Assembly (NCBI GenBank): GCA_013286575.1 | Contig: JABDFL010000004.1 | Coordinates: forward strand, 1-55,473 | Direction: 5' to 3' | Length of the DNA: 55,473 nt | Source: Candidatus Omnitrophota bacterium | Lineage (GTDB): Bacteria > Omnitrophota > Gorgyraeia > Zapsychrales > Fredricksoniimonadaceae | Part shown: positions 1 through 55,473 of the stretch, piece by piece | Layout: every line of letters starts with the position of its first letter | Numbering within the stretch: position 1 is the first letter of the stretch | Position numbers and translations under genes: made by a program | Notes under the pieces: model-generated | Seen by the model: only the letters and a program-made list of their open reading frames with translations | What the model was told of the DNA's origin: nothing | Databases searched by the model: none

Positions 1-48
1 TGAAACAACGGCCATTAATATCAAAAACCCGGCGATGGAAATCAACAT
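1..48 (-). CDS. 5' fragment of a small hydrophobic protein (continues past window start)
   Basis: Minus-strand ATG at 46-48 followed by MLISIAGFLILMAVVS. GGGG lies about 5 nt upstream. It sits 22 nt downstream of the 71..568 gene in the same operon. Only 16 codons are visible. Confidence 0.25.
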   Translation of the reverse strand, partial: MLISIAGFLILMAVVS

Positions 49-70
49 TATTCCCCGCGTATTTGTCCTT

Positions 71-568
71 TTAAATTCCATATAATTCTCCTTTGACGAT
101 AAGGGCGTTATTTTCAGTTGAAATCTCCGACACTTTAAAATCTGTCCGGTTTTCCAAGAGATAAATATCATTTAAAACTTCGGCCATATCTGTTTCATTT
201 GAGAATTTCTCTACATTTATAGTTAAGGGCAATCCTTTGACGTTCCTGAATCCTGTAGCCACATAATAGTCTTCAATATTCTCATTTTCCTTTGCTTGGA
301 CGCCAAAAGCGATGTCCATTTGCGTCCCGCTGTAGGTTTCAAACATCTTTGTTTCATTAACAAAAAAAGTGAACGCATTTGAGATGGACTTGGGGACATT
401 CTTCTTAAACCTTTGTTTTTGGTCCACTTCCCCGGAAAGCGCCGAATTCTCGGACATGATCTCATTTTTTTGCTTCTTTATATCCATTGTTCGCGAGCTT
501 AACGTAAGGCCTGAATTGACCAAAATAACCGCGATGCCAAAGGCGATAACGAGCATTATTTTATTCAT
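71..568 (-). CDS. bitopic membrane protein, PilO/GspM-like assembly component (tentative)
   Basis: 165 aa with a single N-terminal TM helix (IMLVIAFGIAVILVNSGL), then a charged stretch and a small globular domain. It overlaps the upstream gene by 4 nt and lies in the operon with the secretin. Confidence 0.45.
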   Translation of the reverse strand: MNKIMLVIAFGIAVILVNSGLTLSSRTMDIKKQKNEIMSENSALSGEVDQKQRFKKNVPKSISNAFTFFVNETKMFETYSGTQMDIAFGVQAKENENIEDYYVATGFRNVKGLPLTINVEKFSNETDMAEVLNDIYLLENRTDFKVSEISTENNALIVKGELYGI

Positions 569-1746
569 AAGTCCACTTTCAAATATTTACCCGGACGGTT
601 TTTGATAAAAAAATCCTTAATTTCAGCGTTTTTCAATATTTTGGCCCTGGGGATCTCATCATAAAACTGGTCATCCTGGGCAAATATATAGGTTTCAAAA
701 ACCCGGTGCCAGCCATTACCTGTAAACTTAAAAGATGAGATTTCATAGGTGCTGGGCAATAAACCTGACACCTCAAAAAATACGCTTGAATAATTCAGGT
801 CCTTTGATCTTCTTAAAGAATCCTGATAGATGTATTGGTCTATTGTGTTAAGCGCATCTTTTAATCGGGAATTCTTAAGTTTTTCTCCATCGAAATCGCG
901 GGAAGCACAGGAGTAAGTGATTTGGTTAAATCCAAAGAACAATATTCCGGCAAGGCAAATACTGATAGAAACAATCAAATACATGAACCTTGAACGCATT
1001 TCTTCTTTTTTACGTTCGAGGATGATCTCTTCATGGATCCTGTATTTAATCGGCGGGCCAATGAATTTCAGGCCTTCCAGTGCCGGATGGCGGCAATCAA
1101 GAAACTCGACGGCAAGCCCCGGCTCTGAAAGTTTGATATCTTCAGCCATCTGCCTGTTATTGGTAATGACCGCAAAATCCCCTGTGACGCTTTTACTTGC
1201 AAACTCCCCTAACTTTTTGTTGAAATCAATATGTGAGCGCTTAATATCGGGCAAAATATCTTCCGCATTACCGGTATAAATGGTCCTTGTCCTGCTAAAC
1301 TTCAACCCATCAAAGACAGTTATCAACTTCTCATGACCCGAATCATCGACAAAAACGATCAATCCTGCCATGTCCGTCTTCCTATTTATAAGAAGGCTGC
1401 GGACGGCAATGGCATAAGGAACAAAGGCATCTACTTTTGAGCTGGGGACCAAAGAGTATATTTCTTTGACTTTTTCGGCTTTTATGCCGAACACCTGGAA
1501 AATATTGTTGTCTATCCTTTCATTGAGAGTGATGTATTCATCCGAATAAACCGCCGCAAACTTTTGGGCCAATATACTGTCTTTTTTATCCAAATAATCC
1601 TGGGGTGCGGAGGCGATCATCACATCGACATCCACACAGCAAAGGCAGGCTTTTTCAATAGGGCCTAAATTTTCCCCCTTTCCCATTGTCCTGGTGACTT
1701 GCCCGTCACTGATAAATATTTCATTGTTAAATAATAGATAGTTCAT
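565..1746 (-). CDS. GspL-like / PilM-PilN-fusion-like assembly protein (tentative)
   Basis: 393 aa: a ~250-aa cytoplasmic part, one TM helix (FMYLIVSISICLAGILFFGF) and a ~115-aa periplasmic tail. It overlaps the secretin gene by 4 nt. Confidence 0.4.
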   Translation of the reverse strand: MNYLLFNNEIFISDGQVTRTMGKGENLGPIEKACLCCVDVDVMIASAPQDYLDKKDSILAQKFAAVYSDEYITLNERIDNNIFQVFGIKAEKVKEIYSLVPSSKVDAFVPYAIAVRSLLINRKTDMAGLIVFVDDSGHEKLITVFDGLKFSRTRTIYTGNAEDILPDIKRSHIDFNKKLGEFASKSVTGDFAVITNNRQMAEDIKLSEPGLAVEFLDCRHPALEGLKFIGPPIKYRIHEEIILERKKEEMRSRFMYLIVSISICLAGILFFGFNQITYSCASRDFDGEKLKNSRLKDALNTIDQYIYQDSLRRSKDLNYSSVFFEVSGLLPSTYEISSFKFTGNGWHRVFETYIFAQDDQFYDEIPRAKILKNAEIKDFFIKNRPGKYLKVDL

Positions 1747-3518
1747 ATATTCCTGATCACACTTTTGGGTGTAATGATGATGACAAGTTCTGTTTTTTGA
1801 TTTGACCTGGCTTTATACTCAAAAGCATTCCCCAAAAAAGGGATTTTATCCAGGTAAGGCACCCCCTCTGTCGAATTATTCCTGGTTGAACTGATAAGTC
1901 CCCCCAGAATTAAAGTCTTCCCGGGCACAAGTCCCACATTGGTCGTAATGCTTTTGGTTGAAACCTGCGGCTCCTGGATGGTTAATCCGTTGCCAACCGG
2001 CACATTATTCATGGAATCAAGGGTGTTTACCGCCGCGGAAATATTCAATACTGTCTTGTCTTCTTCTATCTTTGCTTCCAATCTCATCGTTAAGCCATCT
2101 GAGACTTCGGACGTGGTAACATTGGATTGGGTGACATTATTCCCTATGGTTTGGCCTGTTCCTGAAATGTACGGAATGCTGGTTACTTCCTGTATGATGC
2201 ATGGAAACATATTTGATACGGTAATCGAAGGCCTGCTGACGACATTCACATCGCCCATCGAATCCAGCGCTTTAAGTACCATCGAAACGCCGCCGTCAGT
2301 TGTGCCACTGCCGGAATCCGGGCCTGTGGCTGATAAGGTCAGCAGCTGGCCGCTTAAAAACCCGGCTGAAGAAAAATTTGTCGAGGCTGTAATATTGTTA
2401 AGTCCTGCCAGTTTTTTGGCGATCGTATTCCAATCGATGCCGGTTTCATAATCATTGGATAGGGTCACCTCGATAATTTGGATTTCAAAACTCTGCTGGC
2501 GGCTTAGGGTCTCATTGATGGTAGAAACCAGATCACCTATTTTGTCGAGCACCGCAGGCTTGTCCGTCACAATAATCGAGCCGCTTACCTTATTAATAGA
2601 GTAGCTGCCCACTTGCGGCGTGATCATTGATTTGACGTTATTTTCCAGATCAGTCCACAAAGAAAGCTTGGGCGAACTGTTTTCATAATAAATCTTTGTC
2701 CCCACCTTAATATCCTGGTCTTGCTGATTAGCCGTTAAAGCGGTCGTGTTGTTATTATTACTATCTGCAAATGATTCATTAGAAGTCTCGTCTGTAAATT
2801 GCTGGTCTACCGCCGGCATGTTTATATTAAAAATCCTGGTTTCCGTTTCTGTGATGATCAAATCCTCTTGGGAGACTTTGAATCCATACCCAAATTTATA
2901 CAAAAGGCTTTTTAAGGCCCTCCAAATCTCTATATTCTCAAGATTGATGGTTGTTTTTTGGGAATCAATTTCCGGGGTCGTGATCACGTTGTAGCCAGTG
3001 GCCTGGGATATCGTAGAAAGGTAAATCTTCAAAGGCAGATCATTGCCCTTTAGCGTGATCTTAAGATTTAATTCCGGCGGAAGGTCCGAAGCTTGCTTTG
3101 TGGTCTTGGGCTCAGGCACGGTATCCATTTTGGCGGGTATTGTTTTATCTTCACCCTTGTCAACAAAAGCCGCCATTTTATGGATGGTCAATTTTGTGTA
3201 AAAATCGTCCTTGGCTATAAATCTCAACACATAAACCTCACCGGAAACGCCACTCACCGTCATTTCAGCTACCTCGGAATCAACCGGCATTAGTTCCAGA
3301 GTATTCGATTTTTTATCATTACGTTTAATAACATACGAATCCGCACCGAATCCTCTTACTACCCCATTGACGGGTTCGGGAAAAATGACAGTGGTCACAT
3401 GATCTTTTTTAACATGTATGTACACCTCTTTGCCGTCGTAAACATAGTCTTTTATTTCCGCGCGGGCGATTGGTAAAAACATTGAAGTGAAAAAAATAAT
3501 GAGCAGCAGATTTTTCAT
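1743..3518 (-). CDS. secretin (GspD/PilQ family outer-membrane channel)
   Basis: The C-terminal secretin core is recognisable (VVSRPSITVSNMFPCIIQEV, LILGGLISSTRNNSTEGVPYLDKIPFLGNAFEYKARSNQKTELVIIITPKSV). The signal peptide MKNLLLIIFFTSMFLPIARA/E starts at the ATG at 3516-3518. The track ORF extends to 3569, but those extra 17 aa precede the signal peptide. Confidence 0.85.
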   Translation of the reverse strand: MKNLLLIIFFTSMFLPIARAEIKDYVYDGKEVYIHVKKDHVTTVIFPEPVNGVVRGFGADSYVIKRNDKKSNTLELMPVDSEVAEMTVSGVSGEVYVLRFIAKDDFYTKLTIHKMAAFVDKGEDKTIPAKMDTVPEPKTTKQASDLPPELNLKITLKGNDLPLKIYLSTISQATGYNVITTPEIDSQKTTINLENIEIWRALKSLLYKFGYGFKVSQEDLIITETETRIFNINMPAVDQQFTDETSNESFADSNNNNTTALTANQQDQDIKVGTKIYYENSSPKLSLWTDLENNVKSMITPQVGSYSINKVSGSIIVTDKPAVLDKIGDLVSTINETLSRQQSFEIQIIEVTLSNDYETGIDWNTIAKKLAGLNNITASTNFSSAGFLSGQLLTLSATGPDSGSGTTDGGVSMVLKALDSMGDVNVVSRPSITVSNMFPCIIQEVTSIPYISGTGQTIGNNVTQSNVTTSEVSDGLTMRLEAKIEEDKTVLNISAAVNTLDSMNNVPVGNGLTIQEPQVSTKSITTNVGLVPGKTLILGGLISSTRNNSTEGVPYLDKIPFLGNAFEYKARSNQKTELVIIITPKSVIRNI

Positions 3519-3672
3519 AATTGACCCCGTAAGATTTATTGGATTTGTTGAACAGCGATAATATGGCACAATATTGATTATTTGTCAATATTTATTTGCA
3601 CATATTGCTAATTAGTTTGATTAAATGTCAATATTGGAGAGAAAAAAATTTGATCGTAGAATTTCAATAAGG

Positions 3673-4962
3673 TTATAACTTAACCACTTTCTTATCCATC
3701 TTCCCTTTATATATGTTGCGTGTATCGAAAATTTTCCGGGCATTTTTATAGATTAAATCATAATTAACCGCTGTATGGTCCACGGCCACGACCACCACAT
3801 CATAACCTTTAATCTTTGCCGGGGTTAAATCAATGCCTTTGAGGTCCAATTCACCCAGCTTAAGATACGGAATTAACGGATCGTAATAATCCACCCGGGC
3901 TTCTTTTTTCAAGAGCTCGATAAGCTTTAGGGCTGGCGATTTTCTAAGATCTTTAACATCTTTTTTATAGGTCACGCCCAAAACCAGGACTTTGGCTTTT
4001 TTAAATGATTTTCCAAGCATGGCCTTCAATCGCGTGACCGCGTAATCAGGCATGTTGTGATTGGTGTCCGCCGCTAATTTAATAAATTTGCAGCTAAAAT
4101 CGTAATGCTTGGCTTTCCAATATAAATACAACGGGTCTTCAGGAATGCAATGGCCGCCCACCCCCAGCCCCGGATAAAAAGGCATAAAACCAAATGGCTT
4201 GGTCTTGGCCGCGTCAATGACTTCCCACACGTCAATATTTAGCGCATGGCACATTTGCGCGATCTCATTGATCCAGCCGATATTGACGATGCGGAAGGAA
4301 TTTTCCAAAAGTTTGGTCATCTCCGCAGACCTGGGCGAGGACACCTGATGCACCTGGGCTATGATCTTGCTGTAAAGCAGGCTGGTCAGTTGTGCGCAGG
4401 TCCGGGTCAAGCCGCCGACAACTTTAGGGATTTCTGTCACCGCAAAATTCTTGTTGCCCGGGTCAATGCGTTCAGGGGAAAAAGCAACATAAAAATCCTT
4501 ACCTGCTTTTAAACCGCTTTTTTCCAATTCAGGCTTGATAAGCTCTTCGGTGGTGCCGGGGTAGGTGGTGCTCTCCAAAATAACAAGCATGTCCTTGTGC
4601 AAATGCTTTGTAACACTTGTTACAGCACTGACAATGAAGGAAATATCCGGGGTGTATTTGCGCTTAAGGGGTGTGGGCACGCAGATAATGGCGATGTCTG
4701 CCCGGGACAATAAATTAAAATCCGTGGATACATTAAAGAGCTTGCGGCGGATGATGCGGGCTATGCGGGCGCCGGAGACGTCCGTATCATAGCTTTTCAG
4801 GTCCCGGATCCGCCCCACCCTTTGGGCATTAGTATCGATCCCTAAAACGTTGAAACCTTTTTCCGCGAAGGCCACGGCCAGCGGCAGGCCGACATAGCCC
4901 AATCCGATCACCGCAACGCGGGCTTGCTTACTATTGATTTTATTCTTGAGCTTTGTAGACAT
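3673..4962 (-). CDS. nucleotide-sugar dehydrogenase (UDP-glucose/GDP-mannose dehydrogenase family, WecC/WbpA/TviB-like)
   Basis: 429 aa with an N-terminal Rossmann motif (VAVIGLGYVGLPLAVAFAEKGFNV) and the catalytic Cys region GGHCIPEDP. Confidence 0.85.
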   Translation of the reverse strand: MSTKLKNKINSKQARVAVIGLGYVGLPLAVAFAEKGFNVLGIDTNAQRVGRIRDLKSYDTDVSGARIARIIRRKLFNVSTDFNLLSRADIAIICVPTPLKRKYTPDISFIVSAVTSVTKHLHKDMLVILESTTYPGTTEELIKPELEKSGLKAGKDFYVAFSPERIDPGNKNFAVTEIPKVVGGLTRTCAQLTSLLYSKIIAQVHQVSSPRSAEMTKLLENSFRIVNIGWINEIAQMCHALNIDVWEVIDAAKTKPFGFMPFYPGLGVGGHCIPEDPLYLYWKAKHYDFSCKFIKLAADTNHNMPDYAVTRLKAMLGKSFKKAKVLVLGVTYKKDVKDLRKSPALKLIELLKKEARVDYYDPLIPYLKLGELDLKGIDLTPAKIKGYDVVVVAVDHTAVNYDLIYKNARKIFDTRNIYKGKMDKKVVKL

Positions 4963-4974
4963 ATCACTTCAGCG

Positions 4975-5949
4975 TTACTTGGCTGCTTGGAGCTCTGCCA
5001 TCTTTTGCTGGGCCGCATCAGAAGGCTTCCAGAACCAGCCTTGAGGGTCCCAACATTGCGCGTAAGAATAATCGCTGAGCACTTTCTTATAGGCATTGAG
5101 CGCATCAGCATTCTTATTGCTCATCTGATAAGCTTCACCCAAAATAAACATGCCCGTACCAAGATCATTGAGTGCCCAGTATTTAAAAATCTGATCATTG
5201 CTGCCGGCGGGATAATCTTTCAGGGACTTTTGCATGTCCAGGGCTTGCTGATGGTATAAATGTTCAAGCTTCATATCATAGGCAATCACTTCGTCAAGAT
5301 TCTTATTGTTCAATGCTTGCCACATCTGTTTGACTATAAAACTGGAAGTCATATTGCCGTAATCCAGGTCCAGATTATGCGCGATCATGTACAAAGAATC
5401 CTGGGCGCCATCAACGGGCTTCCAGAAAGTCTTGGAATTCACATCATAGGTCTGGCCGTAGGAAAATTCATTGATAATGCGGTTAAAGGCGGCTTTAGCT
5501 TCATCCATGTGCTTGGCCCTGCGATAGGCCTCACCCTGGATATATAGAGAAGTGGCCACATCGTTAAGGGCCCAATAAGAAAAAATATTCTGATCATTAC
5601 CGGCAGGATAAGCTTTAAGACCGCTTTGCATCTTGGCTGCTTGTGCGGAATAAAAACTGATGCATTTATTCGTATAGGCAAGGACCCCGTCCAGGTCTTT
5701 ATCTGCCAGAGCTTCCCAAGCTTTGGTCGTCAAGGTCGAAGACCTGTAATCCCCAAAATTGTACGCCCCATGCACATTACCGGCCTCCGCCATAGGAGGA
5801 ACGAGAGCGGGAGCAGGTTCTGAAACAGGAGCCGCCGGAGCACTCGGAACTGCTGTCGCAGCAGGCTGATTAGCAGCATAGGCAGTTATGCTCAAAGCCA
5901 AAAAACAAATACCAATCCCATAAATATAAATCTTATTCATTTTCCTCAA
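4975..5949 (-). CDS. secreted protein built from two tandem ~125-aa repeats (helical/TPR-like, function unknown)
   Basis: 324 aa with a signal peptide (LALSITAYA/ANQ) and a Pro/Ala-rich linker. Two colinear copies follow: KAYPAGNDQNIFSYWALNDV...FWKPVDGAQ and KDYPAGSNDQIFKYWALNDL...FWKPSDAAQ. Confidence 0.7.
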   Translation of the reverse strand: MRKMNKIYIYGIGICFLALSITAYAANQPAATAVPSAPAAPVSEPAPALVPPMAEAGNVHGAYNFGDYRSSTLTTKAWEALADKDLDGVLAYTNKCISFYSAQAAKMQSGLKAYPAGNDQNIFSYWALNDVATSLYIQGEAYRRAKHMDEAKAAFNRIINEFSYGQTYDVNSKTFWKPVDGAQDSLYMIAHNLDLDYGNMTSSFIVKQMWQALNNKNLDEVIAYDMKLEHLYHQQALDMQKSLKDYPAGSNDQIFKYWALNDLGTGMFILGEAYQMSNKNADALNAYKKVLSDYSYAQCWDPQGWFWKPSDAAQQKMAELQAAK

Positions 5950-6090
5950 CTTCCTAAATTAATGATGTTCTTAAAACGTTAAACAAAGAATTTATCAGGG
6001 ATGCGTTGAATCCAGGGAATAACGGGTATTGAATTATGGTGAGAATATATACTATGGAAGACGGTTTGTCAAATCTGTAAGATACGAAAA

Positions 6091-6530
6091 TGGTGGAGGT
6101 GGGCGGGATCGAACCGCCGTCCTTGAGTCTCGTAATATAAGCGTCTACATGTGTATTTTGTCTTCTTATCTCTCATCCCTCACCCTCCGGCAAACAGGAT
6201 TGTTTCGGGACCAGCCTCTTAAGGTCTCGCCTTCATGCAAAAGGCAAACATGAAAGCCAGCCTGCTTAATGACCGTTTATCCAACTAGCAGGCGTTGCCG
6301 GTAAACGGGCTTAGTTACAGTGTAACTAAGACTTAGACAGCCGGAACTAATGCCGGAGCGGCCACAGGCATTGCTGCCATGTGAGCGTCGACAATGTTCT
6401 GAGCTGCCAATACAGCGCTATCGTTTTCGTTAGCGTTTAATTTTTGCTTAGATTATTTTACGAGGCCTACCAAGCTTCCTCGACACGCGACCTATACCCG
6501 ACTAACACAAGTCGAAACCAAATCACCCCC
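6091..6530 (-). ncRNA. ssrA: tmRNA (ssrA)
   Basis: The minus-strand 5' end is GGGGGUGAUUUGGUUUCGAC. The 3' end is GGCGGUUCGAUCCCGCCCACCUCCACCA (T-arm, acceptor, encoded CCA). The acceptor helix has the G3:U alanine identity pair. GCCUCGUAAAA precedes the resume codon GCU, as in E. coli tmRNA. The gene lies directly downstream of smpB. Confidence 0.9.
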
Positions 6531-6604
6531 ATTAGAAAGAACAGCTACATCTATATGATAACCCAAGAATGCATTTTTAGCAAATTTTGCTTCACCCTCG
6601 CCGG

Positions 6605-7054
6605 CTACCGTTTTATTTTAATCGAACGGTCGATTTCCCGTTTTGTTTCACGCTTCTTGATATCTTCGCGCTTATCATATAGTTTTTTGCCCTGGCCTAC
6701 GGCGATTTCTACCTTGGCCCAGCCGCGTTTGTTGAAATAGATCTTGGTGGGGATAAGCGTCAGTCCTTTGCGGGTCAATTGCCCGTTGATACGCTCAATT
6801 TCTTTAGCATGCATCAGGAGTTTGCGCGGGCGGGCAGGTTCTTCATTCAGATAACTGGATTGCTCATAAGGATTGATGTACAGATTATAAAGGAACAGCT
6901 CGCCTTTATCAATATGGGCAAAGGCATCGGTGAAACTGGCCCCGCCGGCGCGCAGGCTCTTGACCTCACCGCCGTTTAAAGCGATGCCGCACTCCCACTT
7001 TTCGAGGAGATTATAATTGTGATACGCTTTTTTATTGGTGGCAATCGTCGTCAT
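6605..7054 (-). CDS. smpB: SsrA-binding protein SmpB
   Basis: 149 aa with NKKAYHNYNLLEKWECGIALNGGEVKSLR and a basic C-terminal tail. It is adjacent to ssrA. Confidence 0.95.
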   Translation of the reverse strand: MTTIATNKKAYHNYNLLEKWECGIALNGGEVKSLRAGGASFTDAFAHIDKGELFLYNLYINPYEQSSYLNEEPARPRKLLMHAKEIERINGQLTRKGLTLIPTKIYFNKRGWAKVEIAVGQGKKLYDKREDIKKRETKREIDRSIKIKR

Positions 7055-7055
7055 T

Positions 7056-8006
7056 TTAATTCACTAATTTCCCATATAACCCCAAAAATATGGGAATGGT
7101 TATCATGCTTAAAAGATGGGTGATAAAAATGCCCCGGTTGATAAAATCCTGGTTTTTTGTTTCATAATTACGGGCAATGACGGAAATCGTAATAGATGTC
7201 GGCATACAAGCCTGAAGAATGGCCACAAAACTGACCAAAGGATTTAATTTCACCACTGATAATACTAACAAAGTTACCAGAGGTAAAACGATTAATTTGA
7301 TCAGTACAGCACCTGTCACCTGGGTCCAGTTCATTTTGGCAAAGCTGCACAAACTTAAATTCCCCCCGATAACGATCATGGCAATGGGCAGGGCCGCATC
7401 CCCTAAAATCTTGACCGGCTTTAAAACAGCTTGTGGAATAACATGACCTCCGACCGTTAAAACTATGATAAGAGCGGCAAACATGCTCATCAAAGGAGGG
7501 TTGATCAGGTTTCTTAAATCCATACGCCCTGATTTGTCCTTGGTGATAATCCAAAGGCCCAATGACCACAGGACCAGATCAAAACCAATGATGGAAAAGA
7601 TCACAGAGGTGTACACCAACCCTGCCCACTTGCCCAAAGGCAGGGACATGGCCAGCAGCATGGGGATATATCCGCCATTATTTAAAGAGGACACCGCTAA
7701 AAATCCATCCTTGAGATGGCCATGGTGCCGCAGCGTTACCAGAAAAGAGATCAGCAGGCCTGTCAAGGCCAGGCTGATATTAACCAGGGGAAATTGCCAC
7801 CAAAAAGGGATACGTACGGCATCAAAATGAGCAATGATCTGGTAGAATATAAATAATGGGAAAAAAATATTGATGCTTAAAAAGGACAAAAGCCTCAGGC
7901 CGGATTCAGGGACACGGCCGCTGCGGACCAGCCAAAAACCCATGGCCCCCATGGCAAAAATCTGGGTTATGGCAATCGCGGATGTTTGAAAAGTTATAGG
8001 AAACAT
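7056..8006 (-). CDS. AEC (auxin efflux carrier) family permease
   Basis: Polytopic membrane protein of about 316 aa counted from the ATG at 8004-8006 (MFPITFQTSAIAITQIF), with GGGGG about 5 nt upstream. The track ORF extends to 8177, but those 57 extra residues are non-membrane and look spurious. Confidence 0.7.
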   Translation of the reverse strand: MFPITFQTSAIAITQIFAMGAMGFWLVRSGRVPESGLRLLSFLSINIFFPLFIFYQIIAHFDAVRIPFWWQFPLVNISLALTGLLISFLVTLRHHGHLKDGFLAVSSLNNGGYIPMLLAMSLPLGKWAGLVYTSVIFSIIGFDLVLWSLGLWIITKDKSGRMDLRNLINPPLMSMFAALIIVLTVGGHVIPQAVLKPVKILGDAALPIAMIVIGGNLSLCSFAKMNWTQVTGAVLIKLIVLPLVTLLVLSVVKLNPLVSFVAILQACMPTSITISVIARNYETKNQDFINRGIFITHLLSMITIPIFLGLYGKLVN

Positions 8007-8247
8007 AAAAGACCCCCGATTAAAACATTCGGGGATGACCCCTTTCATTAGAATCTTTAAGGGGTCAATTATAACAGTTGCGGCTTCTTGTTGACAGACA
8101 ATTTTCATACCGTTATACTGTGAATTCCAGTTAAGGAAGGGTTCCCATTGCTGGGTGGCGGCAATAACTTCTTCCATAATGTGTTATTAAGAGTGGAAGT
8201 TATTCCCGCCAGCCCGGCAAACTTCCACAATTCTAATTAGAAAGTTT

Positions 8248-8332
8248 GCCGGGGTGGCGGAATTGGTATACGCGTACGTCTCAGAAGCGTATGGCGAAAG
8301 CCTTGAGAGTTCAAATCTCTCCTCCGGCACCA
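8248..8332 (+). tRNA. tRNA-Leu (anticodon CAG), long variable arm, encoded CCA
   Basis: GCCGGGG-TG-GCGG..CGC-TACGT-CTCAGAA-GCGTA-TGGCGAAAGCCTT-GAGAG-TTCAAAT-CTCTC-CTCCGGC-A-CCA folds as a class II cloverleaf. Confidence 0.9.
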
Positions 8333-8364
8333 TATATAGTATTATTTAGAGAATAGGGGTTTTT

Positions 8365-11040
8365 ATGAGTGATGACGTAAATGTTAAAAAAAGTTCGGCA
8401 ATGGATGAAATTGAGCTCAAAGACTGGCTGGCTTCCCTCGATTATGTCCTGAACAGCGGCACACCTGACAGGGTACAGTATCTTCTTCAGCAGCTTCAAA
8501 TCCGGGCCCAGGAATCAGGCGTTACCCTTCCCTTTACGTATCATACCCCTTACATAAACACCATTTCCAAAGACAAGCAGCCCCCTTTTCCGGGCAACCG
8601 CGACTTGGAGCGCCGTATCAAATCCATTGTCCGCTGGAATGCCATGGCCATGGTGGTGCGGGCCAATAAACTGACCGATGGTGTCGGCGGGCATATTTCA
8701 ACCTATGCCTCCTCCGCCACCCTTTATGAAATCGGCTTTAACCACTTTTTCCGCGGGCGCACGGACACCAATAACGGGGATCTGGTTTATTTTCAAGGCC
8801 ATGCCTCACCCGGCATCTATGCCCGCGCCTTTGTGGAAGGCCGCTTAACAGAAACTAATTTGTGTAATTTTCGCCGGGAACTGGCTGAAGGCGGCGGCTT
8901 ATCATCCTATCCGCATCCTTGGCTGATGCCAAGCTTCTGGCAATTCCCGACTGTTTCCATGGGATTGGCCCCTATCATGGGTATTTATCAGGCCCGCTTT
9001 AACCGCTATCTGGAAGACCGCGGACTTAAACCCAAGGATGACAATAAAGTCTGGGTTTTCATGGGCGACGGGGAATCTGATGAACCTGAATCTTTGGGTG
9101 CTTTGACCATGGCTTCCCGTGAAAAATTGGATAATTTGATCTTTGTCATCAATTGTAATTTGCAGCGTTTGGACGGACCGGTGCGCGGCAACGGTAAGAT
9201 CATTCAGGAATTAGAAGCCCTGTTCCGTGGTGCCGGCTGGAATGTCGTTAAGGTCGTCTGGGGCAGTGAATGGGACCAGCTGCTTGAGAAAGATACCGAA
9301 GGCTTGTTGGCCCGCCGCATGGGTGAAGTGGTGGATGGTGAGTTCCAAAAATATTCGGTTTCTTCCGGAGCTTACATCCGTGAAAAGTTTTTTGGTACAG
9401 ATCCCCGCCTGCTGGAAATGGTGGCCCATTTATCGGATGAACAGATCGGCGACATGAAACGCGGCGGCCATGACCCTGAAAAAGTTTATGCCGGTTATAA
9501 AGCCGCTGTCGAATATAAAGGCGCTCCGACGGTGGTATTGGCCCATACCATCAAAGGCTACGGCTTGGGCGAATCCGGTGAGGGGAAGAATATTTCCCAT
9601 AATCAAAAAAAGCTTAATGACCAGGAGCTCAAAGAATTCCGCTCCCGCTTTAATATCCCCATCTCGGACGCGGAAGTGGCCAAAGCACCGTTTTACAAAC
9701 CTGCGGAAGATTCTCCGGAAATGCAGTATCTGCGTGAACGCCGGAAAGTCTTAGGCGGCGCTTTACCTCTGCGCCGCACAGAGACCACCCCCTTAAAAAC
9801 CCCTTCGGAAGAAATTTTCGAAGAATTTTATAAAGGCACTGAAGGCCGGGCCGTATCAACGACCATGGCTTATGTGCGCATTCTCTCTCAATTACTGAGG
9901 GATGAATCCATCGGTAAATTCATTGTCCCCATCATTCCGGATGAAGCGCGTACCTTTGGTATGGAAGGGCTTTTCCGTCAATGCGGTATTTATTCCCACG
10001 TCGGCCAGCTCTATGATCCCGTAGACTCAGACAGCCTGATGTATTACAAAGAAGCCAAGGACGGCCAGATTTTGGAAGAAGGCATTAATGAAGCAGGTTC
10101 CATCTCCTCTTTTATCGCGGCCGGTACCGCCGCCGCCACCCACAACATTAACACCATCCCCTTCTATACCTATTATTCCATGTTCGGCCCCCAGCGTGTC
10201 GGTGATCTGGTCTGGGCTGCGGGTGATTTGCGCTGTAAAGGGTTCTTAGTGGGTGCGACCTCGGGACGCACCACCTTAAACGGTGAAGGTTTGCAGCACC
10301 AGGACGGCCACACGCACCTGTTGACCTCCACCGTGCCTAATTTGATCTCCTATGATCCCGCCTTTGCTTATGAGATTGCGGTCATTATCCGCAACGGCAT
10401 TGAGCGCATGTATGAAAAACAGGAAAGTTTGTTTTATTATATTTCCGTCGGTAATGAAAATTACAGCATGCCTCCCATGCCTGCCGGCGTCAAGGAAGGC
10501 ATCATCAAAGGCCTGTATCGTTTTAGCCGGTCTGCCAAAGCATCTGAATTAAAAGCGCATCTATTGGGATCAGGCGCCATCATGAACCAGGTTTTAGAAG
10601 CCCAGAAAATCCTGGAAGAAAAATATAATGTGTCCACCGATGTGTGGTCCGTGCCAAGTTATAATGAATTGCGCCGCGAAGCCCTGCATGTGGAACGCGA
10701 TAATTTGCTCAACGGCAAAAAAACCAAGGTCCCTTACGTTACCCAGACGCTCCAGGCAGAAAAAGGCGTCTTTATATCTGCTTCCGATTATATGAAAGTC
10801 TTGGGCGATTCCATCCGTCAATGGGTGCCGGGCCCTTACACCGTTCTTGGTACCGATGGGTTCGGACGTTCGGAAAGCCGCCCGGCCTTGCGCGATTTCT
10901 TTGAAGTGGATGCTAAACATATCGTCTGGGCCACGCTGACAAGCCTAAATCAGCAAAAACAAATCGGGGATGATGTGTTATCTAAAGCTCAAAGTGAATT
11001 AAAGATTAACCCCAACAAATTAAATCCAATGATTTCATAA
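8365..11040 (+). CDS. aceE: pyruvate dehydrogenase E1 component, homodimeric type
   Basis: 891 aa, full-length match in architecture to AceE, with the ThDP-binding region VWVFMGDGESDEPESLGAL...NCNLQRLDG. It is followed by E2 and E3. Confidence 0.95.
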   Translation: MSDDVNVKKSSAMDEIELKDWLASLDYVLNSGTPDRVQYLLQQLQIRAQESGVTLPFTYHTPYINTISKDKQPPFPGNRDLERRIKSIVRWNAMAMVVRANKLTDGVGGHISTYASSATLYEIGFNHFFRGRTDTNNGDLVYFQGHASPGIYARAFVEGRLTETNLCNFRRELAEGGGLSSYPHPWLMPSFWQFPTVSMGLAPIMGIYQARFNRYLEDRGLKPKDDNKVWVFMGDGESDEPESLGALTMASREKLDNLIFVINCNLQRLDGPVRGNGKIIQELEALFRGAGWNVVKVVWGSEWDQLLEKDTEGLLARRMGEVVDGEFQKYSVSSGAYIREKFFGTDPRLLEMVAHLSDEQIGDMKRGGHDPEKVYAGYKAAVEYKGAPTVVLAHTIKGYGLGESGEGKNISHNQKKLNDQELKEFRSRFNIPISDAEVAKAPFYKPAEDSPEMQYLRERRKVLGGALPLRRTETTPLKTPSEEIFEEFYKGTEGRAVSTTMAYVRILSQLLRDESIGKFIVPIIPDEARTFGMEGLFRQCGIYSHVGQLYDPVDSDSLMYYKEAKDGQILEEGINEAGSISSFIAAGTAAATHNINTIPFYTYYSMFGPQRVGDLVWAAGDLRCKGFLVGATSGRTTLNGEGLQHQDGHTHLLTSTVPNLISYDPAFAYEIAVIIRNGIERMYEKQESLFYYISVGNENYSMPPMPAGVKEGIIKGLYRFSRSAKASELKAHLLGSGAIMNQVLEAQKILEEKYNVSTDVWSVPSYNELRREALHVERDNLLNGKKTKVPYVTQTLQAEKGVFISASDYMKVLGDSIRQWVPGPYTVLGTDGFGRSESRPALRDFFEVDAKHIVWATLTSLNQQKQIGDDVLSKAQSELKINPNKLNPMIS

Positions 11041-11050
11041 TAAGGATCTT

Positions 11051-12691
11051 ATGGCAGAATTGAAGCTTCCTGAATTAGGGGAAAACATCACCCAAGGCAC
11101 CGTCACTAAGATTTTAGTGAAAAGCGGCGATGCCATCAAAAAGGGACAAAATATCCTGGAGTTGGAAACGGACAAGGCTGTTTTAGAGGTCCCTTCCAGC
11201 GCCGACGGAATTATTGGTGAAATCCTGATCAAAAACGGCGCGGTTGTTAAGGTCGGGCAGGCGATATTTAAACTTCAAGGTTCTGCCGCAGAAACATCCA
11301 GTGCTCCTACGCCCCCTTCTTCCGGTGTCACTGCGAGCGAAGCAAAGCAGTCTGATAAAAAGATTGCTTCGTCGCCTTCGGCTCCTCGCAATGACACTGC
11401 GACTACTGCTGCCGTTGCTACCGGTGGTGTTTCTGAGATGAAACTCCCCGCCCTAGGTGAAAATATTGAAAAAGGTACGGTCACTAAAATTTTAGTGAAG
11501 GTTGGCGATACCCTTAAAAAGGGACAGAATATTTTAGAGATTGAAACTGATAAAGCGGTGCTGGAAGTCCCTTCGGACTCCAGTGGTGTCATCAAAGAAG
11601 TTTTAATTAAGGCAGGAGCGGTCATCAAGGTAGGCCAGCCGATCTTCAAAATTGAAGACGGTGCCGTTGCTGCCGCTGCAAGCACCGCTCCGGCAAGCCC
11701 GGCTGCAGCACCCGCTTCAGCCAAAGCTGCCCCTGCTGAGCCTGCGGCAAAGGCTTCTGAGACTATAACAAGTGTTACAACAGCCCCTTTGCCGGTAAGA
11801 AAAGACATTCCGGCCGCGCCTTCGGTGCGTTTATTGGCACGGGAATTAGGTATTGATATCGGCCAAGTCCCCGGCTCAGGCAAGGGCGGGCGCATTTCCG
11901 TTGAAGACGTAAAAGCCTATTGCAAAATGCTGAATACTTCACGCCCCGGCGGCGGTGTAACAAGTGTTACAGCCCAGCCTTTGCCTAATTTTGCCAAATG
12001 GGGCAATGTTCGCCGTGAGGCCATGAGCAATGTACGCCGGAAAACCGCGGAACATCTCTCCAATGCCTGGACCAGCATCCCTCATGTCACCCAATTTGAT
12101 AAAGTCGACATCACGGAACTGGAAAAATTACGCAAAAGTATCTCCGGAACCAATAAGAAGATTTCTGTGACACCCTTTATTATCAAGGTAGTGGCGGCGG
12201 CCCTGAAGAAATTCCCCCAATTTAATGCCAGTATTGATATGGCAACCCAGGAAATTATTTTTAAGGATTATATCAATATCGGTGTGGCTGTTGACACTGA
12301 CCGCGGATTACTGGTGCCGGTATTAAAGAATGTGGACAAAATGTCTATCCTGCAGATCTCCGATGAACTGACTGCCATGGCGGAACGCGCACGTTTGAAG
12401 AAAACCACCATCGAAGAGATGCAGGGCGGATGCTTTACGATCTCAAATTTAGGCGGTATCGGCGGGACCTGTTTTACGCCCATCGTTAATTGGCCGGAAG
12501 TGGCTATTTTGGGCGTATCGCGGGGGGCCATGGAACAAGTCTATACCGACGGGCAATTCATGCCCAGGCTCATGCTGCCCTTGTCTTTGTCCTATGACCA
12601 CCGCATGATCGACGGTGCCGATGGCGCCCGCTTTATCCGCTGGGTGTGCGAAGCCATCCAACAGCCGTTTTTACTGGATTTGAATAAATGA
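11051..12691 (+). CDS. aceF: dihydrolipoamide acetyltransferase E2 with two lipoyl domains
   Basis: Two lipoyl domains (ILELETDKAVLEVPS and ILEIETDKAVLEVPS), an E3-binding domain (PSVRLLARELGIDIGQVPGSGKGGRISVEDV) and a catalytic core ending in SLSYDHRMIDGADGARF. Confidence 0.95.
   Translation: MAELKLPELGENITQGTVTKILVKSGDAIKKGQNILELETDKAVLEVPSSADGIIGEILIKNGAVVKVGQAIFKLQGSAAETSSAPTPPSSGVTASEAKQSDKKIASSPSAPRNDTATTAAVATGGVSEMKLPALGENIEKGTVTKILVKVGDTLKKGQNILEIETDKAVLEVPSDSSGVIKEVLIKAGAVIKVGQPIFKIEDGAVAAAASTAPASPAAAPASAKAAPAEPAAKASETITSVTTAPLPVRKDIPAAPSVRLLARELGIDIGQVPGSGKGGRISVEDVKAYCKMLNTSRPGGGVTSVTAQPLPNFAKWGNVRREAMSNVRRKTAEHLSNAWTSIPHVTQFDKVDITELEKLRKSISGTNKKISVTPFIIKVVAAALKKFPQFNASIDMATQEIIFKDYINIGVAVDTDRGLLVPVLKNVDKMSILQISDELTAMAERARLKKTTIEEMQGGCFTISNLGGIGGTCFTPIVNWPEVAILGVSRGAMEQVYTDGQFMPRLMLPLSLSYDHRMIDGADGARFIRWVCEAIQQPFLLDLNK
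11327..11398. repeat. family-1 mini-repeat: inverted pair of arms forming a ~72-bp palindrome inside the aceF inter-domain linker
   Basis: The left arm is gtcactgcgagcgaagcaaagcagtct. The right arm is agattgcttcgtcgccttcggctcctcgcaatgacac. The left arm is the reverse complement of a shortened right arm. Confidence 0.7.
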
Positions 12692-14103
12692 GCTCTTCGA
12701 TTCAATTAGTCGTGATCGGCGCCGGTCCCGGTGGTTATGCTGCGGCTTTTTTAGCGGCAGACTTAGGCATGGAAGTGGCCATCGTCGAAAAAGAAATCAA
12801 CCCCGGCGGCGTTTGCCTCTACCGCGGCTGCATCCCTTCCAAAGCGCTTTTGCATACAGCCAAAATCATCAGTGAAGCCAAACATGCCAAAGCCTTTGGC
12901 ATTGAATATAACGACCCTAAAATAGATATTAATAAACTGCGGGACTGGAAAAAATCGGTGGTCAGCAAATTGACCGGCGGTTTGGGCCAATTGGCCCGTG
13001 CGCGTAAAATTAAATATTTTCAGGGAGAAGCCGCTTTCGTCAACTCCAATACCCTGAAAATCAAAAAGACTGACGGTTCCACCGAAGAATTATCATTCCA
13101 GAAAGCTATTTTAGCGACGGGTTCACGCCCGTCAGTCATCCCTAATTTACCTAAATCTCCTGATATCTGGGATTCCACAGGAGCCCTGGAATTAGAGAAT
13201 ATTCCTGGAAATTTATTGGTGGTCGGCGGCGGTTATATCGGCATGGAATTAGGCACCGTCTATCATGAATTGGGCTCCAAGGTTTCGGTCGTTGAAATGA
13301 CCCCGGGACTTTTGCCTGGCGCTGACCGTGATTTGGCAGACATTCTTTACAAGCGTGTTAAAGGCTTGTTTGCCAAGATCATGCTCGAGACCAAGGTCGT
13401 TAAAATGGAGGCTTCCGCGAAAGGCGGCATCACCGTGACCTTTGCTGACAAAGAAGGAAAAGAATTTAAAGAAGATTACAATAAAGTCCTGGTTTCTATA
13501 GGCCGTCGTCCCAATTCAGAAAATCTTGGCCTGGAAAACACCAAGGTCAAGGTCACTCCCCGCGGCTTTGTTGAAGTCAACGATCAACGCCAAACCGCAG
13601 ACCCAAGTATTTATGCCATCGGTGATATCGCCGGTGACCCTATGCTGGCCCATAAAGCCTCACACGAAGGCCGAGTGGCCGTAGAGACAATTGCCGGGCA
13701 CAAGGTGGCTTGGGAGCCGCAGGCCATCCCAGCGGTGGTTTTTACCGACCCTGAAATCGCCTGGTGCGGAATGACTGAAATCGATGCTGCCAAGGCCGGA
13801 CGTGAAGTAACGGTTGTTAAATTCCCGTGGGCCGCCTCAGGCCGTGCCTTGACCCTTGACCGCACTGATGGATTGACCAAACTTCTCATTGATCCTAAAA
13901 CCGAACGTGTTCTGGGTGTGGGAATTGTCGGGGTTGGGGCCGGAGAAATGATCGCTGAAGGGGTGGTGGCCATTGAAATGGGCGCCGTTGCCAAGGATTT
14001 AGCACTTTCCATCCATCCTCACCCGACGCTGTCAGAAACCATCATGGAAGCTGCCGAAAGCTTCTTCGGCCAGAGCACGCATATCTACAAGCCTAAGAAG
14101 TAG
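12688..14103 (+). CDS. lpdA: dihydrolipoyl dehydrogenase E3
   Basis: 471 aa with the FAD motif VVIGAGPGGYAAAF, the redox disulfide GGVCLYRGCIPSK and a C-terminal HPHPTLSE. Its start forms an ATGA overlap with the aceF stop. Confidence 0.95.
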   Translation: MSSSIQLVVIGAGPGGYAAAFLAADLGMEVAIVEKEINPGGVCLYRGCIPSKALLHTAKIISEAKHAKAFGIEYNDPKIDINKLRDWKKSVVSKLTGGLGQLARARKIKYFQGEAAFVNSNTLKIKKTDGSTEELSFQKAILATGSRPSVIPNLPKSPDIWDSTGALELENIPGNLLVVGGGYIGMELGTVYHELGSKVSVVEMTPGLLPGADRDLADILYKRVKGLFAKIMLETKVVKMEASAKGGITVTFADKEGKEFKEDYNKVLVSIGRRPNSENLGLENTKVKVTPRGFVEVNDQRQTADPSIYAIGDIAGDPMLAHKASHEGRVAVETIAGHKVAWEPQAIPAVVFTDPEIAWCGMTEIDAAKAGREVTVVKFPWAASGRALTLDRTDGLTKLLIDPKTERVLGVGIVGVGAGEMIAEGVVAIEMGAVAKDLALSIHPHPTLSETIMEAAESFFGQSTHIYKPKK

Positions 14104-17100
14104 CCCCCAAGAATTTCCTCAAATTTAACATCGGCTCAATACTGATAATCACCGGGACAAAACCGGGGGCGTTTTGCAATTCCTGGAGCTGTGCCGGATC
14201 AATATGAAATTTAATCCCCTGGCCGTTGTTTTGGACAGTTAAAGCTTTGTCAGAAGTCAAATCAATCCCACCTTTATCCTCTACCTTCATCGCTACATCA
14301 GCCGGCTGCAGGTCTTTCTTTGAAAAAATATACATCTGTTTTAGACGCCCGGCTCTTAAATAATTCAAAGGAATGGAAGTATTTATTGTAGTAAACCCTC
14401 TTTCTTCAAATATTCTTGCAGACAGATGGACTTCTGAAAATCCTGTGATTAGCAACTTACCACCATCATTTAGAAAATCATGCACTTCTGATACTAAAGC
14501 CAATGCCTGCTCTCTGGAAGCCACTTCAAAATTAAAGCCCCCACCAATTGAGGTAATAATATCCATTTTAGGAACGTTATCTTCGCTGGAAAAAAGGCTT
14601 TCTCCCTCAAGTAAATTCTTTGGAATAATCTGAATGTACATCGAAAGCCTCTCTTTGAAATCCTTTCGAACAGCATCTAAAACATTTAAATTTTGTTCAT
14701 TGCCTTCTGCCAGCCAATAGTGCATACGGGGCATATCCCTGCCTTGAAAATGTCGCACTAAAGCCTGATGAAATTTCTCTATAAAAGACCCATCACCGGC
14801 AAAAATATCCATCATATTTATGTCTTTTTGTCCTTTTGCTGCCATTTCATCTACCAACGAAACAACTGCACTTATCGCCATTGGATGAATGAACTCATTA
14901 TAAGCTTGCTTGGGTCGGGTATTTCGGACGGACCAGTCATACCAATAAGACAAAGGCATTGAGCGGGGCGCAGATAAGAAAGTTTCATCTTCAAATTCAT
15001 TGCCTTTCAGGAGTTTAAGGATATCGTAAAGCCAAACTTCTTCTTCAAGATTAAGAGGAACATACCTCTGTAAATCGGTGTCATACCATACATCCCGTCT
15101 ATCCCCCCTAAATGCAGTACCTTCCATGGGATTGGATATTATCTCCTTTGATATCCTTACATCCTGTAATACCCGTATATCTGCCTGATCAAGCCCTACA
15201 GGCAGGGCATTAATTCTGATTCTCATATCAGGATATTGTGAACGCACCTTTAATAGCGGAGAAGGAAGTTCTCTATTGAGAGGATTCCGGGCAATACTTT
15301 CATTGATTTGCCTGACTTTTCCAGCAATGGCCTTAACACGGGCCCTATCATCCATTTCCGGATGAGGGTTGAACACTCCATTTACAAATGCCCCTTTAAT
15401 AATTGGACTCATCGCCGCATCCCGGATTGGCTTCTTTTGTACTGCTCCTGAATCAATGACGACCATTTCTCCATTAGGCAACATGCCTAAATTGCCACTG
15501 TCATAATTTCTATAACTAACATCAATTAATACATAGCCCTGTGCTTCTAGTTTAGCATTGAGACGCCGAACGCCCGCATTTGTAATACCAGCCGTAATCA
15601 CTTTAGGTAGTCGTTCAACTGTCCAACCGCCAATTTTCTTAGAAACGGTAGGCTGAAGGACTCCATCAATATCAGGCCTGGGAGTTTGGTCTTTATTAAA
15701 ACGAATGACATCACCTTCCGGTGTTTCAAGCACTAATGCTTGAGTGCCTGCGCCTAATCCTTTAGTTCCCAAAGGAATTTCAGCTAAAAGATCATTCGCA
15801 TACCGGCTCTTTAAAATATCTTGTGCCCGGGGCTCAGGAACTTCCATCGCCTCACCATTTCTTACTACGTTACTTTTTCTTTTTAAACCTGATAATAGAT
15901 TTCTTCCATACTCAATTCTTTGGCCTTGTAAATCTAATTGGATGGCCTGATCGGGAGCGTCTGCTTCCAATCTTCTTATTAAAGATGTGATCCTCTGTCG
16001 TTTTGACAAATCGTCTTTTAAATCTTCGTCTTGTGCTAATGCCTTCTTCAGGAATTGAATTAATGTCACACGCATATTCTTTTGTGTTTTCACAAGCGCC
16101 TGCCGTTTAGAACCAGGATCTTTAAAATGCGCAAACTCCCTTTCAAACTCATTAAGGTCCAAATGTTCACAAAAATTGATTAAACGGGCCAGCTTTTCAA
16201 TATCAAATCGGCCATTGAAATGCCTTAAGAATGTGCCTACGGGGTACTGGTAAAAATAATCCGTGCTGAAAGTTTTATCAAAAGATGTCAGCAAATCAAA
16301 TGCGACAAGATGTGCCTTGCCATTCACGGAGAATATTTCGTAATTATGATGCTTACGAAAATCAATGTCCGTATGTTGCATTAAATAGGAAAAAGCCACT
16401 AACTCTTCAAGTCCATAATGTTCTGAGGAAATGGTTTCGGCATATTCTTCAATAGGCTGTATGACCAGAAAAAGTAAACCCGAAGGACTTTTGAAACCAA
16501 ATTTTTTCTCCAGCGGTACAGCTTCAACGCCTTTTATTAACCTTGTATCCGGAACATAGACACCAATTTTGCGGGCAATACTATAAGATAAATTTTCATT
16601 AGCTGTATTATCTGTATTGTCATACGCTTTAACGTAATACTCTTCTCCTTCCGGGCCATTAAGCCTATACACTCTCCTGTCTTTGCTAATAAGTCTGGAT
16701 TTCTCAAAGAAATCTGAACTTAATTTATCAATATCAAATTTAGGCGCGGCATTCGTCGCCGCATCATTTCTCGCCCGTATTTTCCTTAAGATCACTCCTT
16801 CATGTAACATTGTCAGAAGATCGTATCTATGATCTTCAAAACTCACAGGGCCCTTATTTAAAAAAACCCTTCCTGCGATTCCAGTATTGATCATTACCTT
16901 TATTGTTTCAATGTCTCTGTCATCGGCATAGATAATGATCGACTTACCAGGATGCGATTTCCAATAGATAGCCAATGCTTTTTCCAATCTCTGCAAAGCC
17001 TTTGGCTGCAAATGCAGCATCGGCACTGAAAATGCTTTTGCACCTGCGTATTTTGCAAACACTCTCCTATTAACAGCATTGTTGGACTGACTCATCAGGT

Positions 17101-19273
17101 GCGTGCCGATTCCAAGATTATCCAAATCATCGGAAGGGAAAATCACATTCATCGCCGCATCACCTGCCCTCATCACCGCCACGCCGCCTGAGCTCATGGC
17201 ACGGTCCATACCGGCCATAGCAATTTGATTGTACCGCGCTAAATATTGATATTGGTAAACGTCAATCAGTAAATACTTCGCCCCTTGCCGCCTTGCTTGT
17301 TCTAAACAAATTTTTCCAAGAAAAATTTCATTCCCTATTAATTCATAATAAGACCTCATGTATTCATTGACTCGAACGGGCCAGGCTTGGGCTGCAAGAA
17401 AATCATCAAGCTCATCTTCACGATAATATTCTTTCGTATCAGATATTCTCTCCATGACTCTAAAAAAATAATATAACATCGTTTTCTCATCAGGATTTTC
17501 TTGAAAAAACCTTATTACCTCTTCTCTTAACCCTTCCATCCTGACCCTCAAATCCCTGATACTATCTTGAAAGTCAACGGATCTCTTAGAGCTCGCACTG
17601 ACTATATTTAAATTGACTTTGTCACGAACAAGGGCAAATATAGCAGGACCGTAAAGGGCCCTCATCAGCTTATCAGCAGCTTCCCGGGCATCAATACGGT
17701 TTGTGTAGGCTGCCGAAGCACCACTAAAGATCATTTCTTCTCTTTCTTTAAAGAGACGAATATCGTCCTTGATCTCTTTTTCCTCCATATTTACTGCGAT
17801 AATCAGTTTCCCGGTACTATTTTCTGCCCTCATGTTCTTTAAGAATTCCGGGTAGGAGGAATCGAATTTTAATGTATTAAGCCTATACATAAGTTCTTTG
17901 ACCTCCTCTACATCCGGTTTTTTATCGCTAAAAAACACCTTCTTGATTTTTTCGACCAGATAAGCGGGAACACCGGGCCAACGATATTCAGCAGTACCTT
18001 CGGCTGCTTTTACAGGAGTCGGCAGGAATGCCGTAGTGGCTATTGTAGCCGCTGCTAATCCTAAGGCTTCCCGCCTTGTCAACACAGTGTCCAATTGCAT
18101 TGTTAAACCGAGTAGGCCTGTTTTATTGTTCGGAGGAGTCGCGGTTGCTGTGATGGCCGGATCCAATAAGGTCACGCCGCCGGAGAAATATTGCCTCGGG
18201 ACGAGCTGCTGTGTTATGGGGTCTTGTTCTTCTTTAATGTAGTTATAAGCGCCTTTTTTGAAGGCTTGGAGGTAGCGTTGGTAAATGACTTGGGGGGTAA
18301 AACTTTTATACCCTATTCCTACCACCTTACTTTTGTTTTCGTATACTTGTGCCAGGATGCTTGCTTTGATTTTCTTTTTGTACCAGGTGGCGAGGATGAG
18401 AGAATTATAGACCTGCCGTAGTTGGGCGAAATTTTTGTCCTGGTTGACTTCTTTGGTGAGTTCGGGGATGACTACTTCACGGACGACCTGGGAGCCGAGG
18501 GAACTGATACTGTTAAAAGATTGCTTCGCTGCGCTCGCAATGACACTGCTTTGCAATGACGAAGGAATTGGGCCTTTTGACACATTCTTGCTAAACGCTA
18601 AATAATCCTGCTCAAGCATGACTTTTAATTTGCTTTCGATGATATAGGCGGTGCCGGCTTGGGCATTTTCGTAGACTACGGCTTTTTCGGGGACTATCCA
18701 GACTTTGTTAAAAGTGTTGACCGGAATATTTGTTGTGCCGAATTTCTTTTGGGCTTCCTCATAAATCCGTTTCCAGAATTTCCTGCCTATTTCTCCTTCA
18801 GGATAAATTAAGCTGGCGGTGATTTGTTTGAGCATATAATCTTCAGCCAACAGGTCACGGCCCATTTCGGTTAGGCCGAAGCTTTGCGGAATGATGCGAT
18901 TTTTTTCGTAGGGGCTTAAGTTTACCCAGAGATCTTTTTCAGGGATGGTGAGGCTGGCGAGGAAGTATTTTATTAGTTTGGTGGATTCTTCTTTGATAAA
19001 AGATTGCTTCGTCGCTTCGGCTCCTCGCAATGACACCGAGGACAAATCACCTTTGTCTAAAATAAAATCGAAACGGAAAGGATTGTCGGGATGGATTTTG
19101 AGGCCTTTTAGTATGGGAGGATTGAATTCCGGGCTTAGGGGGACCATTATCCCTGGTTTTGGCAATAGGAATTCACCTGCCTGGGCCGTTGGTATAGGGC
19201 CAAACGTATTAGCTAAAAAAGCAATAATTAGCCCAAGAGCTATATTAGTTCTTAAATTTAGATACTTTCTCAT
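14093..19273 (-). CDS. giant exoprotein A (1726 aa): signal peptide, conserved N-module, unknown regions, two kinase-like domains, SAM methyltransferase, conserved C-module
   Basis: An uninterrupted 5.2-kb ORF starting at ATG 19271-19273. The signal peptide is IALGLIIAFLANTFGPIPTAQA/GEF. The N- and C-modules are shared with 24032..29623 and 32693..36358. The MTase motif I is MDIFAGDGSF. Confidence 0.9.
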   Translation of the reverse strand: MRKYLNLRTNIALGLIIAFLANTFGPIPTAQAGEFLLPKPGIMVPLSPEFNPPILKGLKIHPDNPFRFDFILDKGDLSSVSLRGAEATKQSFIKEESTKLIKYFLASLTIPEKDLWVNLSPYEKNRIIPQSFGLTEMGRDLLAEDYMLKQITASLIYPEGEIGRKFWKRIYEEAQKKFGTTNIPVNTFNKVWIVPEKAVVYENAQAGTAYIIESKLKVMLEQDYLAFSKNVSKGPIPSSLQSSVIASAAKQSFNSISSLGSQVVREVVIPELTKEVNQDKNFAQLRQVYNSLILATWYKKKIKASILAQVYENKSKVVGIGYKSFTPQVIYQRYLQAFKKGAYNYIKEEQDPITQQLVPRQYFSGGVTLLDPAITATATPPNNKTGLLGLTMQLDTVLTRREALGLAAATIATTAFLPTPVKAAEGTAEYRWPGVPAYLVEKIKKVFFSDKKPDVEEVKELMYRLNTLKFDSSYPEFLKNMRAENSTGKLIIAVNMEEKEIKDDIRLFKEREEMIFSGASAAYTNRIDAREAADKLMRALYGPAIFALVRDKVNLNIVSASSKRSVDFQDSIRDLRVRMEGLREEVIRFFQENPDEKTMLYYFFRVMERISDTKEYYREDELDDFLAAQAWPVRVNEYMRSYYELIGNEIFLGKICLEQARRQGAKYLLIDVYQYQYLARYNQIAMAGMDRAMSSGGVAVMRAGDAAMNVIFPSDDLDNLGIGTHLMSQSNNAVNRRVFAKYAGAKAFSVPMLHLQPKALQRLEKALAIYWKSHPGKSIIIYADDRDIETIKVMINTGIAGRVFLNKGPVSFEDHRYDLLTMLHEGVILRKIRARNDAATNAAPKFDIDKLSSDFFEKSRLISKDRRVYRLNGPEGEEYYVKAYDNTDNTANENLSYSIARKIGVYVPDTRLIKGVEAVPLEKKFGFKSPSGLLFLVIQPIEEYAETISSEHYGLEELVAFSYLMQHTDIDFRKHHNYEIFSVNGKAHLVAFDLLTSFDKTFSTDYFYQYPVGTFLRHFNGRFDIEKLARLINFCEHLDLNEFEREFAHFKDPGSKRQALVKTQKNMRVTLIQFLKKALAQDEDLKDDLSKRQRITSLIRRLEADAPDQAIQLDLQGQRIEYGRNLLSGLKRKSNVVRNGEAMEVPEPRAQDILKSRYANDLLAEIPLGTKGLGAGTQALVLETPEGDVIRFNKDQTPRPDIDGVLQPTVSKKIGGWTVERLPKVITAGITNAGVRRLNAKLEAQGYVLIDVSYRNYDSGNLGMLPNGEMVVIDSGAVQKKPIRDAAMSPIIKGAFVNGVFNPHPEMDDRARVKAIAGKVRQINESIARNPLNRELPSPLLKVRSQYPDMRIRINALPVGLDQADIRVLQDVRISKEIISNPMEGTAFRGDRRDVWYDTDLQRYVPLNLEEEVWLYDILKLLKGNEFEDETFLSAPRSMPLSYWYDWSVRNTRPKQAYNEFIHPMAISAVVSLVDEMAAKGQKDINMMDIFAGDGSFIEKFHQALVRHFQGRDMPRMHYWLAEGNEQNLNVLDAVRKDFKERLSMYIQIIPKNLLEGESLFSSEDNVPKMDIITSIGGGFNFEVASREQALALVSEVHDFLNDGGKLLITGFSEVHLSARIFEERGFTTINTSIPLNYLRAGRLKQMYIFSKKDLQPADVAMKVEDKGGIDLTSDKALTVQNNGQGIKFHIDPAQLQELQNAPGFVPVIISIEPMLNLRKFLGATS
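18516..18565. repeat. family-1 mini-repeat copy inside giant gene A (codons ~238-253)
   Basis: aaaagattgcttcgctgcgctcgcaatgacactgctttgcaatgacgaagg has the same AGATTGC...CTCGCAATGACAC termini as the other copies. Confidence 0.65.
18999..19036. repeat. family-1 mini-repeat copy inside giant gene A (codons ~79-92)
   Basis: aaagattgcttcgtcgcttcggctcctcgcaatgacac is nearly identical to the aceF right arm. Confidence 0.7.
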
Positions 19274-19289
19274 ATAGACAAAGTATGCC

Positions 19290-20777
19290 CTATTTTCTCA
19301 TATTTTGCCACTTTTGGGGGGCAGGAGACGCGAGGATGTATAGGGACGTGCCAAAGGGGTATTGGTGCTTTAGGACGTGGCTGGCTTCCCATTGCAGGAG
19401 CTTGAATAGCCATTCATTGATCTTAGCTGAAGGCTTATCAAAGGTATCACACTGGGGTTTGTCATTTTTAGCAAATACTTTTCGAACCAATCGTATAATA
19501 GCCACGGGAAAAAATATCAACACAAATAAATAGCCGCTGCGCTTTATTTCAAAACCACTGTCTTTGACTAAATCCTCAAAATCCCGCCTGCTATAGCGGC
19601 GCATATGGGAAAGGGCCTCATCATGAGGGCTCCATAGAAAACGGAACGCGGGAACAGCCAGGACCAGCATCCCATCGTCTTTAAGGACACGTTTAAATTC
19701 AGCCATGGCCGCCACCGGGTCTGCCACATGCTCAAGCACATCCAGGGAAATAATCACATCGAAAGCTTGGGAACGGAAACCCAGGTTATGCAAATTCCCC
19801 TGGACCAGGCGCTGAACACCGTTGGTGCGGCAGAATTCCAGGGCCTCAAGCACCACATCATAGCCCACATAAAACACCCTTGAACGCAAAAATTCCATGT
19901 TATGCCCTGTGCCGCAACCGGCATCCAGGACAAATTTATTATCAAAGTTAAATCCGGACAATATTTCTTTAAAAAAATGGCCTTTGGCCTTAAACCACCA
20001 ATGTTCTTTTTCCTGGTTATACATATTGGTCAGTTCTTTCACCGACATATGCTCGGCATGGGTATTGATAGCCACGTAGTGCCAGTTTTTAATCTGGATA
20101 ATGTTCCAAAACATCCGTATGGAGTCCTTCACGAGATCGACCTTGCTGCCATCCACATGCGACCAGTTGACAGCCACTTCCTTGATGCGTAAATCCATTT
20201 TTTGGGCCAGGTACAATACCTCTAAATCAAAGCCATACCCCTCCAGATAAAGGCGGCCGAAAAGGTCCGGAATCACTGACGCGCGGAACATTTTAAAACC
20301 GCATTGGGTGTCTTTGATGCCCTTAATAAGCATCCGAGAAACAAGAAAATTGAAAATGGTCCCCATCCATTTCCGGTAAGACAAGGTCTTGACCTGGGAT
20401 TTTCCGTCGGTCAAGACCCTGGAACCTATGACGATATCATAACCCTTTTCAAAGCAATTTAAATGGCGCTCGATCTCTTCCGGTCCGGTGGAGCCGTCAG
20501 CGTCCAAAAACAATACGATCTCACCCCGGGCCGCGAAGAAACCCTGTTTGACGGCATAACCCTTGCCGTGGTTACGGCCGAGGCTCATCACTTTCAAGGC
20601 AGGGAATTCTTTTTGAAAAGATAAAGCCACGTCAGCTGTTTTGTCTTTACTCCCGTCATCAACCACCATAATTTCGTAAGAATGCGCTGACCGGCGGCAA
20701 AAACCAATAACAGTCTTTAAAAAACGGGGTAAGCGTTCTTGTTCATCTTTGGATGGGATTATAATTGAGATATTCAC
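19290..20777 (-). CDS. GT2 glycosyltransferase (polyprenyl/dolichyl-phosphate sugar transferase-like) fused to a class I SAM methyltransferase
   Basis: 495 aa. The N-terminal part has IIIPSKDEQERL...VVDDGSKDKT...FLDADGS (GT-A DxD). The C-terminal part has VLDAGCGTGHNMEFL, FDVIISLDVLEHV and a terminal TM helix. The gene ends 16 nt before the start of giant gene A. Confidence 0.8.
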   Translation of the reverse strand: MNISIIIPSKDEQERLPRFLKTVIGFCRRSAHSYEIMVVDDGSKDKTADVALSFQKEFPALKVMSLGRNHGKGYAVKQGFFAARGEIVLFLDADGSTGPEEIERHLNCFEKGYDIVIGSRVLTDGKSQVKTLSYRKWMGTIFNFLVSRMLIKGIKDTQCGFKMFRASVIPDLFGRLYLEGYGFDLEVLYLAQKMDLRIKEVAVNWSHVDGSKVDLVKDSIRMFWNIIQIKNWHYVAINTHAEHMSVKELTNMYNQEKEHWWFKAKGHFFKEILSGFNFDNKFVLDAGCGTGHNMEFLRSRVFYVGYDVVLEALEFCRTNGVQRLVQGNLHNLGFRSQAFDVIISLDVLEHVADPVAAMAEFKRVLKDDGMLVLAVPAFRFLWSPHDEALSHMRRYSRRDFEDLVKDSGFEIKRSGYLFVLIFFPVAIIRLVRKVFAKNDKPQCDTFDKPSAKINEWLFKLLQWEASHVLKHQYPFGTSLYILASPAPQKWQNMRK

Positions 20778-20784
20778 TGCGGAA

Positions 20785-21156
20785 TTAAATTTCCTGGCCT
20801 ATGGTATCTTTGACGACGCGGCGTATATCGTCGACCTCAAATGGTTTCTTTAAACATTCCACCGCCCCCAGGGAACGGGCCTGTTTGCGTTTTTCATCCA
20901 GGCTATAACCGCTCATCATCACCACCGGCAATCCCGGGCTGACAGCCCTTATTTTCTTGAGGACTTCCACACCATCATTGTCCGGCATTACCATATCCAT
21001 AAACGCGATATCAAATTGATGGTTTTTAACAGCTTCCATTGCCTCCGGAAGGTCATGGACGACCGTAATATGATGGCCGTAATAGCCCATGGTCAGGTTG
21101 AAAAAATCCCCGATGACTTTTTTATCGTCGACAACTAAAATATGAAGATGCTTCAT
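20785..21156 (-). CDS. stand-alone response regulator receiver (CheY-like)
   Basis: 123 aa with ILVVDD, the phospho-acceptor region DIAFMDMVMPDNDG, and KKPF. Confidence 0.85.
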   Translation of the reverse strand: MKHLHILVVDDKKVIGDFFNLTMGYYGHHITVVHDLPEAMEAVKNHQFDIAFMDMVMPDNDGVEVLKKIRAVSPGLPVVMMSGYSLDEKRKQARSLGAVECLKKPFEVDDIRRVVKDTIGQEI

Positions 21157-22025
21157 GCAGCACTCTCCTGATTAATTTTATCAAGATGGACACAGGGCAG
21201 CTTGACCGTAAAAATGGTGCCTTCCTGATTGCTTTGGACACTGATATTCCCCCCGTGTTCGTTGACCAAATCCTGGCACAAGGCCAAACCGATGCCTGAT
21301 CCCTGGGGTTTGGTGGAAAAAAACGGGTCAAAGATCCTGGCCTGGTGTTCGCGGGTAATGCCGGGCCCGTTATCTTTAAAAATGACAACAGCCTGGTTAT
21401 TTTCAACGTCATATTTCGAAGTCACCAGCAGGGTGCGCAGGGCCCCGTGAGGCATTTCACTTAAGGCCTCCATGGCATTGACGACGAGATTCATAAATAC
21501 CTGCTGCAGGTGCAAGGCATCCCCGAAAATCAACGGTACGGAATCGTCTAATTGCAGGTCCCATCCGATGCGGCGGATGCGCAGCTCATCGAGCAGTAAA
21601 TGAAAAGACTTATGGACGACAGTATTGATATTGATGTCTGTTTTCTGGATTTTCCGGTGGCGGATCAATTCCATCAGGTTGGCCAGCATGTCCTTGATGT
21701 AAAAAGACTGCTCATCCATCACACAGACAGGCTTATAAAAAGGGGAGTTGATGTCCATTTCTTTTTTCATAAAACGCACAAAACCATGGATGGCCGTGAT
21801 GGGCTGGCTGATTTGATGCAAAAGCCCGGCGCTCAGGGCCGCGACCGCCCCTTTTTTGCCGCTATCCATCAATTTGACCTGGGCTGTTTTTAATTCCTTG
21901 ATCGTGGTTTCCAGCTGCCGGTTTTTTTCTTTAAGGGCATGGTTAAGCCTGATGTTCTGGATAAAAAACCAGGCCAGGACAGCCAGCAGGATACAAACAA
22001 TGGAAAGATAAATGATGTGCAGCAT
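21153..22025 (-). CDS. sensor histidine kinase, minimal (one TM, no extracytoplasmic sensor domain)
   Basis: 290 aa with one TM helix, then a coiled coil. It has the H-box LLHQISQPITAIHGF, N-box VNAMEA, G1 DNGPGI and G2 GSGIGLALC. It overlaps the response regulator gene by 4 nt. Confidence 0.85.
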   Translation of the reverse strand: MLHIIYLSIVCILLAVLAWFFIQNIRLNHALKEKNRQLETTIKELKTAQVKLMDSGKKGAVAALSAGLLHQISQPITAIHGFVRFMKKEMDINSPFYKPVCVMDEQSFYIKDMLANLMELIRHRKIQKTDININTVVHKSFHLLLDELRIRRIGWDLQLDDSVPLIFGDALHLQQVFMNLVVNAMEALSEMPHGALRTLLVTSKYDVENNQAVVIFKDNGPGITREHQARIFDPFFSTKPQGSGIGLALCQDLVNEHGGNISVQSNQEGTIFTVKLPCVHLDKINQESAA

Positions 22026-23011
22026 TAGATTCCTTTAAAATCAAGCTTGTCCCCCACCTTCCAGTTATGAGAGGTGGTGTAACCGCTGTTAATTTCCAAA
22101 ACATAACGGGCTTTTCTGTCAGGCGTGTAAACCGGGCAAGGGTCACTCGTGCAAGCAGGGATATCATGGCCTATAAAGACAATATGGCCGTCGAGGCTTA
22201 TCCACAACATGTCCAGATTAAATTGCATATTTTTCATCCAGAATGACTGAAAGTCATCAAAAGTAAAAATAAAAAGCATGCCCTTGTCCCGGCCTAAACC
22301 TGTGCGGTACATCAACCCGCGGTCCATGTCCGCCTGTTTAGAAACCACCTCGACGCTCACGCAATCGTCCAGATGACAGACCTGCGGAGGCACTGCACCG
22401 GCATGGCAAACGCCGGAAAGCAAAAATATAAAAAAGAGCGCACTCACTCCAAATTTTTTCAGCATTGCTGCCAGCTTGGCCAAAGGCAGGCCTACCACGT
22501 TAAAATAACAACCCTCGATGCGCGGGATAAAAAGGGCGCCTTTGCCCTCGATATCAAAACCGCCTGCTTTATCCAGGGGAGAAACAAGCTGATGATAACG
22601 GTCGATCGCCTGATCAGTCAGTTTGGTCATAAACACCTTTGTTTTTTCCCAACCCATCTCGCGGCGTCCGGTCCCTGCATCGATGACAGCCACGCCTGAA
22701 TACACCCAATGCGGCCGGGCCATCAATTCTTTAAGATTCTTTTTCGCTTCCTGCATATTGCGAGGTTTAAGAATAAGCCTGCCCTTAGAAGAAAGCACCA
22801 CCGTATCTGAGCCGATGATTATCCCCTCGCCCAGGCGCTGGGCCACTTCCCTGGCTTTTCTCAAAGCATTGACCTGGACAAGATGGGCACAGCCATGGGT
22901 CAAACGCGTGATTTCCCGGGCCCGGCTTGGGGTGACTGTAAAAGGCAGCCCCAATATTTTCATAAGCTTTCGACGCTGAGGGCTAGCCGAAGCCAGGACG
23001 ATCTTTTTCAT
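22025..23011 (-). CDS. maf: Maf-like nucleoside-triphosphate pyrophosphatase fused in frame to a DUF192-type domain
   Basis: Residues 1-180 are Maf-like (IVLASASPQRRKLM...GGFDIEGKG...GLP). Residues 183-204 look like a signal peptide (MLKKFGVSALFFIFLLSGVCHA). The rest is DUF192-like (GMLFIF...MKNMQFNLDMLWI...YVLEINSG). Confidence 0.75.
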   Translation of the reverse strand: MKKIVLASASPQRRKLMKILGLPFTVTPSRAREITRLTHGCAHLVQVNALRKAREVAQRLGEGIIIGSDTVVLSSKGRLILKPRNMQEAKKNLKELMARPHWVYSGVAVIDAGTGRREMGWEKTKVFMTKLTDQAIDRYHQLVSPLDKAGGFDIEGKGALFIPRIEGCYFNVVGLPLAKLAAMLKKFGVSALFFIFLLSGVCHAGAVPPQVCHLDDCVSVEVVSKQADMDRGLMYRTGLGRDKGMLFIFTFDDFQSFWMKNMQFNLDMLWISLDGHIVFIGHDIPACTSDPCPVYTPDRKARYVLEINSGYTTSHNWKVGDKLDFKGI

Positions 23012-23565
23012 TGAAGGAATTCAGCAATAGTAAAAATGGATTTCAAAGGCACATGATACTTGGCCAAGGCCTCCTGGGCGCCTTCACCCCGGTCGATGAT
23101 ACAGATGGCTTGTTTAATTTTGATATTCATCTTCTGCAGCACTTCAATCGATTCCACAAAAGCCTTGCCGGTGGTTGCCACATCATCAATGATCACCACA
23201 GACCCGGCTTCCGGAAGTAACGGGCCTTCGACCTGCTGCTGCTTGCCGTGCGCTTTGGGCTGCTTGCGGATGATAAAGGTGTTGATAGGACGGCCTGCCT
23301 GGTGGCTTAAAGAGGCAATGGCCCCCACCATAGGGTCAGCGCCCAGGGTAGGGCCGCCGATGGCATCGGGCATATCTTTGCTGATCATATCCAGCATAAT
23401 GCGCGCGGTCAAATACGCTCCCGGGGCAGAAAGGGTCACGAGACGGGCATCGAGGTAAAAGTTACTCTCTTTTCCCGATGATAAAATAAATTTACCCTTG
23501 GAGAAAGCCTGTGTCTTCAGGAGGCGGAATAATTCTTTTCTGTCATTGTCTATAGGTGTGTGCAT
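23008..23565 (-). CDS. pyrE: orotate phosphoribosyltransferase
   Basis: 185 aa with GKFILSSGKESNFYLD and the PRPP loop VVIIDDVATTGKA. Confidence 0.9.
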   Translation of the reverse strand: MHTPIDNDRKELFRLLKTQAFSKGKFILSSGKESNFYLDARLVTLSAPGAYLTARIMLDMISKDMPDAIGGPTLGADPMVGAIASLSHQAGRPINTFIIRKQPKAHGKQQQVEGPLLPEAGSVVIIDDVATTGKAFVESIEVLQKMNIKIKQAICIIDRGEGAQEALAKYHVPLKSIFTIAEFLQ

Positions 23566-23861
23566 TAAAATTGAGGGAGCTCCAGGTTGCGGCCATGGAT
23601 CTCGACTAAGAGCAACATGCGGAATTTTAACAGGGCTTTGTAGTCTTTGTATTCTTTAGGACTGAAACCGGATGTGGTATGAAAGGAAGAGCTCGCCTGG
23701 ATTTCCACCAGCGTATTTTCATAGGTATCAATGAGCTCATCATCGGTGAGCTTGGTGATAGCCGATTTATCTAAAATGATCACGTCTGATGGGTACTCAG
23801 CCATGACCAGGGGTGTGAAAGATAAAACCATCATCATCGCTAAAGCAAATTTTTTATGCAT
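23565..23861 (-). CDS. small secreted hypothetical protein
   Basis: 98 aa with the signal peptide FALAMMMVLSFTPLVMA/EY. Its stop overlaps the pyrE start by 1 nt. I recognise no family. Confidence 0.5.
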   Translation of the reverse strand: MHKKFALAMMMVLSFTPLVMAEYPSDVIILDKSAITKLTDDELIDTYENTLVEIQASSSFHTTSGFSPKEYKDYKALLKFRMLLLVEIHGRNLELPQF

Positions 23862-24031
23862 ATGCCCCCTGGTTAATTGGTCCTTTAAAATCTCTCCTGA
23901 GTCGATTAATTATATGGTAACACTATGTTGTCTGTCAAGTTATGTGGAGCTATCTTTGAAAATCATCTTTTGAATACAAAAACGCCCTTTAAGTTACTGT
24001 TTAGGTAGAAATTCGCTATAAAAACTTAATC

Positions 24032-27000
24032 TTATTTAAGTGTAGTACTTTGGGTCAAACCAAGAAATTGGGAAAGACTCTTAAGTGGCTGGATATTAAT
24101 AATCACCGGCACAAAACCTGGAGCATTTTGAAGTTGCTGAAGCATGGCTGGGTCTAAATGAAATCTAATTTCACTTCCACTGTTTTGTGTCTGTAAATTC
24201 ATATTGGCAGGGGTTAGGTCGATACCCCCTTTAGCAGTCATGGCTCCATCTGTTAGCTCTTTCCAAGCATCGTGACTTGTTACCTCAATCCTCGGAAATT
24301 TAACCATTGCATCTATTCGATTGGCCAGTTGATCAATAGGTTCGGTATCTACCTTATTATCTAAAAAAGGCTTAATAACGTAAGAAGAAGCACCACCAAA
24401 AATATCGCTTTTATCATCGACAAGCAGTCGATATTTAAACAAACCAATCGGTTTATACTCATTGTACTTCTCACTATACTTTTTGAATAAACTTTGATAA
24501 TACTCCTTTCTAACGCTATTTGATACTCCTGGATTCCAGGCTGATAGTCCATTATCTCCTGTAATAATCAATTCAAATAAACCATACATTTCACTGTTGG
24601 ATAATAAATATTTTCTGACAGCTTTTTTGGGTGAACGGGTCCACAAAACAAGCCGATATCCCATTGTCTTCAATTTATTCAATTCATCAATGATGCCGGG
24701 TCTTATAATTGATACGGAACCAAGAAACGTCCTTCTCTTATCGAGAATTGTATGATCCATATCAAAAACGACGGTAGGCCTCTCTCTAGACATAGTCCGT
24801 TCATTCTTAATAAACTGTTCTTCATAAACACTCCCATCGATGAAGCCATTTTGATCAATGACATTTTTCTTGCCTTGGGTTGAACTATCCGTGCCGGCCT
24901 CTTCATTAATTGAATCTACTTTAAGAAGTTCTAAATCACGGCCATGTATCAAGACTACCGTGGAAACACTCGGGTACCTTTCAAAATAATAACCATCAAA
25001 ATGATGCATCATAAGATATACAGGCAAAAGATCTTCATGAGCTCCGCCAAAATTCAACTGAACCCACTTTTCATATTCTTTTTCACCAACGCCGTTAAGA
25101 TGAAAGAGTCTTTGCTGTCTTTGAATCCCCAAGGTTAAGACGTAGCTACCTGAATTCCTCATTGTTTTTATGGTAGCGTAATTAAAGGCTTTACGGTAAG
25201 AAGTTGTCAAAAACACACCCATGTGAGTATAAATATTGTTTTTGGCGCCAAATATTGAAGGCATTAATTCGCCCCTATCATTTATACGTTCAAGCTCTTC
25301 TCCGTCAACGCCTCTATAAAGTACTTCTGTGGCCTCATGAAATTCTTTTAAATCAAATCCAAAGAGTTTTTTTATAAAACGTGATGCCTTCCCTATAAGA
25401 AAAAAATACCATCTAACAGTGGTCTCTGAAAAGTCAGTTAAATAAAGATCAATAAAAGTATTGGCTCTTTGTATTTTTCTTGAAAACCAATTTATAAAAT
25501 AACTGGTGATTTTTTCTTGAATGTTTCCGTCACGATTCTCAGCAACACCCCAATCCTCTATGAATATCTTGGAAAAATACTCCGCCAACTGAGAATTCTC
25601 TAGCCTGATTCCCAATTCCTGATTACCATAATACGCCCTGGGTGTCAAATCTGAACTCCCTGTAATTACTGTATTATCAGCTATAAGCAACTTACGATGA
25701 TCAAAAAGACCTTTGGGGTTGCTCCATCTAACAGGCACACTGGAACTCTGTAATTTATCGTAGGCTGGCAAACTTCTAACGTAGGGAATATATAATGGAA
25801 ACAACTGAAATTTTTTCTCTACCCCATTTAGCAAAACCCTAATATCTATTTTGGGATCATTCCTGAGTTTCATCTTAAGAACTTGGACGATAAGATCATC
25901 GTTCAAATGCCATTGTGAAATATATATCCTCTTTTTTGCTTTAAGAATTTCCTGGATATAAGCAAAACGTGTATTATCTTCAATAGAACGTTCTCGCAAT
26001 ATTTGTCCCCAAGGATTCTTGGTTGCTCTAAAAGCATATCTTTGACCATGTGCCCAATACCAATTCTCCCAGAATATGTCCTCAAATTCTTTCAGGCCAT
26101 GAATAGAATGAACGATTAATCCTGCTGTTCTTCCTCTAAAGAAGCTTAAATTATCACAACCTATATAAACATATTGTCCATCGATTATTATCAATTTTTT
26201 ATGATCATCTGGAGAAGGTGCTGCCATCACAAATTGACGGTTTCTTTCTGGCCGATAAAAAATAATCTGCAGATTATTGATTTCTTCTTTTTGTATCGAT
26301 TGAATTAATTCTGATTGTTTCTTAGTGAGTCTTTTGACATTCTTACCTATAATGACTTTAACCTCTATTCCTTCTATAGCCTTTTGTTTTAATAAATCCC
26401 ATACGGAATTATCATGGAATGAATACATATCTATGAGTATGGACCTACGCGCGTCGGTCACCAATTGTCTAAGTATGCGCCCCCCATCAAAAGTCTCACC
26501 TATGGGCAATATGTGCACACCTTGATGCTCAATCCACCTAAGCCGATATTCTTCTTGTGCAGGGCTTTTATCATTAGACACCATTGCTTCATCAGGTTTT
26601 AAGTTCTGAACTGAGATGGCTGAAGTTTCATCAAAAAAATAAAATCGTGAACGGGAATTCATATTAGCTCTTGCTTCTTCCCTACCAAGTATTCTGCCGT
26701 CCGTTGAATCATAAATATTCCCAGAAAAATGATCTAACAAAGCATTGGCCTCAAAAAACATCAATCCGTCTGAGATGTCTTGTCCCTTTTCGTGTAAAAT
26801 CTGGTTTAATGGTTTTTGGGATATTAATTCTTTGATGAGTTCTTTATTCTCTTCAGTTTTAGCCTGCCCTTTAATTACGGCCCCCAACATACTTTCCGCC
26901 ATTATTAATATCAACCGTTGGACCCTTCTTCCCAAATCTGATTGGGTAATAAGGCCTTCTCTTAACAATAAAGCCCATTCTTCAACAACATTATTCGCAA

Positions 27001-29623
27001 ATATACTATCCAAAATAGTTTTGTTTATATCGTTTAAAACCGCTGTCTCAAAATGTGCTTTCTTTGTGGAAGAATAGATAAATACTGCATGACGAACCCA
27101 TTTATTTACCAACGGTGGTCTCATTAGCCTTTGAACAATTCCTATCTCTCTAAAAAGTGTTTCACTTGTTTCATTAATCCTCACTTCCAGTTCCGTATCT
27201 TTTTTAGGCACAGATTCCGATAACGTCACAATGATCACTTCCTTGGCTCCAGCATCCAATAATTTTCTCCGGATTTCCGTGGAAGTAAAACCCGTCCCCC
27301 AATGATCGTCCACAAGCAGTATCGTTTTCCCTCTTATTTGATCTAAATCTTTAATTTCATAAGCATCAATCACATTTAAAGCCTTGTTTAACAGACCTTT
27401 AACTAACTTCTGTTCTCTTCTCCGATCTATTTTTACAACAGATGAATTACCAACTGAAATATGGGATTTTTCTGATAAAACCATTAACAAAGGATCTAAT
27501 TGATTTTGCTGACCGTTTAATCGCGGGACACCAATAATTAAGTCTGGTTTAAGATTTTGAACACTCAAAGCTCGAATCACTTTTTCTGAAAATTTATCAG
27601 CCAATTGAAGCATTGCTTCAACATTCTTTTTAGTTTCAAAATATTGTATTGAAAAATTATCATAAATAAAGTTTGGATGGCTATGTGGAAACAAAACATT
27701 GAAGGTAATTACTGGGTGTTTGTAAGAAGTCAGTGACAAATTACTTTCAGCGGTGTTCAAATTCGCTATGCCATATTTCAACAATTCCGTAACCCAATAA
27801 TATCCAACGTCAGCTGAAACACTTTTCCCGGTAAACATAAAAGAAGGGCTTTCTTCATAACTGCTTTTGGCAGCCGACGAAAGATAATTAAAAACACCTG
27901 TTTTGACCAAGTCATCCTGTGTCTCAAAATATATTCTCTGGATCAACGTTCGGATAACTTCTAATACTTCTTCATGTTTTTGCGTTTCTACTTCATATTG
28001 TTTTAAAAGACTTGCTAAGGTATCAAGCTTTGATTCCACCGGCTCCGTTCCTGGCATCACACTATTTAAAATGGCTTGATACCTTTGCGCTGTCTCACTT
28101 AAACCTCTTATACGTAACCTAAAAACTTCAAAAGCAACTTTTAAAGCCAAATATTCTCTATTAAAAAGACCCTGCCCACGATTTTGAGCGATCTTGTAAG
28201 CTTCTTTGGAAATATAATCAATACGTCCCTTACTAACAATCCAATAAAATGAATCACTTGCCGGATTTAAAACAAACTCAGCTGGGACAACCCCTCTCCC
28301 TCTATCTGTAGCGATATAATCTGTGAAAAAAATGGGCTGATAATAAATTTTATCTCCCGATTTTTTAATTCTTATTAAACCAAACTCTTTACTAATAACT
28401 AACTGTCCATTTTGTAATTGACTATATAAAACAATACCATCTCTATACTCCAATGATGCACTCATCGCTGGGTCAATTCTGACATTAACTATTTCACTAT
28501 CATTACCGGAAGGCATGTTCCATTGATGCAAAATTATCATGGCCGAATCAATTTTCAAGATTGTCATATTAAGCAATACCCCACCCGAAAAATATTTCCT
28601 TGGAATAGTCTCTTGAGTCACAGGGTCTTGTTCTTCTTTAATATAGTTATAAACACCTTTTTTAAACGCCTGTAAATACCGTTGATAAATTTTTTGCGTT
28701 TCTTGCGGGTCATCAATATTCACTCCAGCCACCTTCTTCTTATCGGCATACACCTGCTCTAGAATACAGTCCTTAATTTTATTTTTGTACCAAGTGGCTA
28801 AGATGAGACTGTTATAAATTTGGCGTAATTGAGAGAAATTTTTGTTCTCGTTAACTTCTTTTGTTAATTCGGGGATGACGATTTCGCGGACGATTTGGGA
28901 GCCTAAAGCACTCGTGTTCTGGATTCCCGCTTTCGCAGGAATGACATTGTGAGAGAGTGCTAGGTAATCTTGCTCAAGCATTACCTTCAATTTACTTTCA
29001 ACAACATACGCCGTACCAGCCTTAGCATTCTCATATACCACAGCTTTTTCTGGCACAATCCAAACTTTATTAAATGTGTTGACGGGGATATTCGTTGTAC
29101 CAAATCTTTTCGTAACTTCTTCGTAAATACGTTTCCAAAATTTCTTACCAATCTCCCCTTCAGGATAGATTAGGCTGGCCGTTACCTGCTTGAGCATATA
29201 ATCTTCGGCCAGTAAATCCCTGCCCATCTCAGTCTGGCCAAATGATTCTGGGACTATGCGGTTTTTTTCGTAAGGACTTAGATTGACCCAGAGGTCTTTT
29301 TCAGGAATGGTTAAAGAGGCAAGGAAATACTTAATCAACCTACTAGATTCATCTTTGAGAGCGTCATTAGATAATTGGCTGTCACCTTTATCTAAGATAA
29401 AATCAAAACGAAATGGATTGTCAGGATGGACTTTGATTCCTTTAAGGACTGGCGGATTAAATACAGGACTCAAATACACCATTACCCCAGGCGCAGGCAG
29501 ACGAAATTCATCTGCCTTGACTTGAGGTATAGGACCAATTGTATTAGCAAAAAATACCAATAAAATGATAAAAGATTGCCCCGGCCTAAAAAACAGGCCT
29601 CGCAATGACATATAACTCCGCAT
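24032..29623 (-). CDS. giant exoprotein B (1863 aa): signal peptide, conserved N-module, ComF-like PRTase, double-HKD phospholipase D, ART-like, HAD/FCP1-like phosphatase, conserved C-module
   Basis: An uninterrupted 5.6-kb ORF with ATG at 29621-29623 and a second ATG at 29609-29611. Motifs are listed in the findings. The N- and C-modules are shared with the other two giant genes. Confidence 0.9.
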   Translation of the reverse strand: MRSYMSLRGLFFRPGQSFIILLVFFANTIGPIPQVKADEFRLPAPGVMVYLSPVFNPPVLKGIKVHPDNPFRFDFILDKGDSQLSNDALKDESSRLIKYFLASLTIPEKDLWVNLSPYEKNRIVPESFGQTEMGRDLLAEDYMLKQVTASLIYPEGEIGKKFWKRIYEEVTKRFGTTNIPVNTFNKVWIVPEKAVVYENAKAGTAYVVESKLKVMLEQDYLALSHNVIPAKAGIQNTSALGSQIVREIVIPELTKEVNENKNFSQLRQIYNSLILATWYKNKIKDCILEQVYADKKKVAGVNIDDPQETQKIYQRYLQAFKKGVYNYIKEEQDPVTQETIPRKYFSGGVLLNMTILKIDSAMIILHQWNMPSGNDSEIVNVRIDPAMSASLEYRDGIVLYSQLQNGQLVISKEFGLIRIKKSGDKIYYQPIFFTDYIATDRGRGVVPAEFVLNPASDSFYWIVSKGRIDYISKEAYKIAQNRGQGLFNREYLALKVAFEVFRLRIRGLSETAQRYQAILNSVMPGTEPVESKLDTLASLLKQYEVETQKHEEVLEVIRTLIQRIYFETQDDLVKTGVFNYLSSAAKSSYEESPSFMFTGKSVSADVGYYWVTELLKYGIANLNTAESNLSLTSYKHPVITFNVLFPHSHPNFIYDNFSIQYFETKKNVEAMLQLADKFSEKVIRALSVQNLKPDLIIGVPRLNGQQNQLDPLLMVLSEKSHISVGNSSVVKIDRRREQKLVKGLLNKALNVIDAYEIKDLDQIRGKTILLVDDHWGTGFTSTEIRRKLLDAGAKEVIIVTLSESVPKKDTELEVRINETSETLFREIGIVQRLMRPPLVNKWVRHAVFIYSSTKKAHFETAVLNDINKTILDSIFANNVVEEWALLLREGLITQSDLGRRVQRLILIMAESMLGAVIKGQAKTEENKELIKELISQKPLNQILHEKGQDISDGLMFFEANALLDHFSGNIYDSTDGRILGREEARANMNSRSRFYFFDETSAISVQNLKPDEAMVSNDKSPAQEEYRLRWIEHQGVHILPIGETFDGGRILRQLVTDARRSILIDMYSFHDNSVWDLLKQKAIEGIEVKVIIGKNVKRLTKKQSELIQSIQKEEINNLQIIFYRPERNRQFVMAAPSPDDHKKLIIIDGQYVYIGCDNLSFFRGRTAGLIVHSIHGLKEFEDIFWENWYWAHGQRYAFRATKNPWGQILRERSIEDNTRFAYIQEILKAKKRIYISQWHLNDDLIVQVLKMKLRNDPKIDIRVLLNGVEKKFQLFPLYIPYVRSLPAYDKLQSSSVPVRWSNPKGLFDHRKLLIADNTVITGSSDLTPRAYYGNQELGIRLENSQLAEYFSKIFIEDWGVAENRDGNIQEKITSYFINWFSRKIQRANTFIDLYLTDFSETTVRWYFFLIGKASRFIKKLFGFDLKEFHEATEVLYRGVDGEELERINDRGELMPSIFGAKNNIYTHMGVFLTTSYRKAFNYATIKTMRNSGSYVLTLGIQRQQRLFHLNGVGEKEYEKWVQLNFGGAHEDLLPVYLMMHHFDGYYFERYPSVSTVVLIHGRDLELLKVDSINEEAGTDSSTQGKKNVIDQNGFIDGSVYEEQFIKNERTMSRERPTVVFDMDHTILDKRRTFLGSVSIIRPGIIDELNKLKTMGYRLVLWTRSPKKAVRKYLLSNSEMYGLFELIITGDNGLSAWNPGVSNSVRKEYYQSLFKKYSEKYNEYKPIGLFKYRLLVDDKSDIFGGASSYVIKPFLDNKVDTEPIDQLANRIDAMVKFPRIEVTSHDAWKELTDGAMTAKGGIDLTPANMNLQTQNSGSEIRFHLDPAMLQQLQNAPGFVPVIINIQPLKSLSQFLGLTQSTTLK
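28921..28947. repeat. family-2 hairpin mini-repeat inside giant gene B (codons 227-235)
   Basis: ggattcccgctttcgcaggaatgacat has an 8-bp stem ATTCCCGC/GCAGGAAT (one mismatch) with a 4-nt loop. Confidence 0.7.
29571..29610. repeat. family-1-like variant at the 5' end of giant gene B
   Basis: aaagattgcc-ccggcctaaaaaacaggcc-tcgcaatgaca has conserved termini. Its interior is replaced by a GGCCT/AGGCC hairpin. Confidence 0.45.
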
Positions 29624-29731
29624 AAGTGAAGTATAAACTATCTATATACTTTCTGCCACTTTTAGACCTTTTGAACCTTAAAAACTGACTAGAAGGAAGG
29701 CTGGTTTGTTTGGTTGTAGTTTTATAATTAT

Positions 29732-30442
29732 GTGATGTACAATATAAATATGGTAACATACGTCATGCTTCAAGCCTTTTTACAGGGAGCTTTTGAACTT
29801 ATTTTCCCTGACAATTGCCTGCTCTGCCGGCAATTCCTTAATAGCCGCCACCAGCGACAGCTATGCCCTCATTGCCTGGGCTCCCTGGCCTTTAATCCAA
29901 ACCCCTTTAGCCGGCAATCAACATCCGGCTCATTTGCTTTTGACCAGGCATGGTCGGTTTGTCTTTATAATGAACCAGCCCAAAAGCTGCTCCATGCTTT
30001 TAAATACAATTCCAAAACATCCCTCAGTAAAACCTTTGTCCCTTTAATGATTGATTTCATCGACCGCCATCATGTTCCCGTGCAGCTGTTTGACTTGATC
30101 GCTCCCATCCCCCTGCATCCGGTGAGACTGCGGGAACGGGGGTACAATCAATCTGCTCTTTTGAGTCTTGCCTTAAGCCGGCACTACGGAATTTCACATT
30201 CAGAGGACCTGTTGATACGCCAGAAAATGACATCTAGCCAGACGGAATTAGGGGCAAAACAACGCTGGACAAATATGGAAGGGGCTTTTAGAATAAAAAA
30301 TCCGTCGGAAGTTGAAGGTAAAAGTGTCGTGCTTGTTGATGACCTTTTTACCACAGGCGCTACCGTGCACAGCGCCGCGGAAACCTTAAAATCAGCCGGT
30401 GCTGCCAGGGTTGGAGCGTTGACTTTCAGTATAACTATTTAA
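29732..30442 (+). CDS. comF: ComF family protein (zinc-ribbon plus phosphoribosyltransferase domain)
   Basis: Cys pairs CLLC...CPHC, PIPLHPVRLRERGYNQS, and the PRT loop VVLVDDLFTTGATV. The true start may be an internal Met (MLQAF...). Confidence 0.75.
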   Translation: MMYNINMVTYVMLQAFLQGAFELIFPDNCLLCRQFLNSRHQRQLCPHCLGSLAFNPNPFSRQSTSGSFAFDQAWSVCLYNEPAQKLLHAFKYNSKTSLSKTFVPLMIDFIDRHHVPVQLFDLIAPIPLHPVRLRERGYNQSALLSLALSRHYGISHSEDLLIRQKMTSSQTELGAKQRWTNMEGAFRIKNPSEVEGKSVVLVDDLFTTGATVHSAAETLKSAGAARVGALTFSITI

Positions 30443-30443
30443 T

Positions 30444-31532
30444 ATGCGTATCTTACGGAATTATATATTAAGGGAATGCCTTCAGCCTTTTACGCTGTCG
30501 CTCAGTGTATTGACCAGCGTTTTTCTGCTGGGGTATTTACCGCAATTGGCCAATAAGGTCATCAATGACGGCGTGTCCCTGACAGCGATGAGCCAAGTCT
30601 TTCTATATTATATTCCCATCCTCTTAGGCTATACCATGCCCATTGCCTGCCTAATCACGGTGATCCTGGCGTTGGGGCATATGTCCGCGGAAAATGAAAT
30701 TCTGGCCATGCGCGCCTCAGGCATTCACCTGCTGCGTCTTTTGGTCCCCTTGACCGTCGTAGGCATTGCCTTATGCCTGGTGGTGTATCTCCTCAATGAC
30801 CGTATCATCCCTGAAGCTTATGACGCCCAAACACGCATCCTGCAGGAAACCGGCAGCCAGGACCCTTCAGCCATGCTTGAGCCCGGCAGTTTTATCAATG
30901 CCTTTGATAAATACATCATCTTTATTTACCGGATGGACAATGATCTTTTATACGGGGTCAGGATCTATGAGCCGGCACCCGGCAAACCCACCAAGACCAT
31001 CATTGCCGAACAAGGTGAATTTGTCCATGTCCCGGGCAAGGACGAGCTGATGCTCAAGCTCATTGATGGCACATCCGATGAGCCTGACTTAAGCAATCCC
31101 AATAATTTTTATAAACTCAATTTCCAGACGTCTTTTATCAGGATGGATCTTTCCAAAAAGAAAGCAAGCACTGAGAAAAAATCGAAAGCCATGACATTGC
31201 GGGAACTGCACAATAAGATCAAAACCCTGCGCAGGATGTCCATTGATCCCTCTCCCCTGATCGCCGAATATCACCGCCGCCTGGCATGGTCATTGTCGCC
31301 GCTGATATTTATATTCCTGGGCTTTCCTTTTGCAGCCATCACCAACCGTCGCGCCAAATCCGCCAATCTTTTGTATGCCTTGTTATTCGCCGCCCCTTAT
31401 TACATTTTATCGTTGGCCTGCCAGGGCATGGCCTCTCAAAATGTTTTAAACCCCATTTTATTAATGTGGGTGCCCAATGGCGTTGCACTCGCCGTGGCCA
31501 TTTTCTTTAACTGGAAATTATGCACCCGTTAG
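30444..31532 (+). CDS. lptF: LptF/LptG (YjgP/YjgQ) family LPS export permease
   Basis: 362 aa starting MRILRNYILRE, with 6 TM segments and a periplasmic beta-jellyroll insert. It is paired with a second family member downstream. Confidence 0.8.
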   Translation: MRILRNYILRECLQPFTLSLSVLTSVFLLGYLPQLANKVINDGVSLTAMSQVFLYYIPILLGYTMPIACLITVILALGHMSAENEILAMRASGIHLLRLLVPLTVVGIALCLVVYLLNDRIIPEAYDAQTRILQETGSQDPSAMLEPGSFINAFDKYIIFIYRMDNDLLYGVRIYEPAPGKPTKTIIAEQGEFVHVPGKDELMLKLIDGTSDEPDLSNPNNFYKLNFQTSFIRMDLSKKKASTEKKSKAMTLRELHNKIKTLRRMSIDPSPLIAEYHRRLAWSLSPLIFIFLGFPFAAITNRRAKSANLLYALLFAAPYYILSLACQGMASQNVLNPILLMWVPNGVALAVAIFFNWKLCTR

Positions 31533-31542
31533 GCATGAGATT

Positions 31543-32655
31543 ATGCGCATCCTAGACCGCTATATTCTGAAATCTATCCTGGTAATATTCGCGGGGACCG
31601 TCTTTACCTTTGCTTTTTTGTTTATCATGATCGATCTGTTCAGCAATCTGCAGGATTTTATCGCCAGAAAAGTGGGGATGGAGGTGATCGCGCAATATTA
31701 TATTTCATTCCTGCCGTCGATCATTGTGCAAACCTCTCCCATGGCAGGGCTCATCTCCACGCTGTGGACCTATAGCAGCCTCAACGCGCACAATGAGATC
31801 ATCGCCATCCGTGCCTCCGGCATGAATTTCTGGCAGATCACCCGTCCGGCACTGGTCTTTGCCATGCTCGTCTCGGTCTTTGTATTCTTAGTCAATGAAG
31901 AATTCGTGCCGCAATCCTCAATGGTCAACCAGCAGATACGCGACACTGAAATTAAAGTCGTGCCTTCCCAAAAAGGCCGCGGCCTGCCGCCGATCCACAA
32001 TCTTACTTTCTACGGACTTAGAAACCGGCTGTTTTTTATCGATACTTTTGACCCCAACACCAGTGAGTTAGACGGCATTACCATCATCGGCCATGACCGC
32101 CATCAAAACCTGATCGAGAAGATCATAGCCCTCAAAGGCAAATGGACAGGCATTGACTGGAAATTCTTTAACTGCCAGATAACAACCTATACCAGCACTT
32201 TGCCCAATGCCCCTCCCAGCGATATCCGGATGTACGCGGAAAAATTGATGGACATCAGGGAAACCCCTAAGGATTTCTTAAGGCAAAGGATGGACATCTC
32301 GTCGATGAACCTGCGGCAACTGCATGCTTATATCAAACGCTTTGCCGGCAGCGGGGCGCTTAAGACGGTCAATAACCTGCGGGTTGATATGCATGAGAAG
32401 ATCACCTTCCCCTTACGCAATTTTATCATTGTTTTGATCGGACTGCCTTTTGCCCTGATGTCCGTGGGCAAACGCAAAGCAATGACCTTTACCTCCATTG
32501 CCATTGCCCTGGTCATCGGATTTCTTTATTACGTCTCCGACGCGGTGGGACTGGCCCTGGCCAAAGGCGAAGCCCTGCTGCCTTGGGAAGGCGCATGGCT
32601 CACACCCATCCTCTTTACCCTCATGGCCCTCTTTATTATTTTCAGGAATTTTTAA
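31543..32655 (+). CDS. lptG: LptF/LptG (YjgP/YjgQ) family LPS export permease
   Basis: The start is taken at ATG 31543 (MRILDRYILKS, the family-typical N-terminus). The track ORF begins at 31477, inside the upstream gene. Confidence 0.8.
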   Translation: MRILDRYILKSILVIFAGTVFTFAFLFIMIDLFSNLQDFIARKVGMEVIAQYYISFLPSIIVQTSPMAGLISTLWTYSSLNAHNEIIAIRASGMNFWQITRPALVFAMLVSVFVFLVNEEFVPQSSMVNQQIRDTEIKVVPSQKGRGLPPIHNLTFYGLRNRLFFIDTFDPNTSELDGITIIGHDRHQNLIEKIIALKGKWTGIDWKFFNCQITTYTSTLPNAPPSDIRMYAEKLMDIRETPKDFLRQRMDISSMNLRQLHAYIKRFAGSGALKTVNNLRVDMHEKITFPLRNFIIVLIGLPFALMSVGKRKAMTFTSIAIALVIGFLYYVSDAVGLALAKGEALLPWEGAWLTPILFTLMALFIIFRNF

Positions 32656-32692
32656 ACGCGGCTGGGGCCGGAAGCCTGTTACAGGAAAGTTA

Positions 32693-35600
32693 TTATTGGA
32701 TAAAATTCAGAAGATCGGCAATGGGGGTAATGCCGACAATAACTCCACGCAGGCCCCGTGAGTTTAAAACCATGTCTTCGAGGGCCTTATCGCTGACAAC
32801 ATCCGTCATGACGCGACCTTGACGGTCCATAGGAATGTTGCTGAGCTTGATACCGCCGGGAATATTCATGGCTGTATCAGAAACCCCCACTACTAAAGAT
32901 TGACCGGTCTTTTCAACTTTCTCGAGCTCTTGGACAAAATCAAACAGCTTGTCCATTGCTCTCTTAGTTAGCTTTATTTTGCCTCGTGTCTCAGGCTCCT
33001 GTTTAAGCGCATTAAGTTCTTCTCTCAAACTTTCTTTCAAGGGAGCTAATACGGGACTTTCACCATAAAGATAATTAAGATGAGATAATATGTCTGCACT
33101 CCCCGGACGATTGTGAAATTCCAAGGGGGTGATGTCACCGAATGCCTCAAGGAAAGGACTTAACCCATTGCCATTCTTATATACTTCTTCACCCTTATTA
33201 TCCTTCCAAACAAATGGCCCTCCAATTTCATTTAGCAAATACAATGCTTCATCACGGTCAATTGATAGTGGCGGGGTTTCCCCAGCTTTAATCTCTATTG
33301 GTGGGGGTTCATGTTCCCAATTTTCTTCTTTATCCCACTGTTCTTCAAAATGGGCACGTCTTTTTTCAAACTCTGCAATGGGATTGGCACTGCCTCCATT
33401 TAAAACGTCGAAAGCAATACCATATTCATTAATCATACGATAAATGGATACCTTTTGATGAGCGGCCCGAAAAGCCTCTTCCATCACTTGATATCGTTGT
33501 CCATTTCCAGGATTTCGATACATGTCAACGAATTCTTGCATATATGCGGCAAACTGCCGCCGACCTTCTTCATAAAATCGGGTCAGTGCCCATTGTTCCT
33601 TGTGTTGAAACGCCCATATAATTCTGCGAAATTCAGCACTATGTTCACCATTGCGTTTCGCATGTTCAAAATCAAAAGGATTTACTAACCATCCACTAAC
33701 TCCGGGCTTGATCCATTCCAATGGGCCTCCAGTCGCCGTAGCAATAGATGGGTGGCCATTTAAAGCCGCTCGTTCATCACTTGTACCAGATGCCTCCCGG
33801 GTCAGCCATGGCATGACCAACCAGCAATCAGTTGCTGATGTTGCAAATTTCATGAATTCTGTTCCTGTTGTTCTTTCAATGATTACAAATTTTCCTTTAA
33901 TATCAGGTTCCAGGGACAGCTGTGTTAATGCACTCACCCACTCAGGGGCTACACCATCAAGAGCTTCGCCAGCCAATAAAAGGTTTGCTCCGAGCCCCTT
34001 CCTTGGCCCTAATGGCGAGTCGTACACTTTATTTGGGTCTCCCACAATCCACCTGACCATAGGAATGAACAGGGCCTGAGATTTATATTCTACCATCCTT
34101 CGAACAGCGCCAAATAATGGCCGCTTGTGAATGTCAGCAAAACCCTCCAATCCCATACCTCTCAAATATTCATTTAGCTTGTATTTCTGGTTTGATCCTA
34201 TATCAAACAGATCCTTCCCGGTAATATTTGCTATCCCTTTTCTTGAAATGAGTCTGTTAAGATCATCAGAGCGCCACAGGGACGGCAAAGATCCATTTTG
34301 GATACCGGTTGTTTTGTCCGCAAAACCGGGCAAAACTGCTTCACGGGTAACATCAGCATGCTCCAACGAAACACCATTGATCATATGCGCATGATGGCCC
34401 ATAGCTCCAGCTGCATTCACTTGCCCGTTATATATAATATCGTCTCGCACAAGATCAGCACCTACCAAGTCTTTTAGCTTACCAACGTCCTTCCAAACAG
34501 GTAATGCCGCTGCTTCAGGTGTATGAGTTGTCATTAAAAACTTGGTTTCAGCAAAAATGCTCCGTTCACCTTTTTGTCTTTTTGCATCAATATCGTTCAA
34601 TACGGCCGTCATGACAAAAATTAATTGTGGCTCGCTTAATCGTAATATGCGAGGAGCAATGCCTAAAGCATAACAAAGTTCAACATAAGCCTTACCCATA
34701 AAACCATATTGTATGACTTGTTCGTCGCCTCCCGGGTACAACCTTTTAAACAGGTTGCGTTGTTTGATACCAAATACAGGAGTCCCATTAGCATCGACCC
34801 AGTAGATATAAGCACGTTCTTTTTTCCCTTTGAAATCCACATCAATGGAAAGCGCATGGTTATTTCCTTTTCCATCTTGAACAATAACAGGATGGACCCC
34901 TTCTTGGTGGTCCCAATCAACTTCGACACCATTCTTGTCATAGCTATAAAGCGGCATAGCGCCTGCGGCATTCCAATTTGGCAATAACTCGCTATAGGCT
35001 TGGTAGGTTTCTCCCGCCAGAAAACCAAGCCCTCCTTTGCCTAACGCTAATTGAGCCGTCCCCTTAATAGCAGATAAGAAAGCTTCAAGAGTTACATCAG
35101 TGACAACCCCGCTCCCTTCTGGATTTTGTAAATTGGCAATAACCCCCTCAGGGCCGTTTATAATCCGCAATCGTTTCCCGTGATAAAGCGCCTTGGGTGG
35201 CTCACTTGAAGTAACGCTTCGAATATCAACCCGCATATCATATATTTGTTCATCTCCTAAGACATCTAAACTCGTAACCATTGCGGGTTCACGTAGAATT
35301 TGTTGATCTACAAAACCGCCGGAGAAATATTTCCTGGGAACAGGCTGCTGGCCTGACCGGGTCATCTCTTCTTTAATATAGCTGAAGACACCCTTCTTAT
35401 AGGCAGACAGGTATTGATGGTAGATACGGTCTTTATTCTTTGGATCGCTGAGATCAATACCCGCGACTTTATTACGCCCGGAATAAACTTTATTGAGGAC
35501 CGATTTTTTAAAAACGTCCTGATACCATTGGGCCAGGATGAGGGCGTACAATATTTGCCTTAACGGCGCAAAATTCTTGCCTTCATTGACTTCATTCTCT

Positions 35601-36358
35601 ATGGCAGGGAGAACAACTTCACGTAAGACCTGCTTGGATAGATTCCTGACAGTATTATTTTTCTGCGCATTGATGTTCTCGCCCAATTTGTTTAGGGCCA
35701 AATAATCCTCTTCAAGCATGACCTTAAGATGCGCATTGACAATGTAAACCGTATTGCCCTTTTCAAATACCGACGCTTTCTCAGGAAGGATCCATACCTT
35801 ATTAAATACATTGACCGGGACCTGGGTAACGCCGAATTTCCGGTAAGCTTGCGTATACACTTTGTTCCAAAATGTTTTACCTAAATTGCTCTCCGGATAA
35901 ATAAGGGAAGCCGTGATTTGTTTGAGCATGTAGTCTTCTGCCAAAAGGTCACGGCCAAGTTCTGTTTTGATCAAGGTATCCGGGATAATGTGGTTTTTCT
36001 CGACCGGGGAAAGATTGACCCAAAGATCCTTTTCAGGTGTCGCCAAAGAAGCCAGGAAATAATTAACCATGCGCTGGGACACTTTCTTAAAATTGTCAGC
36101 GCTTAATCTTTCATCGCCGGGATCTACGATAAAATCAAACATGAAGGGATTTTCAGGATGGACTTTCAGGCCCTTGATCAAAACAGGCTTAAAAGCCGGA
36201 CTTAAACTTACTCTGGTTCCCGGTTTCGGTAAGAAAAATGACAAGCCGGATATATCAACAGATTGGGCATGGGCAGGCGGCAGGAATATTGATGTTCCCA
36301 AAAAACTGATTGAGACCCAAAGGGCCAAAAAGCGTCGGAAAATGATGATCGGTCTCAC
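32693..36358 (-). CDS. giant exoprotein C (1221 aa): signal peptide, conserved N-module, alpha-glucan phosphorylase-like domain, helical region, divergent C-module
   Basis: An uninterrupted 3.7-kb ORF with the signal peptide FLALWVSISFLGTSIFLPPAHA/QS. GT35-like strings include GGLGFLAGE, THTPEAA, INGVSLEH, GIQNGS and REASGTSDERAALNG. Confidence 0.9.
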   Translation of the reverse strand: MRPIIIFRRFLALWVSISFLGTSIFLPPAHAQSVDISGLSFFLPKPGTRVSLSPAFKPVLIKGLKVHPENPFMFDFIVDPGDERLSADNFKKVSQRMVNYFLASLATPEKDLWVNLSPVEKNHIIPDTLIKTELGRDLLAEDYMLKQITASLIYPESNLGKTFWNKVYTQAYRKFGVTQVPVNVFNKVWILPEKASVFEKGNTVYIVNAHLKVMLEEDYLALNKLGENINAQKNNTVRNLSKQVLREVVLPAIENEVNEGKNFAPLRQILYALILAQWYQDVFKKSVLNKVYSGRNKVAGIDLSDPKNKDRIYHQYLSAYKKGVFSYIKEEMTRSGQQPVPRKYFSGGFVDQQILREPAMVTSLDVLGDEQIYDMRVDIRSVTSSEPPKALYHGKRLRIINGPEGVIANLQNPEGSGVVTDVTLEAFLSAIKGTAQLALGKGGLGFLAGETYQAYSELLPNWNAAGAMPLYSYDKNGVEVDWDHQEGVHPVIVQDGKGNNHALSIDVDFKGKKERAYIYWVDANGTPVFGIKQRNLFKRLYPGGDEQVIQYGFMGKAYVELCYALGIAPRILRLSEPQLIFVMTAVLNDIDAKRQKGERSIFAETKFLMTTHTPEAAALPVWKDVGKLKDLVGADLVRDDIIYNGQVNAAGAMGHHAHMINGVSLEHADVTREAVLPGFADKTTGIQNGSLPSLWRSDDLNRLISRKGIANITGKDLFDIGSNQKYKLNEYLRGMGLEGFADIHKRPLFGAVRRMVEYKSQALFIPMVRWIVGDPNKVYDSPLGPRKGLGANLLLAGEALDGVAPEWVSALTQLSLEPDIKGKFVIIERTTGTEFMKFATSATDCWLVMPWLTREASGTSDERAALNGHPSIATATGGPLEWIKPGVSGWLVNPFDFEHAKRNGEHSAEFRRIIWAFQHKEQWALTRFYEEGRRQFAAYMQEFVDMYRNPGNGQRYQVMEEAFRAAHQKVSIYRMINEYGIAFDVLNGGSANPIAEFEKRRAHFEEQWDKEENWEHEPPPIEIKAGETPPLSIDRDEALYLLNEIGGPFVWKDNKGEEVYKNGNGLSPFLEAFGDITPLEFHNRPGSADILSHLNYLYGESPVLAPLKESLREELNALKQEPETRGKIKLTKRAMDKLFDFVQELEKVEKTGQSLVVGVSDTAMNIPGGIKLSNIPMDRQGRVMTDVVSDKALEDMVLNSRGLRGVIVGITPIADLLNFIQ

Positions 36359-36513
36359 AAATAAAATTTTAATTGTAAAAAAGGATTAATAAAGGATAAC
36401 ATGTGCAGGGAAAAAATCAAATAATCATGCTTTGATGGGGATCGCACAAGCTGTTTATATTCAATGCTTTATAAATGTAACAAAAAATAGTTTATATTTT
36501 AAAATTAAATATT

Positions 36514-37686
36514 CTAAGAATGATACACACGGGGCAGGCGGTTGCCTAGGGAGCAGAGGATTTCGTAGCTGATGGTGTCGGCCCAATGGGCGACTTCGTC
36601 CACTGAAATGGTCTCGCCTTTTTGGTCGCCCATGATGACAGCTTCGTCGCCGATTTTGGGGATACGGCCTGAAAGAGTGACTGCAGTGACATCCACGATG
36701 ATCTGGTCCATGGTCACGCGCCCTACCACCGGGCAGCGCACGCCTGCCACCAGCACAAAAGCTTTGTTGGACAGGGAGCGCAAATAACCGTTGCTGTAGC
36801 CAATGGACAAAACAGCGACCGTGATATCTTCCTTGGCCTTGAAAGTATGTCCGTAGCTGATGCCTCTTCCTTTGGCTATCGTCTGCACAAATATAATGCG
36901 GGCCTTGACCGACATCACGGGCTTTAAAGGGACTTTCTTTTTTAAATCCTCAAGGGGATAAACGCCGTAAAGCATGATGCCGGGGCGGGCCAGATTAAAA
37001 AGATCAGACTTATAATCCCCCAGCCCCATGCTGTTGCCGGCATGCACAAATGAAAAAGTAATGAACTGGTTTTCCAGGGAATAAACCATATCACGGAAAC
37101 GGCGCATCTGGCCCAAGGTAAAGTCACGGTCTGAGTCAGCGACAGGAAAATGGGTATAGATGCCTTCCAGCACCAAATTAGGGCACTGCTGGCGTAAGGT
37201 GTCCACAAACACAAGCGCCTGATCTTCATTGACCCCCAAACGCCCCATACCTGTGTCTATTTTAATATGCACGGGGATCTGGATGCCGGCATGATGCGCA
37301 ATATGGTCCAAGGCATGGGCCATTTCCAAAGCGCAGACAGTGGGAGTCAGTTTATACTCGACAATGTCCTTGGCCTCTGCGACCAGGGTGGATTCGAACA
37401 ATAAAATCTTCTGCTTGAAACCGGCCGCGCGCAGGGTCACGCCTTCGTTGACGTTGGAAACACCCCAATACTTGCAGCCGCAAGCGTCCAAACATTCGGC
37501 AACCTGTATCATCCCGTGGCCATAAGCATCTGCTTTAATGACCGGCATAATGCCTAAGGAATGCGACATGTTTTTGGTGGCGAGCTTCTGCAATTGTTCA
37601 AAATTATAGGCGAGCGCTTTAAGGTCTATGTCGCACCAGGTCGGCGGATGGGTGACTGTTTCGAAATTGAGGATTTTAACGTCCAA
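36514..37686 (-). CDS. alr: alanine racemase
   Basis: 390 aa with the PLP-lysine motif PVIKADAYGHG. It apparently uses a TTG start. Confidence 0.9.
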   Translation of the reverse strand: MDVKILNFETVTHPPTWCDIDLKALAYNFEQLQKLATKNMSHSLGIMPVIKADAYGHGMIQVAECLDACGCKYWGVSNVNEGVTLRAAGFKQKILLFESTLVAEAKDIVEYKLTPTVCALEMAHALDHIAHHAGIQIPVHIKIDTGMGRLGVNEDQALVFVDTLRQQCPNLVLEGIYTHFPVADSDRDFTLGQMRRFRDMVYSLENQFITFSFVHAGNSMGLGDYKSDLFNLARPGIMLYGVYPLEDLKKKVPLKPVMSVKARIIFVQTIAKGRGISYGHTFKAKEDITVAVLSIGYSNGYLRSLSNKAFVLVAGVRCPVVGRVTMDQIIVDVTAVTLSGRIPKIGDEAVIMGDQKGETISVDEVAHWADTISYEILCSLGNRLPRVYHS

Positions 37687-37692
37687 AATGCC

Positions 37693-38409
37693 CTATTCCT
37701 TTGTTGTCGCTACGTTAGGGTTCACTTGACAGTCCTGTGAGTATAAATACAAGGGTTGAAGGCTTGCGGCATCATCGTATTGCTTATGGCGAAGGCGCTC
37801 GTAAGCCAATGCCGCCATCACACGGCTTTGAGGATACCACCATTTTTCTTCGGCGAAAAGACATTTACAGGCGCTGTTCTTTTTAGAAGAATATTTTTGA
37901 TACGCTTCTTCTATATTTTTACGATAAAGTGCCAACGCGTCCCCCACAAAAAGCGTCTTGCCATGCACTTTCTCCAGGACTTCTTCAAGTGTGGCCAGCA
38001 AATAATCGCTCGAACGGCCATGGGGGCCGTAAAGACAGGCATAGACCTTGCCTCGACGTGCATCATTGATGACGCAAATTTCGTCACAGGTTTCCATTGT
38101 GACACCATTAGCAATAATGTCCAGGGTCGGGATACCGACAACAGGCAGGCCGGTGGCCATGGCAAAGGCCTTGACCGTGGAGAGCCCCACCCGAAGGCTC
38201 GTAAAAGAACCAGGCCCCAAGGCAATGGCAAAGCCGCCAAGCTGATCGAATTTTATCCCCGCAGAATCCAGCATACGGTCCATGGTCGGTAAAATGGAGT
38301 CTTCCAGCGTAGCAGCGGATTTTAAATTCCGGTAGCGTAAAACCTTCTCATCCTGATTCAGGGCTAACGAGAAGGTCTTGGTTGAGGTTTCGAAGGACAA
38401 GAAATACAT
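37693..38409 (-). CDS. tsaB: tRNA t6A37 biosynthesis protein TsaB (YeaZ)
   Basis: 238 aa with FLSFETSTKTFSLAL and GPGSFTSLRVGLSTVKA. It is next to tsaE. Confidence 0.8.
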   Translation of the reverse strand: MYFLSFETSTKTFSLALNQDEKVLRYRNLKSAATLEDSILPTMDRMLDSAGIKFDQLGGFAIALGPGSFTSLRVGLSTVKAFAMATGLPVVGIPTLDIIANGVTMETCDEICVINDARRGKVYACLYGPHGRSSDYLLATLEEVLEKVHGKTLFVGDALALYRKNIEEAYQKYSSKKNSACKCLFAEEKWWYPQSRVMAALAYERLRHKQYDDAASLQPLYLYSQDCQVNPNVATTKE

Positions 38410-38834
38410 ATTGTTCTCTGGTGTTCACTTTTATGTTTGAATTCCACTAAATAATATTGCTTGGGCATGTTTTTGCCCAAACGTTCCGGCCATTCGATGA
38501 GGCTGACACCCTCTCCGTAAAAATAATCGTCAAAATCAAGGGTATCAAGTTCCGCGGCCTTTTCCAGACGGTAAAGGTCAAAATGATAAATCGGCAGCTT
38601 GGCCTTATAGTAATTCATCAGCACAAAGGTCGGGCTGTTGACTTTTTTAGACGAAAATTTAAGTGCCTGGGCCAACCCTTTGACAAAGGTGGTTTTACCG
38701 GCACCCAAATCGCCCTGTAAAAGAACAATGTCCCCCTGCTTTAGCTGCCCTGCCAGACGCTGGGCGCAGAGTTTGGTTTCTTCTTCGCTGTTAGAAATGA
38801 GTGAAACTTTTGGATTTAATTGTTTCTTTAACAT
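38364..38834 (-). CDS. tsaE: tRNA t6A37 biosynthesis ATPase TsaE (YjeE)
   Basis: 156 aa with the Walker A motif GDLGAGKTTFVKG, SPTF and HFDLYRL. Confidence 0.8.
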   Translation of the reverse strand: MLKKQLNPKVSLISNSEEETKLCAQRLAGQLKQGDIVLLQGDLGAGKTTFVKGLAQALKFSSKKVNSPTFVLMNYYKAKLPIYHFDLYRLEKAAELDTLDFDDYFYGEGVSLIEWPERLGKNMPKQYYLVEFKHKSEHQRTICISCPSKPQPRPSR

Positions 38835-39666
38835 CAGCGGTGATTGTACCTATCGGATAAAAATAAAATGATTTGGCCCGGGCCTGCCAATCCATGAGTG
38901 ATCGTGCTTTGACGGGCGACAGCGTAAACAAAAGTTCAAAATCTTCTCCGTCATTTAACGCCTGGGATAAACCAGCCCCCTTGTGCCGCGGGATGGAGGC
39001 ATAATCCAGGCGCGCTCCCACCCTGCCGGCTTTGAGGATATGGTTCAAGTCTCCGGCCAGGCCGTCAGATATGTCCATCATAGCGCCAGGTTTAAATTTC
39101 TCAACCAAAAATCTTGCCTGGGGCAAACGCGGGGTGAAATTCAAATGGCGATCGCTTTTAAAAGAACCCCCCAAAGGCCCTGTCACAAAAATCCAGTCGC
39201 CGGCTTTGGCGCCGTCGCGGGTGACTAAACATTTTTTCTCCACCAAACCCAATAATGCAATATTGATCACTACTTTATCTGTCTTTATGGTGTCACCGCC
39301 GACGATGCTGATATTAAACTGCCGGGCCGTGCGTTCTATTCCTTTGTAAACATCTTTGATAAACTTCACAGATAATTTCTTTGGGATCCCGATGGAGACC
39401 ACGGCAAAGGTAGGCCAACCGCCCATGGCTGCTATATCACTGATATTGCAGGCCAGGGCTTTATGCCCGATGGATTCAGGCGGCATGCGGCGGGTGAAAT
39501 GCGTGCCTTCGGCCAGCATGTCCGTTGTTAAAAGCAGGTACTCGCTTTTACTATAAGGCAAAACAGCCGTATCATCGCCGATGCCTTTGATCACTGCTTT
39601 AGACACGGGGGCGTACTTTTTAAGGGTATCAATTAAACCGAATTCACCGATTTGAGAGAGTTTCAT
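38791..39666 (-). CDS. thiL: thiamine-monophosphate kinase
   Basis: 291 aa, AIR-synthase-related fold, with GIGDDTAVL, TTDMLAEGTHF and DISDGLAGDL. Confidence 0.85.
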   Translation of the reverse strand: MKLSQIGEFGLIDTLKKYAPVSKAVIKGIGDDTAVLPYSKSEYLLLTTDMLAEGTHFTRRMPPESIGHKALACNISDIAAMGGWPTFAVVSIGIPKKLSVKFIKDVYKGIERTARQFNISIVGGDTIKTDKVVINIALLGLVEKKCLVTRDGAKAGDWIFVTGPLGGSFKSDRHLNFTPRLPQARFLVEKFKPGAMMDISDGLAGDLNHILKAGRVGARLDYASIPRHKGAGLSQALNDGEDFELLFTLSPVKARSLMDWQARAKSFYFYPIGTITADVKETIKSKSFTHF

Positions 39667-40687
39667 AAATATTTTTCATATATGGCGGACGAATAACGCC
39701 GTATTCCGTCACAATGCCTGTGATCAAATTAGCCGGGGTCACGTCGAAAGCGGGATTGTAGACCTTAACGCCTTTGGGAGCGGTGGCCACACCCGCAAAA
39801 TGCGTGACCTCTTCGCTTTTGCGCTCTTCGATAGGGATTTGCTTGCCGGATTTGATCGCCAGATCAAAGGTTGAACGCGGGGCCACGATATAAAAAGGAA
39901 TGCCGTGGTGTTTGGCCAACACGGCCAGCATGTAGGTGCCGATTTTATTGGCGGTGTCACCGTTAGAAGCGATACGGTCTGCCCCTGTAAAAATGATATC
40001 CACTTTCTTTTTAGCCATCAATGAAGCTGCCATATTGTCGCAGATAAGAGTGGTGTCGATTTTCTGGCGGCAAAGCTCCCAGCAGGTCAGTCTCGCCCCC
40101 TGCAGTAAAGGACGGGTCTCGAGAGAATAAACGCTGAATTTCCTGGCCTTTTTCCTGGCGCTGTAAAAAACGCCTAAGGCCGTACCATAATCTACTGTGG
40201 CCAGGGCTCCGGCATTGCATACGGTCATGCACCGCATCCCGTTCTTGATGAGCTTTGCTCCATGGTCTCCCATGCGGCGGCAAACTTCCTGGTCAGCTTT
40301 AAAGATGGCCATGGCCTCTTTGAAAAGTAATTTCTTTAAAGTAGCCACATTGGCCTGCGGATTTTGATTGACCACCTCACGCATGGCGTTGAGCATGTTA
40401 AAAAGATTAACTGCTGTCGGACGGGAAGTCGCCAGATAGTCGCAAGTCTTATGAAAAAGTTTCAGGAATTTAGGCTTGTCCTGGCCTTTAAATTTCTGGA
40501 TCCCCAAAAGCACGCCGAAAGCCGCAGCCACACCAATGGCCGGCGCCCCACGCACAGACAATCGCTTGATCGCCCGCCACATTGTCTCTACATCGCGGCA
40601 ATAAATATACTCAAATTTATTGGGAAGCAGAGTTTGGTCAATAATACGTGCAGAACCCTTTATCCACTTGATAGTTTCGATAGACAT
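39644..40687 (-). CDS. mtnA: S-methyl-5-thioribose-1-phosphate isomerase (eIF-2B alpha/beta/delta family)
   Basis: 347 aa with IIDQTLLP, VRGAPAIGVAAAFG, CNAGALAT and GADRIASNGDTANKIGTY. Confidence 0.85.
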   Translation of the reverse strand: MSIETIKWIKGSARIIDQTLLPNKFEYIYCRDVETMWRAIKRLSVRGAPAIGVAAAFGVLLGIQKFKGQDKPKFLKLFHKTCDYLATSRPTAVNLFNMLNAMREVVNQNPQANVATLKKLLFKEAMAIFKADQEVCRRMGDHGAKLIKNGMRCMTVCNAGALATVDYGTALGVFYSARKKARKFSVYSLETRPLLQGARLTCWELCRQKIDTTLICDNMAASLMAKKKVDIIFTGADRIASNGDTANKIGTYMLAVLAKHHGIPFYIVAPRSTFDLAIKSGKQIPIEERKSEEVTHFAGVATAPKGVKVYNPAFDVTPANLITGIVTEYGVIRPPYMKNIYETLSNR

Positions 40688-40688
40688 A

Positions 40689-42191
40689 TCAGGTTTTCTC
40701 CACTTCGATCCGGGGAAATAGCGGCGAGTGAGGCCTTAGGACCAGACCAGGCATAAGCTTTCCCCACACTGGCGGAGCATCTTTAGCACCTAAAATATCC
40801 AATACTTCGGCTGTTTTTTCCGGCATGACAGGAGCTAACATGATCGTTGCTATGCGCAAACCTTCGGCCGCGGTATATAAAACACGATTTGCCGCCTTCA
40901 TATCTGTTTTGGCCAACTTCCACGGCGCTTGGGACTCCATATACTTATTAAGCGTCTGCACAAAAACCATAATTAAGCTCACCGCTTCCTGGACTTTAAA
41001 CCCATTGATCAAATCTTTGACACGGCGCGGTAATTCATCGGCTTGCGTTTTAATAATTTCTTCTACCGGGGCCAATGGACCGGGTTCCGGGACCATGCCG
41101 TCATGGTTCTTATGGATCAGTCCGCTGACGCGATTGAGCAAATTGCCATAATCATTGGCCAGATCGCTGTTATAACATTTGACAAATGAATCCGGCGTGA
41201 AATTAGCATCCAGCCCCAGGACCATCTCGCGCATCAAATAAAAACGCACGGCGTCAACCCCGTAGGTCTCAATCAAATCCAGAGGATTGACGACGTTCCC
41301 TAAGGACTTGCTCATCTTGGTCTCTCCGATAAGCCACCAGCCGTGGGCAAAAATGGTGTTGGGAAGCTCTAATCCTAAAGAAAAAAGCATGGTGGTCCAG
41401 TAAACGCAATGCGTAGTCAGAATGTCCTTGCCGATCAAATGCACATCTGCGGGCCACCATTTCTTGAACTTTTTCTCGTCACTGCCATAGCCCGGGACAG
41501 AAATATAATTGACCAGGGCGTCAAACCAGACATAGGTCACATAATCACGGTCAAAAGGAATTTCAATGCCCCAATCCATGCGGGCTTTAGGACGGGAAAT
41601 GCATAAATCACCAAGCGGCTGGCGCAGGAAACCCAGCATTTCATTTTTGCGGTGTTCAGGGCGGATAAAATCCGGATGGGCCTGGATATAATCAATGAGC
41701 TTCTGCTGGTACTTGCTCATCTTAAAGAAATAATTCTTTTCTTTGATCTTTTTGACATCGCGGAACTGGCCTGATCCGTATTCAGCATCGGTGATGAAGC
41801 GCTCTTCGGCCACGGAATACCAGCCTTCGTATTCATCCGTATAAATGTCCCCGCGCTCATTGACCTGCTGCAAGACCAACTGGACAATTTTTTTATGCCG
41901 CTCCTGGGTGGTGCGGATAAAATCATCGTATTGAATGTCTAAGGTCTTCCACAAATTGATAAAACGCGGCGCCAAATCATCACTATGCGCCTGGGGTGTC
42001 ATCCCCCTTTTTTCGGCCGCCTGCTTGACCTTTTGGCCATGCTCATCAAGGCCCGTCAAAAAAAACACTTCGTCACCGGCGGTGCGGTGATAACGGCTCA
42101 GGACATCGGCAAGGATCGTCGTATACGCATGCCCGATATGCGGGGCATCGTTGACATAATAGATGGGGGTCGTGACAAAAAATTTGCTCAT
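40689..42191 (-). CDS. metG: methionyl-tRNA synthetase (short form)
   Basis: HIGH motif (PHIGHAYT) and KMSKS (KMSKSLGN). The start is taken at ATG 42189-42191 (MSKFFVTTPIYY). The 12 extra codons of the track ORF (MSFPRKQESRPY) are the translation of a mini-repeat. Confidence 0.95.
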   Translation of the reverse strand: MSKFFVTTPIYYVNDAPHIGHAYTTILADVLSRYHRTAGDEVFFLTGLDEHGQKVKQAAEKRGMTPQAHSDDLAPRFINLWKTLDIQYDDFIRTTQERHKKIVQLVLQQVNERGDIYTDEYEGWYSVAEERFITDAEYGSGQFRDVKKIKEKNYFFKMSKYQQKLIDYIQAHPDFIRPEHRKNEMLGFLRQPLGDLCISRPKARMDWGIEIPFDRDYVTYVWFDALVNYISVPGYGSDEKKFKKWWPADVHLIGKDILTTHCVYWTTMLFSLGLELPNTIFAHGWWLIGETKMSKSLGNVVNPLDLIETYGVDAVRFYLMREMVLGLDANFTPDSFVKCYNSDLANDYGNLLNRVSGLIHKNHDGMVPEPGPLAPVEEIIKTQADELPRRVKDLINGFKVQEAVSLIMVFVQTLNKYMESQAPWKLAKTDMKAANRVLYTAAEGLRIATIMLAPVMPEKTAEVLDILGAKDAPPVWGKLMPGLVLRPHSPLFPRIEVEKT

Positions 42192-42200
42192 ATATGGTCT

Positions 42201-42228
42201 GGATTCCTGCTTTCGCGGGAATGACAAT
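42201..42228. repeat. family-2 hairpin mini-repeat, intergenic (between the PSP1 gene and metG)
   Basis: The sequence is ggattcctgctttcgcgggaatgacaat. Confidence 0.7.
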
Positions 42229-42233
42229 ATCTA

Positions 42234-43034
42234 TTAGTTTGGGTTTCCCAGCGGATAGTTGACTTTGACCATTTTGCCTTCGCCTAAATCAACGGTCACA
42301 TAATGCTTGAGAATGTCCATGGCAATGACCCGGCCCTGTTCGCCTTCAGGCGTGTTGACCTTGGCCCCTATTTTAGGAAGGGTCCTGGCAAATTCACGGT
42401 AGACCTGGTACTCATACGCCATGCAGCACTTGACCCGGCCGCAGACTCCGGAAATTTTCTGGGGGTTGAGCGGCAGGCCCTGGTCCTTGGCCATTTTAAT
42501 GGACAAGGGATGGAAATCTTTCATATAAGAAGAGCAGCACAGTTCCCGGCCGCAAACACCATAACCGCCGACGATCTTGGCCTTGTCGCGCACGCCGATC
42601 TGCTTGAGCTCAATGCGCACGCGCAGCATCTTGGCCAAATCCTTGACCAGGCTGCGGAAATCCACCCGGCCTTCCGCGGTAAAAAAAATGATGATCTTGG
42701 TGGCATCAAAAGAATATTCCGCCTGGACTAATTGCATGTCCATTTTACTTTCTTCAACCTTGATTTTGCAGGTTTTCAAAGTTTCAACGGATTTTATTTC
42801 ATTATTGACCACCTGGCGCAGGTCCCCGTCACTGGCCAAACGGATGATTTTGCCAGCAGCAGCCTCGGTCTTGCCGGTACAGGCCTTGTCAGGGTCTGAG
42901 ATGACTTTGCCGAATTCTAAATTCCGTTCCACTTCCAAAATCACTAAATCATGGCGGTGTATCGCCACGCCATTGGCATCCATCCAAACAACCGGACGGT
43001 ATTCTCCTAATTTAATTTGCACTAATTGGCCCAT
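42234..43034 (-). CDS. PSP1 C-terminal domain protein (YaaT/RicT-like)
   Basis: 266 aa with Cys-rich CGRELCCSSY and CGRVKCCMAYE. It follows the conserved tmk-holB-yaaT gene order. Confidence 0.8.
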   Translation of the reverse strand: MGQLVQIKLGEYRPVVWMDANGVAIHRHDLVILEVERNLEFGKVISDPDKACTGKTEAAAGKIIRLASDGDLRQVVNNEIKSVETLKTCKIKVEESKMDMQLVQAEYSFDATKIIIFFTAEGRVDFRSLVKDLAKMLRVRIELKQIGVRDKAKIVGGYGVCGRELCCSSYMKDFHPLSIKMAKDQGLPLNPQKISGVCGRVKCCMAYEYQVYREFARTLPKIGAKVNTPEGEQGRVIAMDILKHYVTVDLGEGKMVKVNYPLGNPN

Positions 43035-43864
43035 ATATGCTCCCTTAAGAGGCTCAAGGACATTTTGACATTCAGTTTTTCGTCCACGAGCTCTTTTGTT
43101 TGTACGATTTGGCGGATGATCAAGGTCAAATCCCCGAAGCTCCGCGCGGCAAATTTTTCAATTTCTTTTAAATTGCCCTGGTGCACGATGGCTGCTTTGG
43201 CCACGCCGCTTTTAAGCAGGATAACATCCCTAAAAAAACTTAATAAAAGCCGCAACGCCCGGGCCGTCTCTTGCGGGTCTGCTGAAAGCTCTTTTAGAAA
43301 ATTATCATTATTACGGTTCAAAAGCATTTCATCTAAAACCTTAGGGTTGTCCGGAATGATTTCCTTTTTAAGAAAAAATTTGACGACATGGCAGCGGGAC
43401 TTGATCGTATCCAGGCTGTCCTCGGGCACGCTCGTCGTCAGGACCATCAAGGTATTGGGTGCCGGCTCCTCTAAAGTTTTGAGCAGCGCATTGGCTGCCT
43501 CCAGGGTCATCAGCTCAATATTGCGGATAATAAAGACCTTTGTCTTTCCTTCATACGCCATCAGCTGGGCCCGGCCTAAGAGAAAACGGATGTCTTCAAT
43601 TTTGATACTGTCTCTTTCATCATTGCCTATCACATGCACGTCGGGATGATTGCCGGAATCGATCTTCCTGCAGGATGGGCATTCTCCGCAAGGTTGATGC
43701 GCCGCATTTTCACAATTGACCAATTGGGCCAAGCTCATAGCTGTCTGGGTCTTGCCCGTACCCTGCGGACCTACCAGCAAATAGGCATGCGCCAGGCGAT
43801 GATTGGCTGCAAGGCGGCTAAAACGCTGCATGACAGCAGGGTTGATTTGTGTCGTGTTTATCAT
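43022..43864 (-). CDS. holB: DNA polymerase III delta' subunit
   Basis: 280 aa with the Walker-like GPQGTGKT, the zinc module CGECPSCRK and SRC (KSRCHVV). Confidence 0.8.
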   Translation of the reverse strand: MINTTQINPAVMQRFSRLAANHRLAHAYLLVGPQGTGKTQTAMSLAQLVNCENAAHQPCGECPSCRKIDSGNHPDVHVIGNDERDSIKIEDIRFLLGRAQLMAYEGKTKVFIIRNIELMTLEAANALLKTLEEPAPNTLMVLTTSVPEDSLDTIKSRCHVVKFFLKKEIIPDNPKVLDEMLLNRNNDNFLKELSADPQETARALRLLLSFFRDVILLKSGVAKAAIVHQGNLKEIEKFAARSFGDLTLIIRQIVQTKELVDEKLNVKMSLSLLREHIWAN

Positions 43865-44481
43865 AATCCCAACAAAGCATCGATATAGATTTTTACCCTT
43901 TTGAAAATTACTTCCTTGTCCGCGTCAACCTTCACGACCTTGATGCGCGCAGGGTATTGCTTGCTTAAATCCAAATACCCGTTACGGACCCGCTTGTGGT
44001 ATTCCAAAGGACGCGATTCAATGCGGTCCTTGGTGGCTCCGGCACGGCTTAAGCCTTTTTCAGGCTGGATATCAAAAAGGATCGTGAGATCCGGAACAAT
44101 GCCTTTTGTTGCAAAAAGGCCTAATTGCTCAATGGTTTTAATGTCAATCCCGTTGCCATAACCCTGATAGGCAATGGTTGAGTCTAAAAAACGATCGCAC
44201 AAGACGATCTTTGAAGCTTTTAACTGCGGTTCTAAAACTTCCTTGACCATCTGGGCGCGTGCCGCCATATAAAGCAGGGTCTCGCACTCATCCCCCATGC
44301 CGGTATTATTCACATCGAGCAGGAGTTTACGGATATTTTCCGAAATCTTGACCCCGCCCGGCTCGCGTAAGAGCATCACCGGCATTTTCTTCGACTTCAG
44401 ATACTCCACGACCAAGGCCGCCTGCGTGCTTTTGCCGGAGCCTTCGGAGCCTTCAAATGTAATAAATTTGCCGTTCATCAT
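43861..44481 (-). CDS. tmk: thymidylate kinase
   Basis: 206 aa with the P-loop FEGSEGSGKST and DRFLDSTIAYQG. Confidence 0.9.
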   Translation of the reverse strand: MMNGKFITFEGSEGSGKSTQAALVVEYLKSKKMPVMLLREPGGVKISENIRKLLLDVNNTGMGDECETLLYMAARAQMVKEVLEPQLKASKIVLCDRFLDSTIAYQGYGNGIDIKTIEQLGLFATKGIVPDLTILFDIQPEKGLSRAGATKDRIESRPLEYHKRVRNGYLDLSKQYPARIKVVKVDADKEVIFKRVKIYIDALLGL

Positions 44482-44502
44482 TTAAACCATAAAAAATAAA
44501 TA

Positions 44503-44531
44503 TTGATTAATAATCAAATTATAATTATACT
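44503..44531 (+). promoter_or_regulatory. candidate sigma70-type promoter for the downstream tRNA (TTGATT-17 nt-TATACT), overlapping a 7-1-7 palindrome
   Basis: TTGATT at 44503-44508 and TATACT at 44526-44531, with the tRNA 5' end 14 nt further on. TTGATTAaTAATCAA (44503-44517) is a perfect inverted repeat. Confidence 0.3.
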
Positions 44532-44545
44532 ATTTATCAATTAAC

Positions 44546-44619
44546 GCCCCGGTAGCATAATTGGATAATGCTTTCCCTTCACTAAGGAAATGATGCGGGT
44601 TCGAATCCCGCCTGGGGCG
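44546..44619 (+). tRNA. tRNA-like gene, nominally Val(CAC) but with a non-canonical anticodon arm; no encoded CCA
   Basis: The acceptor (GCCCCGG/CTGGGGC), D-arm (GCAT/ATGC) and T-arm (GCGGG-TTCGAAT-CCCGC) are clean. The anticodon arm is either TTCCC/AGGAA with a C:A mismatch and loop TTCACTA (pyrimidine at 37), or TTTCC/GGAAA with a 9-nt loop. The discriminator is G. Confidence 0.6.
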
Positions 44620-44734
44620 TTAAAGGCCTTAAGAATGAACGTAAGGGACTTTCTTAAGACCATATTTCTCTTGAAAAGAGCACCACTTCTGATATACTTT
44701 AATTACCTTAGTGAGGGAAGTGCATTATCCATTG

Positions 44735-44759
44735 GGCCGCGTTCATCGCGGCCTTTTTT
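44735..44759 (+). terminator. rho-independent terminator (plus-strand orientation)
   Basis: GGCCGCG-TTCAT-CGCGGCC followed by TTTTTT. No T-run follows the hairpin in the minus orientation. Confidence 0.6.
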
Positions 44760-44767
44760 ATTCTAAC

Positions 44768-45094
44768 TTATACGTCTCCAAAGCTTACAGGAAATTCTGC
44801 ATCATTTCTTTTTTCAAGTCGTAGTTCTCCATATGTAGGGAATCTTCCAATTTTACGAATAAGACTGATCATTTTCTTGATAAGAAAATCATCAGTATAT
44901 GCAATAGTCAATTGATTTGGAGCAAACCCTGCTTCTTTTTGAGCATCTCCAAATCGAGCCCAATATTTTTGCCAATCGTAAGGCCTTATTCCTGTTTCAT
45001 CTAAAACTTTATTCTTACCTAATGGCTTCCCATCATTTTCCTTTGCCGTTTTACGAATTGCTTCAATAATATCTTGTTTGGTTACTACACTCAT
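44768..45094 (-). CDS. small protein made of homing-endonuclease-associated (HNH-associated) repeats, second repeat truncated
   Basis: 108 aa. Repeat 1 is DIIEAIRKTAKENDGKPLGKNKVLDETGIRPYDWQKYWARFGDAQKEAGF. Repeat 2 is FLIKKMISLIRKIGRFPTYGELRLEKRNDAEFPVSFGDV-stop and lacks the terminal AxxxAG. Confidence 0.5.
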   Translation of the reverse strand: MSVVTKQDIIEAIRKTAKENDGKPLGKNKVLDETGIRPYDWQKYWARFGDAQKEAGFAPNQLTIAYTDDFLIKKMISLIRKIGRFPTYGELRLEKRNDAEFPVSFGDV

Positions 45095-45305
45095 TACTTC
45101 AACTCCCCGATCCCCTTTTTACAAAAAAGAGGAAAAAAACGTTGGCAGGCTGATGCCGATATGTTCTTTTTGCGTATAAAAAATCTGACTATTCGCTTTC
45201 GGCTCAACTATATGCGTGACCAAGTTATTGGGAAACAACGTTTCCAGCATGAGCTAAGATTTTTAGCAATAAGAATATATCGGTGTCAGCCGTCCATGCG
45301 TGTCT

Positions 45306-45338
45306 GGATTCCCGACAAAAGCATTCGGGAATGACAAT
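45306..45338. repeat. family-2 variant hairpin just downstream of the cysS stop
   Basis: ggattcccga-caaaagcat-tcgggaatgacaat has a perfect 8-bp stem with a different loop. Confidence 0.6.
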
Positions 45339-45344
45339 GGAACA

Positions 45345-46751
45345 TCAAATCCAGCGCCAGGTTTGGCCGGTTTTGCCGTCTTCGACGGCCAGGCCTTTTT
45401 CTTTTAAAAGCACGCGCAGTTCATCGGAACGCTTAAAATTCTTGAGCTCACGGGCCTGGGCGCGTTCCTCAAGCAGGGCTTTCAGGTCTGCTGATAATTC
45501 TTTATCTTTCTCCTGCAGGAACAAGCCGAATATATTGCGGGCCAGATTTTCCAATATGTCCACCGCGTGATAAATGACGCCTAAATAATTGGGGTCATCA
45601 CTGTTTTGATCTATGTATAAATTAGTATCATTGATCAGATTAAACAAGGCCGCCAAAGCTTTGGGCGTATTGAAATCATCATCCATGGCCTCGATGAATT
45701 CATGCTTGTATTTGCTGATAAAGCCTGCCTGGACCGGTTCGATATTTTTTTCCTTCAGGAGGCCCGAAGCCCTGTAAAAAAGCACATCAAATTTCCCCAG
45801 CGCTTTGCGGGCCTCGAGTACCTTTTCCTCGGAGAAATCGATATTGCTGGCGTAATGCGAAAACAGGAAAAACATTTTGATCTCATCGGCGCTGTATTTG
45901 GCCAGGGCTTGGGCAATGGTGATAAAATTACCCGATGATTTGGACATTTTCTGGCCATTGATGGTCAGCAGGCCGTGATGGATCCAGTAATTGGCAAAAT
46001 GCACATTCGTCAAAGCTTCAGACTGGGCGATCTCGTTTTCATGGTGCGGAAAGATCAGATCGCGGCCGCCGGCGTGAATATCCAGGGTTTTCGTATGCAA
46101 ATGCTTCATGCTCATGCACGAGCATTCAATGTGCCAGCCCGGACGCCCGCCGCCCCAGGGACTCTCCCAAGCGGGCTCACCGGGTTTGGACGATTTCCAT
46201 AAAACAAAATCCAGTGGATCTTTTTTTTGGGAATCTTTCTCGATGCGCACGGCCTCATGCATCTTGTCAATGCTCTGGCCGGAAAGCTTGCCGTAATCCT
46301 TGAAGGCGCGCACATCAAAATACACATCCCCACCCGGAATTGAGTACGCAAAGCCTTTGTCAATGAGCCCCTGGATATGGGTGATCATGTCCGGGATATT
46401 ATCAGTGGCCTTAGGCTCGGCATCACCCGGTGCCACTCCCAGGGCTTTTAAATCTTCGTAATAAAAACGGATCTGCTCTTCACTGACATCATGGGCAGAG
46501 CGCTTGGTTTCGATGGCGCGGTCGATGATCTTATCGTCGATATCCGTGATATTGCGGACAAAGATGACATTATAGCCGCGGAATTTCAAATAACGGCGGA
46601 TCACGTCAAACACATACAAACTGCGCGCATGCCCGATGTGCGAGCGGTCATAGACAGTGATGCCGCAGGTGTACATCCTGACATCATTGCCCGAAAGAGG
46701 GATGAAATCCTCTTTCTTGCCGCTTAAAGAATTATATATTTGTACCGGCAT
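45345..46751 (-). CDS. cysS: cysteinyl-tRNA synthetase
   Basis: 468 aa with HIGH (SHIGHARS) and KMSKS (KMSKSSGN). Confidence 0.95.
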   Translation of the reverse strand: MPVQIYNSLSGKKEDFIPLSGNDVRMYTCGITVYDRSHIGHARSLYVFDVIRRYLKFRGYNVIFVRNITDIDDKIIDRAIETKRSAHDVSEEQIRFYYEDLKALGVAPGDAEPKATDNIPDMITHIQGLIDKGFAYSIPGGDVYFDVRAFKDYGKLSGQSIDKMHEAVRIEKDSQKKDPLDFVLWKSSKPGEPAWESPWGGGRPGWHIECSCMSMKHLHTKTLDIHAGGRDLIFPHHENEIAQSEALTNVHFANYWIHHGLLTINGQKMSKSSGNFITIAQALAKYSADEIKMFFLFSHYASNIDFSEEKVLEARKALGKFDVLFYRASGLLKEKNIEPVQAGFISKYKHEFIEAMDDDFNTPKALAALFNLINDTNLYIDQNSDDPNYLGVIYHAVDILENLARNIFGLFLQEKDKELSADLKALLEERAQARELKNFKRSDELRVLLKEKGLAVEDGKTGQTWRWI

Positions 46752-46765
46752 AAATTTGATTCAAC

Positions 46766-47488
46766 TTAAATGGTGAAATCTACGTCATTCTCGCCCTTAG
46801 GCGCTTCACAGCCTGTTTTTGCTTCCAGGGTCTTGATGCGTCCGAGCAATTTTGACATGTTTTCCATGACCGGATCGCTGACTTGCATATGGGCCAATTC
46901 CATGTCAATGCGACGGCCGTCTTGTTTAGTAATGCGCCCCGGGATCCCGACAACAGTGGAATTGGCCGGCACATTTTTGATGACCACCGCATTGGCCCCG
47001 ATATAAGAATTATCCCCGATCGTGATGTTCCCCAGGATTTTGGCCCCGGCCCCCACCACCACATTATTGCCCAGGGTCGGATGGCGCTTGCCTGTTTCCT
47101 TGCCTGTGCCGCCTAAAGTCACGCCCTGATATAAAAGCACATTGTCCCCGATAATGGCTGTTTCACCGACGACAACACCTGTCCCGTGGTCGATAAAAAA
47201 ACTTTTCCCGATCTGCGCTCCCGGATGGATTTCTATACCTGTCCAAAAACGACCCACCTGGGAAAGCCAACGGGGTAAAAACGGGACCTTCCATGCCCAT
47301 AATTGATGGCTCATCCGATAAACGACCAGGGCATGCAAACCGGTATAAAGCAAAACCACTTCCAGGGCAGATTTCGCCGCCGGATCACGTTCTTTGATCG
47401 TCTTGATATCGTCAGCAAAAATAATATAAATCGTCAAAATTTTAATGACGGCGATCAATATTAGGATAATCAATATGGCTGTAATCAT
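46766..47488 (-). CDS. cysE: serine O-acetyltransferase with a hydrophobic N-terminal extension
   Basis: [32 protein letters not shown] followed by a hexapeptide-repeat left-handed beta-helix. The first ~23 residues ([23 protein letters not shown]) look like a TM helix. Confidence 0.85.
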
Positions 47489-47502
47489 ACATCACTCCGA
47501 TT

Positions 47503-48654
47503 TTATTTTTTTAAAAGCACCACTGCGTAAGCGGCAATGCCCTCTTTGGCACCGATATAGCCCAAACCTTCATTAGTACCGGCTTTGATATTGACTTGGG
47601 ACTGGTCAAGCCCCAACTCAAGCGCAATATGATACTTCATTTTCGGTTTAAATTCCTTTAATTTCGGTGCCTCAGCCAAAATCACCACATCCACATTCTC
47701 AACAGCCCAGCCTGCACCGTAGACTTTCTGGACGACCTTCTTTAATAATATAGAACTTTTAACTCCCTTATATTGAGGATCCGTATTCGGAAAATGCTCC
47801 CCGATATCACCCATGCCGGCCGCACCTAAAATGGCATCGCAAATGGCGTGTAAAACCACATCCGCATCCGAGTGGCCGCTGAGCCCATGGGTGTGCGGCA
47901 CTTCAATGCCGCCGAGCATTAACTTGGCCCCGAGTTCCAGCCGATGCACATCATGCCCTATGCCTACCCTGTAATTCATTTTTGGCCCTGTCAGTAATTG
48001 CCCGGCTAAAATGATGTCTTCCGGTGTGGTGACCTTGATGTTGCAATAATTTCCCATGACCATCTTCACACGGCCGGCCATGCGCTCGACCATCATGGCG
48101 TCGTCGGTGGCCTCTTCTTTAAACTTCTTCGCATGCGCTTTGACCAAAACGTCTTTATGAAAACCCTGCGGCGTTTGCGCTTCCCATAATAAATCCCGCG
48201 CCGGGGTTTCCTTAATATTTAATGTTTTACGATCAACTTTCTTAACAGTAAATTTAACCGGCACGCCGACAATGGCTGCCTTATTCTTCTTAAGCGCGGC
48301 CGACAAACGGTCGATCATCGCACGGTCGACAAAAGGCCTGGCGGCATCATGCACCAAGACGATCTTTGTATCGGACGATACGGACTGCAGGCCGCACTTG
48401 ACTGAATCCGAACGCAAAGCACCACCCGCCACCACCGCGCGCACCTTTTTAAAGCCCCGCGTCAAATGAATGAATCGGGCCAAAGAACCACCGGTTCCGA
48501 CGATCACCACCCCGTCAATGCCCGGGTGCTTTTCAAAAACACCCAGCGAATAAGCAATCAAGGGCCTGCCTTTAAGCAGGACCAATGCCTTAGGGGCCTT
48601 AGCATTTAACCGCTTGCCTGCTCCTGCCGCTACAATGATAACCTCTGTCTTCAT
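47503..48654 (-). CDS. ispDF: bifunctional IspD/IspF (MEP cytidylyltransferase / MEcPP synthase)
   Basis: The N-terminal part has VIIVAAGAGKRL. The C-terminal part has RVGIGHDVHRL...GHSDADVVLHAI. ATG 48654 is preferred; the track ORF starts at 48675. Confidence 0.9.
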   Translation of the reverse strand: MKTEVIIVAAGAGKRLNAKAPKALVLLKGRPLIAYSLGVFEKHPGIDGVVIVGTGGSLARFIHLTRGFKKVRAVVAGGALRSDSVKCGLQSVSSDTKIVLVHDAARPFVDRAMIDRLSAALKKNKAAIVGVPVKFTVKKVDRKTLNIKETPARDLLWEAQTPQGFHKDVLVKAHAKKFKEEATDDAMMVERMAGRVKMVMGNYCNIKVTTPEDIILAGQLLTGPKMNYRVGIGHDVHRLELGAKLMLGGIEVPHTHGLSGHSDADVVLHAICDAILGAAGMGDIGEHFPNTDPQYKGVKSSILLKKVVQKVYGAGWAVENVDVVILAEAPKLKEFKPKMKYHIALELGLDQSQVNIKAGTNEGLGYIGAKEGIAAYAVVLLKK

Positions 48655-48722
48655 TCTATTCATTTCAAGATGCATGCGTTAGATCCGGACAAGGAAATAC
48701 AATGGCCGAATAAAATACAGGC

Positions 48723-49757
48723 TTATTGTCGTTCCATCTTTGCAAAGATCATGCGGCCGGCCTGGGTTTGCAGGGCGGATGTCACATAGACCTTGACTGT
48801 TTGCCCCAAACCTCTGCGTCCGTCGCTGACAACCACCATGGTCCCGTCTTCCAGATAGCCGATGGCCTGATTGGCTTCCTTGCCTTCCTTCAACAGCTTA
48901 ATCTCCAGTTCCTCACCGGAAAAAACCACCGGCTTGACCGCATTGACCAGATCATTGATATTAAGCATTTCAATGCCCTGGATGGACGCAATGCGGCTTA
49001 AATTAAAATCCGTCGTGCAGATACGGGCGTCCATGACCTTGGCAAGCTTGACTAATTTCAAATCAACGGCATCGTTGCCGGTCAAATCATCTTCATGGAT
49101 GCGCACATCCGCTGCCGGATCTTTCTGCATTGATTTTAAGATCTCCATGCCGCGGCGGCCGCGCTGGCGTTTGGTATCATCCTCGGAATCCGCCAGGCGC
49201 TGCAATTCATGCAGGATAAAACGGGGCACCACCAGGCGGCCGGCCAAAAAACCGGCCTTGAAAATATCACTGACGCGCCCGTCGATAATGGCACTGCTGT
49301 CCAAAAGTATCACGCCGTCTTTTAAATCCTGCCGTTTAAAACGCACATAAGGGATAATAAGGTTGAACTCATCCTTGCCGCGCAGCGCCATCACCGCGCC
49401 CAGATAAGAAAAGACCAGGGTCAAAACCACCCTCAGGATGGGCTTGAGCACATCCCCCAAAGGCATTAAGGAAAGGATGTCTGAAACCAAATTCGCCATA
49501 AAAATCCCGAGCAGAAGGCCGAAAACCATGCTGGTAAGCCCGCGCACCGACACCTGCTTTAGATTGGCTTCAATCACGATCAACAGCGCCCCACCCACCA
49601 CACAGGCAATAACACCGGCGATAGGTGCCTGATTGATAATACCGATCTGATAACCGATAATGGCGCTGATAAATATGAAGAATATACGGATGAATAATAA
49701 TGTCATGGCTCTCCTAACTGGACCCCGCCGCTTGGCCAACTGGCCAGGCGGGGTCAT
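48723..49757 (-). CDS. membrane-anchored PIN/TRAM domain protein (YacL-like)
   Basis: Four N-terminal TM helices, a PIN-like core (ILLDSSAIIDGR...TTDFNL) and a TRAM-like C-terminus. It has the usual position beside radA. Confidence 0.75.
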   Translation of the reverse strand: MTPPGQLAKRRGPVRRAMTLLFIRIFFIFISAIIGYQIGIINQAPIAGVIACVVGGALLIVIEANLKQVSVRGLTSMVFGLLLGIFMANLVSDILSLMPLGDVLKPILRVVLTLVFSYLGAVMALRGKDEFNLIIPYVRFKRQDLKDGVILLDSSAIIDGRVSDIFKAGFLAGRLVVPRFILHELQRLADSEDDTKRQRGRRGMEILKSMQKDPAADVRIHEDDLTGNDAVDLKLVKLAKVMDARICTTDFNLSRIASIQGIEMLNINDLVNAVKPVVFSGEELEIKLLKEGKEANQAIGYLEDGTMVVVSDGRRGLGQTVKVYVTSALQTQAGRMIFAKMERQ

Positions 49758-49759
49758 AT

Positions 49760-51121
49760 TTATAACTTATCTAATGCTTCCCTGACCGTTGCCACCGGAA
49801 TTAACCGGATATTCGATGGTTTAAAATCATTTTTATTCTTCAAATTATTTTTAGGGACAATGCAGCGGGTGAACCCCAGCTTCTGCGCTTCATTGACCCT
49901 TGTGGCTATTTGGGCCACACTGCGCACCTCCGCGGAAAGCCCGACCTCTCCCAAGATGGCCGTGTCATGGGGCACCACCTTGTCCAATAACGCCGAGGCA
50001 ACCGCCAGGGTGACGCCCAAATCCGCGGCCGGGTCCATCACCTTGACCCCACCGACGACGTTTAAAAAAATATCTTTGTCCCCCAGATTCATCCCAAGCC
50101 TTTTTTCCAAAACCGCGGCGAGTAAGGCCAGGCGATTGGCATCAAACCCCTGCGCTTTTTGGCGCACCATGCCAAAAGCACTGCGGCTGACCAGGCCCTG
50201 GATCTCCACTAAAAAAGGCCTTGTCCCCTCGAGGATAGGCACGACCACCGAACCGGAAGAGCCTTCAGGCCGCTCGCAAAGGAAAATTTCCGAAGGGTTC
50301 AGCACTTCCTGCAAACCGGAGGCCGTCATCTCAAAGACACCGATCTCATTGGTGGAACCAAAACGGTTCTTGTTGGCGCGAAGCACCCGATAGGACGAAT
50401 AACGTTCACCTTCAAAATAAAGAACCCCATCCACCATATGCTCCAGGACGCGCGGGCCTGCCAGCATGCCTTCCTTGGTCACATGCCCGACGAAGAAAAG
50501 GGCCACCCCGCGCGATTTGGCCAGCTGTGTAAGGACTGATGCACTTTCCCTGACCTGGGCCACAGACCCGGGCGACGAAGAAAGTTCCGCTAAATGCACC
50601 ACCTGGATCGAGTCAATGATCACGACTTGCGGCGTTAATTGATGGATATAGCCGGTGATCGTTTCCACATCAATTTCATTGACGATATAAAAATTCCCGT
50701 TGGCTGCCTGGGCGACCCTGTCCGCGCGCATCTTGGCTTGTTTGACAGATTCCTCGCCGCTGATGTATAAAACTTTCAGACCCGTGCGGGCGAGCGCACA
50801 GCCGGCCTGCAACACAATGGTTGATTTGCCGATACCGGGATCGCCGCCGATCAAGGTCACGGAACCCGGGACAATGCCGCCGCCCATGACCCTGTCAAAT
50901 TCGCCTATCCCCGTCAGGTAACGCTTGTCATTATAAACATCTATCTCTTTTAAAAGAACGGGGGCGATGACTGAACCCGCCGCGATCTTGTTCACATCGA
51001 TCCGGGGAGTTGAAACCTCCTCGACATACGAATTCCACTCCTCACAATTGGGGCATTTGCCCACCCAACGCGCGGATTGGGAACCGCAGTTCTGGCAAAC
51101 GAAGACTGTCTTTGTTTTCAT
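49760..51121 (-). CDS. radA: DNA repair protein RadA
   Basis: Zinc finger CQNCGSQSARWVGKCPNC, Walker A GGDPGIGKST, the KNRFG motif and a Lon-like C-terminal domain. Confidence 0.95.
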   Translation of the reverse strand: MKTKTVFVCQNCGSQSARWVGKCPNCEEWNSYVEEVSTPRIDVNKIAAGSVIAPVLLKEIDVYNDKRYLTGIGEFDRVMGGGIVPGSVTLIGGDPGIGKSTIVLQAGCALARTGLKVLYISGEESVKQAKMRADRVAQAANGNFYIVNEIDVETITGYIHQLTPQVVIIDSIQVVHLAELSSSPGSVAQVRESASVLTQLAKSRGVALFFVGHVTKEGMLAGPRVLEHMVDGVLYFEGERYSSYRVLRANKNRFGSTNEIGVFEMTASGLQEVLNPSEIFLCERPEGSSGSVVVPILEGTRPFLVEIQGLVSRSAFGMVRQKAQGFDANRLALLAAVLEKRLGMNLGDKDIFLNVVGGVKVMDPAADLGVTLAVASALLDKVVPHDTAILGEVGLSAEVRSVAQIATRVNEAQKLGFTRCIVPKNNLKNKNDFKPSNIRLIPVATVREALDKL

Positions 51122-51123
51122 TA

Positions 51124-51813
51124 TTATCTGGGTTTGGGGCGGTAGAGCAGTTTCCAGGGGTTGCTTTTTAAATCCGAAGAGAGATCATCAAGATTATTAT
51201 AAATAGACTCATCGGTCAAGAGCTTGCCCAAGGTACCGCGCCCTTCTTTTAAATCCGTACCCACCGCACCGAAGCCTGCCAAGGCCTCCTGCAGGGATTG
51301 TTTATTTTTGTCAGTCAAGATGCCGGTATTGACGCTGTCCACCGTTGTTTGCAGCTTGATCATCAGGGAAGACACCTGCTCGGCGATCTTTTCAATCGGC
51401 ACAGGGTCCTGCCCGACGGTCACGCTATCATCCTTGATATTGTCCATCGAATTGCCCGGGATGATCTCCAGGTATTTCTCGCCCAAAATCCCCAGCTGAT
51501 TGATGGTAATTTTGGAATCCGCGGGAATGGCGATATCATCCTTGATCCAGACACTCACCCGCACCTTTGTTTTCCTGCCGTCATTCTCATCGGTAAAGAC
51601 CTGCAGTTTCTTGACCAGGCCCACCTCAACCCCCGCCAAACGCACGGGCGCTGCCTCACGCAAACCGCTGGCAAAACCGAAAACGACCTGGATATGTCGG
51701 CCTTTCTCAAAAATAGAAAGATCGCTGATCGAAATGATAAAAAAAGTAAACGCCAAAGCCGCCATCAACACAAATGAGCCGACCTTCAATTCCAGTCCGT
51801 TATCTCGAGACAT
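51124..51813 (-). CDS. mlaD: MlaD-like MCE-domain protein
   Basis: 229 aa with an N-terminal TM helix then an MCE domain (VVFGFASGLREAAPVRLAGVEVGLV). It lies in the operon with the Mla ABC components. Confidence 0.75.
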   Translation of the reverse strand: MSRDNGLELKVGSFVLMAALAFTFFIISISDLSIFEKGRHIQVVFGFASGLREAAPVRLAGVEVGLVKKLQVFTDENDGRKTKVRVSVWIKDDIAIPADSKITINQLGILGEKYLEIIPGNSMDNIKDDSVTVGQDPVPIEKIAEQVSSLMIKLQTTVDSVNTGILTDKNKQSLQEALAGFGAVGTDLKEGRGTLGKLLTDESIYNNLDDLSSDLKSNPWKLLYRPKPR

Positions 51814-51828
51814 ACCTTGCTCTCCTCC

Positions 51829-52602
51829 TCATTTTACATGGCCGAAAATCAAACTCTCATCATCGGTGATGGGCCCATGCGCATCACCATGGATAAATTG
51901 CTGGACCACCGGATGCTTGGAATTCTTGATCTCGTCCGGCTTGCCGTCGGCAATGACCTGCCCCCTGTAAAACATGGCGATCGAATCCGCCACCTGATAA
52001 GCGGAATTCATGTCATGCGTGACCATAATGGAAGTGACTTTAAGCTTGTCGCGCAGTTCAATGATCAAATGATTGATGGCAGCCGCAGTAATAGGGTCAA
52101 CTTCGCTGGTCGGCTCGTCGTACAAAATGATATGGGGTTCCATGCACAGCACCCGTGCCAGGCTCACCCGCTTTTTCATGCCGCCGGAAAGCTGGGAAGG
52201 CATCAGATCTTCCACATCCTTGAGGCCGACAAGGCCCAGGGCATCGTGGACTTTATCTTTGACCGTCTTTTTATCAAGATTCATGAACTCATTAAGGACA
52301 AAGCCCACATTTTCTCCGACGCTCATGGAATCGAACAAGGCCCCGCCCTGAAACACATACCCGATCTCCATGCGGATGCGGTCATATTCTTTTTCTTTAA
52401 GATTAGTGACTTCCGTGCCGTTGATCTTGATCGAACCGCTGTCCGGATGGATCAAGCCCACGATATTCTTTAAAAGAACGCTTTTGCCCACACCGGAGCG
52501 GCCGATAATGACCTTGGTCTCCCCGCGGCGCACCGTCAGGCTCATATTATTGAGGATCATCTGCGCGCCGAAGACCTTGTATAAGTTGCGTATTTCGATC
52601 AT
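51829..52602 (-). CDS. mlaF: ABC transporter ATP-binding protein (MlaF-like)
   Basis: Walker A GRSGVGKS, signature LSGGMKKR and Walker B ILYDEPTS. Confidence 0.85.
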   Translation of the reverse strand: MIEIRNLYKVFGAQMILNNMSLTVRRGETKVIIGRSGVGKSVLLKNIVGLIHPDSGSIKINGTEVTNLKEKEYDRIRMEIGYVFQGGALFDSMSVGENVGFVLNEFMNLDKKTVKDKVHDALGLVGLKDVEDLMPSQLSGGMKKRVSLARVLCMEPHIILYDEPTSEVDPITAAAINHLIIELRDKLKVTSIMVTHDMNSAYQVADSIAMFYRGQVIADGKPDEIKNSKHPVVQQFIHGDAHGPITDDESLIFGHVK

Positions 52603-52614
52603 TTATTTATTCCA

Positions 52615-53400
52615 TCAAAAATTAAGTAAAAAGTAAAAGATGAACGTGATGAAGCAGTCCATCATGATGATGAGGATAAAAGACCTCACCACCGCGGTCG
52701 TTGTTGCTTTGCCCACCCCATCGGCACCGCCCCTGACGGTCAGGCCCTGATGGCAGCCGACAATGGCGATGATCATGCCGAAGAAAATTGTTTTGGTCAG
52801 TCCCGTTATGATGTCCTTCATGCTCAACGCCCTGAAGGTCATCTTCCAGAACATCTCGTGGCTGATATGCAATTTAAACACACAGATCACATAACCGCCC
52901 CAGATGCCGATAATGTCCGACATCACGGTCAAAACCGGAAGCATGATGATAAGCCCCAAAAACCGCGGGACCACCAGGTATTTGACCGGATTAACGGCAA
53001 AGGCCTTGAGCGCATCCACCTGTTCGGTGACCACCATGGAGCCTATTTCCGCGGCGATGCCCGCCCCGATGCGGCCGGCAACGATCAGGGCCGTGAGTAC
53101 CGGCGTCAATTCACGGGTCAGGGCCACGGCAATGACGTTGGGGATATAAAGCTCGGCGGAAAGCTGCACCATCTGATAGGCCATCTGCAAAGCAATGATC
53201 ATCCCCACGAAAAAAGCGACCAGGGCTGAGATGATAAAACTGCCCGGCCCGATGCGCTGGGCCTGTATCAAAGAACGGTACCCCTTAAACGGGGGCGTCA
53301 CGGCACAGGCCACGGTCTGTGCCAATAATAGCGTCAGCTGCCCGACATAACGGAGCCATTCCTTGGCAGACGATGCAATTTTGGAAGCCAAAAAACTCAT
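52615..53400 (-). CDS. mlaE: ABC transporter permease (MlaE-like)
   Basis: 261 aa polytopic protein with MlaE-typical REL.PVLTALIVAGRIGAGIAAEIGSM. Confidence 0.85.
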   Translation of the reverse strand: MSFLASKIASSAKEWLRYVGQLTLLLAQTVACAVTPPFKGYRSLIQAQRIGPGSFIISALVAFFVGMIIALQMAYQMVQLSAELYIPNVIAVALTRELTPVLTALIVAGRIGAGIAAEIGSMVVTEQVDALKAFAVNPVKYLVVPRFLGLIIMLPVLTVMSDIIGIWGGYVICVFKLHISHEMFWKMTFRALSMKDIITGLTKTIFFGMIIAIVGCHQGLTVRGGADGVGKATTTAVVRSFILIIMMDCFITFIFYFLLNF

Positions 53401-53404
53401 GGTT

Positions 53405-55473
53405 TTAAGTTAGCACCAAATTGTCATTCTGACGGACAACAGTGACCTTGCTGCCTTCTTTAAAACGTCCGGAAATAATTTCTTCGGAAAGCATATCTTC
53501 CACGTACCGCTGGATCGTCCTTTTTAAAGGCCTGGCCCCGTATAAGGGGTCAAAACCTTTTTCCATCAGGAAATCCATGGCCTCGGAAGACAGGCTGATA
53601 TCAATCCCCCTGCCTTTAAGGCGCAGGATGACTTCGTTGATCTCAAGCTTGATGATCTCTGCCAGGTCTGCCTTGGTCAGGTTCCTGAACACAATAATGT
53701 CGTCGATACGATTCAGGAATTCAGGTTTGAATGCTTTTTTGACTTCATTAAGCAAGCGGTCCTTGACGGCGTTGTACGATGTGTCTTCCGCCTGGGCGAC
53801 AAAGCCCAAAGAACCGGCATTGCGGATATGCTCTGCCCCGACATTCGAGGTCATGATAATGATGGTGTTGCGAAAATCCACCTTACGCCCCAAACTATCG
53901 GTCAATTGCCCGTCTTCAAAGACCTGCAGCAGTAAATTAAAGACATCCGGATGGGCCTTTTCGATCTCATCCAAAAGCACCACGGAATAGGGACGGCGGC
54001 GGACTTTCTCCGTCAGCTGGCCGCCTTCTTCATATCCCACATAACCCGGCGGGGCCCCGATCAGACGGGAGACATTGAACTTGTCCATATATTCGGACAT
54101 GTCGATCTGGATCAAGGCTTCCCGGTCGCCGAACATGAATTCCGACAAAATGCGGGCCAATAAAGTTTTACCGACACCTGTCGGTCCTAAGAAAATAAAT
54201 GAACCGATGGGACGCCTCGGGCTTTTGATGCCTGCCCTGGAACGCCGCACCGCCCGTGAAATGGCTGAGACCGCCTCATCCTGGCCGATCACTGCTTTTT
54301 TCATCTGCTCTTCCATCTTGAGCAGGCGGTCGCTTTCTTTCTGCTCCAGGCGGACTAACGGAATTCTGGTCCACTGGGAAACCACACGGGCGATGTCATC
54401 TTCGCTAATGGTCAAGGAGACGTCATCGCGTTTTTGCATCCATTCCGCGCGTTTGCGCTCTTCACGAACTTCGCGCTCCTGGTCGCGCATCTTGGCCGCG
54501 CGCTCAAAATCCTGGATCTTGATGTAGGATTCCTTCTCTTTTTTTAACTGTTCAATTTTTTCTTCCAGCTCTTTGATATCATTGGGAACGACCATGGCCT
54601 GTAAACGGGCCTTGGCGCCGGCTTCGTCCAGAATATCCACAGCCTTGTCCGGTAGAAATCTGTTGGAAATATAACGGTCTGAAAGACGCGCGGCGGCTTC
54701 CAGCGACTCGTCGGAATATTTGACCCTGTGATGGGCTTCGTATTTGTCACGCAGTCCTTTTAGGATCTGGATGGTTTCATCCACCGATGGCGGCTCCACG
54801 ATGATCGTCTGAAAACGGCGCTCTAAGGCCGCGTCTTTTTCGATATTTTTGCGGTATTCGTCCATGGTGGTTGCCCCGATGCACTGGATCTCGCCGCGGG
54901 CCAGGGCCGGCTTTAAAATATTGGCCGCGTCAATGGCCCCTTCGGCCGCACCAGCACCGACGAGGGTATGGATCTCATCGATAAAAAGGACTATCTTTCC
55001 GGAACGCTTGAGCTCATCCATCACCGCCTTGATACGCTCCTCAAACTGGCCGCGGTATTTGGTGCCCGCGATCATCATGGCCAAATCCAGAACAACAATT
55101 GTTTTATCGCGCAGCAATTCCGGCACGTCCCCGGAAACGATCTGCTGGGCCAGGCCCTCGACGATGGCGGTTTTACCGATACCTGCTTCGCCTAAAAGCA
55201 CCGGATTATTTTTGGTGCGGCGGGACAGGATCTGGATAACGCGCTCGATCTCATTTTTACGGCCGATCACCGGGTCAAGTTTGCTTTCGCGGGCCAATTT
55301 ATTCAAATTGCGTCCATAGGCGTCAATCGCCGGGGTCTTGCCGGTCTTGACAGTTTCCTGCTGCTGGCCGTAACCGGGAATGCCGGAGCCTAATAATTCC
55401 ATGACTTCATTGCGTAATTTCCCTAAATCCAGCCCTAAGTTTAAAAGGACACGGTAGGCCATGCCTTCGCCTT
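53405..55473 (-). CDS. clpC: ClpC-type AAA+ chaperone, N-terminus outside the window
   Basis: Two AAA+ modules (GEAGIGKT and GPTGVGKT) with a UVR-like linker ([19 protein letters not shown]). The sequence before the track Met ([12 protein letters not shown]...) is still Clp_N repeat, so the gene continues past 55473. Confidence 0.9.

Follow-up and report, generated by a model that had tools for sequence, protein, structure and literature searches.

The locus analyzed here raises the question of what kind of protein is encoded by gene B, a very long open reading frame in a 55,473-nt stretch of DNA (the window) from a Candidatus Omnitrophota bacterium. According to published accounts (PMC10066038, bioRxiv 10.1101/2023.11.21.568195, 10.64898/2026.06.07.730766), Omnitrophota are uncultured, ultra-small and probably predatory or parasitic bacteria that harbor giant multi-enzyme proteins. 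A preliminary description had portrayed gene B as a string of four independent toxin- or effector-like cassettes, namely a ComF-like phosphoribosyltransferase (PRTase), a two-HKD phospholipase D (PLD) domain, an ADP-ribosyltransferase (ART) and an FCP1/NIF-type HAD phosphatase. The reading frame (GC = 0.368) was recovered as described, and the ten quoted motifs (10/10) are present, each once and at the residues given, but two nucleotide ranges, those of the HKD motifs, were 3-6 nt off and are corrected here to 26150-26203 and 25649-25699. Profile searches confirmed the PRTase, PLD and HAD enzymes but not the ART, and the payload of B consists of three shuffled modules on a family-wide frame instead of four independent cassettes. 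This frame context, comprising a signal peptide, an N-domain, a C-domain, the near-absence of cysteine and D-x-A-M (DxAM) motifs, is the main point that had been missing. The label toxin/effector-like remains fair, as the PRTase is nearest to the PsyrT/ShosT toxin PRTases and the PLD domain is nearest to DrmC/Nuc-type enzymes. The features of gene B are as follows.

24032..29623, minus strand: gene B, 1863 aa, ATG start
29513..29623, minus strand: Sec-type signal peptide, aa 1-37, with three Arg and a hydrophobic core, then VKA|DE
28574..29512, minus strand: conserved N-domain, aa 38-350, family-defining, ending in invariant YFSGG
28442..28573, minus strand: linker, aa 351-394, containing DSAM (359-362) and DPAM (384-387)
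26594..28441, minus strand: payload module 1, aa 395-1010, a PRTase core between unassigned flanks
27134..27643, minus strand: type I PRTase core, aa 661-830, PRPP loop ILLVDDHWGTGFT
26582..26593, minus strand: DEAM motif, aa 1011-1014, where modules 1 and 2 meet
25469..26548, minus strand: PLD-superfamily domain, aa 1026-1385, HKD motifs H1141/K1143/D1148 and H1309/K1311/D1316
24884..25468, minus strand: domain X (the ART-like segment), aa 1386-1580, an orphan domain always fused after PLD
24254..24883, minus strand: capless HAD phosphatase module, aa 1581-1790, with D1621xD1623xT1625, T1662 and D1736-D1737
24035..24253, minus strand: DGAM (1792), then the conserved C-domain, aa 1795-1863, GGIDL...DPAM...PGFVPVIINIQP...FLG

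Recognition of the PRTase in module 1 was based on: 1) Pfam Pribosyltran on residues 670-802, at 27.0 bits vs. a cutoff of 26.3, which is marginal with B scored alone; 2) two PADLOC models, PsyrT (1.4e-10) and ShosT (1.1e-6); 3) an intact PRPP loop that aligns to HPRT. Taking a type I PRTase to be defined by a profile match together with a PRPP loop (four hydrophobic and two acidic residues, x3, TGxT), we assign B to this class. The likeness to the neighboring ComF also held up (28% identity over 94 aa, pairwise E 2e-8), but B is not a ComF proper, scoring 26.3 bits for TIGR00201 vs. a cutoff of 233.55 and lacking the DZR domain of its neighbor. The core additionally matches the PRTase end of a RecQ-PRTase protein (P0123). 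PsyrT/RqlH, ShosT and ComF are the best-matching models and, unlike them, B has no RecQ helicase, ComF zinc ribbon or antitoxin partner. From these comparisons, the PRTase of B appears closest to ComF and to PsyrT/ShosT toxin PRTases; the PRTase toxin ShosT acts by disrupting purine metabolism (PMC11961720). Module 1 is shared as one unit by three further proteins (P0002, P0036 and P0072).

The PLD domain was verified with PLDc_2, which matches two stretches (E 6.6e-29, 100.8 bits vs. a cutoff of 27), and with PLDc (5.3e-08), both above gathering score. Taking the PLD superfamily to be defined by two HxK(x)4D motifs in a bilobed domain that profile models recognize, we count B among its members. 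A three-sequence profile searched against the PDB matched PLD1 (1e-8), Nuc (1.7e-7), Zucchini and NucT. Across the searches, the best matches are a mixture of nucleases (DrmC, Nuc, NucT, Zucchini) and the lipase PLD1. For DrmC itself, the PADLOC model matched at 5.9e-17, while the NCBIfam score was 47 bits vs. an equivalog cutoff of 133.

The PLD domain is followed by domain X, the segment previously taken for an ART, for which an exhaustive HMMER search of 1.84 billion representatives returned two relatives only and a word-indexed homologue search returned nothing. As both relatives are fused directly to the same PLD, domain X behaves as a PLD accessory domain, and PLD and X, with X as the conserved C-terminal partner, travel as one module. 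An ART of the R-S-E type has a conserved Arg, a Ser-Thr-Ser, a catalytic (Q/E)xE and the ART fold. R1437 and S1475, along with the YRG and F-x-T-x-S motifs, are invariant across the three known domain X sequences, with a motif spacing that we take to resemble C3-like ARTs, but the ExE is not conserved: both relatives have R and K at the positions of E1514 and E1516. One of them (P0122) lacks an ExE altogether, while the other (P0121) carries an E-R-E that is shifted by one residue relative to the E-K-E of B. No ART family was found in Pfam at E<=10 and none in the PDB. The AF2 model built from the three sequences (pLDDT 40.6) was unusable; at this low confidence, the segment was predicted to be helical and not a strand. 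A RES-domain reading of domain X found no Pfam match either.

Module 3 proved to be a HAD phosphatase with the motifs that had been proposed. Regarding the FCP1/NIF assignment, the Pfam NIF (FCP1) profile gave no match to B at E<=1. We defined a HAD phosphatase by motif I DxDxT, motif II S/T, motif IV DD and a Rossmannoid core. A three-sequence profile matched baculovirus 38K (AC98) at E 1.5e-7, its best solved-structure match, with DxDxT, LVLW(T/S) and LVDD aligned; in B, these motifs I, II and IV read FDMDHT, LVLWT and LLVDD. Scored alone, the domain was below Pfam and NCBIfam cutoffs (HAD-IIIC at 29.4 bits vs. a curated 35.75), its nearest relatives being 38K and the NCBIfam families viral_ppase and HAD-IIIC, all of which are presumably FCP/SCP-like. 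Catalytic motifs are intact in all three confirmed enzymes.

What surrounds these enzymes is a constant frame, also found in two other large proteins of the window.

14093..19273, minus strand: paralogue A, 1726 aa, with N- and C-domains as in B and an unrelated payload
32693..36358, minus strand: paralogue C, 1221 aa, with an N-domain as in B and a divergent C-domain

The signal peptide, predicted to be cleavable and of the Sec type, is the sole strongly hydrophobic segment of B, there being no other transmembrane segment, and 98/112 homologues have AxA or VxA ahead of the conserved mature N-terminus. The N-domain of B is 69% identical to that of paralogue A and 50% to that of paralogue C; it shares 47-83% identity with more than 3800 clusters, the shared part being the first ~20% of B only, with unrelated Pfam payloads among these clusters. 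At the other end, the ~70-residue C-domain (consensus GGIDL...PGFVPVII) places GGID(L/F) ~67 aa from the C-terminus in 117/120 homologues. The N-domain sequence matched nothing in Pfam, NCBIfam or PDB, and a fold search of the PDB with its AF2 model (pLDDT 62) came up empty (best E 0.45). Nothing meaningful was retrieved from Pfam or the PDB for the C-domain either, and neither domain matches a known secretion or translocation domain. A TPS domain was considered for the N-domain and dropped (mixed alpha/beta model, no profile match), as was a sortase/exosortase-type C-terminal signal in B, which lacks the transmembrane helix and basic tail of such signals. Double-glycine (C39) processing could have candidate sites in the invariant YFSGG and GGID.

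We define this frame family by a signal peptide with AxA, an N-domain with WVNLSPYE, FNKVWIVP and YFSGG, a C-domain with GGID(L/F)...PGF.PVI ~67 aa from the end, less than 0.2% Cys and DxAM linkers, and B belongs to it. Among species-representative genomes, the family occupies 590 loci or more; the best 80 of these all lie in Omnitrophota MAGs (80/80), with at least 5-8 copies in some genomes. It is a very large family (thousands of proteins) that is specific to Omnitrophota and, with no description found in literature searches, previously undescribed.

Two signatures run through the family. One is a near-lack of cysteine, at 0.12-0.15% vs. ~1.2% in neighbors. Protein B has just 2 cysteines (C286, C1156), and the Cys content is 0.11-0.16% in the three family members of the window vs. 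~1.1% in their neighbors, and 0.15% in 88 independent family ORFs vs. 1.18% in 636 neighboring ORFs. PLD-X homologues outside the family have a normal content (0.7-1.0%), and at several positions where they have Cys, B carries another residue. This family-wide purging, recruited modules included, implies ongoing selection. The other signature is DxAM, over-represented 14-23-fold across the family (180 observed vs. 12.9 expected in central regions; 161 vs. 11 in an independent set, compared to 21 vs. 19.3 in neighbors). As ends of homology blocks fall within 10 aa of DxAM in 29.7% of cases vs. 4.6% for random positions (p 2e-10), DxAM marks module boundaries. We rejected a DNA-level cause (a ribosome-binding site followed by a start codon within the gene, or a signal for recombination) because Asp codons of DxAM follow background use, Ala codons lean only mildly towards GCC/GCG (71% vs. 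52%) and no nucleotide signal is conserved upstream. The payload of B is made of three transferable modules, each occurring separately in other giant proteins, and the architecture is unique: among 5.8 billion proteins, none matches B over more than 30-40% of its length, and a word-indexed search with the whole payload retrieved 3 proteins only.

Gene B as a whole also comes and goes. It lies on a 5825-bp segment with an 11-bp direct repeat at its junctions.

29748..29758, minus strand: left 11-bp direct repeat, TGTTACCATAT
23912..23922, minus strand: right copy of the 11-bp direct repeat, TGTTACCATAT

In a related genome (L013) the syntenic site is empty, and the GC3 of gene B is 0.27-0.39 vs. 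0.574 in housekeeping genes; gene B is a presence/absence polymorphism with a foreign codon composition. At the paralogue A locus, three related genomes carry payloads unrelated in sequence and length. Inspection of the ends of the 5.8-kb segment by eye for terminal inverted repeats gave a weak 11/15 match, nothing convincing. Gene B also carries a short in-frame insertion of a palindromic element. Across 80 family loci, no neighbor gene is conserved (the most recurrent is in 6/80), nor is any secretion partner or immunity gene. Downstream of B lies an ORF that encodes a small exported protein and, having its own consensus promoter and signal peptide, does not look like an immunity gene. Scanning of the neighboring ORFs revealed no DISARM partner genes and no antitoxin.

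What, then, does B do? On balance, we lean towards B being a secreted modular multi-effector of a predatory or parasitic bacterium, a function and delivery route that we infer with modest confidence. The gene product would be a Sec-exported, nearly cysteine-free, soluble multi-enzyme protein. Its constant frame, with the signal peptide and ~310-aa N-domain at one end and the ~70-aa C-domain at the other, holds interchangeable modules that are typically joined by linkers ending in D-x-A-M. In B, these are 1) a ~620-aa unit around a ComF/PsyrT/ShosT-type PRTase; 2) a two-HKD PLD-superfamily phosphodiesterase fused to the ~190 aa of orphan domain X; 3) the HAD phosphatase, which is capless and FCP/38K-like. 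The frame would direct export and delivery. Because the payload enzymes would need cytoplasmic substrates (PRPP/purines, phosphodiester lipids or nucleic acids, phosphorylated proteins or metabolites), we surmise that they act in or on another cell, one that serves an epibiotic Omnitrophota bacterium as host or prey. B may be functionally comparable to MARTX or polymorphic toxins, with the DxAM junctions as the best candidate sites for module separation or docking. We also speculate, with considerable doubt, that N-domain, C-domain and DxAM constitute a phylum-wide platform, so far unrecognized, for building and delivering effectors, DxAM being the processing sites that would free the enzymes in or on the prey. 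Weighing against an effector are the receiver domains, histidine-kinase ATPases, HTH and HEAT repeats among the family payloads, which are unusual for toxins, a frame that matches no secretion domain and has no family-conserved secretion partner or immunity gene, and the marginal Pfam scores of PRTase and HAD with B alone.

The alternatives have to be judged on the same evidence. The invariant YRG and F-x-T-x-S of domain X, as well as the near-register E-R-E of P0121, are what one would expect if B were polymorphic-toxin-like with four independent cassettes, including an R-S-E ART at ~1430-1530, but the R/K substitutions in both relatives, the lack of any ExE in P0122, the predicted helix (at low confidence), the absence of ART matches in Pfam and PDB and the accessory-domain behavior of X, together with the lack of an adjacent immunity gene, make this quite improbable. 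We regard it as unlikely, if a little less so, that B is an envelope or periplasmic enzyme of the producer itself, e.g. for phospholipid or envelope remodeling, with the N-domain anchoring it to its own surface. Such an enzyme would fit with a signal peptide without further transmembrane segments, with the lipid-modifying enzymes within the PLD superfamily and with the cell-surface location proposed for giant Omnitrophota proteins (PMC10066038); unlike a housekeeping enzyme, however, B is lacking at the syntenic site in a close relative, payloads at one locus are unrelated and GC3 is aberrant. In addition, a PRTase requires PRPP, which is unavailable outside a cytoplasm.

The PADLOC matches to DrmC of DISARM, PsyrT and ShosT, as well as the NCBIfam match to DrmC, would be accounted for by an intracellular anti-phage defense protein. 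We consider this very unlikely, given a DrmC score far under the equivalog cutoff, the missing RecQ helicase part of PsyrT, the lack of DISARM partners or antitoxin among the ORFs scanned, and a signal peptide and Cys depletion that point to an extracytoplasmic location. Least probable of all, in our judgment, is a functionless, decaying mosaic, or domain graveyard, left by rampant recombination, despite the unique architecture, the aberrant GC3 and the in-frame palindromic element; an uninterrupted frame of 1863 codons at 37% G+C would be very unlikely without selection, all three enzymes retain their catalytic motifs, and Cys purging extends to recruited modules.

The preferred multi-effector reading can be set against known systems. 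Like the polymorphic toxins (CdiA/TpsA, Rhs, MafB), the B family combines a signal peptide and a conserved N-terminal export-associated region with hypervariable, recombination-exchanged parts and many paralogues per genome. These parts are distal in polymorphic toxins, whereas the B family is variable internally, with a conserved C-terminus and no conserved transporter or immunity gene beside its members. If a polymorphic toxin system is defined by a variable toxin end, an immunity gene immediately downstream and a known secretion domain, B falls outside it on account of its exported downstream ORF, the lack of a conserved neighbor and the lack of a known secretion domain; Pfam revealed no TPS, Rhs/YD or haemagglutinin repeats. 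MARTX toxins have conserved terminal regions around a variable string of effector domains that differs between strains, and B likewise is one polypeptide with conserved termini around a variable string of enzymes. MARTX toxins, in contrast to B, have no Sec signal peptide and leave by type I secretion; they also contain glycine-rich repeats, as well as a cysteine protease domain cutting after Leu, neither of which was detected in B by Pfam or NCBIfam. The likeness to MARTX would be one of logic only, not of sequence.

A further parallel is with the Omnitrophota multi-enzyme giants (West-Roberts et al. 2023; Nielsen & Lui 2026), which are from the same phylum, also have a signal peptide and, like the frame family, string together normally cytoplasmic domains (methyltransferase, HATPase_c, GNAT, HAD, REC, PPDK_N). 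The giants span at least 10,000-20,000 aa and mostly have many transmembrane helices, whereas B, at 1.9 kaa, has a conserved frame and a soluble chain beyond its signal peptide. Both raise the question of cleavage: published work on the giants states explicitly that nothing is known on where or whether they are cut, and passages located by term searches in the two giant-protein preprints and the Omnitrophota genome survey mention no shared N-domain or cleavage points. If DxAM motifs are processing sites, a concrete code for cleavage or junctions in these giants would be available for the first time. Should the frame serve for delivery, the family would catalogue thousands of candidate inter-bacterial effectors, including such unusual ones as PRTase, PLD and protein-phosphatase-like enzymes, with the N-domain as a handle for finding all of them. 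Gene B represents a compact and abundant version of an unexplained giant multi-enzyme architecture, with testable features in its constant exported frame, near-total Cys avoidance, four-residue boundary punctuation and turnover of modules and whole genes between close relatives.

B is encoded by an ORF of 1863 codons that runs without interruption at 24032..29623 on the reverse strand, and two further giant ORFs of the window are its paralogues:

14093..19273, giant ORF, paralogue A
32693..36358, giant ORF, paralogue C

The first ~350 residues of B (the N-domain) are common to A (69% identity) and C (50%), and the last ~65 residues (the C-domain) are clearly shared with A and weakly with C (29% in the C-domain alignment); between these shared ends, which together with the signal peptide we call the frame, B has no similarity to A or C. 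A database search returned >3800 clusters that match the first 18-25% of B alone, at 47-83% identity, comprising proteins of 1000-3200 aa with unrelated Pfam payloads (methyltransferases, GNAT, REC, HATPase_c, HEAT, PPDK_N, M48 and ABC1, as well as MutS, GGDEF, PGK, deaminases and metallophosphatases). One genome per species was scanned, which yielded at least 590 family loci; Omnitrophota MAGs, a few of them labelled 'uncultured Planctomycetales', account for all of the best 80, with several family members to a genome. Across 80 loci, no conserved neighbouring gene emerged. Pfam, NCBIfam and PDB gave no sequence match for either the N-domain or the C-domain, and a moderate model of the N-domain (pLDDT 62) gave no fold match.

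The sole strongly hydrophobic stretch of B, residues 17-35, has three Arg before it and VKA|DE after it, and the conserved mature N-terminus comes after AxA or VxA in 98 of 112 homologues. Cysteine is scarce throughout the family, at 0.12% in 120 homologues, 0.11-0.16% in A, B and C vs. ~1.1% in their neighbours, and 0.15% in 88 independent family ORFs vs. 1.18% in 636 neighbouring ORFs; outside the family, relatives of the PLD-X unit contain cysteine at normal levels, and B has other residues at several of the positions concerned. A shortage of this kind is typically seen in proteins that have to cross the envelope unfolded, namely autotransporter, two-partner and type I substrates, and we infer that the family may cross it in the same state.

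Local searches resolved the payload of B, its variable middle, into three transferable blocks, and in a set of 5.8 billion proteins none covers more than 30-40% of B:

aa 395-1020, PRTase unit, common to P0002, P0036 and P0072, in which an additional HAD-like insert splits it
aa 1009-1580, PLD plus domain X, common to P0121 and P0122, whose ends differ
aa 1581-1788, HAD module, common to P0003 and P0008

A preliminary description of this payload had claimed four effector-like cassettes (PRTase, PLD, ART and HAD); each motif that it quoted occurs once, at the residue numbers given there, with two nucleotide ranges 3-6 nt off. Three of the cassettes are real. For PLD, Pfam matches PLDc_2 in two stretches (E 6.6e-29) and PLDc, also above threshold, both HxK(x)4D motifs are intact, and a profile of three sequences matches PLD1, Nuc, MitoPLD/Zucchini and NucT in PDB; the nearest enzymes are of DrmC type (NCBIfam, PADLOC), and the substrate may be either a lipid or a nucleic acid. 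The PRTase is borne out by a Pfam Pribosyltran match barely above cutoff (27.0 vs. 26.3 bits), by a PRPP loop, ILLVDDHWGTGFT, that aligns to HPRT, and by specific PRTase models, the best of which include ComF, with stronger matches to the PRTase parts of PsyrT (1.4e-10) and ShosT (1.1e-6). Both of the latter are defence toxins, ShosT being a PRTase toxin characterised experimentally (PMC11961720). The closest stand-alone relative is P0123, a RecQ-PRTase protein; the resemblance to the ComF encoded next door, also claimed, amounts to 28% identity over 94 aa, and so is real but old. The HAD segment scored below curated cutoffs alone (Pfam, NCBIfam), and a profile of it with two homologous cassettes matches baculovirus 38K (E 1.5e-7) and aligns motifs I, II and IV, which supports a capless, protein-phosphatase-like HAD.

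The fourth claim, an ADP-ribosyltransferase at residues ~1430-1530, within domain X (aa 1386-1580), is rejected. A word-indexed homologue search of this segment gave no match, and exhaustive HMMER over 1.84 billion representatives found two relatives only, in both of which Arg and Ser are kept, but E1514 and E1516 lie opposite Arg and Lys; no ART family appears among its Pfam matches at E<=10 or its PDB matches, and the AF2 model (pLDDT 40.6) is unusable. Since the same PLD domain immediately precedes the segment in both relatives, its best description, from these alignments, is an orphan domain accessory to the PLD. P0121 and P0122, which carry the PLD plus X unit at aa 297-851 and aa 226-794, respectively, are giant proteins of another family, with HD and DUF2934 domains and an N-terminus unlike that of B, starting signal-peptide-like; their cysteine content is normal and DxAM is nearly absent.

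No other motif of its class is as over-represented as D-x-A-M, with 180 observed vs. 12.9 expected in payload regions and 161 vs. 11 in an independent set, as compared to 21 vs. 19.3 in neighbours. Where homology blocks end internally, a DxAM lies within 10 aa 6.5 times as often as it does for random positions (p 2e-10), and in B the motifs are placed as follows:

DSAM and DPAM, after the N-domain
DEAM, between modules 1 and 2
DGAM, before the C-domain

Asp codons of the motif follow background usage, Ala codons are only mildly biased to GCC/GCG and the nucleotides upstream show no conservation, so selection on DxAM is at the protein level.

We regard the domain identities, frame, export signal, cysteine depletion, boundary motif and module shuffling as established. 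We surmise that B would exit the cytoplasm through Sec, that the frame would mediate onward export or delivery, with DxAM as candidate processing or docking sites, and that the payload enzymes may act on another cell, because the PRTase, and probably the phosphatase, require cytoplasmic substrates. Against this reading, no known secretion domain in B, no immunity gene and no conserved partner (80 loci) was found. The reading agrees with the epibiotic, predatory lifestyle proposed for Omnitrophota and with their published giant multi-enzyme proteins, for which cleavage is suspected without known sites (PMC10066038; 10.1101/2023.11.21.568195; 10.64898/2026.06.07.730766). These giant proteins are the closest described counterparts of B; MARTX and polymorphic toxins are alike in logic, but B does not qualify as a member of either. 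In the literature searched, we came across no account of the conserved frame, cysteine avoidance or DxAM code. The label 'effector-like' is plausible.

GC3 of B is 0.27-0.39 vs. 0.574 in housekeeping genes of the window. In L013, a related MAG locus with neighbouring proteins 78-90% identical, lptF-comF is followed directly by a small exported ORF, PRTase and maf, without the giant gene. B and its flanks form a 5825-bp segment (23923..29747) that is missing at the syntenic comF/sp98 intergenic site (L013 2180-2200), and when the empty site is aligned with the junctions, the 11-mer TGTTACCATAT falls at both segment ends (23912-23922 and 29748-29758), the left junction lying at the 5' end of comF. 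B is a presence/absence polymorphism, by insertion here or deletion in L013. At the paralogue A locus, the family members in three related genomes are 1726, 911 and 2540 aa long and share the N-domain (65-68%) and C-domain only; pyruvate dehydrogenase E3/E2 genes adjoin the locus in the window and L013:

window 14093-19273
L013 7974-10709
L012 (another related genome) 7986-15608

Upstream of the small exported ORF 23565..23861, a perfect sigma-70 consensus (TTGACA, 18 nt, TATAAT; 23909-23938, reverse strand) spans the right junction, with its -35 inside the segment and its -10 in sequence common to the empty site. The comF ORF as listed (29732-30442, forward strand) has a GTG start; conserved ComF begins MVTYVMLQAF (ATG 29750) or MLQAF (ATG 29765), as in L013, and the first 6-11 listed codons are probably untranslated. 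A 27-nt palindromic element, GTCATTCCTGCGAAAGCGGGAATCCAG (stem, GAAA loop, stem; 28919-28945, reverse strand), lies in frame in a variable loop of the N-domain of B, encoding VIPAKAGIQ, with a second copy (42199-42225, reverse strand) at the 5' end of ORF 40689..42227. Its apparent translations in other frames and orientations occur in homologues (VIPAKAGIQ in N-domain, MDSRFRGND in C-domain loops), suggesting a small mobile hairpin tolerated within family genes.

A secretin gene (Pfam Secretin and Secretin_N_2; 1743-3569, reverse strand) could encode the outer-membrane channel of type II secretion or a type IV pilus; the two ORFs downstream, 565-1746 and 71-568, have no Pfam match. Between A and B lie two fused housekeeping-type genes on the reverse strand, joining a GT2 glycosyltransferase to a class I methyltransferase (19290-20777) and Maf to DUF192 (22025-23011).

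What the first reader, a model, noticed from the sequence alone, without database searches (positions are those of the whole stretch)
33404..35176. Giant protein C carries an alpha-glucan phosphorylase look-alike in which the PLP-binding lysine is replaced
Residues ~395-985 follow the order of conserved blocks of bacterial/archaeal GT35 alpha-glucan phosphorylases: GGLGFLAGE, THTPEAA, INGVSLEH, GIQNGS, a FARR-like block (GAVRRMVEYKSQAL), LLLAGEA, and finally WLVMPWLTREASGTSDERAALNG (nt 33761-33796). In this family the block reads EASGTSxMKxxxNG and the Lys forms the Schiff base with pyridoxal phosphate. Here the aligned residue is Arg (GTSDER). A secreted, signal-peptide-bearing phosphorylase fold without its cofactor lysine suggests a glycan-binding or otherwise repurposed domain rather than a metabolic GlgP.
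Basis: partly seen in the sequence, partly recalled or inferred. Interest (0 to 1): 0.7.

Follow-up and report, generated by a model that had tools for sequence, protein, structure and literature searches.

The report
Cofactor-lysine-free glucan phosphorylase-like enzyme domain
A signal-peptide-bearing Omnitrophota protein carries a glycogen-phosphorylase-like domain whose cofactor-anchoring lysine is an arginine; this arginine marks a deep, undescribed enzyme lineage about midway between glycogen phosphorylases and glycogen synthases, and the domain probably still works on alpha-glucans without the vitamin-B6 cofactor.

Summary
In the 1221-aa protein at 32693-36358 (-), aa ~395-990 form a GT-B domain closest to TIGR02094-type alpha-glucan phosphorylases. 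Profile alignment to Segatella copri GP gives E=6.5e-21. The AF2 model has pLDDT 90 and matches it in Foldseek at E~1e-27. Arg863 (CGA, 33770-33772) aligns with Lys609, the residue shown to carry PLP.

This is not a one-off loss. Arg occupies this column in 121 of 264 aligned relatives. It co-varies with loss of the PLP-stacking Tyr (E-x-Y-D becomes E-x-T-G) and with DGWW becoming TGGP. The sugar- and phosphate-binding residues stay invariant (GGLG, H612, N688, R753/R754, Y758, K759, EASGTS). This "R-type" clade occurs in Omnitrophota, Elusimicrobiota, Planctomycetota and CPR. It is roughly equidistant from Lys-type GT35 and from GT5 glycogen synthases. NCBI and JGI name the same cluster "synthase" and "phosphorylase" respectively.

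A Lys-to-Thr phosphorylase from Methanococcus maripaludis is PLP-free yet active.

The host protein is one of three window paralogues of a large Omnitrophota family: signal peptide, novel N-domain, variable enzyme cargo, C-terminal GGIDL...PVII motif.

The parts
32693..36358 (-). Whole gene, 1221 aa, GTG start ('giant protein C')
   Evidence: ORF list and translation. 73% identical full-length homologue P0002, with others named Candidatus Omnitrophica.
36266..36358 (-). Sec-type signal peptide, aa 1-31 (VRPIIIFRRFLALWVSISFLGTSIFLPPAHA | Q)
   Evidence: Read from the sequence. It is the only KD-19 hydrophobic window above 1.6 in the protein. 44 of 52 family members pass a crude signal-peptide test. 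No dedicated predictor was available, so this is an inference.
35309..36241 (-). Omnitrophota-specific N-domain, aa ~40-350
   Evidence: 49-53% identical to the N-termini of the other two window giants. Shared by more than 4200 cluster representatives. No Pfam, NCBIfam or PDB sequence hit. AF2 pLDDT 78 with no significant Foldseek match.
33389..35176 (-). GT-B glucan phosphorylase-like catalytic domain, aa ~395-990 (Arg-type)
35021..35035 (-). GGLGF (aa 442-446): glycine loop followed by Phe446
   Evidence: GGLG is invariant. The residue after GGLG is F/Y/H in the close Arg-type family, F in 29 of 29 PLP-free Thr-type proteins, and V/I/M in 87 of 90 Lys-type proteins.
34520..34525 (-). H612-T613 (THTPE block; equivalent of rabbit GP His377)
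   Evidence: Invariant in the family. The mapping to His377 rests on my knowledge of GP motifs.
34289..34300 (-). QNGS (aa 687-690), which replaces TNG[VI] of Lys-type enzymes
34082..34102 (-). RRMVEYK (aa 753-759): phosphate-binding Arg/Arg/Tyr/Lys
   Evidence: R753, R754, Y758 and K759 are invariant. They align to RRFATYK of 9l6i.
33863..33877 (-). ERTTG (aa 828-832): aligns with the FLE-D/N-Y-D block, and the Tyr is replaced by Thr831
   Evidence: Lys goes with Tyr in 91 of 94 sequences; Arg goes with a non-Tyr residue in 109 of 121.
33770..33796 (-). EASGTSDER (aa 855-863): the PLP-motif equivalent, ending in Arg863
33770..33772 (-). Codon CGA = Arg863, at the PLP-Lys position
   Evidence: Aligned to Lys609 of S. 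copri GP.
33722..33733 (-). TGGP (aa 876-879), which replaces DGWW of Lys-type enzymes
   Evidence: Arg goes with xGG/xAG in 102 of 121 sequences; Lys goes with DGW in 81 of 94. My count of the spacing from Glu855 (+21) equals that of TGGL in E. coli glycogen synthase; the synthase sequence is recalled from knowledge.
32696..32857 (-). C-terminal family motif, aa 1168-1221 (GGIKLSN...GVIVGITPIADLLNFIQ)
   Evidence: Shared with the other N-domain proteins as GGIDLN...PVIINxxP...LLG. No Pfam hit.

Best explanation
The domain is a catalytically competent alpha-1,4-glucan glucosyltransferase of the phosphorylase type that works without covalently bound PLP.

SHOWN:
- It has the GT-B phosphorylase fold.
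- It keeps every residue that in phosphorylases holds the glucosyl unit (GGLG, H612, N688, E855-A-S-G).
- It keeps the residues that hold the two phosphate positions (R753, R754, Y758, K759 and the T859-S860 helix start).
- Three elements of the pyridoxal pocket are replaced together across a whole clade: Lys to Arg863, the stacking Tyr to Thr831, and DGWW to TGGP. In the close family an aromatic residue, Phe446, also follows GGLG.

INFERRED:
- The pyridoxal pocket is filled or remodelled by protein side chains.
- The site normally taken by the PLP 5'-phosphate is occupied by a non-covalent phosphate, positioned by R753, the helix N-terminus and the invariant Arg863. That phosphate shuttles a proton to the substrate phosphate, as in the two-phosphate mechanism proposed for the PLP-free Methanococcus maripaludis enzyme.
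- The product is glucose-1-phosphate, which fits the phosphoglucomutase and UDP-glucose-pyrophosphorylase domains fused to relatives.

In this organism the domain is the cargo of a signal-peptide-led Omnitrophota cassette protein. It therefore probably acts outside the cytoplasm, in the periplasm, at the cell surface or in a prey/host cell.
For: Homology and alignment.

Lys609 of the aligned S. copri enzyme carries PLP.

Arg is conserved and co-varies with loss of the Tyr and of DGWW, while catalytic residues are invariant.

Precedent: a Lys-to-Thr phosphorylase is PLP-free by four methods and still active. Its authors model a second 'catalytic' phosphate in the 5'-phosphate site and bulky residues such as Phe26 in the pyridoxal site.

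Phe after GGLG is shared between that Thr-type (29 of 29) and the window's close family, but is almost absent from Lys-type enzymes (1 of 90).

The motifs at the phosphate/donor subsite are phosphorylase-like (HT, RRxxxYK), not synthase-like (HN, RxxxQK).

Context: P0128 (Arg-type, with signal peptide) lies directly upstream of a signal-peptide-bearing GH77+GDE_C fusion, an arrangement like malP-malQ. Relatives carry a phosphoglucomutase fusion (P0238) and a GH13 fusion (P0244), or a UDPGP fusion (P0011).

Signal peptides are strongly enriched among Arg-type proteins (at least 51 of 90) compared with Lys-type (2 of 88).
Against: - No biochemical data exist for any Arg-type member.
- The window protein scores below the curated TIGR02094 cut-off and gets no PF00343 hit.
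- Several features point towards nucleotide-sugar synthases instead: the TGGP loop, EACGTS in distant members, PF08323 hits above gathering and TIGR02095 hits in relatives, and equal distance to GT5 in a rough NJ tree.
- All fusion partners fit a synthetic route equally well (G6P to G1P to UDP-Glc to glucan).
- The role I assign to Arg863 is inferred from position only. I could not inspect model coordinates or dock ligands.
- The equivalence of Phe446 with MmGP Phe26 is unverified.
- Export is inferred from sequence features alone.
Confidence: 0.4

Rival explanations
1. The domain is a nucleotide-sugar (UDP- or ADP-glucose) dependent alpha-glucan synthase. The Arg-type clade never used PLP, or lost it early. 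The nucleoside monophosphate part of the donor occupies the space that PLP fills in phosphorylases, the TGGP loop makes room for the ribose, and Arg863 contacts the ribose or the alpha-phosphate. It would thus work like a GT5 glycogen synthase on a GT35-like scaffold.
For: - DGWW becomes TGGP, and my count of the spacing from the catalytic Glu equals that of TGGL in E. coli GlgA (the GlgA sequence is from knowledge).
- Distant Arg-type members have EACGTS, with the Cys seen in GT5 EPCG.
- They hit PF08323 above the gathering score and TIGR02095 glgA over nearly full length, e.g. P0267 at 90.6 bits, residues 30-480 against model positions 17-443 of 477.
- NCBI names them 'glycogen/starch synthase'.
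- A UDP-glucose pyrophosphorylase domain is fused directly upstream in P0011.
- GH57 genes lie next to or near stand-alone members.
- In an NJ tree the Arg-type is as far from Lys-type GT35 (2.17) as from GT5 (2.07).
- The published idea of a proto-GT35 nucleotide-sugar enzyme, in which PLP replaced a nucleoside monophosphate, appears in PMC11046441.
Against: - The donor-site motifs are phosphorylase-type (HT, RRxxxYK, EASG), not GT5-type (HN, RxxxQK, EPCG).
- By sequence, the best solved-structure match is always a phosphorylase, even for the most GT5-like member, P0267.
- No aromatic residue sits at the Tyr position to stack a base.
- If the protein acts in the periplasm, nucleotide sugars would not be available there.
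- A debranching/disproportionating partner (GH77+GDE) is catabolic.
Confidence: 0.3
2. This is the first reader's reading: a pseudo-enzyme. The fold is kept as a glucan-binding or scaffolding module on a secreted protein and has no catalysis.
For: The canonical cofactor lysine and the Tyr aligned with the PLP-stacking position are gone. The protein is multi-domain and probably exported. It scores below the family cut-offs.
Against: - Binding modules do not normally keep every catalytic-centre residue invariant at 31-81% identity. Here the phosphate-binding RR..YK, the EASGTS helix start and the replacement Arg itself are all invariant.
- A Lys-less relative type is experimentally active.
- Fusions to PGM and UDPGP imply a product or substrate relationship.
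Confidence: 0.12
3. The domain is a conventional phosphorylase that still uses PLP, held non-covalently. Arg863 would salt-bridge the cofactor instead of forming a Schiff base.
For: The 5'-phosphate cradle is intact (R753, T859, S860, GGLG). The imine is known not to take part in phosphorylase catalysis (cited). 12 of 121 Arg-type sequences keep the Tyr.
Against: In the window protein and its close family the Tyr aligned with the PLP-stacking position is Thr, DGWW is TGGP, and a Phe follows GGLG. In the PLP-free Thr-type enzyme, bulky residues such as Phe26 are modelled to fill the pyridoxal site. That enzyme showed no non-covalent PLP.
Confidence: 0.08
4. The finding is an artefact: either the hand alignment is shifted and a Lys sits at the PLP position, or the resemblance is due to chance.
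For: None found.
Against: Independent pairwise, profile and structural comparisons agree. A local HMM alignment of 264 sequences gives clean K, R and T classes.
Confidence: 0.01

Closest known systems
TIGR02094-type ('clade 2') alpha-glucan phosphorylases, e.g. Segatella copri GP (PDB 9l6i; PMC12912991)
   Same: - Best sequence and fold match.
- Same order of blocks: GGLGxLAG, THTP, NGVS.EH, xNG...W, RRxxxYK, EASGTS.
- GT-B fold.
   Different: - Only 17-25% identity.
- Lys609 is Arg here, the stacking Tyr is Thr, DGWW is TGGP, and TNGVH is QNGS.
- The window protein has no C-terminal beta-sheet domain.
- It scores 61 bits against a cut-off of 191.7.
- It is embedded in a signal-peptide cassette protein.
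PLP-independent glycogen phosphorylase of Methanococcus maripaludis (Lys to Thr; bioRxiv 10.1101/2024.09.29.615707), together with the 553-aa Thr/Ser-type proteins seen here (e.g. P0230)
   Same: - The PLP lysine is absent.
- The phosphate-binding residues are retained.
- Phe directly follows GGLG.
- This enzyme is the precedent that such proteins are active.
   Different: - The replacement is Thr/Ser, not Arg.
- Thr-type proteins keep DGW[IV]. In the one Thr-type alignment row that covers the Tyr column the Tyr is kept; the other 28 rows do not cover it.
- They are clear TIGR02094 members (412 bits).
- They carry no signal peptide (0 of 29).
- The Arg-type is a separate, much more divergent clade.
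GT5 ADP-glucose glycogen/starch synthases (GlgA; PF08323, TIGR02095; PDB 6gne, 6gnf)
   Same: - GT-B fold, with Foldseek E~6e-24.
- No PLP.
- A TGG loop at the same spacing after the catalytic Glu.
- Relatives of the window domain pass the PF08323 gathering score.
   Different: - The window protein has no PF08323 or TIGR02095 hit at E<=1.
- Its motifs are HT, RRxxxYK and EASGTS rather than HN, RxxxQK and EPCGL.
- It has no conserved KxGGL lysine.
GT4 retaining glycosyltransferases with the EX7E motif (e.g. PDB 5ze7)
   Same: Short local match over aa 848-900. Arg863 sits exactly at the position of the second Glu of EX7E.
   Different: Only about 50 residues are alignable. The second Glu is Arg, and the rest of the domain is phosphorylase-like.

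Membership tests
GT35 alpha-glucan phosphorylase (Pfam PF00343 / NCBIfam TIGR02094) | GT-B two-Rossmann fold closest to phosphorylases | tested here: met
   AF2 pLDDT 90. The top Foldseek PDB hits are phosphorylases, E=1e-27.
GT35 alpha-glucan phosphorylase (Pfam PF00343 / NCBIfam TIGR02094) | Score at or above the curated family cut-off | tested here: not met
   TIGR02094 scores 61.2 bits against 191.7. PF00343 gives no hit at E<=1.
GT35 alpha-glucan phosphorylase (Pfam PF00343 / NCBIfam TIGR02094) | Lys of EASGTxxK forming the Schiff base with PLP | tested here: not met
   Arg863 aligns to Lys609 of 9l6i. Arg occupies this column in 121 of 264 aligned relatives.
GT35 alpha-glucan phosphorylase (Pfam PF00343 / NCBIfam TIGR02094) | Aromatic (Tyr) stacking on the pyridoxal ring and the DG[WA] loop closing the pocket | tested here: not met
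   Thr831 and TGGP are found instead.
GT35 alpha-glucan phosphorylase (Pfam PF00343 / NCBIfam TIGR02094) | Glucosyl- and phosphate-binding residues (GGLG, His, Asn, Arg-Arg...Tyr-Lys, Glu-Ala-Ser-Gly-Thr) | tested here: met
   Invariant in the family alignments.
GT35 alpha-glucan phosphorylase (Pfam PF00343 / NCBIfam TIGR02094) | Phosphorolysis of alpha-1,4-glucan to glucose-1-phosphate | not testable with these tools
   Needs an enzyme assay.
PLP-independent phosphorylase of the Methanococcales type | PLP lysine replaced while the other active-site residues are kept | tested here: met
   The replacement here is Arg, not Thr/Ser.
PLP-independent phosphorylase of the Methanococcales type | Close sequence membership (Thr/Ser-type, TIGR02094 above cut-off, DGW kept) | tested here: not met
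   P0230 scores 412 bits against 61 bits for the window domain. The two fall in separate blocks of the NJ tree.
PLP-independent phosphorylase of the Methanococcales type | Bulky residue filling the pyridoxal site (Phe26 in MmGP) | tested here: inconclusive
   Phe446 follows GGLG, as in 29 of 29 Thr-type proteins. I could not confirm that this position is MmGP Phe26, and I could not inspect coordinates.
GT5 glycogen/starch synthase (PF08323 / TIGR02095) | Profile hit at the curated threshold | tested here: not met
   The window protein has no hit. Relatives P0264-P0306 do pass the PF08323 gathering score.
GT5 glycogen/starch synthase (PF08323 / TIGR02095) | KxGGL, HN, RxxxQK and EPCG motifs | tested here: not met
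   The window has GKGGLG (Lys not conserved), HT, RRxxxYK and EASG. Only the TGG loop matches.
GT5 glycogen/starch synthase (PF08323 / TIGR02095) | Use of ADP- or UDP-glucose as donor | not testable with these tools
   Needs an assay or a ligand-bound structure.
Omnitrophota signal-peptide / N-domain / cargo / C-motif cassette proteins (unnamed) | N-terminal Sec-like signal, a ~310-aa N-domain starting LP.PG, and a C-terminal GGI[DK]L...P[VI]I..ITP..L motif | tested here: met

The most novel reading that the evidence does not exclude
The Arg-type clade is a third, previously unrecognised lineage of the glycogen synthase / phosphorylase GT-B super-clade that operates without PLP. It would be either a surviving relative of the hypothesised nucleotide-sugar-using 'proto-GT35' or an independent second route to PLP-free phosphorolysis, in which an invariant Arg positions a free phosphate. 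Because it needs no cofactor loading, this scaffold would have been the one recruited for export. In Omnitrophota it is one cargo among hundreds of cytoplasm-type enzymes carried by a phylum-wide signal-peptide/N-domain/C-motif cassette, which may deliver metabolic enzymes to the cell surface or into prey/host cells.
Probability: 0.22. Interest if true: 0.85.

Novelty: new variant of a known kind. Interest (0 to 1): 0.62.

Why it matters
Covalent PLP has been treated as a universal requirement of alpha-glucan phosphorylases. One preprint now shows a Lys-to-Thr archaeal exception.

The Arg-type clade found here would be a second, far more divergent and phylogenetically wider PLP-free solution. 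It occurs in Omnitrophota, Elusimicrobiota, Planctomycetota and CPR, and has its own coordinated pocket remodelling.

It sits about midway between GT5 synthases and GT35 phosphorylases. That makes the old question of how phosphorylases acquired PLP (a proto-GT35 nucleotide-sugar enzyme) directly testable with a handful of recombinant proteins.

There is also a practical consequence. Annotation pipelines currently call the same proteins 'glycogen synthase' (NCBI) and 'glucan phosphorylase' (JGI). Metabolic reconstructions of CPR, Planctomycetota and Omnitrophota glycogen metabolism therefore rest on an unassigned activity.

Finally, export of such enzymes bears on how ultra-small, possibly predatory Omnitrophota process polysaccharide outside the cytoplasm.

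Tried and rejected
- **Shifted alignment or chance resemblance:** rejected.
- **Single-base sequencing error creating the Arg:** rejected. The codon is CGA, two changes from Lys, and Arg is conserved in homologues.
- **[quoted passage not shown]:** rejected as the cause. At least 39 Arg-type proteins, mostly CPR or Planctomycetota stand-alone enzymes of 507-690 aa, lack a signal peptide. What remains is an association: export is enriched among Arg-type proteins.
- **Literature searches** for the N-domain, for Arg-type or Lys-less GT35 enzymes, and for GT5/GT35 intermediates found nothing on the Arg-type clade or the N-domain. Only the motif search turned up the Thr-type precedent.
- **N-domain identity:** no Pfam, NCBIfam or PDB sequence hit. 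The Foldseek best hits are ClyA/NheA/Mak pore-forming toxins at E=0.02 and TM 0.15, which is not significant and which I did not adopt.
- **Gene neighbourhoods** of P0124, P0126, P0130, P0264 and P0269 were uninformative for substrate.
- **Residue-level inspection of the predicted cofactor pocket** was not possible. Model coordinates are not exposed and no ligand docking tool was available.
- **The NJ tree** is rough: identity-based distances, one GT5 outgroup, and an alignment built on the Arg-type HMM. I use it only for the statement that the K and R types separate and are similarly distant from GT5.
Full report
**1. What is there**

The finding lies inside one ORF, window 32693-36358 on the minus strand (1221 aa, GTG start). 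Nt 33761-33796 translate to EASGTSDERAAL.

The region is a real homologue of alpha-glucan phosphorylases:
- NCBIfam TIGR02094 matches at E=8.3e-17.
- phmmer finds PDB 9l6i, an 'alpha-glucan family phosphorylase'.
- A profile of 20 family members aligns over the whole catalytic domain of 9l6i at E=6.5e-21.
- An AlphaFold2 model of aa 385-1015 is confident (pLDDT 90.1, pTM 0.90).
- Its best Foldseek matches in the PDB are the Segatella copri glycogen phosphorylase (E~1e-27) and other phosphorylases. GT5 starch synthases follow only slightly behind (E~6e-24).

In both the pairwise and the profile alignments, Arg863 (codon CGA, nt 33770-33772) sits opposite the Lys of EASGTSGEK. By my count of the alignment this is Lys609, the residue reported to carry PLP in the cryo-EM structure (PMC12912991).

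**2. The substitution defines a lineage**

Twenty full-length homologues at 31-81% identity all have Arg at this position.

Of the 264 aligned stretches that cover the motif, 121 have Arg, 94 Lys and 29 Thr; a few have other residues.

The classes differ in a coordinated way:
- Lys goes with a Tyr in the FLE-[DN]-Y-D block (91 of 94) and with the DGWW loop (81 of 94). From knowledge of rabbit GP Tyr648, this Tyr stacks on the pyridoxal ring.
- Arg goes with a non-aromatic residue there (109 of 121; Thr831 in the window) and with an xGG/xAG loop (102 of 121; TGGP in the window).
- TNG[VI] becomes [QLV]NGS.

By contrast, the residues that hold the glucosyl unit and the phosphates in phosphorylases are invariant or nearly so in both classes. 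These are GGLG, His612, Asn688, Trp695, Arg753, Arg754, Tyr758, Lys759 and Glu855-Ala-Ser-Gly-Thr-Ser.

An exhaustive HMMER search of 1.84 billion representatives finds only 300 relatives at E<=1e-3 and 41 at E<=1e-30, so the close family is small. In the word-based search scores fall sharply from the family (E<=1e-61) to Lys-type enzymes (E~1e-13).

**3. Position between known families**

More distant Arg-type proteins (507-693 aa, stand-alone) hit TIGR02094 (phosphorylase) and TIGR02095 (glgA). One of them, P0253, passes the TIGR02094 cut-off (202.8 against 191.7 bits). All the other hits to both models fall below their cut-offs. These proteins do pass the Pfam gathering score of PF08323, the GT5 starch-synthase domain. 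Many carry EACGTS, with the Cys of GT5's EPCG.

A rough NJ tree rooted on a canonical GT5 protein separates Lys-type and Arg-type into two blocks. Mean distances are R-GT5 2.07, K-GT5 2.09 and R-K 2.17.

Members with source names come from Paceibacterota and Falkowbacteria (CPR), Sedimentisphaerales (Planctomycetota), Elusimicrobiota and Omnitrophota. For one and the same 90% cluster NCBI writes 'glycogen/starch synthase' and JGI writes 'glucan/starch phosphorylase'.

No solved structure belongs to the Arg-type. Even P0267, the most GT5-like member tested, finds only the S. copri phosphorylase by sequence.

A review of alpha-glucan enzymes states the hypothesis that PLP entered a nucleotide-sugar-dependent proto-GT35 in place of a nucleoside monophosphate (PMC11046441). 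The Arg-type clade is the kind of protein that hypothesis predicts, but my data cannot say whether it is ancestral or derived.

**4. Does it work, and how**

The key outside evidence is a 2024 preprint (10.1101/2024.09.29.615707):
- Methanococcus maripaludis glycogen phosphorylase has Thr in place of the Lys.
- It contains no PLP by absorbance, fluorescence, cyanohydrin assay or mass spectrometry.
- It nevertheless phosphorolyses glycogen.
- The authors model a second, 'catalytic' phosphate in the PLP 5'-phosphate site and note that bulky residues such as Phe26 fill the pyridoxal site.

The 553-aa Thr/Ser-type proteins in my hit lists (EASGTSGMT, GGLGFLAGSHM) are of this kind.

The residue after GGLG is Phe in 29 of 29 Thr-type proteins. 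It is V/I/M in 87 of 90 Lys-type proteins, with one Phe. It is F/Y/H in the window protein (Phe446) and all its close relatives. Loss of the Lys is therefore compatible with full activity, and the window's family shares a second feature with the proven PLP-free enzyme.

Given the invariant phosphate cradle and the invariant Arg, my best explanation (confidence 0.40) is a PLP-free phosphorylase-type enzyme in which a non-covalent phosphate occupies the cofactor phosphate site and is positioned partly by Arg863. What is shown is the fold, the residue pattern and the precedent. The occupancy of the site and the role of the Arg are inferred.

The main rival (0.30) is a nucleotide-sugar-dependent glucan synthase, supported by the TGGP loop, the GT5 profile hits and the UDP-glucose pyrophosphorylase fusion. 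Against it, the donor-site motifs are phosphorylase-like (HT, RRxxxYK) rather than GT5-like (HN, RxxxQK).

Non-covalent PLP gets 0.08.

**5. Context that bears on function**

Fusions of the Arg-type domain in relatives:
- UDP-glucose pyrophosphorylase (P0011).
- Phosphoglucomutase domains I and II (P0238), GH13 (P0244) and PEP-utilizer/AlaDH modules (P0242).

Neighbours:
- P0128 has its own signal peptide and no Omnitrophota N-domain. It lies directly upstream of a 975-aa GH77 + GDE_C fusion that also has a signal peptide, and near a 1563-aa PPDK_N protein with a signal peptide. This looks like an exported glucan-processing set arranged like malP-malQ.
- P0267 is next to a GH57 gene.
- A GH57+GT5 fusion lies 5 kb from P0260.

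All of this ties the domain to alpha-glucans and glucose-1-phosphate. It does not separate breakdown from synthesis.

With a crude signal-peptide test, 51 of 90 Arg-type, 2 of 88 Lys-type and 0 of 29 Thr-type proteins look exported. The test is conservative, since it misses the window protein itself. The 39 Arg-type proteins without a signal are mostly the short CPR and Planctomycetota enzymes. The Lys loss therefore predates export; cofactor-free scaffolds appear to have been the ones recruited for export.

**6. The host protein and its surroundings**

The protein has four parts:
- A Sec-like signal peptide, aa 1-31 (AHA|Q). It is the only hydrophobic segment.
- An N-domain of about 310 aa.
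- The Arg-type domain.
- A variable linker followed by a 54-aa C-terminal motif (GGIKLSN...GVIVGITPIADLLNFIQ).

The other two giants of the window share the N-domain at 49-53% identity and the C-motif. They are 14093-19273(-) (1726 aa, no Pfam domain) and 24032-29623(-) (1863 aa, with PRTase, two PLD domains and a HAD-like domain).

More than 4200 cluster representatives share the N-domain; those carrying a source name are Omnitrophica/Omnitrophota. They carry many cytoplasm-type cargos:
- GT5-like synthases, enolase, phosphoglycerate kinase and adenylate kinase.
- Malate synthase/isocitrate lyase, phosphoglucomutase, UDPGP and epimerases.
- ACP, response regulators and methyltransferases.

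The N-domain has no Pfam, NCBIfam or PDB relative. Its model (pLDDT 78) has no significant structural match. The two Omnitrophota giant-protein papers I could read mention GT5-like domains. My term searches in them turned up neither this cassette nor the Arg-type domain.

The rest of the window is ordinary chromosome: LptF/LptG, alanine racemase, TsaB/TsaE, ThiL, an IF-2B family protein (MtnA-like), MetRS, CysRS, IspDF, RadA, ClpC, a pyruvate dehydrogenase complex and a secretin.

**7. Verdict**

The inference of a non-metabolic binding module is not the best-supported reading.
- The feature is a new variant of a known kind. It is an Arg-type, PLP-lysine-free lineage of the phosphorylase/synthase GT-B super-clade, undescribed in the literature I could search and inconsistently annotated.
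- Its activity is unassigned but easily testable.

Noticed in passing
window 14093-19273(-), 24032-29623(-), 32693-36358(-): Three paralogous giants share one architecture: a Sec-like signal peptide, a ~310-aa N-domain starting LP.PG, variable cargo, and a C-terminal GGIDL...PVII..P..LLG motif. More than 4200 cluster representatives share the N-domain; the named ones are Omnitrophica/Omnitrophota. Their cargos are cytoplasm-type enzymes such as enolase, PGK, adenylate kinase, malate synthase/ICL, PGM, UDPGP, ACP and response regulators. Many of these need ATP, UTP or CoA, which is hard to reconcile with a periplasmic location.
   Followed up: partly
window 35234-36271(-) (N-domain, aa 30-375): The N-domain has no Pfam, NCBIfam or PDB sequence relative. 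The AF2 model (pLDDT 78) is beta-hairpins plus long helices. The only Foldseek hits are non-significant and all come from ClyA/NheA/Mak/Hbl alpha-pore-forming toxins (best E=0.02, TM 0.15).
   Followed up: partly
proteins P0135, P0156, P0162, P0168, P0230 and ~25 others: These proteins of about 553 aa are annotated 'alpha-glucan family phosphorylase' or 'starch phosphorylase' but have Thr or Ser at the PLP-Lys position (EASGTSGMT), GGLGFLAGSHM and TN[AS]QN. They match the experimentally PLP-free Methanococcus maripaludis type. One is named Verrucomicrobiaceae, so that type is not confined to Methanococcales.
   Followed up: partly
window 14001-18000 and 24001-30000: Giants A and B are markedly AT-richer (GC 0.36-0.42) than the flanking housekeeping genes (0.47-0.50). 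The target gene is intermediate (0.435-0.46).
   Followed up: no
window 24032-29623(-) and 29732-30442(+): The cargo of giant B combines a phosphoribosyltransferase domain, two PLD-like domains and a HAD-like domain. The divergently transcribed neighbour is a small ComF-like PRTase with a double zinc ribbon.
   Followed up: no
L003:1516-13155: Three adjacent or nearby genes all have signal peptides: an Arg-type phosphorylase-like protein (P0128), a GH77 + GDE_C fusion (975 aa) and a 1563-aa protein with a PPDK_N domain. Together they look like an exported alpha-glucan toolkit.
   Followed up: partly
proteins P0030, P0031: Inside the Arg-type domain the segment around RRxxxYK...W[IV]xGD..K.Y.HP...PGL occurs three times in tandem. 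Only the third copy keeps the RR..YK residues.
   Followed up: no
protein P0123 (1081 aa): This is the one close family member with Ala instead of Arg at the PLP-Lys position (EASGTSDGAAALNG), with all other motifs intact. Scattered G, D, M, V, C and L replacements also occur among the distant 510-530-aa members.
   Followed up: no
proteins P0022-P0053: A further group of N-domain proteins annotated 'glycogen/starch synthase' carries HHWAGGLGPVMKF instead of GGLGFLxGE. Omnitrophota therefore put at least two different GT-B glucan-enzyme types on the same cassette.
   Followed up: no
window 1743-3569(-): There is a secretin gene (PF00263 plus Secretin_N_2) next to TPR and UDP-glucose/GDP-mannose dehydrogenase genes. 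It is a candidate outer-membrane channel in the same window as three signal-peptide giants.
   Followed up: no
L001:1-10457: In an Elusimicrobia-labelled contig the Arg-type protein P0124 follows an 8393-aa giant ORF and a PorV (type IX secretion) gene, and precedes a C11 peptidase.
   Followed up: no
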